Origin: a virus
Lineage: Duplodnaviria > Caudoviricetes
Length of the DNA: 25,238 bases
IMG/VR virus record: IMGVR_UViG_3300042566_000093
Span: 1 to 25,238 of that record
Direction: 5' to 3' (one strand)
In this document: piece by piece, positions 1 to 25,238 of the stretch
Numbering within the stretch: position 1 is the stretch's first letter
Layout of the letters: each line of letters begins with the position of its first letter
Translations under genes and position numbers: made by a program
Notes under the pieces: model-generated
Told to the model about the DNA's origin: nothing
Databases searched by the model: none
Seen by the model: the letters and a program-made list of their open reading frames with translations, nothing else

Positions 1-102
1 GGTGAGTGCATTGATTTGTTTATGAAGTTAAGCAAGTTAGGTCAAGACTTTCAGTCAGCTCAACAGAGTGGTATTCGACCACCACCTCCCTCGGCTAATT
101 AA
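1..102 (+). CDS. 3' end of a truncated small ORF (…GECIDLFMKLSKLGQDFQSAQQSGIRPPPPSAN*), possibly a tail-associated chaperone
   Basis: Frame 1 is open from base 1 to TAA at 100-102, followed by the SD (AAGGAG) of the next gene. Confidence 0.55.
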   Translation, partial: GECIDLFMKLSKLGQDFQSAQQSGIRPPPPSAN

Positions 103-118
103 AATTAAGGAGTAAATC

Positions 119-694
119 ATGACGATGCCATCATCGGGGCCTATATCATTAAATCAAGCAAACACTGAGTTAGGCCGTTCTGCAACTGCTACTTTAGAAA
201 TGAATGACTCCGCACTTCGTGCTCTTGCAGGTGTTGGTGGTAGTGGTACAACTTGGGGTATGAACTCGTTGTATGGTAAATCTGCTGTAACAATTTCTCT
301 AGCACCTTTAGTGGGTGTATACGGTCTTGCATATCCGGGTAATACTGCTTACGCTGAATACATTTTCAACAGTAACGGAACCATACAAACTGGCACTAGC
401 GATGGGGGTATACAAGGTTCGGGTAACTGGGCAACGCCAACCACTACTAGCATTGGTTCAAGTTATTGGATAAGATTTACGCAAACTGGTTCTTCTGGTG
501 GCCCTATAACCGATACGGGTAACGCAAGAGGAGTTTGGATTCAAATAACACCGGTTTTATCTTTTGGCATTTCAGTAACAGCAAATGGCGCATTTTACAA
601 ACAATACACTGTTCAAATTGCAACTGATAGTGGTGGCTCCAACATTGTTGCAACAAAAACTGGCGTTGAAATAGGCGCTGAAATTATATTTTAA
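119..694 (+). CDS. Putative tail-fibre tip / receptor-binding structural protein
   Basis: SD AAGGAG. N-terminus MPSSGPISLNQANTELG is typical of small phage tail-tip proteins; the body is G/S/T-rich and beta-like. Confidence 0.55.
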   Translation: MTMPSSGPISLNQANTELGRSATATLEMNDSALRALAGVGGSGTTWGMNSLYGKSAVTISLAPLVGVYGLAYPGNTAYAEYIFNSNGTIQTGTSDGGIQGSGNWATPTTTSIGSSYWIRFTQTGSSGGPITDTGNARGVWIQITPVLSFGISVTANGAFYKQYTVQIATDSGGSNIVATKTGVEIGAEIIF

Positions 695-743
695 AATAGG
701 AAGTCACTACCTAACTTTAGTGACAATTTAAAGGAAAATAATA

Positions 744-983
744 ATGGGAAAAAATGAAAAGACACCCGTAACTATTGATGGTGTAGAATATAAATACGAA
801 GACATGACTCAAGAACAACAGATGTTTCTTAACCATGTTTCAGACTTAGATCGTAAACTTGATTCAGCACGATTCAATGTAGATCAATTACAAGTAGGTA
901 GAAATGCTTTCTTCGCTTTGTTGAAGCAAGCCCTTGAAGTTAAACAGGAACCTGACATCCAAGACGTAGAAGTAAAGGCATAA
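744..983 (+). CDS. Hypothetical phage protein (coiled coil)
   Basis: SD AAGGA; ITIDGVEY-type N-terminus followed by an amphipathic helix. Confidence 0.7.
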   Translation: MGKNEKTPVTIDGVEYKYEDMTQEQQMFLNHVSDLDRKLDSARFNVDQLQVGRNAFFALLKQALEVKQEPDIQDVEVKA

Positions 984-986
984 TAG

Positions 987-1229
987 ATGAACATCATTCA
1001 AGAACAAGAAGTAAGCCACTCACAGATATATGAACGACTTCTTTTGTTAGAAGCCAAAGTAGATAAACTAGATAAAAATACAGAGGAAGTTGTTAAAGCT
1101 TTTAATGCTGCTCAAGGTGCATTCATTGTTCTTGAATGGTTTGCCAAAGCAGTTAAACCAATAATTATTGTTGGTGCATTCTTTGGAGCCATATGGCTGG
1201 CTATTGATAACAAGCTACATTTAAAATGA
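987..1229 (+). CDS. Small membrane protein of the lysis region (coiled coil plus C-terminal TM; holin/XhlA-like)
   Basis: ERLLLLEAKVDKLDK coiled coil, then hydrophobic PIIIVGAFFGAIWLAI. Confidence 0.55.
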   Translation: MNIIQEQEVSHSQIYERLLLLEAKVDKLDKNTEEVVKAFNAAQGAFIVLEWFAKAVKPIIIVGAFFGAIWLAIDNKLHLK

Positions 1230-1519
1230 AGTGGCTTTTAGCTGCAGTATTATTGATGGTATCAGTAGCATCTTCTCAAACGATTAGATGCTCTACAGTA
1301 GAGTTCTATGGATTAGGTATGACAATATTTAATCCATCAGAACGACACGTTAGCCTTAGCAGGTGGCTAGACTTTAATGGTCCTAAATGTAGTAAGGAAG
1401 ATTTGGTATTAATCTGGAATAACCTACCCGAATGGGCTGGCACTGCTGATAGTGCCGAACTAAGAAGTAAGGTAGCTATTCTTTATCAACAACTCATTGA
1501 GAAGGAAACAAAGAAATGA
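1226..1519 (+). CDS. Secreted/periplasmic hypothetical protein
   Basis: ATGA overlap with the upstream gene; signal peptide MKWLLAAVLLMVSVASS; two Cys. Confidence 0.65.
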   Translation: MKWLLAAVLLMVSVASSQTIRCSTVEFYGLGMTIFNPSERHVSLSRWLDFNGPKCSKEDLVLIWNNLPEWAGTADSAELRSKVAILYQQLIEKETKK

Positions 1520-1755
1520 AACTATACAGCTATGATAAGTATTATCCTTTAGTACATCCTTCGTACCACAATGCAAGTCTTCAACTCTATAACAAAAAAC
1601 TGGAGCTATTAAATGTTGAAAGAGAAATTCTTAGAGAAATTAAAAGGGTTACTAAAGCCTATCACGACATGGAATATGAACTTTATCTTCTCAAAAATAA
1701 AGAGCTTCTTATCGAAAGACAAATCAACGATCCAACCCTCGACATCTACGCATAA
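1516..1755 (+). CDS. Hypothetical protein
   Basis: ATGA overlap, SD GAAGGA, fills the gap in a tightly packed operon. Confidence 0.6.
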   Translation: MKLYSYDKYYPLVHPSYHNASLQLYNKKLELLNVEREILREIKRVTKAYHDMEYELYLLKNKELLIERQINDPTLDIYA

Positions 1756-1765
1756 GGAGAAAACC

Positions 1766-2002
1766 GTGGAAGATCTAAAAGGAAAACTAACTTATAATGT
1801 TACTTTTATGGTTAGTGCAACATTATGTTTATCTGTGTTAGCTATGATCTCTGCTTTTTGTTTTGGTTTATATTCCAGACAAGTAGAGGATGGTGAGATA
1901 TTTAAACTATTGTCACCTGCATTTCAAACTATTATTGGTGGATTTATTGGTTTGCTTGCTGGTATTAAACTTTCTCATGACGAGCATAGGAACACAAAAT
2001 GA
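1766..2002 (+). CDS. Two-TM membrane protein (holin-like); start revised to GTG at 1766
   Basis: SD AAGGAG just upstream of the in-frame GTG at 1766; two hydrophobic helices; removes the long overlap implied by the 1613 start. Confidence 0.65.
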   Translation: MEDLKGKLTYNVTFMVSATLCLSVLAMISAFCFGLYSRQVEDGEIFKLLSPAFQTIIGGFIGLLAGIKLSHDEHRNTK

Positions 2003-2415
2003 GCTTACTGGATAATTTAAACCCCCTATTATCTATCGGTGGAAAGATCCTCGATAGGGTATTACCAGACCCAGCGCAAGCATTTGCTGCTAAAGCTGAA
2101 CTACAAAAGTTAGAACAGACGGGTGAGTTAGCTAAGATGGCTAATGAAACTAAACTGTATGAAACTGAACAGAACAATTTAACTCAGCGCATGCAAGCTG
2201 ATATGGCTAGTGACTCATGGATGTCTAAGAATATAAGACCCTTGACTCTAGTTTTCCTTTTAATAGCCTATTCTGGATTTGCTATTGCATCTATATTTGA
2301 TTATGAAACCCGTGGAGCCTATGTAGAACTACTAGGTCAATGGGGTATGCTAGTTATGTCCTTTTATTTTGGTGGACGTACAATGGAAAAGATTGCAGAC
2401 AGGGTTAAGAAATGA
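1999..2415 (+). CDS. Holin (GTA-type 3TM holin family)
   Basis: GKILDRVLPDP N-terminus, SDSWMSKNIRP motif, YFGGRTMEK C-terminus; directly before the endolysin. Confidence 0.8.
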   Translation: MSLLDNLNPLLSIGGKILDRVLPDPAQAFAAKAELQKLEQTGELAKMANETKLYETEQNNLTQRMQADMASDSWMSKNIRPLTLVFLLIAYSGFAIASIFDYETRGAYVELLGQWGMLVMSFYFGGRTMEKIADRVKK

Positions 2416-2870
2416 CAAAGCTAAGTGAAAACTTTACACTCGAAGAAGCTACACATTCAGACACGGCTGTTCGGATGGGTATTAACAATCAACCAGATGA
2501 GCGTCAACTTGAGAACATGAAGAAGGCGGCTGAAGGTATGCAACAGATACGTGCTGTACTAGGTAAACCTATCAGCGTAAACTCTTGGCTAAGGCTACCT
2601 GAAGTAAACGTAGCCGTTGGTGGATCACGAGTATCCTCCCACATGGATGGTTGGGCTATTGACTTTACATCGTCCTACGGTAATCCGCTAGCAGTATGCA
2701 AAGCTATTGAAGCTGCTGGAATTAAATTTGATCAGATGATTCACGAGTATGGTCGTTGGACTCATATTTCTTTTGCACCTGAAATGCGGGGTCAGAAGCT
2801 AACTATTTTCCGACCTGCAAATAAATACAAGTCAGGTCTATTAACCGAAGAAGAATATAATAAAACTTAA
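2412..2870 (+). CDS. Endolysin, Zn peptidase family M15
   Basis: LSENFTLEE, NSWLR…NVAVGG..SSHMDGWAIDF (H, D ligands), WTHISF (third ligand). Confidence 0.88.
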   Translation: MTKLSENFTLEEATHSDTAVRMGINNQPDERQLENMKKAAEGMQQIRAVLGKPISVNSWLRLPEVNVAVGGSRVSSHMDGWAIDFTSSYGNPLAVCKAIEAAGIKFDQMIHEYGRWTHISFAPEMRGQKLTIFRPANKYKSGLLTEEEYNKT

Positions 2871-2884
2871 TCGGTACCTATTAG
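2871..2884 (+). promoter_or_regulatory. Candidate phage RNAP promoter TCGGTACCTATTAG
   Basis: Intergenic; the motif recurs at 20831-20844 and 23644-23656, each oriented with the downstream gene. Confidence 0.55.
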
Positions 2885-2902
2885 TAATAAAAAGGATATC
2901 TT

Positions 2903-4426
2903 ATGGCAACACCAATTACAGACCTAGGTAAGGGAGGTCTCAACACAGACCTATCCCCTTTAATTGTTCCTCCTAATGTTTTTTCTGATGTACTCAATGT
3001 TCGGTTTGATGATAATGCAGTACAAACAATTACTGGAGAAGCAGCATACAGGACTGTAGCTATTGCTCCTAACTATGGTATTCACTGGAAAAGACCTGAT
3101 CAAGGTTATAACATCTTTGCTAAGAATGGAGCTATCGTTCGAGTAGATGCTGCTGGTAATACATCAAATATGTTTGCTTCAGCAGACGTAGTGTATGATA
3201 ACAGTGATTGGCAAGGTACACAATTTAACGGTGGCTTTGCTATTATTGTAAACAACGGTCAAACAACACCTTTGTACTGCCTGTATGGTAGTCCCTCAGC
3301 AGGATCAACCTTTCAACCATTACCTAACTGGAACTATATTGCGGGTTTAGCTGTTACTGCTAAAGTAATAAGAGCATACAACTATTCTCTTGTTGCGGCT
3401 AACCTAACATTAACACAAGACGGTATCAGCACTTATGCTCCCGGAACTGTACGTGTCTCTGTTCAAGCCCCTACAGGTAATGTACCTCAAGTGTGGCAAC
3501 CCGGAACCACAACAGACACAGCTGATGAGTTTGAATTAAGCTCTACCTCTCAAGTACTTGATATGCTTGACCTTAGGGGTAACATGTTTATTTACTCTGA
3601 AGACAGTATTAACATATTGTCTATTGGAACAGTATCTAAAGTAACCCCATACTCAAAGTCTTATGGTATTCTTGGTGTAGATTGTGTATGTGAGTTTGAT
3701 GGTAACCACTTTGTTGTAGATCGTAATGATATTTATATTCACAATGGTTCAGGTAATATTGAATCTATTGCTGACTTCAGAATTAAAAAGTATTTCTTTA
3801 ATAATTTAAATAAAGCACAAATCAATAAGGTACACGTAGTACGTAATCCATTCTATAAAGAGATCTGGATTAATTATCCTAAAGGATCTTCTACAGTATG
3901 TAACGAAGCTCTTATCTTTAATTATAAAAATAATACATGGACAAAGAGACAATTAGCTAGCGTTACATATGCGTTTAATGCTCCACAGAATTTAAATAGT
4001 ACTTTTGTGTATGCTAAACAAGAGTTGTTGTTTACAACTACCAGTACACAAACATTAATTACTAATGATACTTATCTTATGTACAATGGTACTACCTTTG
4101 TTCCATATAACTCTTATGTATCAAAGAAGATTAATACAGGAGATTTAACAGCTAGCTCCCTTATTAATTCAATATACCCTCTGTTTGATAAAGTATCTTC
4201 AACAGCAAGTATTAGTATTAAAGTACGTGGTCAAAATAATTATATTGATGAACCAACATATACCGCAGAGGATGTATTTACATTCTTACCTAATAATCAA
4301 AAATCACAGGGCTACAAGGTAGACCCAAGAGTTAATGGTCGTGTAATGAACTTATATATTACATCAACAGATTATTGGAGACTACCAATGATATCGTTTG
4401 ATGTTAGACCAGCAGACAGGAGGTAA
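2903..4426 (+). CDS. Tail tubular / packaged-DNA stabilisation protein (P22 gp10 / T7 gp12-like nozzle)
   Basis: GGLNTDLSP…NVRF N-terminus; beta-propeller-like segments (EIWINYP, LIFNYKNNTWT); position before the fibre and ejection genes. Confidence 0.7.
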   Translation: MATPITDLGKGGLNTDLSPLIVPPNVFSDVLNVRFDDNAVQTITGEAAYRTVAIAPNYGIHWKRPDQGYNIFAKNGAIVRVDAAGNTSNMFASADVVYDNSDWQGTQFNGGFAIIVNNGQTTPLYCLYGSPSAGSTFQPLPNWNYIAGLAVTAKVIRAYNYSLVAANLTLTQDGISTYAPGTVRVSVQAPTGNVPQVWQPGTTTDTADEFELSSTSQVLDMLDLRGNMFIYSEDSINILSIGTVSKVTPYSKSYGILGVDCVCEFDGNHFVVDRNDIYIHNGSGNIESIADFRIKKYFFNNLNKAQINKVHVVRNPFYKEIWINYPKGSSTVCNEALIFNYKNNTWTKRQLASVTYAFNAPQNLNSTFVYAKQELLFTTTSTQTLITNDTYLMYNGTTFVPYNSYVSKKINTGDLTASSLINSIYPLFDKVSSTASISIKVRGQNNYIDEPTYTAEDVFTFLPNNQKSQGYKVDPRVNGRVMNLYITSTDYWRLPMISFDVRPADRR

Positions 4427-4428
4427 TA

Positions 4429-6540
4429 ATGTTTAATCCACCTATTACAGGGGATAAAGAGCTTGATGCTTATTTGTTTGATTTAAGTTTAAATATTGAT
4501 GGATTGTCTGGAGGTACTGAGTCTAACCCTAATCTTCCTGCTGGAGATCCGGGTTCTTATACTTACCAGTATATCCATGTTAAATATGCTGATGACAATG
4601 TAGGCACAGGTTTTTCTAACACACCTACTCTTAAGCTTTACTTTGGTATTTTTAACAGTAGTTCTTCTATTGAATCAACTAATCCAGCAGACTACACTTG
4701 GTATAAATCTATATTTCCATTTGGTACTATTAACTTTTTATATTACCTTATTCTTGGTGGTAGAAAAATTAAGTTTGCTGTTAATACTTCTCCTCCAAAC
4801 TATCATTGGAAACAAGACGATGGTAGTGCTATTGATCTAGATACTATTGTTCCCCCATCTACAATCTCTTTTAATGAGATTATGAATAATGCGGTTACTG
4901 AGCTTAAGATTGCGGCTAATGCTGTTACTGCCACAAAAATTAACGTAGCGGCTCTTGATCAAGCCTTCGGAGACTTAAGACCTAACACGGTATCTGCGGC
5001 TCAAATTGCTACTAATGCGGTAACTAATTTAAAAATTCTTGATGGTGCTATTACTGCTAACAAAACTGCTTTAGCTGCTCTTGATACCACATTAGGTAAT
5101 CTTAAAACAGATACCGTTAATGCGGCTAATTTAGTTGCTGGTGCGGTGACTGAAGTTAAGATTGCTACTTCTGCTATTACAGAAACAAAGATTGCTTCTA
5201 ACTCAATTACATCTCCTAAGATTATTGCTGGAGCAATTATCGCAGATAAGATTGCGGCTAATGCGGTTATTGCAGATAAGATTGCAGCTAACGCAATTAC
5301 ATCAGACAAGATTAGTGCTAATGCTATTGTTGCAGGTAAAATTGCAGCTGATGCTGTTGTAGCAAACAACATCCAAGCTGGCACAATTACTGGTGACAAG
5401 ATTTTTGCTAACACTATTACAGGTGCTAACATTGCGGCATTCACTATTGGTGCTCAAGCTATTGCGGCTCAAGCTATTACTGCGGTTAAGATTGAAGCTG
5501 GTGCTATTATTGCGGATAAGATTGCGGCTGGTGCCGTAACAGCAGACAAAATAACAGTAGCAAACCTTGCGGCTCTTACTGCTAATATGGGTACACTTAC
5601 CTCAGGTGAAATTATTGTTGGCTCTGCTCCTTCGTTGAGTGGTACAACAATGACTGGCTCAGGTACGCACTTATATTCTAATGGTACATTTGTTTTAGGT
5701 AATCCAACAACTAACGTTACATTTAACGGTTCAGTGTTAAGTCTTAATGGCAATATTGTTGCTAATGGTAACATTGTTGATGGTGCTATTACTGGTAATA
5801 AGGTTGCTACTAACGCTATCTCTGCAGATAAAATTACAGCAGGAGCTATCACAGCTGACAAGATTACTGCAGGAGCTATTACAGCTGACAAAATAACAGC
5901 AGGAGCTATTACAGCTGACAAAATAACAGCAGGAGCTATTACCGCAGACAAAATTGCGGCAGGTACTGTGTGGACTAATAACCTTGTTGTAGGTTCTTCT
6001 CCAGATATTTCTGGTACTAGTATGTCTGGCTCAGGTGCCAGAATTAATAGTAGCGGTACATTTGCTATTGGTAATAGTTCTACTAACATTACTTACAATG
6101 GTAGTGCTATGTACCTTAATGGTAACGTAGTTGCTACAGGTAACATTAACGCTAATGCGGTAACAATTTCTGCAAGCGCATTTACTGCAGGAGAATCTAG
6201 AAATACAGCCTTAGGTGTTTGGCAAGATATTCAATCAGTAGTAATTACAACATCAGGTCAACGGGTTTATATTTCAAGTTGTGCTACCCCACTTGTTGGA
6301 ATTTACATTAACACTGAAGGTGGAAATTCAGCTATTTATCCTATTTTTAGACTTGCCAGAGATTCAAATGAATTATTAAGAGCAGATCAAGGATCAATGT
6401 CTTTTAGCGAAACCCCTAGTGCTGGAACTTATACTTATAGCCTTCAATGTTTTACTACAAATCCGGGTGCTGTTTATTATGTTGAACCTCTTGCTGGTGG
6501 CTCAAATAGATCTTTATTTGTAATGGAAACAAAACGATGA
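4429..6540 (+). CDS. Tail fibre with 10-aa (AITADKIAAG) repeats
   Basis: Long decapeptide-repeat shaft, duplicated beta modules, followed by a Tfa-like chaperone. Confidence 0.8.
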   Translation: MFNPPITGDKELDAYLFDLSLNIDGLSGGTESNPNLPAGDPGSYTYQYIHVKYADDNVGTGFSNTPTLKLYFGIFNSSSSIESTNPADYTWYKSIFPFGTINFLYYLILGGRKIKFAVNTSPPNYHWKQDDGSAIDLDTIVPPSTISFNEIMNNAVTELKIAANAVTATKINVAALDQAFGDLRPNTVSAAQIATNAVTNLKILDGAITANKTALAALDTTLGNLKTDTVNAANLVAGAVTEVKIATSAITETKIASNSITSPKIIAGAIIADKIAANAVIADKIAANAITSDKISANAIVAGKIAADAVVANNIQAGTITGDKIFANTITGANIAAFTIGAQAIAAQAITAVKIEAGAIIADKIAAGAVTADKITVANLAALTANMGTLTSGEIIVGSAPSLSGTTMTGSGTHLYSNGTFVLGNPTTNVTFNGSVLSLNGNIVANGNIVDGAITGNKVATNAISADKITAGAITADKITAGAITADKITAGAITADKITAGAITADKIAAGTVWTNNLVVGSSPDISGTSMSGSGARINSSGTFAIGNSSTNITYNGSAMYLNGNVVATGNINANAVTISASAFTAGESRNTALGVWQDIQSVVITTSGQRVYISSCATPLVGIYINTEGGNSAIYPIFRLARDSNELLRADQGSMSFSETPSAGTYTYSLQCFTTNPGAVYYVEPLAGGSNRSLFVMETKR
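5821..5970 (+). repeat. Five 30-nt in-frame tandem repeats (TADKITAGAI); units 5881-5910 and 5911-5940 are identical
   Basis: Read directly: acagctgacaaaataacagcaggagctatt x2 plus three degenerate copies. Confidence 0.92.
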
Positions 6541-6941
6541 AATACTCAATCTATACAAACAATGGTAAAATAATTAAACTTGTTGATTGTAATAACATTG
6601 AACAACAGCTTTCTGATGGAGAGCTTTATATTGACGGTTGGTTTAATGATTCTGAATACTATATAGAAGATAGTCAAGCAATACAAATGCCTTTTAAACC
6701 AGATCAATATTCTGTTTTTAATTACACAACAAAGCAATGGGTTGAAAATGAAAGAATGGCAATTATAAATGTTTCTGATAAAAGACAGAAATTGCTTTAT
6801 TCAACTGACTGGACTCAAATCCCTAACGGACCTTTAACTCAACAACAACAAGAAGCTTGGGCAGTATATCGCCAACAACTTCGTGATATACCTGAGCAGT
6901 CTGGATATCCATTCAACGTAGTGTGGCCAACACCACCATAA
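6537..6941 (+). CDS. Tail fibre assembly chaperone
   Basis: R..LL..TDWTQ…WAVYRQQLRDIPEQSGYPFNVVWPTPP signature. Confidence 0.85.
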   Translation: MKYSIYTNNGKIIKLVDCNNIEQQLSDGELYIDGWFNDSEYYIEDSQAIQMPFKPDQYSVFNYTTKQWVENERMAIINVSDKRQKLLYSTDWTQIPNGPLTQQQQEAWAVYRQQLRDIPEQSGYPFNVVWPTPP

Positions 6942-6946
6942 ATAAT

Positions 6947-7366
6947 ATGAAAATAATTCTACTAACCCCCGACCAAACAGTTCAACATTGGTCTGTTATC
7001 TCAGGATATCTGAGTAAAGTAATTGAGCATAGCCAAGGAGAATCATCACTTACAGACTATCTTAAGAAGATCCTCAATGAATATGTTCAATGTTGGGCGG
7101 TAGTAGATGATGGTTTAAATATTATTGGTGTTGGTCTCACTCAATACTTACAATACTCTCAACACAAAACACTTCACATCATTGCTTTTTCTGGTAGTGA
7201 CTTTGAAGAACAATCTAAGGTGTTCCCTACAGTGGAACAATTTGCCCGTGATTCTGGCTGTAAAGCTATTGAACAATGGGGTCGTCCAGGATGGGCAAAG
7301 GTACTACCAAAGTATGTATCTGGATTTAAAGAAGCTTACGTAGTAATGCGAAAGGATTTAGAATGA
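6947..7366 (+). CDS. GNAT-fold virion assembly protein (T7 gp13 / P22 gp14-like); ATG at 6947 preferred
   Basis: LHIIAFSG…EQFARDSGCKAIEQWGRPGWAKVL; typical position just before the ejection genes. Confidence 0.65.
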   Translation: MKIILLTPDQTVQHWSVISGYLSKVIEHSQGESSLTDYLKKILNEYVQCWAVVDDGLNIIGVGLTQYLQYSQHKTLHIIAFSGSDFEEQSKVFPTVEQFARDSGCKAIEQWGRPGWAKVLPKYVSGFKEAYVVMRKDLE

Positions 7367-8244
7367 AATATAAAATTAATGGTTCTATAAAAAGGAACTA
7401 CGGTGGTGGTGGAGGTACTAGTACAGTAAGTAGTATTCCTGATTGGGCGCAACCCTACCTACAAAATGTTGGTAATGCTGCTGAAGCTGGTTATAGGTCA
7501 GGTGATCTAGGCAAAGTAGCTGGTGCATCAAGACTTCAATCAGACGCTTTTGGTGGTGGCGCTAATCTTATTGGTGCAACAACTACAGGTGCTGCTGGTG
7601 CTTTGAGTGATCAATCAGGTCGCTTGGCTAACCTTGCTTCTACTGGTGTTGATACATCTGGCTCTGAAGCCTTGATTAGTAGTGCCACAGGCTCTATGGC
7701 TGACCAAGCTAAACGACTCACTGGTATGGCTATGGCTCCTAGTGCTGAGACTCTTGCGGCTCAAAAGTCAGGTATCTTACTTGACGCACAAAAGAAAGTC
7801 TCAGGATTGAATACTGGTTTTGGTCAAGCAGGTACATTAGGTTCTGCACGACAAGCTGTTATGCAAGGTGCTCAGAACGCTGAGACTACAGGTCAGCTTG
7901 CTAAGGTTGATGCTGAATATGAAAACAATATGTTTAGAAACCGACTTGCCGCTGAACAAGCTTTGGCAGGTACTCAGACAGGTACTCTTAATGCCGCTAC
8001 TAACTTGGCTAATCTTAGGTCAGGTGATGTTAGCACACGTCTTGCAGCTGAACAAGCTCTTCAGGGCGGTGCATCAGCAGGTGCTAACATTGTTAACACA
8101 GGTGTTGGTAATATTGCTAAACTTGGTGGTGAACAACGTGGTATTGATCAACAAGGTCTTGACGCAGGTTGGCAAGGTCTTCAGCGTTATGCTTCAACTA
8201 TCTATGGTAACCCTGCAAGACAACAAGCGACTGGAGGTAAATAA
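7363..8244 (+). CDS. Internal virion / DNA pilot (ejection) protein
   Basis: GGGGGTSTVSSIPDWAQPY start, A/G/Q-rich, GTLGSARQA motif, internal repeat RLAAEQAL x2. Confidence 0.6.
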   Translation: MKYKINGSIKRNYGGGGGTSTVSSIPDWAQPYLQNVGNAAEAGYRSGDLGKVAGASRLQSDAFGGGANLIGATTTGAAGALSDQSGRLANLASTGVDTSGSEALISSATGSMADQAKRLTGMAMAPSAETLAAQKSGILLDAQKKVSGLNTGFGQAGTLGSARQAVMQGAQNAETTGQLAKVDAEYENNMFRNRLAAEQALAGTQTGTLNAATNLANLRSGDVSTRLAAEQALQGGASAGANIVNTGVGNIAKLGGEQRGIDQQGLDAGWQGLQRYASTIYGNPARQQATGGK

Positions 8245-9242
8245 TGGCTGGATCACAAGGTATGCCAACTTCAGTGGCTCCTCAACAAGGACAACCACAA
8301 TCTACCCCCTCGGTGTTTAATATGGCAAATCAGCCAAGCGCTGATATGATGAGTCCTGCTGTTATGCCCACTCAACCCTCTATGGGCGGTGGTAAAGGTG
8401 CTGGACCAATGCAACCCCAAAAGACTGCTATGGGTACTCCTATTGTTTATGGTAATGTTTATTCTAATTCGAATCAACCATTTAATCCATCACCAAACTC
8501 ACCCTCAATAACTAATCCAACAGTAACTGAAAAACCATATGATGTACTTCAAGACCCAAGCTTTTATATGGCTGCTGACGGTACAACAAGTGTTCCTGGT
8601 TATGCTATGGGTACTACTGGTGTAGATGATCCATGGGATTGGTCTAATAAAGCCCCAGTAGCTCCATTAGCTGTGACTATTAAACCTTCTGAAGCAGTAA
8701 TACCACAAGTTGTTCCTGATCAAACAGAACAACAACTAGGTCAGATGGCTATGGGTATGGGTACTAATGCAGCCGCAAAGGGTATTGATGCCGCATACAA
8801 AGCTTATAATGCACCATTGACAACTCAAGCAGTAGGTTCTATGGGAACTACCGCTAGTGGCGCTCCAGTGGCATTAACTAACATAGGAGCTTTGTCTGCA
8901 CCTGCCGCATCTTCTATGCCAACAGCTATAGGCGCTATGTCAACCCCTATGAGTGGTGCTCTTCTTCCTGCTAGCGGTTTGGGAAGTGTCGCTGGTGCTG
9001 GAACAGGTATTGCCGCAGGATCTGCTGCACCTATTGGTGCTACTATTGGTTCAAGCCTAGGCACTGGTCTTGCAGCTGCTGAAGGTGCTACATTAGCTGG
9101 AGCTGGAACTGCAGCCGCTGGAACTGGTGCTGCTGGGCTCGGCAGTGCTTTAGGTGCTGGTGGTAGTGCTGCTTTGGCGGCTCTTGGCCCTGTGGGAGCT
9201 ACTATCGCAGCAGGGTTAGTTTTAAAGAAAATACTTGGATAA
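8244..9242 (+). CDS. Internal virion (ejection) protein with P/Q-rich N-terminus and A/G-rich hydrophobic C-terminus
   Basis: TAATG overlap, SD GGAGG; C-terminal GxxxG-rich membrane-insertion-like segment. Confidence 0.6.
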   Translation: MAGSQGMPTSVAPQQGQPQSTPSVFNMANQPSADMMSPAVMPTQPSMGGGKGAGPMQPQKTAMGTPIVYGNVYSNSNQPFNPSPNSPSITNPTVTEKPYDVLQDPSFYMAADGTTSVPGYAMGTTGVDDPWDWSNKAPVAPLAVTIKPSEAVIPQVVPDQTEQQLGQMAMGMGTNAAAKGIDAAYKAYNAPLTTQAVGSMGTTASGAPVALTNIGALSAPAASSMPTAIGAMSTPMSGALLPASGLGSVAGAGTGIAAGSAAPIGATIGSSLGTGLAAAEGATLAGAGTAAAGTGAAGLGSALGAGGSAALAALGPVGATIAAGLVLKKILG

Positions 9243-9251
9243 GGAAATACT

Positions 9252-11753
9252 ATGGCACCATTATCAGGTAAACAACATAGAGAGTACCTCAAGTTCCAAA
9301 ATAAAGAAGCTCGTGAAGCTTCTAAGATGGGACTTGACGAAATGCGTAAACAACAATTACATCAGATCAAACTCCAAGAAGCAGCCGCAAAAGCTAATCA
9401 AGGTTTAGGTCATAGACAACAAGTTAATAATGCTAGGCTTAAAGATATGGGTATTCCCTTACCTAAAGGTGCAAGTATTAACAAACAAAAATTAGGTATT
9501 CCTTCAACAAATCCTCTGGCTGGTACAGAGATGTTTAAGCAAGGACAACACAAGTTACCTCAATCTCCTATATTTAAAGCACAAGGCACTGATACAGTTC
9601 CTGCTATGCTTACTCCCGGAGAAGCTGTTATCCCAGCACCTGCCGCACAGAATCCTAAGAACAAAAAAGCTATTAAGCGTATGGTCCAAGAAGGTCGTAA
9701 GGCTAATAGGCTTCGTGACGGTGCTGTTAATATAGTTAATTCTGACGCACCAGCCCAAGCACGTTATCATGCAGACGGTACTAGTGATGTACCATCGTTA
9801 GCTTATCGTCATCCAGACGTACCCGGATCTTCATTTAATGACGGTACTGAGCGTGTGTTTAGCCGTGGTTCCGCTGATATGCAACATTATAATGATGGTA
9901 CATATGGTGTAGTGCCACAGCAAGTACAGTCTGCTGTTGGCTACCAATATGGTACTGTTGATGCAGACATTGATGAAGAAAGAAAACGTCAGGGTGTAGT
10001 ACCAATGGTTATTCAACCAGCTAGCACAGAGACAATCCCTATTTGGGATGAAAGAAGAGCCGAAGAAGGTGATCGGTTTGCTAATATGGTTGCTGTTGAT
10101 AACAGACCTATGCGGGATATTCCTATGGTTTCTGCAGTAACAACTCCTGTTATGGATCAAACACCATCTAATGCAGTTATAACATCGAAAGAAGTCCCAC
10201 CAGTAGTATTAGATACTTCGATTCCAATTAAATCAGTACCTGCTCCTAATGTTTCAGTTATTCCTGCAATTCCTGATAGGTTAAGAAAAGTTCCATTAGG
10301 ATCACCTGATTCAGATGTAGTTTCTGTTACTAATAATCCCACAGTTGTTACTAGCCCTCTCGCAGTTGCTCCAGATCAATTAAATAAAGAAGAATTAGCT
10401 GGTCTTGATGTGGTTAACACACAGAATACACCTGCAACAGTTACTTCGGCTGTACCTACTACTACTACTACTCCGACTGTACCTTCTAAGGTAGACCCTT
10501 ACGCTGGTATAGAGCCTACTCTCAGAAAAGATTTTGAGACAGACCCTGTTAAAGCAGCTAGAAAGATTCGTAGTGTATCTGAAATTGTTGAAGAGTTAGC
10601 TGGAAAACAAAAGACAGAAAAGTCTTTTACAGACTCGTTAGCTAACTTGTTTACTGCCAGTGGCTTTAAAGAAGAACTTGGTTTAAATAATCAAGATATT
10701 ATTCGTATGGCTATTTCTACTGCTGTTGGTGCTAAGAAGTTTGGTGTAAATCGTGCGCTTGCTTATGCAGGTAAACAGGCTTTTGAAGACTCTAACAAGC
10801 GAAATGCACAAGCACAAGCTGAAGCTAAAGCGATTCGTACAGCCGCTGTTCAAATTCGTGGTCAAGAAATTCGTGATGTTCGTAACGCAGAAGATGCTGC
10901 TGCTCGAGAACAACGTGATATAATTCGTGAAAATGCTCGTGCTGCACATGAAAGATTTAAAGCAGAGCAAGCAGTTCGTATGCAAGAGATCAAAGAGAGG
11001 TTTGAACGTGACAGGGATATTTTAAGGTATCAGCAGGATATGCAAAAAGAAGCAATGCGATTAACAGCCCAAGACAATCGTATGAATAAAATGTTTGGTT
11101 TCCAACAGGCTTTAATAGATTATAGAGAGGATAAGAAACAGAATTCTCCTAACGCTATAGTTGAACGTCTTTCCGCAAATATTCAGAAAGCATCTAGTGC
11201 TGTTGGAGAAATTTTAGATCGATCGTTTGGTGCTGATAACATCCAAGGTAAGGCTAACCCAAATAGGGAAGGTTTCCCAACTAAAACACAAGCAACTCAG
11301 CAAGTTGTATCTGCCCTTGCTAATGCGGGTTATGATATGTCTAACCCTGATGTGTATATGCAAGCCACATCAGTTATTAACTCGGGAATTGAAAAAGCAA
11401 TTGCAGATAAAAAGTCTGGTAGAGTAGATATTCCTAACGTTACTCCTTATATAATGAGTAGCATAATGCAACAACGTTTAAAGATTCCATCTGAATTACT
11501 TAATGTTGGTAAAGATAATAAACCAATGCCAGCTGAAAAGTTAACGTCTTTGTTTAAAGAAGTTAGATCTTTAGCTTTAGACCCAGAGACAGGTAAAGTT
11601 AACACAACAAAAGAAGCTGAAATTGCAAATGGTATTTTTGCTGAATGGAATGGTCCTAACGGTAAAAAGCATCGTGCACAATTTAAAGGTACAGAGAACG
11701 AATCAGCCTTTGCACAATTTATGCAAGCAAGTTTAACTAAACTTAAACAGTAA
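9252..11753 (+). CDS. Internal virion (ejection) protein
   Basis: SD AAGGA; GTDTVPAMLTPGEAVIP motif, P/V/T-rich linker, long charged coiled coil. Confidence 0.6.
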   Translation: MAPLSGKQHREYLKFQNKEAREASKMGLDEMRKQQLHQIKLQEAAAKANQGLGHRQQVNNARLKDMGIPLPKGASINKQKLGIPSTNPLAGTEMFKQGQHKLPQSPIFKAQGTDTVPAMLTPGEAVIPAPAAQNPKNKKAIKRMVQEGRKANRLRDGAVNIVNSDAPAQARYHADGTSDVPSLAYRHPDVPGSSFNDGTERVFSRGSADMQHYNDGTYGVVPQQVQSAVGYQYGTVDADIDEERKRQGVVPMVIQPASTETIPIWDERRAEEGDRFANMVAVDNRPMRDIPMVSAVTTPVMDQTPSNAVITSKEVPPVVLDTSIPIKSVPAPNVSVIPAIPDRLRKVPLGSPDSDVVSVTNNPTVVTSPLAVAPDQLNKEELAGLDVVNTQNTPATVTSAVPTTTTTPTVPSKVDPYAGIEPTLRKDFETDPVKAARKIRSVSEIVEELAGKQKTEKSFTDSLANLFTASGFKEELGLNNQDIIRMAISTAVGAKKFGVNRALAYAGKQAFEDSNKRNAQAQAEAKAIRTAAVQIRGQEIRDVRNAEDAAAREQRDIIRENARAAHERFKAEQAVRMQEIKERFERDRDILRYQQDMQKEAMRLTAQDNRMNKMFGFQQALIDYREDKKQNSPNAIVERLSANIQKASSAVGEILDRSFGADNIQGKANPNREGFPTKTQATQQVVSALANAGYDMSNPDVYMQATSVINSGIEKAIADKKSGRVDIPNVTPYIMSSIMQQRLKIPSELLNVGKDNKPMPAEKLTSLFKEVRSLALDPETGKVNTTKEAEIANGIFAEWNGPNGKKHRAQFKGTENESAFAQFMQASLTKLKQ

Positions 11754-11767
11754 ATAAAGGAAAATAA

Positions 11768-14700
11768 ATGGATGGATATTTAGACAACCTAAGAAAGATA
11801 ATATCAAGGAAATCAGATTTACCAGGAGGTATCTCATTAACGGATGCTGATACCGTGGTAACCCCTTCGGGGGAATCCATCCGTCTTCAAGGCATTAGTG
11901 CAAGAGAGACTGCTAAACTTCCTGATGATTTAAGTAAAAGTAAAGGCGCTCAAGCGGGTGCCTATACCCAAAGTAGATTGATGGAAGACGTTATTCGTGA
12001 GGGTAACTTTACTACACCAGTACTTACACAAGATAAATCTTATAAACGTACTCTTGGTGATTTAGTAGACCCTAGTGGAAGACGTCTTACTAACAAAGCA
12101 TTAGAAATGGGTATTGTTGATCCAACAGCCGATACAACTAGAGATCAATACAACTCTATGTACATGGGTAATCTTGACCGTGCTCAACGTAGAGTAGATA
12201 AGCAACCTACAATAGCTGACAGTTTACTTTTTGAGCTTAACAAAGAGCGTAACCCTAATGGGTTTATGATGTCTAAGCTTCAAACAGATACTGCTGGTAT
12301 GTATGGTCAAGCAAAAGAACAAGGTCTTGACGAGTATTTTTCTGGTCCATCTATTATCAGAAAAGGTGAAGATCGGTATGGTAAAGCTATTTCTAATTTA
12401 AGCAGTGGTTGGGATCAAGGTAAACTTCAAGCCGCTAAAAGCGTGTATGGTATGTTTGATCTTATTGCGGATAAAACAGGTAGCGAATCATTTAAAAACT
12501 TTGCACAATCAGGTATTAATGAAAATACCTCTTTGTTAAGAGACATACCTGAATTAAGAAGTGCAGAGGCATTTAATGATAAAGGTGAGTGGAAATTAGA
12601 TACACTAGGTAAGTTCTTTGATTGGACTGTAGGTAGTGCAGCTGCTTCTGCTCCTCAAATGTTGACTAGTATTGTTGCTGTTATGGCTTCACCAGCAACC
12701 TATGGTGCTTCTTTATCAATTCCATTTAGTATGTACACAGGTCAGGTATACAACGATCAGAAGAATAAGAATGCAACTGCCGCTGTTGCTGCTGGTTTTA
12801 CTATGACAGTGCTTGATAAGTTATCATTGCCATTTATTCTTGGTAAAGGTAAAGACATTACTAAACAGGCTACTCAAGATTTAGTATTGAGAGAGCTACA
12901 AAAGACAATGACTAAAGAAGCGGCTGAAGAGTTGCTACGTAAGTCTATGACTGAGTCTGTTAAGGAAGTTAGTACTGCTTTCAAAACAATTTCTGGTGGT
13001 ACGCTTAATAAGATAAAAGGTATTGGAGGAGCTACTGCTTCTGGTGCTTTGGTTGAGAGTGGTGTAGAAACACTACAAGAATTAGCTGGTTATTTTGGTG
13101 AGCAAGGTAGTTTTGATTTACCTTCTTCACCAGAAGAAATGACAAAGCTAAAATCTAGATTGGCAAATGCGGCTGTTGGTGGTGCTGTATTAGGTGGTGG
13201 ATTGTCTGGTGGTCTTAAGACTTATTCAGTATTAACTGCACCAAGCGATGTTGTTCCTAGATCATCAACTGATGTTGAGTTTAGAGAAAAATATATTAAT
13301 GATATTAATGAACAACGTGTAGCTTCAGGAGATACTCCTATTGTTACAATGCCTTCTACTACAGACGTTATTGATAAGACATTAGAATTACAAGAGAAAA
13401 ATCCTATTGAAACATCGTTAAATGCTTTAGCTTCTGCTGAGACTGCTAAAAGACAGACTGAAGGTGTTTATGCTAAAACAATGTCTGCTATAAAAGATAA
13501 AGGTATTAGTGGTTTATTTGGTAAATTTTCTAACATTATAACTAGTGATACTAAACATAAGAGCATTTACTCAGCTACATTATCTACATTGTTAGGTAGT
13601 TCTACTGCTGTTAATGGGGCTTCTATTGAAAACCACCAAGCTATTTTAGAGTCAAACATCTTTAAAAACTTTGGTAACATTGAAAATTTTATTTCTGCTT
13701 TTGGTGGTGTATCTGCTACAGAAGCTTCTCGTATTATATCTAACCCTACTGTTGTTAATGCAATATCAGAGTTAGCTCGTATTAAAAGAGATTTATTTGC
13801 TACTTCTACCAGAGATATCGCTGATAAGATGGATATTGATTACGGTAACTTTGGTAATTTTAAAGATTCTATTATTGATTATGCTGATAGAATAAGTAAT
13901 TTAACTAAAGCATACAATCAAGCTACAGGTAAAGATTTGTCTGTTAGACAATTCTTAGAGTTTAAACCATTAGATAAAACAATTGTGTCAAAGAACTCTG
14001 GTCAGTTTGTCAGAGACTTACAACAACACTTAGGTATGAACTATGCAGATGCAACTGAATTAACTAATGCAATACTAGATAACAAACAAGTTAATAGTTT
14101 TGAGGATTCACTTGATGAATTGCTTAATGGTAATGCAGAAAAGATTAAAGATAAGCAAGGGTTAGAAGCTAAACTAGCTCAACCCGGAGTCAAAAGTTTC
14201 TTTAATCAGTATATGTCTCATAACATTATAGATAACGCTTATTCATTAGCCGCATCGGGTGCTGCTTTTAATACTAATAAAGAGTTAATTGGTAAAGATG
14301 GTTCTAAGCTTGCCGCATTAGTTCAGCAAATGAAAGACAATGGTGACATTGATGATGTACAAGCTAGTTTTATAGCTAAAGAAATTCAAGATGTGTTAGC
14401 AATGCGTAATGGTGAATTCAAAGCCATTACTAATCCTTATTTAAAAGGTGCATTGAACACTCTTAATTTCTTATCTACTATTACTGCACTACCATTAGCC
14501 GCTGTTAGTTCTACAGTAGAGTTTGCTCAGATATATCGTAACCTAAATAGACCACAAGCCGCTAAAGCTACATTGGCTTTACTTAAAAGTACAGGCAGTG
14601 AAATAGGTGCTTTGTACAGAGAGATTGGTAACAAGCTTACTGATAGAGTTCTTATTAAAAATGCTAAGATTAGAACAGACTTGTCTGAAGCAGGATACCT

Positions 14701-15571
14701 AAGAGAAGGTGGTGTTGGTCATCGTAATGACATTCTAACGTCATATTATTCTAAATGGACTGACGGGTTCTTTAAGTTAACTGGTTTAACTTCTGTAACA
14801 GCTATTACCCGTAATGCTCGATTAGCTATTGCAGCTGATGCTATACAAAATTGGTTGAATGTTGTTTCTGAAGGTACAGGTACTGAACAAGAAATAGCAG
14901 ATGCTAAAGACCATTTAAGACGTATTAACGTTGACTATGAATACATGATGGCTATTAATGCTGATACTAAATCTACAGAAAAATATGTTATAAACAATTT
15001 ACAACAGGCTACATATAACTTTGTTAATGAAGCAGTTATTATACCTACTATTCTTAATAGACCTAAGTTTTATAGTGATCCTTATCTAAAACTGTTTACT
15101 CAATTTACGGGTTATACATCAGCATTCACAGCAAATATTCTCCCAAGATTAGTAACTGATATCCGTAAGTCAGGATCAGATGATCAAAAGAATACTGCAG
15201 CTGTTATTGCTATGATGCTTGCTTTGGCTATGCTTTCTTTGTATATTAAAGATATGATTAAGTATGGTGAACATCCACCTGAGTGGGTCAAAGAAAATAA
15301 AGAGTTTTTAAGAGTTATTAATGCAATGGGTATCTTAGGTTCAGGACAACGGATCTTTGATCAGATATTCCCATTGATAGAAGACAACAGAAAGAAATCT
15401 ATCACAGATAAGATTGCCGAACAATCCGCACAGCTCTCATACATCAAGAAGGTTGAAAGAGCTTTAGAGGCACCAGAAGGTAAACGGATTGAACAGGGTG
15501 CGAAGCTGCTTCCCATAGTTGGAACAAGTCCCGCTTTCGCTAAATACTTACAGAAAGAGCTAGGAGAATAA
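11768..15571 (+). CDS. Large internal virion protein with an N-terminal thermonuclease (SNase)-like domain
   Basis: SD AAGGA; DADT / IRLQGISARET / DKSYKRTLG motifs; Gly/Ala-rich hydrophobic helices; size and position of a T7 gp16-like ejection protein. Confidence 0.6.
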   Translation: MDGYLDNLRKIISRKSDLPGGISLTDADTVVTPSGESIRLQGISARETAKLPDDLSKSKGAQAGAYTQSRLMEDVIREGNFTTPVLTQDKSYKRTLGDLVDPSGRRLTNKALEMGIVDPTADTTRDQYNSMYMGNLDRAQRRVDKQPTIADSLLFELNKERNPNGFMMSKLQTDTAGMYGQAKEQGLDEYFSGPSIIRKGEDRYGKAISNLSSGWDQGKLQAAKSVYGMFDLIADKTGSESFKNFAQSGINENTSLLRDIPELRSAEAFNDKGEWKLDTLGKFFDWTVGSAAASAPQMLTSIVAVMASPATYGASLSIPFSMYTGQVYNDQKNKNATAAVAAGFTMTVLDKLSLPFILGKGKDITKQATQDLVLRELQKTMTKEAAEELLRKSMTESVKEVSTAFKTISGGTLNKIKGIGGATASGALVESGVETLQELAGYFGEQGSFDLPSSPEEMTKLKSRLANAAVGGAVLGGGLSGGLKTYSVLTAPSDVVPRSSTDVEFREKYINDINEQRVASGDTPIVTMPSTTDVIDKTLELQEKNPIETSLNALASAETAKRQTEGVYAKTMSAIKDKGISGLFGKFSNIITSDTKHKSIYSATLSTLLGSSTAVNGASIENHQAILESNIFKNFGNIENFISAFGGVSATEASRIISNPTVVNAISELARIKRDLFATSTRDIADKMDIDYGNFGNFKDSIIDYADRISNLTKAYNQATGKDLSVRQFLEFKPLDKTIVSKNSGQFVRDLQQHLGMNYADATELTNAILDNKQVNSFEDSLDELLNGNAEKIKDKQGLEAKLAQPGVKSFFNQYMSHNIIDNAYSLAASGAAFNTNKELIGKDGSKLAALVQQMKDNGDIDDVQASFIAKEIQDVLAMRNGEFKAITNPYLKGALNTLNFLSTITALPLAAVSSTVEFAQIYRNLNRPQAAKATLALLKSTGSEIGALYREIGNKLTDRVLIKNAKIRTDLSEAGYLREGGVGHRNDILTSYYSKWTDGFFKLTGLTSVTAITRNARLAIAADAIQNWLNVVSEGTGTEQEIADAKDHLRRINVDYEYMMAINADTKSTEKYVINNLQQATYNFVNEAVIIPTILNRPKFYSDPYLKLFTQFTGYTSAFTANILPRLVTDIRKSGSDDQKNTAAVIAMMLALAMLSLYIKDMIKYGEHPPEWVKENKEFLRVINAMGILGSGQRIFDQIFPLIEDNRKKSITDKIAEQSAQLSYIKKVERALEAPEGKRIEQGAKLLPIVGTSPAFAKYLQKELGE

Positions 15572-18500
15572 ATGGCAGTTAATATTAACACAAGCAAAAA
15601 CGTACCTACAATACCACGTATTGCAGATGATTTGCTTCAACAACAGATCAACGAAGCTAATGCTCGTATGGCGGCTCAACCCCCTCGGCAAGAAGCAATA
15701 CCTAACCCTTCAGCAATCTTTGGTGAAGAGGAAGAGTTTGTTCTTCCATATAAAAAGTCTCCATATGTTATTCCAAGAAGACTTTCTGGTCTACCTCCTG
15801 ATGCAAAGTTACTTGCAGGTACAGATGTTCGTATGCCTTCAGAACAAGAGGCTATACCTACGGACCAAGAGATTATACCTACAGAGCAATTATCTGAGGA
15901 TGTCCAACCTGAAATGATAGAAGAAACACCACAAGAAGATGGTGGGTTTGGTATGGATAGCTTTGCTATTGAAAGTACTGATCAAGACTATTACAGTAAA
16001 CTTCAAGAAGAACGTAACAGGCAAATGGAAGTAAGGAAAATCCTTGATCCTTCTCGTTTTGAAAATGAAAATGATATCAGAACTGCTTACGGTGAAGGGG
16101 CAGTTAAAGCTACAGAAGCAGGTGCTATTATTCGTACTGCTATGAATATTACTAATGGTCTTAATGATCTTGATGTAGGCTTATATAAAGAGGGTACAAC
16201 ATCTAATGCACAGCTTAACGGTCTTACTTATCTTAAACAGGGTACTGGATTAGATACTAAACAGATTGGTAATGCCGCTACTACTTCTTTTATTTTGTAT
16301 GCTCCTATGTTATCAGGTGCAGCATCTCAAAAAGACGGTGAGATCATGTCTGCTGAGGACAATGCTGATATTGATAGCTTAGACCAACTGATAATGGATG
16401 ACGGTGATGGTGCCTTAGATAAGGTAGCCGTTAATGGTGGTCTTAAACGTGACATGGTCCAAAAGGGTTTAGGTCGTTTGTTTAAAAAGCTTTCAAAAAG
16501 TGTCGGTGATACTTATTGGGGTAATACAGAACGTATTAATCAAAACATTTCTAATGAGGCTGCTGGTGCAACCATTGTTCAAGCTTTAGTTGATAAGGGT
16601 TATTTGGTTGAAGATGTTAACCCAGATGGTGTTGAGATTCTTAGACTAAGTCCAGGCTTAGGTGCTGACTTAAGATACAAGAGTAAAGGTATGCAACGTA
16701 GTGTTACTGGTGCATTGTCAGGTAAAGCTCAAAAGGCTCCTCCTACTGAAACAGGTGCTTATCAAGGTGCATTACAAGATGTCCGTGAAATGGATAAAAA
16801 GAAACAAGAGTACACTGTTACACAACAAATGGCTGAAGCCAAAGGTGCTGTAGCTAAAGTACCACTCTTTATTTCACCCGTTAAAGCTTACTTTGCAGCT
16901 CTGTTTAATGAAGCTATTCTTGGTCATGTTAAAAACCCAATGAACCCAGCACAATTAGATGTTATGGGATTGTTAAAGGTATCCGAAGAAGATATTCAAG
17001 ATGCTTCTGCTAATGGAAACAAAACATCTGCAGAAATTATTGATCAAAAAGTAAGCAATCTTCAAACTGAATTAGGTGACATGGCAGCACACGTAGCCTA
17101 TGGTGGTCCACAGTTCTCTACTTATTGGGAAGACTATGCTACCCATCGTATGTATCAAGATGCAACTGACTTTAACCCACAACGTAATAAGTGGACTCGT
17201 GCATTAACTGTAGGTAAGTCTTCTCCTATTATGCTTAATAGTAACTTCCATAATACAGGTGTTAACAAAGCAACTGCTGAAGGATTCTTTAGCAGGATTG
17301 CAGGTAAAGCTCGAAATGGTAATTTTACTTTGTCAGCAGATGAAAAAGAATTAAGTTTCCTTACAACACTTGGTCGTGTACTTGATTCAAGTAGGTCTGT
17401 TGGTATGTCATCTGAATCTATATTGTTGCCTGACCTGTTACAAACAGTAACACCAATGTTTATTGCTGAAGCAGCTGCAAAAGGTAGATTGTTACGTAGT
17501 ATTGTACCTAATAACACTCGTGAAGTTGTTAATGCTCTTGGTAAACCAGAAGGTCTTATTGATAAGCTTACTCCTGCTCAGAAAGGTGCTTTAGATAACT
17601 TCCTTAAAGAAGCAGATAGAGACGACTGGGGTTATAAGCTTCAGGCGTATCTTGATGCAGCTAACTATTTAGATGCAAAAATGAATGGTACACCTTTCAC
17701 ACCACGAGTTACTGTAGCTCTTGATATGAACTCTGCTGGTCGTTCGTTCTTAGCCGCTGACGTTGGTAACATGGATATCTTAAGTCGTGTTGGATTAATA
17801 TGGGATAAGTTTGTTGATAGAGTAGACGATTTCTTTACTGATACATTACCTAATGAAAAGGGTGATCCACGATACTACTTTACAACTGTAGCTTTAGATA
17901 CAGGTATCTCTGCTGCTTTTGGTGATGCTAAACAAGAGAAGATTGATAAATTTAAAATGTTGCTTGCTAAATATGGTGGTGCAGGAGTTGCTGGTAATAA
18001 GCAGTTCAACAAAGACTTTTCAAAGAAAGTCTTGATGACCACTGACTATGGTAAGCCAGCTAACTTTCACATTGCAGAAGCTAAAGCCTTTTTAAAGAGT
18101 CACCCTGAATTTAGAGATGAAGCAGTAAAGTTTTATAATGGTGATGTAGATGCTTTAGCCAAAGACATCAATGAGATTTATAAAGCAACTTTAAAACAAA
18201 CAACAGACGCTTGGCAGTATGTGTTGCCTAAGAAGATGGTTAAGTTCTTACAGATGTTTGGTCGAGTACCTAAACCAATTGGTTACTACAATGAAAACAT
18301 TTCTATTGGTAGATTTGGTACTGAGCCTACAGGTAATATTGTTCAAATCAAAGGTGCAGAAGGTAAACGCAGACGTATTATGGAGACTATGAGGATGTTT
18401 GATCCTTTAGCTCCTGCTAAGGCTAAAGGTTTAAGGCTAGACGATGGTTCATTGTTCATACCTGAAGAAGGTTCTGGAGCAGTTAACCAAGTTGGTCCTA

Positions 18501-19123
18501 CATTCGGTCAATATCGTGAGTCAATTATTGTTGCTGAGACAGCAAGGTTACTTAATGGTAATAAAACACCAGCGAATTCTAACTTTATTATTCCTGTATT
18601 TGATAACTTTATTGTTGACTCTATGAGCTACCCATTTGTTCATTACGTAGCTAATAATATTGTAGCCCCTAATGTGTTTAGTTGGAATATGGCTAAGGGT
18701 TTTTCTCTTGATTTCCGTAAACAACTTAGAGAAGCTTTACCTGAGATGATGAGTTCTAATGAGATTATTGTTGGTCCAGGATCACCTTACAAAGGTATCT
18801 TTACTACTATTGATCGTGAATATAAGTGGTTAAAAGATAAACAGCCTAATGAATTAGCAGAATATCAAAAGACTTTAAAGCAATTTCTTGAAAGTAAATC
18901 TTCTGGTTATATACCTCCAGGTCCTAATAGACCCGAGTCTACACGTTTAACATCTCAACAAGCAAGAGCTTTAGTAAAAGCTATTAGTGATTTTTATAAC
19001 TTTAATGATAAGCTCCAAGGCGTTGATGCTTGGGATAATTTAAAATATAAAGGTATGCGTGATTCATTCTTAAAAGAACTTGTATCACGAGGTAAAAAAG
19101 GATTAATTTACTTCTTTACTTGA
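15572..19123 (+). CDS. Divergent single-subunit (T7/N4-type) DNA-directed RNA polymerase, putatively virion-encapsidated
   Basis: DYATHRMY…FNPQ; motif A ALDMNSAG (D718); motif B KDFSKKVLMTTDYG (K818, Y826); GPTFGQYRE; motif C PVFDNF (D1011); C-terminal YFFT. Confidence 0.8.
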   Translation: MAVNINTSKNVPTIPRIADDLLQQQINEANARMAAQPPRQEAIPNPSAIFGEEEEFVLPYKKSPYVIPRRLSGLPPDAKLLAGTDVRMPSEQEAIPTDQEIIPTEQLSEDVQPEMIEETPQEDGGFGMDSFAIESTDQDYYSKLQEERNRQMEVRKILDPSRFENENDIRTAYGEGAVKATEAGAIIRTAMNITNGLNDLDVGLYKEGTTSNAQLNGLTYLKQGTGLDTKQIGNAATTSFILYAPMLSGAASQKDGEIMSAEDNADIDSLDQLIMDDGDGALDKVAVNGGLKRDMVQKGLGRLFKKLSKSVGDTYWGNTERINQNISNEAAGATIVQALVDKGYLVEDVNPDGVEILRLSPGLGADLRYKSKGMQRSVTGALSGKAQKAPPTETGAYQGALQDVREMDKKKQEYTVTQQMAEAKGAVAKVPLFISPVKAYFAALFNEAILGHVKNPMNPAQLDVMGLLKVSEEDIQDASANGNKTSAEIIDQKVSNLQTELGDMAAHVAYGGPQFSTYWEDYATHRMYQDATDFNPQRNKWTRALTVGKSSPIMLNSNFHNTGVNKATAEGFFSRIAGKARNGNFTLSADEKELSFLTTLGRVLDSSRSVGMSSESILLPDLLQTVTPMFIAEAAAKGRLLRSIVPNNTREVVNALGKPEGLIDKLTPAQKGALDNFLKEADRDDWGYKLQAYLDAANYLDAKMNGTPFTPRVTVALDMNSAGRSFLAADVGNMDILSRVGLIWDKFVDRVDDFFTDTLPNEKGDPRYYFTTVALDTGISAAFGDAKQEKIDKFKMLLAKYGGAGVAGNKQFNKDFSKKVLMTTDYGKPANFHIAEAKAFLKSHPEFRDEAVKFYNGDVDALAKDINEIYKATLKQTTDAWQYVLPKKMVKFLQMFGRVPKPIGYYNENISIGRFGTEPTGNIVQIKGAEGKRRRIMETMRMFDPLAPAKAKGLRLDDGSLFIPEEGSGAVNQVGPTFGQYRESIIVAETARLLNGNKTPANSNFIIPVFDNFIVDSMSYPFVHYVANNIVAPNVFSWNMAKGFSLDFRKQLREALPEMMSSNEIIVGPGSPYKGIFTTIDREYKWLKDKQPNELAEYQKTLKQFLESKSSGYIPPGPNRPESTRLTSQQARALVKAISDFYNFNDKLQGVDAWDNLKYKGMRDSFLKELVSRGKKGLIYFFT

Positions 19124-19124
19124 C

Positions 19125-19178
19125 AAATAAAAAACCCCTACTAGGATAATTCCTAATAGGGGTTATTTTTTTTTTTTT
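19125..19178. terminator. Bidirectional intrinsic terminator between the convergent arms
   Basis: Stem aacccctactagga / tcctaataggggtt (one mismatch), loop taat, A-tract on the left and 13-T tract on the right. Confidence 0.9.
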
Positions 19179-19458
19179 ATTTCAATAGTTGATTATACAT
19201 GTCTAATGCTTGCTTACGATTATTACTAGCAAGCTCTTGAGCTTCTGTCTTGGTGTAAGGCATACCCGTTTTATCGTTAAGAACATCAGTTAAACCTGTT
19301 GAACTTTGTTTATATACTTCATTAATTACATAAGGACCAAGGTCTTTAGTATAAAGAACATTGTCAGGAATATTAATACCTACATCCCGCATATCAATTT
19401 GGAAGTCATGGTCATCATAATCATGACCTCTTAAGGCTTGTACGTTATAACTTTTCAT
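19177..19458 (-). CDS. Hypothetical protein
   Basis: Start overlaps the Dps stop; ends at the terminator. Confidence 0.7.
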   Translation of the reverse strand: MKSYNVQALRGHDYDDHDFQIDMRDVGINIPDNVLYTKDLGPYVINEVYKQSSTGLTDVLNDKTGMPYTKTEAQELASNNRKQALDMYNQLLK

Positions 19459-19931
19459 TTAAAACTCTTTCCAAGTGTTGCTTTGACTTTCCAGTTAAGC
19501 TTGGACAAGTCTTTAATATAGTCACCAACAAGTGTAGCTAAGCCACCATAGCATTGTATATCAGCTTCATCATACAGTTTTTGAGCATGATCAACTAAAT
19601 CATCAAAGTCTTGATTTAGCCATGTAAACATTTCTTTACTTGGCTTTCTAGCATTATCACACTCTGCAATATCAGTCATACTAAGAACTTCTTTAAGAGA
19701 GCATGGTACTCCCTTGTCCATCTGACGGATCTGTTCACCAAGCATATCATGTTGTGCCCACAAGAAGTCATAGATCTCTTCTAAAAGAGCATGATCTTGA
19801 GCAAACATAGGGCCTTCCACATTGAAGTGATACCCATGAGACTTGTAGTATGTCACAAAGTTATCAGCATAAAGCTGTGTAAGCATTGTAATCAAATTAT
19901 TACTTTTGGGTTGAGGTGGTGTCATTGCCAT
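19455..19931 (-). CDS. dps: Dps / ferritin-like protein
   Basis: HGYHFNVEGPMFAQDHALLEEIY…DMLGEQIRQ matches the Dps ferroxidase pattern (HWNVxG..F..LH..FE..Y…D..AERI). Confidence 0.85.
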   Translation of the reverse strand: MAMTPPQPKSNNLITMLTQLYADNFVTYYKSHGYHFNVEGPMFAQDHALLEEIYDFLWAQHDMLGEQIRQMDKGVPCSLKEVLSMTDIAECDNARKPSKEMFTWLNQDFDDLVDHAQKLYDEADIQCYGGLATLVGDYIKDLSKLNWKVKATLGKSFK

Positions 19932-20103
19932 ATTTATTTCCTTTAATTAGTTTCTTTTCAATATCTGACTGATATGCTCTTACTTTATCATTCCAGATAT
20001 GTTCCTGTAGAGTCTCAGGGTTCTTTTTAATACCAAATATAGCATCCCAGTTGTCTCTTACCAGCTGTTCATTCTCTCTACGTCTACTACTACCCTTACC
20101 CAT
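19900..20103 (-). CDS. Small phage hypothetical protein (MGKGSSRR…WDAIFG); start revised to 20103
   Basis: ATG at 20103 with AAGG upstream; short overlap with the preceding gene's stop. Confidence 0.6.
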   Translation of the reverse strand: MGKGSSRRRENEQLVRDNWDAIFGIKKNPETLQEHIWNDKVRAYQSDIEKKLIKGNKYGNDTTSTQK

Positions 20104-20296
20104 AATAGCCTTTACTAAGATTAAACTCGTAGGACTTAACGTTTTCACCTAGGATATACTTACCCCATACTTCAGGTAATTTTAAGCCTTGTAGCTCAAT
20201 ATCGTACCAATAGGCTCTGTCGTCATATAAGGTTTCTTCAGGAGTTTTATAATAATCAGGACACAAGTCCTCAATATCGTGTTTATTAATCATCAT
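20096..20296 (-). CDS. Hypothetical protein
   Basis: SD GAGGA; packed within the operon. Confidence 0.6.
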   Translation of the reverse strand: MMINKHDIEDLCPDYYKTPEETLYDDRAYWYDIELQGLKLPEVWGKYILGENVKSYEFNLSKGYYG

Positions 20297-20618
20297 CTTC
20301 CTCGCTTAATAATGCGGCTAGACTAGTTGGTTTATTATTTTTCTTTAATTCAAAATAATAGTCTGCATTATTATCAATAAAGTCTTTAAATAAAGTTAAT
20401 TCTTTAATTAGTAATTCCAATTTATCATACTTTTCTTTTAAAGATTTCTTATCATATATGTGCATATCAAGCTCTACCTTACGATAGCAGTCAGATATAC
20501 AGATAGTACCGTCCATAGAGTATGGGCTGATATCTACGCTTGCTTCTATTAACGCTGTACCCTTGCTTTTATTAAGGAATTTCCTTGAATAATATCTGGG
20601 GTGTTTTTGTTTAGCCAT
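20286..20618 (-). CDS. Hypothetical phage protein
   Basis: SD AAGGA upstream; SRKFLNK…ISDCYRKVELD. Confidence 0.7.
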   Translation of the reverse strand: MAKQKHPRYYSRKFLNKSKGTALIEASVDISPYSMDGTICISDCYRKVELDMHIYDKKSLKEKYDKLELLIKELTLFKDFIDNNADYYFELKKNNKPTSLAALLSEEDDD

Positions 20619-20636
20619 GTTGTGTCCTTGATTAGA

Positions 20637-20710
20637 GAGTGGTAGTGGGATTCGAACACCACATTCCGAAGCTTATACATCCTCGATTTTACCAGTTAAA
20701 ATATACCACT
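20637..20710 (-). tRNA. Degenerate tRNA-like element, anticodon undetermined (9-nt loop ATGTATAAG)
   Basis: Perfect acceptor stem AGTGGTA/TACCACT; D arm TTTT-AACTGGT-AAAA; anticodon stem CGAGG/CTTCG; T loop TTCGAAT with a bulged T-stem; no CCA. Confidence 0.65.
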
Positions 20711-20752
20711 GTCATTATATCTGTGACTCCGTAACGGTAGAGTCGGACCGAG

Positions 20753-20826
20753 GGTTGCGGGGAAGGGAGTCGCACCCCTGACCTATGGATTATGAGTCCA
20801 TCGCTCTTCTACTGAGCTACCCCGCT
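20753..20826 (-). tRNA. tRNA with CAT anticodon (Met, fMet or Ile2; identity ambiguous)
   Basis: AGCGGGG TA GCTC AGTAGAA GAGC G ATGGA CTCATAA TCCAT AGGTC AGGGG TGCGACT CCCTT CCCCGCA A CC folds as a cloverleaf. Confidence 0.85.
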
Positions 20827-20830
20827 TTAT

Positions 20831-20844
20831 CTATTAGGTACCTG
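20831..20844 (-). promoter_or_regulatory. Candidate phage RNAP promoter CAGGTACCTAATAG
   Basis: Overlaps the end of the thioredoxin gene and ends 4 nt before the tRNA 5' end; same motif as 2871 and 23644. Confidence 0.5.
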
Positions 20845-21088
20845 CTAAGAAAGGTCTTACCTTATTAGCGTCAAAACCTACTGATGTACGTAATACCTGA
20901 TCATTACTATCTACAATAATCATTGTAGGCACTGAACGAATACCGTAGTATGATACTGAATCTTTATTATCTTCGATAGGCATATTAATTAATTCAATCT
21001 CAGGGTATTCAGGTAAAGCTTCTTTAAGAACTTTGTCTAGTTGCTTACATGGTTGGCACCATGCTGCAGAGAATTTAAGTAGTTTCAT
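20834..21088 (-). CDS. trxA: Thioredoxin
   Basis: FSAAWCQPCK active site; IRSVPT cis-Pro motif. Confidence 0.92.
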   Translation of the reverse strand: MKLLKFSAAWCQPCKQLDKVLKEALPEYPEIELINMPIEDNKDSVSYYGIRSVPTMIIVDSNDQVLRTSVGFDANKVRPFLAGT

Positions 21089-21366
21089 TAGTTACCTTTA
21101 AACAGTTCTTCTTTAAGCAGATATCCTTCAAGAGACCAGAGCTGGTCAATAGCATTTTCAAACGAATACTTTTCTCCAAGGGCTTGGTTGTACCTTGACT
21201 TATCCACACAGGCACTTGTGCCAATGACTACGTAACCGTTCTTCATGAACACTTGGCAGATAGTTGTTGTGGTTTCTGGTAGCAGAGTATACACTGACTT
21301 CTCAATCTTAGACATGATATGGTCAATAGTTACTGATGTACGTGGTTTTTCTTTGGTATCGTTCAT
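21088..21366 (-). CDS. N4 Gp49 / Sf6 gp66 family protein (possible cyclic-nucleotide sponge)
   Basis: TICQVFMKNGYVVIGTSACVD…YNQALGEKYS..NAIDQLWSLEGYLL is the family signature. Confidence 0.8.
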   Translation of the reverse strand: MNDTKEKPRTSVTIDHIMSKIEKSVYTLLPETTTTICQVFMKNGYVVIGTSACVDKSRYNQALGEKYSFENAIDQLWSLEGYLLKEELFKGN

Positions 21367-21737
21367 TGTTTACTTTCTAAATATTTAACTGCCTTGTTTA
21401 AACCTTCAAGAGTATCCCCAAAAATACCAAGACCTTTGTTACATTGACCACAGAGAATACCTCTTATTTTACCTGTAATATGATCATGGTCTACTACAGC
21501 ACTTTGTTTAGTTGCTTTGCCATCTAATTCTACTGGTGTATTACAAATAGCACAGCAACCATCTTGATCTTCAATAAGCCTATCTCTTTCTGGAGAAGTA
21601 ATATTGTATTTAGATCTTAGGTGTCTGCAGGTATTACATTCTTTGTAGCGAGCACTATATTCTTTTCCTGTTCTATTAGGGTTATTAATAGAATAAGCTG
21701 TAGTTTCGTTATGACATCCTATATTTTTGCATTTCAT
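21363..21737 (-). CDS. Endonuclease VII-like His-Me endonuclease (possible free-standing homing endonuclease)
   Basis: QDGCCAIC…VVDHDHITGKIRGILCGQCNKGLG; additional N-terminal Cys pairs. Confidence 0.88.
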   Translation of the reverse strand: MKCKNIGCHNETTAYSINNPNRTGKEYSARYKECNTCRHLRSKYNITSPERDRLIEDQDGCCAICNTPVELDGKATKQSAVVDHDHITGKIRGILCGQCNKGLGIFGDTLEGLNKAVKYLESKQ

Positions 21738-23615
21738 TTAAATCTCGCATCCTCCTGCGGTGCAACTTAAAGTCTGCACACCTTCCACATTGTCACGGTC
21801 TTCATAAAACAAATCCCAGTTAATAACAGGTAATGTATCTTTGAGGCGATGATAAACTGACAAATCAATATTTTCATATGGAGCTTGTCGATATGTTCCA
21901 CCGTCATCAGGGAGGAAAGAAATACCTGTGCATTCATTGAAGTGTTCATATACCCATGCTCCTACTTCCATCCACTCGTGGTCTTTAACTGAGATAGTTA
22001 CTGAGGGCTTATGCTCACACCAGTAACGCTGATATGTCAACCAGATATTGAGGTGTTCAATAGCTGTAAGATCTTCACGAGTAAATCCTGGTGAGTGTTG
22101 TGGAAAGCTAAACACAGTAGTCTGATCAGGCTTCATAACGCAGTCTTCGTTAGGGATACCTTGAGAGATCAAGAACTGAGTCAATGGATCTTTCTTATCC
22201 TGACGAATACGTCTGATATAATACTTAGCATGTCCAGCATGGATACCGCTGGATGTCTGTGTAAGTTGTGACACAGTACCTTCAGGCTTAACACAGGTAA
22301 TAGCGGCTGACTCAGGTACACCCAAGATAGCTGCCCACTCTTTGTTAGTCTCACGAGCTACATCACGAAGTTCTTCAAGAAGATCTCTTAGTGGATAGTG
22401 AGTACTGCCACGAAGATAAGGGTTGTCAAGGATACCAGTCATAGACACACCCAAGAGACGTTCTTGGTTGGTGTTAGTACGCCATACATCACGAAGGTAA
22501 GGGAAGTCAGTTAGTGTAGACTGCATAGTACCCATGATAGTAGCTAATCGAACTTTAGTCTTGAGTGACTCAACAGTATCTTCAGGAGACACTACTATAG
22601 TAGACAAGTTACAGAACTGATATGGCTTCAGGATAATCTCTGAGCAAGGGTTAGTACCATAATCAACCTTAGGATCTCTGCGACCCCACTTAGCGGCTTG
22701 TACTTGAGAAGCTTCACGGTTAAAGATACCACGTTCACCTGAGTGACTGTTGTAAATGTCCAACCATTCCTTCATGAACTCACCGATAGAAGGTTTGCTG
22801 TTGTATACTGCTGAGTTGTTAGCCAATGCACGTTCACCGTGGTTTTCCCACCATGCACCTGCCTTAGCTGTGGCATGATCATAGTCACCTAAGTCACCAA
22901 GGGAAATCATAGCTGACCTACGTACACCACCTACCACAACTACTTCACCGATCTTACACATGATATCATGAGCTTCAATAGACTTAAGCTTACGACCTTG
23001 AGCAGCTTTAAACTTATCTACTGTATACTGGAACAAGTCAATCAGTGGACCCGGACCCGAGGCACGACCACCAAATGTTTTAAGTGGCGCACCTGCTGGA
23101 CGAACGAGCGACACATCCCATTTAGGAATAATACCCTCATACAACATTCCAATAAGCATTTTATAAGCTTCACACCAACCTTCTTTAGAGTCAGCTACTA
23201 CAATAGTGTAGCCAGTAGCCTCAACCATTGTAGGAACAACGGGTAATTGGTTAACATAAGCTTGCTCACAAGAGAATCCTACTCCTGTACCACACAAGAG
23301 GATATACATAGCTTCATCAAAGCAACGTTGATTATCAACAGGAAGGTAGCTGCAGTTATAGGCTGCAACGTGTGTTCGTCTAAGGGCTTCACCAGCGGTC
23401 ATAATAGATCGCATAGAGGGAAGCACTGCTAAGTTATTAATGCTGTTTCCTAGGAGACCCCAGATAGAGTCATCCTTATTTACTTTATCTTTAAGTTGTT
23501 CTTGAAAGAAAGATACCCAACGGGCAGATGTTTCATCCCAATTCTCCCTACGTTTTTCTTCAGGTAGGTAACGGGCATAACGGGACTTGGCGATAAGTTG
23601 TTGATAAGAGTTCAT
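21738..23615 (-). CDS. nrdJ: Class II (adenosylcobalamin-dependent) ribonucleotide reductase, RTPR type
   Basis: YNCSY, GTGVGFS, VVGGVRRSA, GTNPCSEI, TCVKPEGTVS, C-terminal CTAGGCEI; no R2 subunit gene adjacent. Confidence 0.93.
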   Translation of the reverse strand: MNSYQQLIAKSRYARYLPEEKRRENWDETSARWVSFFQEQLKDKVNKDDSIWGLLGNSINNLAVLPSMRSIMTAGEALRRTHVAAYNCSYLPVDNQRCFDEAMYILLCGTGVGFSCEQAYVNQLPVVPTMVEATGYTIVVADSKEGWCEAYKMLIGMLYEGIIPKWDVSLVRPAGAPLKTFGGRASGPGPLIDLFQYTVDKFKAAQGRKLKSIEAHDIMCKIGEVVVVGGVRRSAMISLGDLGDYDHATAKAGAWWENHGERALANNSAVYNSKPSIGEFMKEWLDIYNSHSGERGIFNREASQVQAAKWGRRDPKVDYGTNPCSEIILKPYQFCNLSTIVVSPEDTVESLKTKVRLATIMGTMQSTLTDFPYLRDVWRTNTNQERLLGVSMTGILDNPYLRGSTHYPLRDLLEELRDVARETNKEWAAILGVPESAAITCVKPEGTVSQLTQTSSGIHAGHAKYYIRRIRQDKKDPLTQFLISQGIPNEDCVMKPDQTTVFSFPQHSPGFTREDLTAIEHLNIWLTYQRYWCEHKPSVTISVKDHEWMEVGAWVYEHFNECTGISFLPDDGGTYRQAPYENIDLSVYHRLKDTLPVINWDLFYEDRDNVEGVQTLSCTAGGCEI

Positions 23616-23643
23616 GAGTTCCTTGTTGTTAATTGTTGTCTGG

Positions 23644-23656
23644 TATTAGGTACCGA
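23644..23656 (-). promoter_or_regulatory. Candidate phage RNAP promoter TCGGTACCTAATA upstream of nrdJ
   Basis: Intergenic; 12/13 identical to the copy at 2871-2883. Confidence 0.55.
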
Positions 23657-23663
23657 CTCACTG

Positions 23664-23686
23664 TATTACTATTAACCATAGTAATA
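23664..23686. other. AT-rich perfect inverted repeat (9-bp stem, 5-nt loop)
   Basis: tattactat-taacc-atagtaata, between the RNAP stop and the promoter-like motif. Confidence 0.5.
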
Positions 23687-23707
23687 AAAGTATTAATAAT
23701 GATAGTG

Positions 23708-25237
23708 TCAGCAAAAGAAATACTCCGAATTAGTTACTTCAGAAAGGTTTAAGCTACCTAGTTCTGGTTGGTTAAAAGTAAAAGTATCCTTATTATTCAT
23801 AAGAGTATCCTGTATGATATCAAAGAAGTTTTCTACATCATACTGTGCAATGAAGGTCATCTTAGTTACTTCTTGAAGGAAATCAACTTCATCCGCATGT
23901 GTACTAAAGCTATCATGGACTGCTCCAAAAGAGCCGTTAAAGCTGACGATAGTATTTGCCATGTGAGCAGCATCATATGAGTGAACAACGTTAGGGCTGA
24001 TACCAGAAGCAAAGGAACGTCTGCAAGGAACACGTTCACCAGTTTCTTTGTTGAGTACGTCAACTTTAATAACGTGCATGACTCGTCCGTCTTTATTTCC
24101 TTGGATACCTTTGATAGTTCCTCTTTGTTTCCGTTCATGCTGTAAGTAAGCCTTGTATACCACTGGGAACCCTGATGGGGTTGTCCACGAAAGTTGATTT
24201 CTTCCTGAGTTAAGTTCATGTTCTGCAATCTTCTGTAAATACTTGGTTGTCTTAAGTGGTCCTGCACAGACGGTGTTAATAGCCTTGATTAGGTTACCTG
24301 CTAATATATCACACTCATTTTCAGTAATGTTATATTTAACAGTATAACCTTCTACGTGACAGTCATCGTACATATTCTTTGCGATACGAAGTTTACCTGC
24401 ACTATAAGCACGAGTCATTGAGCCTCGTTTAGCTATACCCTTACGAATATGTTTCATAGGCATATCTTTAGCTTCAAAGTACTCAGGCATAATGTTGATA
24501 AGTTCTTTGGCTACTGCTACGTAAAAGTCTTTTTGGATAGGTGTAGGAACAAGTGATACTAGTGTACCAGCTTGTTTGTCCTTAGACATAGCCGCTAAGT
24601 GTTGCCAACCGTTATTACTACCATCGATAGGTATAGGTAGACCAGACATAAAGGGTTTACCCTCCATGACAGATCTTTTATATCCTAACAGCTCATTACA
24701 ACAGGCTAAGAAGCTGTAGGCTTTCTCAGCGTCAGGATGAATATGTTTAGTACGGGCAGTCTGGTAGATAAACTCTATGTTGTTATCTACCCATGCAACT
24801 CGATCTTCCAATGTCATCTTATCTACAGATATAGTGTCAAGACCTTCTTCAGTTAAGTAAGCCTTGTAGTCTGTGGTAAAGTAGCTTGGGATGTTACCAA
24901 TAATAAATGATTTATTAAAGCAAGCTGCTGTATGTACCTTGATCCAGAATAAACCACGTTCAGTAACCTTCTTCTTATTAGCAAACAAGAACAGGCTACG
25001 AGCCAAGTCACTACCTTGGAACTCTAAGAATGATTCTGCATAGTACACTCGACCACGGTAGTCACAAGAGACTTCCTGATAGAATGTTCTGTTGCCAATC
25101 ATCTCAGCCTTCTTAAGTACCTGAGTGTACTCAAAGTACTTACTCATCATACGCTGTAGCTTGGGATCTTTCTTACCAAGGAATTTAGTCTTGTCTGTAT
25201 GGAACAAGTTCTTAGGTAAGTCTAGGTTTTCATGGTG
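23708..25237 (-). CDS. T7-like single-subunit DNA-directed RNA polymerase (N-terminus beyond the window)
   Basis: CDYRGRVY, PIDGSNNGWQH, KRGSMTRAY, ISPNVVHSYDA, VHDSF, C-terminal SEYFFC; frame stays open to the window edge. Confidence 0.95.
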   Translation of the reverse strand, partial: HHENLDLPKNLFHTDKTKFLGKKDPKLQRMMSKYFEYTQVLKKAEMIGNRTFYQEVSCDYRGRVYYAESFLEFQGSDLARSLFLFANKKKVTERGLFWIKVHTAACFNKSFIIGNIPSYFTTDYKAYLTEEGLDTISVDKMTLEDRVAWVDNNIEFIYQTARTKHIHPDAEKAYSFLACCNELLGYKRSVMEGKPFMSGLPIPIDGSNNGWQHLAAMSKDKQAGTLVSLVPTPIQKDFYVAVAKELINIMPEYFEAKDMPMKHIRKGIAKRGSMTRAYSAGKLRIAKNMYDDCHVEGYTVKYNITENECDILAGNLIKAINTVCAGPLKTTKYLQKIAEHELNSGRNQLSWTTPSGFPVVYKAYLQHERKQRGTIKGIQGNKDGRVMHVIKVDVLNKETGERVPCRRSFASGISPNVVHSYDAAHMANTIVSFNGSFGAVHDSFSTHADEVDFLQEVTKMTFIAQYDVENFFDIIQDTLMNNKDTFTFNQPELGSLNLSEVTNSEYFFC

Positions 25238-25238
25238 A

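Follow-up and report, generated by a model that had tools for sequence, protein, structure and literature searches.

Results

The window (the whole 25,238-nucleotide stretch of viral DNA analysed here) carries two RNA polymerases (RNAPs) of one lake phage, an ordinary T7-type enzyme and a very divergent cysteine-free one. The latter, a divergent single-subunit RNAP of 1183 aa and a candidate compact virion RNAP (vRNAP), is encoded at 15572..19123 on the plus strand by a reading frame that is open for all 1183 aa, adjoins the stop of the gene for a 1267-aa protein and has AGGAG upstream. Its 3′ end is marked by a two-way hairpin terminator (19133..19164), flanked by an A-run and a T-run, between the converging arms. 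The N-terminal aa 1-150 (15572..16021, plus strand) form a Glu/Pro/Gln-rich, poorly conserved segment, possibly a linker or packaging signal, and the protein has no transmembrane segment. Parts of the gene are matched, with at least 88% likeness, by contigs of three RNA libraries belonging to two studies; strand, level and freedom from DNA are not readable from contigs. The T7-type RNAP is represented by its C-terminal 509 aa (23708..25238, minus strand; 733 aa in relatives), contains nine cysteines and matches PF00940 with an E-value of 1.5e-56.

The compact RNAP gene is the last of a cysteine-free ejection block, which bears out an earlier reading, made from the sequence only, that it closes the virion-protein module. 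The other members, all on the plus strand, encode a 293-aa DNA ejection protein (7363..8244; phrog_4287, E 4e-4), putative ejection proteins of 332 aa (8244..9242) and 833 aa (9252..11753), both assigned by cysteine absence and position, and a large virion/ejection protein of 1267 aa (11768..15571) with an N-terminal thermonuclease-like domain (phrog_6958, E 4.5e-19). These five consecutive genes encode no cysteine in 3908 aa, compared with 1.4% in the other 14 proteins of the window. The idea that the 1267-aa protein is a detached NTD or CTD of the N4 enzyme was not supported (8.8% and 0.3%, respectively; with single-sequence templates, a weak test).

As a single query, the 1183-aa protein (P0001) had no match in Pfam, PHROGs, PDB, GenBank phages or NCBIfam, and its BLASTP comparison with the T7-type RNAP of the window was not significant (best E 0.18). 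A profile from 122 relatives (A3) aligned by HHalign with the N4 mini-vRNAP (virion-RNAP core) profile at 97.9% (E 3.3e-13, 704 columns) and more weakly, at 90.4%, with the T7-type RNAP profile, whereas the controls (reversed profiles and PolA) stayed below 1%; a profile from 18 close relatives alone gave 85.1% against N4. Moreover, phrog_2206 (virion RNAP) was matched by 9 of 40 scanned relatives (best E 1.9e-12) and PF00940 by 3 of another 40, the relative P0088 lying above the PF00940 cut-off and P0001 below it, and PF00940 appeared at 0.95 among the Atlas feature neighbours of the 1183-aa RNAP. Single-sequence N4 or T7 templates gave 0.3-12% against profiles A2-A4, a repeat homologue search with A1 returned only seven close proteins, and PDB profile searches with A1, A2 and A5 found no polymerase, another PDB profile search giving mitochondrial RNAP only (E 0.064-0.34). 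The A4-A5 comparison was left out of the evidence because nine shared rows inflate its score. Chance motif matches, or a family A DNA polymerase, would fit the missing direct database match, but are scarcely credible beside collinear alignments of 600-700 columns to both RNAP families, the PolA control and the separate DNA polymerase A gene of related genomes. We regard the 1183-aa protein as almost certainly a homologue of the T7/N4 superfamily of DNA-dependent RNA polymerases.

The T7-RNAP motifs occur in the correct order, as had been read from the sequence, namely DX2GR, A, B and C, and the catalytic D, K, Y and D are present. By alignment, the DX2GR-like block (17129..17206, plus strand) holds R526, the equivalent of T7 R425 and N4 R424, together with K540 and R543, which correspond to the initiating-NTP residues K437 and R440 of N4. 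Downstream on the same strand, motif A (17723..17740) places D718 at T7 D537 and N4 D559, motif B (18011..18052) places K814/K818/Y826/G827 at T7 R627/K631/Y639/G640, and motif C (18596..18607) places F1010-D1011 at N4 F950-D951 and T7 H811-D812. Profile alignment placed these residues on the T7 and N4 catalytic columns, and so did MAFFT when 44 sequences were aligned separately. The positions first reported (E520 at 17129, L545 at 17204, D718, K818, Y826 and D1011) proved correct, as did the spacings of 100 aa for D718-K818 and 185 aa for Y826-D1011, against 94 and 173 for D537/K631 and Y639/D812 of T7, and the FD proposed for N4 motif C is present in the N4 sequence record. The proposed equivalence of the terminal YFFT with the FAFA foot of T7 was not supported, there being no such alignment; T7 residue 880 aligns at about residue 1073, so that the 1183-aa RNAP extends about 110 aa past the T7 end.

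Among the 132 full-length relatives, R526, D718 and D1011 are each invariant (132/132), K occupies position 818 in 121 and R in the other 11, and Y826 is kept in 131. This subclade deviates in having DMNSAG for DGxxxG, Q980 at T7 H784, and H at the DX2GR glycine, which is G or S in distant members. A dN/dS of 0.08-0.11 across aa 501-1060 in 4/4 pairs indicates purifying selection, and it is in the catalytic core that this selection is strongest. A polymerase relic that has lost catalysis and now serves as a structural ejection protein could account for these non-canonical residues beside the motifs and for the extreme divergence of the protein (17-25% identity to distant members), but it is very improbable, given that both metal-binding aspartates and R526 persist throughout despite that divergence and that the core is the part under the strongest selection. 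Profile homology, the invariance of the catalytic residues and purifying selection give good support to the single-subunit RNAP originally proposed, and judged by these features it is very probably catalytically active.

The family amounts to 161 clusters at 50% identity, and its 132 full-length members span 1010-1438 aa. HExxH is present in none of them, nor in any of the five block proteins of the window, and a weak search found no longer fused form; the sizes and the absence of HExxH uphold the description of the enzyme as stand-alone. A tree grouped the family (25 rows, SH-aLRT 95) apart from the N4 vRNAPs (11 rows, 100) and the T7-type RNAPs (8 rows, 99); being unrooted, with long branches, it does not show sisterhood of the family to N4 vRNAP. 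We found no published description of a compact virion-RNAP family in the open literature, and a prior mention in subscription journals or bioRxiv supplements is possible.

The upstream neighbour of the RNAP gene is constant, a homologue of the 1267-aa protein in 48/48 loci with upstream flank (21/21 near and 27/27 far), and at locus L018 the two genes have been exchanged together while the flanks are 90-97% identical. In 51 of the 59 stretches fetched (18/26 near, 33/33 far) the opposite strand encodes a T7-type RNAP, and relatives have a single such enzyme, of 705-774 aa, besides the compact RNAP gene. The compact family has 22 cysteines in 160,793 aa, and in a comparison with the T7-type RNAPs encoded at the same loci the cysteine frequencies are 0.005% and 1.9%, respectively. 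Suppression of cysteine is reported to be a conserved feature of ejection operons of the N4 type (PMC11445570). It is not unique to ejected proteins, since the scaffold-position protein, the holin and a 93-aa protein, all outside the ejection set, are cysteine-free as well; gp36 of Roseobacter phage CRP-7 has four cysteines.

The position at the operon end would fit any late product, and an active polymerase might merely sit there unpackaged and serve late transcription, packaging or replication priming; the lack of a transmembrane segment also speaks for this alternative. We consider this improbable in view of the family-wide exclusion of cysteine that the partner RNAPs do not share, the fixed linkage to, and joint exchange with, the large ejection protein, and the promoter motif with which the late arm already provides the T7-type enzyme. 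The earlier suggestion that the compact enzyme is packaged and injected draws indirect support from its place in the operon and from the exclusion of cysteine, which point to an 1183-aa RNAP that is quite probably packaged and ejected with the DNA.

A 16-bp motif that heads the tail/ejection operon (2869..2884, plus strand) is a phage-type promoter candidate, with copies upstream of nrdJ (23643..23658, minus strand) and of tRNA-Met (20831..20846, minus strand). It is near-identical across genomes whose T7-type RNAPs are about 80% alike and whose candidate vRNAPs are about 40% alike, and it is probably read by the T7-type RNAP. In seven genomes, the terminase start and the first copy of the motif that points rightward are 2.2-4.3 kb apart. 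Among nine left ends of the family (that of the window is absent from the contig), no conserved equivalent of the N4-type hairpin promoter with a 3-nt GNA template loop was found by a scan that recovered both N4 P1 and P2, and left-end scans identified no cognate promoter of the compact RNAP. Tandem hairpins occur upstream of the first genes, where they might act as RNA elements; Rfam gave nothing near a gathering score on the G001 left end.

Alternatively, the compact RNAP might be ejected and active but leave the early mRNAs to host RNAP, its own main task being to pull in DNA as a motor, or to produce short RNAs or primers at the end of the genome. Besides the missing cognate promoter and the hairpins, scattered sigma-70-like sites (4/9 left ends at 10/12 matches) are in keeping with this alternative, and the N4-type RNAP domain has been proposed as an ejection motor (PMC11445570). 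A strong sigma-70 site is missing ahead of the first genes in G001, G002 and G004-G006, a result of little weight because the control, Bonnellvirus smaasur, likewise shows none. In N4 the motor role and early transcription are not exclusive; we hold this alternative to be rather unlikely. An adenine-poor left end was rejected as a sign of a virion RNAP, as smaasur, with one annotated RNAP, also has it (6 per 200 nt); a literature search on adenine-free genome ends found nothing relevant. Nor does a distal T7-type RNAP gene require a virion enzyme, since the gene of smaasur is equally far in.

Discussion

In this study, we favour as likely the explanation that the phage has an active T7/N4-superfamily RNAP that is packaged, ejected and engaged in early transcription. 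The 1183-aa RNAP would be made late, as the virion operon's final product, join the four cysteine-free proteins encoded upstream in the head, and accompany the DNA when it is ejected across the envelope. By analogy with N4, once in the cytoplasm it would transcribe the first-entering end of the genome of about 60 kb and so help to draw the DNA in. The ordinary T7-type RNAP, whose gene is some 18 kb from the entering end, would then take over, using 16-bp promoters of its own. Unlike in N4, separate neighbour proteins would see to the membrane and channel functions. Early-gene transcription, the least secure of these steps, is the likely task of the compact RNAP.

The best profile match of the compact RNAP is the polymerase domain of N4 gp50 (mini-vRNAP, residues 998-2103; Schitoviridae). 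Both have equivalents of K437/R440, FD in motif C, a similar core size and no cysteine; in both phages the gene concerned comes last in the ejection block and converges with the replication arm, and a second, non-virion RNAP is present. The Schitoviridae vRNAP has been described as a chain of about 3500 aa with NTD, RNAP and CTD (PMC7650795, PMC13434306), and N4-like RNAPs as fused to an HExxH metallopeptidase-like domain (PMC5512222), whereas the compact RNAP is a stand-alone protein of about 1200 aa in its own clade of the unrooted tree. Lacking NTD, CTD and HExxH in its predicted sequence, it is not a Schitoviridae vRNAP. Moreover, the partner in N4 is the heterodimeric RNAPII gp15/gp16 and here a one-chain T7-type RNAP of 733 aa, Schitoviridae have three RNAP genes where the relatives here have one T7-type RNAP and the compact RNAP gene, and the cysteine-free block has three genes in N4 and five in this phage. 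T7 RNAP and the T7-type RNAPs (PF00940) share the motif order with similar spacing, but are weaker profile matches, are not virion proteins, are cysteine-rich and end about 110 aa earlier.

Two other phages depart from the one-chain 3500-aa vRNAP and have cysteine-free large virion proteins. Alteromonas phage AltAD45-P1 is reported to have a split vRNAP of 1404 + 2481 aa, the sum of which is still an N4-type protein (PMC3821669), and StenR_269's putative vRNAP is described as resting on size, helicity and absence of cysteine (PMC10747016); tblastn with P0001, P0088, P0143 and gp33 of CRP-7 gave no match to proteins of either phage. In surveyed papers, single-subunit virion RNAPs are Schitoviridae proteins of 2800-3800 aa, and one survey dropped matches below 2500 aa (PMC10654107). 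If the free form of about 1200 aa in 161 clusters is a virion RNAP, polymerase injection is not tied to an N4-type fusion. At one third of the size of the N4 vRNAP, it separates polymerase packaging and refolding from the role of the extra domains, and the family offers orthogonal single-subunit RNAPs in large, as yet unmined numbers. It is conceivable, though we lean against it, that aquatic podophages include a large group, so far unclassified, with an unfused virion RNAP of about 1200 aa and a separate ejection protein bearing a thermonuclease-like domain, the two being swapped as a unit between strains and the enzyme initiating transcription from a non-N4 promoter on an almost adenine-free leading end. 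If true, phage single-subunit RNAPs would have a third major lineage, one that could model the pre-fusion state of the giant protein of N4.

Roseobacter phage CRP-7 (MK613349) is the top GenBank match for the T7-type RNAP, the 1267-aa protein and the terminase of a relative, its terminase being 60% identical to that of G001. Six window proteins match CRP-7 gp30, 34, 36, 37, 38 and 43, in order, and by sequence the window phage shares the CRP-7-type gene order and core genes. CRP-7 has the same gene order as this group, with the T7-type RNAP gp30 and a cysteine-free gp33, but is marine and distant, with R for K in motif B of gp33 and a different promoter motif. In excerpts of the CRP-7 paper, ORF30 alone is named as RNAP (PMC6918029). 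A further paper, PMC12629253, matched CRP-701 only. The product gp33 (QBQ72826.1), annotated 'hypothetical protein', was not detected by P0001 or by profiles A2, A4 and A5, but is a family member by A3 (E 6.6e-70 at a database size of 1e6). The compact RNAP is testable, since a cultured phage thus carries a homologue, and in CRP-7 packaging, activity and promoter type are open to direct test.

A single-subunit RNA polymerase homologue and its family

In this study, we show that the ORF at 15572-19123 (+) encodes an intact, selected homologue of single-subunit RNA polymerases, as judged from alignments of its 1183-aa product and relatives. The sequence-only reading had proposed this from T7-like motifs, and its residues, coordinates and spacings all proved correct on re-reading, as did the T7 spacings and the FD of N4 motif C that it cited; its likeness of the C terminus to the T7 FAFA foot did not hold, the T7 end aligning near residue 1073. 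The protein alone matched nothing in Pfam, PHROG, PDB or GenBank phages, and BLASTP against the window's T7-type RNAP (23708-25238, -) was not significant. A word search gave 27 proteins, with identity down to 35%, and profile A2 (18 loci) gave 161 representatives at E ≤ 0.001, 150 of them among the matches listed.

In HHalign, profile A3 (122 sequences) scored 97.9% (E 3.3e-13) with the N4 mini-vRNAP profile (11 sequences) and 90.4% (E 1.4e-6) with its T7-type counterpart (8 sequences); the corresponding figures for A2 alone were 85.1% and 1.3%. Controls (reversed profiles and a DNA polymerase A profile) all remained below 1%, single-sequence templates scored weakly, and the best PDB profile matches of A3 were mitochondrial RNAPs at only E 0.064-0.34. 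By profile score the family seems nearer to N4 vRNAP than to T7-type RNAP, a preference that is suggestive only, since one template profile is deeper than the other (11 and 8 sequences). The profile alignment places R526, D718, K814, K818, Y826 and D1011 on N4 R424, D559, R666, K670, Y678 and D951 and on T7 R425, D537, R627, K631, Y639 and D812, and the same five columns are in register in an independent 44-sequence alignment. Two further residues, K540 and R543, align with N4 K437 and R440, the pair that holds the initiating nucleotide (PMC4496689, excerpt).

Conservation was assessed in 132 full-length proteins of 1000-1450 aa, close copies included, kept from 172 (the 40 dropped were mostly fragments). 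R526, D718 and D1011 did not vary, the K818 position was K or R throughout, and Y826 and R543 were each retained in 131/132; in distant members the motifs come close to the canonical forms (DGxxNG, KxPxMxxxYG and HDA, for example). PF00940 was matched by three of 40 scanned relatives, one above cut-off. In a different set of 40, six of them shared with the first, there were nine matches to the PHROG of N4 virion RNAPs and eight to that of T7-type RNAPs, with the virion-RNAP family scoring better in all five proteins that matched both. Over four pairs, dN/dS was 0.08-0.11 in the core and 0.15-0.37 in the first 160 residues.

The family can be tested in a cultured phage. Among GenBank phages, Roseobacter phage CRP-7 (MK613349) alone was matched by P0088, a distant family member, and by the 1267-aa protein encoded directly upstream of the candidate (11768-15571, +), and it gives the best GenBank phage match of the T7-type RNAP. 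Its gp33 (1235 aa, annotated as hypothetical) lacks cysteine, lies at the equivalent genome position and matches A3 at E 6.6e-70 with both aspartates aligned; profiles A2, A4 and A5 did not detect it. In the text and supplement portions searched, ORF30 is the sole RNA polymerase named for CRP-7 (PMC6918029), a phage also mentioned in two preprints (10.1101/699256 and 10.1101/2025.08.03.668216).

Evidence for a probable virion-borne enzyme

N4-type vRNAPs are reported to contain 0.00075% cysteine against 0.865% in their proteomes (PMC11445570, excerpt). Five consecutive window genes (293, 332, 833, 1267 and 1183 aa) encode no cysteine, against 51 in 3576 aa of the other 14 proteins; among PHROGs, the first has a weak match to a DNA ejection protein (E 4e-4), and the fourth matches a virion structural protein (E 4.5e-19). 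Cysteine is absent from 116/132 family members, and in the fetched loci there are three in 65,454 aa of candidate versus 593 in 30,960 aa of T7-type partner. It is also absent from a few non-ejected proteins, and CRP-7 gp36 contains four.

The gene order is also constant, in counts where several loci are near-copies. The candidate follows the 1267-aa homologue in all 21 of the 26 near loci that have upstream flank, and 18 of the 26 carry the T7-type RNAP on the opposite strand; of the others, seven contigs stop before it and L021 has it across an assembly break. In 33 distant loci, the homologue lies upstream in 27/27 and the opposite-strand T7-type RNAP is present in 33/33.

The candidate thus lacks cysteine, keeps a constant place as the last gene of the ejection block and is accompanied by a second RNAP. 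We consider it probable overall that it is made late, packaged and then ejected, and that it would transcribe the leading DNA end, with DNA uptake, before a hand-over to the T7-type enzyme. In mode of working it may be likened to N4 vRNAP. However, it departs from that family in the defining tests of size, domains and promoters, and an unrooted tree places it in a separate clade. The excerpts seen describe a family defined by a ~3500-aa vRNAP (PMC7650795), three vRNAP domains (PMC13434306), N4-like RNAPs always or almost always joined to a peptidase domain (PMC5512222), and a survey that removed matches below 2500 aa (PMC10654107). No description of a stand-alone virion RNAP was found in the literature searched, mostly by title and abstract start; the stand-alone family is real and, within that literature, unreported.

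The 1267-aa protein begins with a thermonuclease (SNase)-like domain (aa 1-140, 11768-12190, +; PDB profile E 2.7e-5), a high-scoring Atlas lead, in which D26, D28, R39, E47 and R94 are invariant in 29 homologues. It is possible that this cysteine-free ejection protein is an injected nuclease.

Promoters and left genome ends

A promoter-like motif, consensus AGTCGGTACCTAATAG, is mostly intergenic and oriented with transcription on both arms. Near relatives carry 6-12 copies each when up to three mismatches are allowed, and the window carries three where 0.16 would be expected. The T7-type enzyme is its probable reader, because the motif is nearly identical in genomes G001, G004 and G005: their T7-type RNAPs show 79-82% likeness, their candidates 38-43%. 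In seven genomes the terminase start and the first copy facing right are 2.2-4.3 kb apart, and N4-type hairpins showed no conservation across nine left ends. In the main rival reading, early mRNA would be made by host RNAP, and the ejected candidate would act as a motor or make primers. We favor the late-made, ejected, leading-end-transcribing polymerase.

The coding strand of the predicted left end is strongly adenine-poor in 11/11 genomes (G003 weakest), with a 224-nt run lacking A in CRP-7 and no such poverty in N4 or T7. This trait was rejected as evidence for a virion RNAP because Bonnellvirus smaasur shares it. The nearly adenine-free stretches cover 200-700 nt (G001-G006, G008-G010, G015 and MK613349:57330-57990, outside the window); in G010 and CRP-7 they code for a ~100-aa early protein in a version that avoids A, on the strand opposite to annotated gp72 in CRP-7. 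One guess is that adenine-dependent restriction sites are being avoided. Just before the stretch, the ten G genomes share a conserved element ending in a C run, which may mark the physical genome end.

Ahead of the first early genes lies a tandem hairpin element with variable stems and a constant GGTAAGTA loop (G001:5606-5670, G002:42579-42645, G005:34875-34945, G003:56604-56670 and 57050-57115), a candidate RNA element or promoter; the G001 copy had no Rfam match. A conserved 127-aa gene of the early arm, on the opposite strand with its own promoter copy (G001:7988-8371, -; G003:59850-60239, -), matched no family.

Genome setting

The window is part of a podophage genome. Lysis, tail and ejection genes occupy the + strand as far as the candidate; the - strand carries the T7-type RNAP, nrdJ, thioredoxin, tRNA-Met and a Dps-like gene, and the two arms converge on a hairpin terminator (19133-19164). 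Five near-complete relatives are 59-64 kb, and all six runs containing at least half of the candidate gene's words are lake-water metagenomes, three of them possible sources of the window's DNA. A cysteine-free 93-aa protein of no known family (19177-19458, -) is kept beside the polymerase; its gene lies on the other strand in near loci but shares the polymerase's strand in several distant ones. The Dps/ferritin-like gene (19455-19931, -; PF00210, E 4e-10) is kept in near relatives, and tRNA-Met (20753-20826, -) lies directly behind one promoter copy. N4 gp49-like and endonuclease VII-family genes (21088-21737, -) stand between nrdJ and thioredoxin, one or both missing from most relatives. In L012, L013, L015 and L016, nrdJ gives way to two genes (~325 and 665-685 aa) that probably encode a class I ribonucleotide reductase. 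The outer flanks of L018 are 90-97% identical to the window, but identity falls to 49% in the 1267-aa protein and 37% in the candidate, which argues for block exchange; L018:2820-13994 versus window 9252-19931 apparently spans the large ejection genes, polymerase, 93-aa gene and Dps.

Follow-up and report, generated by a model that had tools for sequence, protein, structure and literature searches.

An uncultured short-tailed phage, represented here by a 25,238-nucleotide stretch of DNA (the window), encodes two RNA polymerases (RNAPs) that probably act in succession: a packaged enzyme of the T7 family would start transcription, a soluble RNAP would take over, and the product of a small partner gene would silence the newly made virion enzyme. 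By sequence, the phage is a member of the CRP-7-like group of unclassified Caudoviricetes, with genomes of about 60 kb, two opposed gene blocks and two RNAPs, one of virion type. Its portal, terminase, capsid, DNA polymerase, primase-helicase and RNAP have homologues in CRP-7, as does the gene order; the head and replication genes, which lie outside the window, were compared through the relative G001, whose soluble RNAP is 91% identical to that of the window. The two polymerase ORFs point towards each other across a gap of 4,585 nt, and the minus-strand RNAP gene is followed by nrdJ (21738..23615, minus strand), encoding a class II (B12-dependent) ribonucleotide reductase as assigned with Pfam and PHROG. 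An earlier note on this DNA had drawn attention to the two polymerases; the cassette exchange and the partner gene reported below are new.

The probable virion polymerase of 1183 residues

The plus-strand gene at 15572..19123 encodes a stand-alone, single-subunit RNAP of 1183 aa, cysteine-free and ending in YFFT. Searches of Pfam, PHROG and PDB sequences, the last with both the single query and an 18-row profile, returned no match, nor did tblastn among 50,697 phage records. When virion RNAPs were assigned to types by identity to three references chosen by the analyst, the type C enzyme likewise matched no phage record, and CRP-7 was the sole record matched by type B.

An AlphaFold model of the protein (pLDDT 84.9, pTM 0.85) matched mitochondrial, T7 and N4 mini-vRNAP structures in Foldseek (E about 1e-11 to 1e-13, prob 1.00). 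VIA aligned it to yeast mtRNAP (Z 24.9, rmsd 6.4, 724 aligned), T7 RNAP (8dh5_E: Z 24.8, rmsd 8.9, 648 aligned; 1s76_D: Z 23.7, rmsd 3.9, 549 aligned) and N4 (Z 19.6, rmsd 6.7, 743 aligned), structural scores that do not favour N4 over the T7 or mitochondrial enzymes. In the model, residues 1-134 are disordered and residues 135-1183 adopt the T7-family fold, aligning to T7 residues 23-883, up to the last T7 residue, with the N-terminal domain, thumb, palm and fingers of the right hand all present and a predicted beta-hairpin (914-944) at the position of the specificity loop. Catalytic roles were assigned to R526 (DxxGR-like), D718 (motif A), K818 and Y826 (motif B) and D1011 (motif C), and the motifs line up with the T7 and N4 blocks. 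R526, D718, G723, Y826 and D1011 are kept in all 92 full-length representatives (1,010-1,438 aa), at identities down to about 16%, and position 818 is K in 88 and R in four. Its predicted fold and invariant catalytic residues identify the protein as a T7-family RNA polymerase.

The enzyme is about one third the size of N4 vRNAP, and its being a fragment of such a protein was checked and ruled out: the ORF is complete with a stop codon, a terminator-like site follows, and no relative exceeds 1,438 aa among the 124 profile hits that represent the family (124 clusters at 50% identity). The site, an inverted repeat between A and T runs (19125..19175), resembles a bidirectional terminator, separates the two gene blocks and shows 98% identity to its counterpart in relatives whose polymerase is of another type.

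It is likely that the polymerase is packaged in the particle and injected with the DNA, as judged from a cysteine-free run of genes and its place at the end of the ejection operon. Five consecutive plus-strand ORFs, of which it is the last, contain no Cys in 3,908 aa, and six minus-strand ORFs contain 32 in 1,578 aa. The other four encode two virion proteins of 293 aa (weakly similar to the 'DNA ejection protein' phrog_4287, E 4e-4) and 332 aa (7363..9242, plus strand), a likely ejection protein of 833 aa (9252..11753, plus strand), and a 1267-aa virion protein (11768..15571, plus strand; phrog_6958, E 4.5e-19), likewise probably ejected, which co-varies with polymerase type. N4 vRNAP also lacks Cys throughout its 3,500 aa. 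It is very improbable that the protein is instead another soluble polymerase, absent from the virion, or a structural relic that has lost catalysis: such a reading would suit a protein with no sequence-family match, whose packaging and activity are predictions, but the catalytic residues are invariant over 92 divergent relatives, 81 of these are Cys-free (16 Cys in 112,165 residues, against 8-17 in each soluble RNAP), and the place at the end of the ejection operon is fixed.

In profile comparisons, the virion RNAP family is nearer to N4-type virion enzymes than to the resident soluble polymerase. HHalign, with templates that differ in depth, gave E 7e-16 to Schitoviridae vRNAP cores, 3e-8 to T7-like enzymes and 5e-5 to the resident soluble clade, which itself matched T7-like enzymes at E 2e-71. 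Types D and E matched N4-type cores at about 1e-18 and 1e-15, and a motif B K-x-P is common to types C, D and E and the Schitoviridae. A motif tree of 128 ungapped columns and 43 chosen rows, from which mitochondrial RNAPs and N4 RNAPII were left out, set the T7-like and soluble enzymes apart from both virion groups (support 100/99), and a direct BLASTP comparison gave no significant match between the 1183-aa protein and a full-length soluble homologue (E 1.4). The earlier note had recognized the plus-strand gene as a convergent RNAP, which holds, and had taken it for a paralogue that may have arisen by duplication of the lineage's own soluble RNAP, an origin which these scores and the tree do not support. 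That origin is quite unlikely, although a mini+soluble clade survives an AU test on the 128 columns (p 0.08) and the two window proteins do have in common a Lys at the T7 R627 position and a YFF-x end. Neither trait is kept across the family, and both were dropped as evidence of paralogy: the position (Lys814) is K in 52 of 92 and D in 26 of 92 representatives, and the YFF-x end is confined to the window's own type, with other endings in types B, C and D.

The soluble polymerase and a proposed order of transcription

The minus-strand gene beside nrdJ was confirmed as a canonical T7-type RNAP: its C-terminal 509 aa, ending in YFFC and cut by the contig end (23708->25237, minus strand), match PF00940 (E 1.5e-56) and phrog_414 (E 3.8e-96). 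Beyond the window, the enzyme is a single chain of 730-774 aa (about 733) in 71 of 79 relative loci, the other eight being cut by contig ends, unlike the split N4 enzyme; the single ORF and the T7-like profile rule out an N4-like RNAPII. The pairing recurs in related contigs: of 31 soluble-RNAP loci whose 10-kb flank is complete, 30 have a convergent virion RNAP homologue 2.9-5.6 kb away (L075 is the exception), and seven more, shorter loci add to these. Both enzymes are also present in 22/22 loci of a distant lineage.

Three T7-type promoter-like sites with the core GGTACCTAATA/G occur in the window (0.12 expected): one on the plus strand at 2873..2884 (one mismatch), 19 nt before the tail/ejection operon, and two on the minus strand, at 20831..20842 before the genes for tRNA-Met, a Dps-like protein and the partner, and at 23643..23654 (one mismatch) before nrdJ. 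Each of 10 relatives has 2-9 sites, the motif is the same in types A, B and C, and a variant is confined to one soluble-RNAP clade; the CRP-7 genome was unmatched. No early promoter for the virion RNAP was identified, and a reading of the left genome ends revealed no hairpin early promoter, a Schitoviridae trait. A conserved left-end element tracks backbone more than polymerase type, which is awkward for a swapped promoter-specific enzyme; a pattern search for it in 16 further records, which were mostly incomplete, matched three. As scored by eye, GTGR stands ahead of a C-run at the far end of 7/7 type C and 0/6 type A/B genomes. Hairpins ahead of the early genes form long stems that resemble RNase III sites more than promoters and are comparable to the RNase III-like hairpins of the T7 early region.

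In the mechanism proposed here, the virion RNAP would enter the cell behind the channel proteins of 833 and 1267 aa, with its disordered residues 1-134 as a tether. It would transcribe the early arm from the first-entering end and thereby pull DNA in, like N4 vRNAP. The gene for the soluble RNAP lies beyond about 18-20 kb of early and replication genes; this enzyme would take over second and read its own promoters before nrdJ, the tRNA/Dps/partner genes, and the tail and terminase genes. The partner, produced while new virion RNAP is being made, would keep the cognate enzyme silent, acting in trans as the C-terminal domain (CTD) of N4 vRNAP acts in cis; the 1183-aa enzyme has no such domain. 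The succession of an early virion enzyme and a middle/late soluble one, suggested in the earlier note, is consistent with gene order and the T7-type promoter set.

An alternative, judged unlikely, is that the injected RNAP serves mainly as a DNA-entry motor over the first few hundred bases, an adenine-free leader, and that host RNAP makes the early mRNA. Such a role would agree with the swapping of the polymerase together with channel proteins and not early genes, with a left-end element common to several types, and with the T7-like RNase III hairpins before early genes. Against it, the enzyme keeps the full initiation fold, including the N-terminal domain and predicted specificity hairpin, and no T7-like cluster of near-consensus sigma-70 promoters was found at the early (left) end, although this last observation carries little weight.

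Cassette exchange and the partner gene

By DNA identity, the virion RNAP is shown to be exchanged as a ~9.5-kb ejection cassette between near-identical backbones. The cassette (9950..19458) begins in the 833-aa gene, near codon 234, and comprises the 3′ part of that gene, the 1267-aa gene and the genes for the virion RNAP and its partner. The DNA ceases to match G002 (type B) and G003 at about 9950 and, the terminator aside, matches G002 again from about 19444. A Dps/ferritin-like gene (19455..19931, minus strand) abuts the partner gene and stays behind when the cassette moves. The soluble RNAPs are 92-98% identical, yet the virion RNAPs of the same phages are 15-39% identical. Assembly chimeras are an unlikely source of these swaps, as judged on contigs rather than reads, since many separate contigs are involved, the left boundary is the same in G002 and G003, and the frames are intact. 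The swap of such diverged polymerases suggests strong selection on injected proteins, via host defence or phage competition; that an essential polymerase should be replaced by 15%-identical versions among otherwise near-identical phages was unexpected.

The partner gene (19177..19458, minus strand) encodes a 93-aa helical protein of no known family, a candidate cognate inhibitor or chaperone. A gene of ~90 aa adjoins the virion RNAP gene, and matches it in type, in 39/39 cases; it also adjoins it in 22/22 loci of the distant lineage, and in both orientations across lineages. Partner distances correlate with those of the virion RNAP (Mantel rho 0.75) more than with those of the soluble RNAP (0.22) or the adjacent Dps (0.14) over 35 loci, which are not fully independent (L080/L081 and L087/L089 are identical pairs). 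Linkage alone could yield co-segregation of partner and virion RNAP. A search with 32 members found no Pfam family (best E 0.03), and its homologues have neither a Pfam domain nor a name beyond 'hypothetical', apart from one automatic LacI label among 120 listed. No match was found in the Atlas or by fold (Foldseek best E 0.4; VIA best Z 5.4), and sequence and fold searches revealed no likeness to known inhibitors.

A tentative reading, with somewhat less than an even chance, is that the partner is made alongside new virion RNAP and binds its cognate type, providing in trans an autoinhibition like that of the N4 CTD. It is also possible, if rather doubtful, that it is a packaging chaperone, adaptor or activator; a cognate chaperone would be expected to co-vary just as well, and in the distant lineage the partner lies on the virion operon strand right after the polymerase in 21/22 loci. 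In the window's lineage, however, the partner belongs to the opposite, non-virion operon, and most type B and type C copies of it contain Cys, both of which speak against its ejection. The lack of the N4 autoinhibitory domain in the virion RNAP also counts against this alternative. More speculatively, and with a low probability, the diverged virion-RNAP/ejection cassettes of this widespread podovirus group may circulate as a polymorphic polymerase-immunity system, each with its cognate inhibitor and possibly a matching far-end promoter; a cell already infected would be closed to polymerases arriving from phages of the same type and open to those of other types. Cognate polymerase/partner pairs are possible orthogonal expression tools.

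Relation to known two-polymerase phages

The phage lies outside both Autographiviridae and Schitoviridae, in keeping with the earlier description of its transcription as distinct from T7 and N4. A single RNAP and one coding strand are characteristic of Autographiviridae. In common with T7- and phiKMV-like members, the phage has a one-chain T7-type RNAP and repeated short phage promoters, and its RNAP gene comes after those for replication, an order also seen in phiKMV-like genomes (RSB1, Minorna records); it departs from them in its two convergent blocks and two RNAPs.

The nearest profile relative is coliphage N4 gp50 (mini-vRNAP 998-2103, PDB 2PO4/3C3L), likewise a Cys-free T7-family enzyme, whose gene closes the ejection operon, converges on the replication block and is accompanied by a second phage RNAP. 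N4 vRNAP is a giant of 3,500 aa, compared with 1,010-1,438 aa here, and its ~1000-aa N-terminal domain and autoinhibitory CTD are absent here; its second RNAP is the two-subunit RNAPII gp15/gp16 in place of one T7-like chain, and a dedicated small partner gene and deep allelic exchange set the present system apart. N4 positions 1-50,000, which do not include head genes beyond 50 kb, were matched by one of 81 G001 ORFs, the RNAP. The available text of PMC13434306 describes the N4 CTD as autoinhibitory and counts two structurally characterised virion-packaged phage RNAPs, those of N4 and crassvirus phi14:2. The family offers a natural catalytic unit of ~1,050 residues, without giant flanking domains, outside Schitoviridae. 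If the polymerase-immunity reading is true, its members would also be the most compact stand-alone virion RNAPs in nature, form a sister lineage to that of N4 and make up an orthogonal, switchable polymerase set.

Pairing a virion RNAP with a one-chain RNAP is not in itself new, which qualifies the contrast with N4. A virion RNAP accompanied by a second RNAP has been published for Alteromonas phage R22Y (PMC11705849), and both this phage and vB_AmeP_PT11-V19 (OP751378) combine a shortened vRNAP ending the virion block with a one-chain 670-aa RNAP. The V19 vRNAP (2,082 aa) falls outside the virion RNAP family described here (hhalign E 0.009, against 1e-7 to N4 cores), its second RNAP is nearest N4 gp16, unlike the T7-like soluble RNAP here, and the whole V19 genome was matched by one of 81 G001 ORFs, the RNAP.

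In the literature covered, in which subscription papers were thinly represented and the supplements of PMC6918029 were outside scope, no description was found of gp33 of the cultured Roseobacter phage CRP-7, the virion RNAP family, the exchange or the partner. CRP-7 (MK613349; PMC6918029, available text), which has a Planktomarina host, belongs to the same group, with portal, terminase and capsid 51%, 60% and 49% identical to those of G001 and 24 of 81 G001 ORFs in common; its nrdJ is placed elsewhere and its promoter motif differs. Its gp30 is the soluble RNAP, gp33 a type B virion RNAP (E 2e-46) and gp32 the partner; the record lists gp33 and gp32 as 'hypothetical', and in the available text gp30 alone is labelled and discussed as an RNAP, so that this described relative does not already have both polymerases annotated. 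CRP-7 thus carries the family unannotated in a cultured phage, which makes packaging, early transcription and the role of the partner directly testable.

Two convergent RNA polymerases as a group trait

The window is part of a podovirus contig carrying tail, ejection and nucleotide-metabolism genes, and the two convergent RNA polymerase (RNAP) ORFs reported in the earlier note as lying about 4.6 kb apart, the minus-strand one beside nrdJ, are both present, with a spacing of 4,585 nt. The minus-strand ORF (23708->25237), adjacent to nrdJ and cut by the contig end, encodes the last 509 aa of a T7-type enzyme (PF00940, E 1.5e-56), referred to here as the soluble RNAP; the plus-strand ORF (15572-19123) encodes an 1183-aa protein, the putative virion RNAP. 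The intervening region contains a terminator-like inverted repeat (19125-19175), a 93-aa ORF (19177-19458, minus strand), a Dps-like gene, nrdJ, tRNA-Met, small ORFs, and genes for thioredoxin and endonuclease VII. A second tRNA-like stretch, visible downstream of tRNA-Met (20620-20750, minus strand), was not called by ARAGORN. The Dps/ferritin-like gene (19455-19931, minus strand) varies between backbones, with 39% identity in the related locus L014 despite 98% flanks. An N4 gp49-like gene and the endonuclease VII gene (21088-21737, minus strand), missing from most close relatives, are recent insertions after nrdJ, and the tail-fibre gene (4429-6540, plus strand), with ITA-D-K-type decapeptide repeats, is replaced in relatives by unrelated fibres.

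In 71 of the 79 loci fetched from the best 80 of 130 matches, the soluble RNAP is a single ORF of 730-774 aa, the other eight being cut by contig ends; the minus-strand enzyme is thus one chain, not split as in N4. Of the 31 loci whose flank spans a full 10 kb, 30 have a convergent virion-RNAP homologue 2.9-5.6 kb away, as do seven shorter loci. The remaining full-flank locus, L075, gave no virion-RNAP profile match at E 1e-5; its weak tblastn trace may reflect a further polymerase type. Both enzymes also occur in 22/22 loci of type D, a distant lineage whose soluble RNAP is 37-43% identical to that of relative G001. The pair, whose co-occurrence in related contigs the earlier note had proposed to check, is therefore a group trait. 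Near-complete relatives (58-64 kb) share the order portal, terminase, early genes, DNA polymerase, exonuclease, primase-helicase, RNAP and, in most cases, nrdJ, followed by the opposed virion block. The sole cultured match to the soluble RNAP is gp30 (36% identical) of Roseobacter phage CRP-7, in which gp33 (1235 aa, zero Cys, annotated "hypothetical") occupies the place of the virion RNAP and matches the family profile at E 2e-46; the available text of the CRP-7 paper names only ORF30 as an RNAP (PMC6918029).

A compact T7-family polymerase, likely virion-borne

The 1183-aa protein has no match in Pfam, PHROG, PDB sequences or phage records. A profile built from 18 close relatives recovered 124 clusters at 50% identity; among 125 sequences examined, 92 reached 1,000 aa and were kept, and R526, D718, G723, Y826 and D1011 are invariant in all 92, with position 818 being K in 88 and R in four. 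Alignment beside T7 and N4 sequences identifies these residues as the DxxGR arginine and motifs A, B and C. An AlphaFold model (60-row alignment; pLDDT 84.9, pTM 0.85; residues 1-134 disordered) matched single-subunit RNAPs in every Foldseek match listed against PDB, and its top matches among viral models were Vibrio-phage proteins and T7-like RNAPs. ESM Atlas returned PF00940 clusters (score 0.96), and VIA aligned residues 135-1183 onto T7 23-883, with Z scores of 24.9 for yeast mtRNAP, 24.8 for T7 and 19.6 for N4 mini-vRNAP. The protein is thus a T7-family polymerase. Since its chain terminates at T7's end, it lacks an N4-type C-terminal domain; the alternative that it is a fragment of an N4 vRNAP is further contradicted by the longest of the 124 clusters, at only 1,438 aa.

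The gene closes a run of five ORFs (293, 332, 833, 1267 and 1183 aa) that contain no Cys at all, compared to 2.0% Cys in six minus-strand ORFs. Two of these five match virion/ejection PHROG families, 81 of 92 relatives of the polymerase are Cys-free (16 Cys per 112,165 residues overall), and N4 vRNAP likewise has none in 3,500 residues. From these sequence features we infer that the enzyme is likely carried in the virion; absence of Cys has already been used to propose a vRNAP elsewhere (PMC10747016). A conserved 138-147-aa gene at the head of the ejection genes (6923-7366, plus strand; CRP-7 counterpart gp38, 34%) does contain Cys, in contrast to the five genes downstream.

The earlier suggestion that the virion RNAP is a duplicate of the soluble one fared poorly. 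In HHalign comparisons, whose template depths differ between sets, the virion RNAP family matched ten Schitoviridae vRNAP cores best (E 7e-16), ahead of seven T7-like RNAPs (3e-8) and nine resident soluble RNAPs (5e-5), the soluble set itself matching T7-like RNAPs at 2e-71. By type, D and E are closest to N4 cores; A (the window's type), B and C are singly weak against every outgroup. A motif tree (128 columns) has three groups, supported at 97/99 for compact enzymes, 95/90 for Schitoviridae vRNAPs and 100/99 for T7-like together with soluble RNAPs. The grouping of compact with soluble enzymes was not rejected by an AU test (p 0.08), long branches meet in the tree, and structure scores show no preference for N4. 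The best reading is that compact virion RNAPs are a sister lineage of N4-type vRNAPs, recent duplication being unlikely; the tree is unrooted and gives no direction to the proposed "intermediate toward N4".

Cassette exchange and the partner gene

Virion RNAPs of the soluble-RNAP loci form three deep types, each with its motifs intact, and are far more divergent than the soluble RNAPs beside them: soluble versus virion identities are 98% versus 39% (window/L014), 92% versus 15% (window/L017), 98% versus 16% (L064/L065) and 96% versus 16% (L041/L060). The soluble-RNAP tree (38 rows) requires 13 type changes, the minimum being 2 and the shuffled mean 15.5. Between the window and relative G002 (type B), DNA identity stops at about 9,950, within the 833-aa gene, and is regained only in the 54-nt terminator (98%) and then from 19,444 onward; G003 has its left break at the same position. 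The exchanged unit, about 9.5 kb, comprises channel proteins, polymerase and partner, the 93-aa ORF.

In 38/38 loci and the window, the end of the partner ORF (79-101 aa) and the polymerase stop are some 40-60 nt apart. The partner's type equals the polymerase type in 39/39 (A 14, B 6 including CRP-7 gp32, C 19), a count that linkage alone can produce and that includes some near-copies; no mismatched pair was found among the 39, although the conserved terminator between both genes offers a crossover site. Across 35 loci, the partner correlated most strongly with the virion RNAP (Mantel rho 0.75), and far less with the soluble RNAP (0.22) or the abutting Dps gene (0.14). In type D, a partner is present in 22/22 loci, in 21 on the polymerase strand right after its stop; L165 carries two copies on the opposite strand. 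Both arrangements are expected to give expression at the stage when new virion RNAP is made. The predicted fold is confident (pLDDT 96), with no match to anything known in Pfam, homologue annotations, Atlas, or Foldseek and VIA comparisons. N4 vRNAP is damped by its own C-terminal domain, with modest inhibition in trans (PMC13434306), a domain that the compact enzyme lacks. The partner may, at slightly under an even chance, be a cognate inhibitor of the virion RNAP; the main rival is that it acts as its chaperone or activator.

Promoters, the early arm and known systems

Three sites in the window (0.12 expected) carry a T7-type promoter core, GGTACCTAATA/G: upstream of nrdJ, of the tRNA/Dps/93-aa gene group and of the tail-ejection operon. 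Each of ten relatives has 2-9 such sites, with terminase and some replication-arm genes also among the genes they precede; CRP-7 has no match. Because the core is identical across virion-RNAP types A, B and C and altered only in one soluble-RNAP clade (G008 and G009, GTCCCCTAATA/G), it would belong to the soluble RNAP, and the two variants offer a natural comparison through which promoter specificity could be mapped.

Because the soluble RNAP gene is reached only after about 18-20 kb of the early arm, transcription must begin with another polymerase. The early end showed no cluster of near-consensus sigma-70 sites, which is weak evidence since this consensus may not be that of the host; no promoter for the virion RNAP was identified at the early ends inspected. 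A conserved element opens the arm, together with a leader almost adenine-free on the mRNA-like strand, its longest A-free run being 44-242 nt (about 27 expected) in 10/10 genomes with the region; the leader is missing from N4 1-50,000 and from Alteromonas phage V19. Outside the window, it spans 110-850 nt at early ends of G001, G002 and G004-G010, and CRP-7 57301-58101, and contains RBS-preceded ORFs made of A-free codons, with 0-3 TT steps on the template strand. Candidate causes are avoidance of adenine-based restriction, of A-specific RNases or of UV thymine dimers on the template. Immediately beyond the terminase promoter (G001:4934, G002 and others), a conserved left-end element reads TGTGTG...AAAGAATCA and continues with a pair of C-runs spaced by about 20 nt; directly before the last C-run, GTGR stands in 7/7 type C and 0/6 type A/B genomes. 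The element is possibly a terminus or a type-specific early promoter. Long imperfect hairpins upstream of early genes (G009 7905-7965 and 8190-8262; G001 5225-5295; -24 to -27 kcal/mol) appear to resemble RNase III sites.

Thus, the finding is real: CRP-7-like podoviruses possess a compact stand-alone RNAP family, likely virion-borne and a variant of the N4 kind, that is exchanged as a cassette together with a cognate small gene and is accessible to test in cultured CRP-7. No description of this family, CRP-7 gp33, the exchange or the partner was found in the literature searched. In N4, vRNAP acts first, then gp15/gp16 (motifs summarised in PMC4496689). Alteromonas phages vB_AmeP_PT11-V19 (OP751378) and R22Y pair a 2,082-aa vRNAP with a second RNAP (PMC11705849), which in V19 is a single 670-aa chain, giving the broad layout a printed precedent. 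The V19 vRNAP (OP751378.1 32493-38741) has its RNAP motifs within the first ~720 residues, followed by a long C-terminal part, and has no N4-type NTD, forming a second size class between the compact family and N4. The distinction from N4 drawn in the earlier note therefore needs qualifying, but V19's vRNAP lies outside the compact family, and the genomes have only the RNAP in common.
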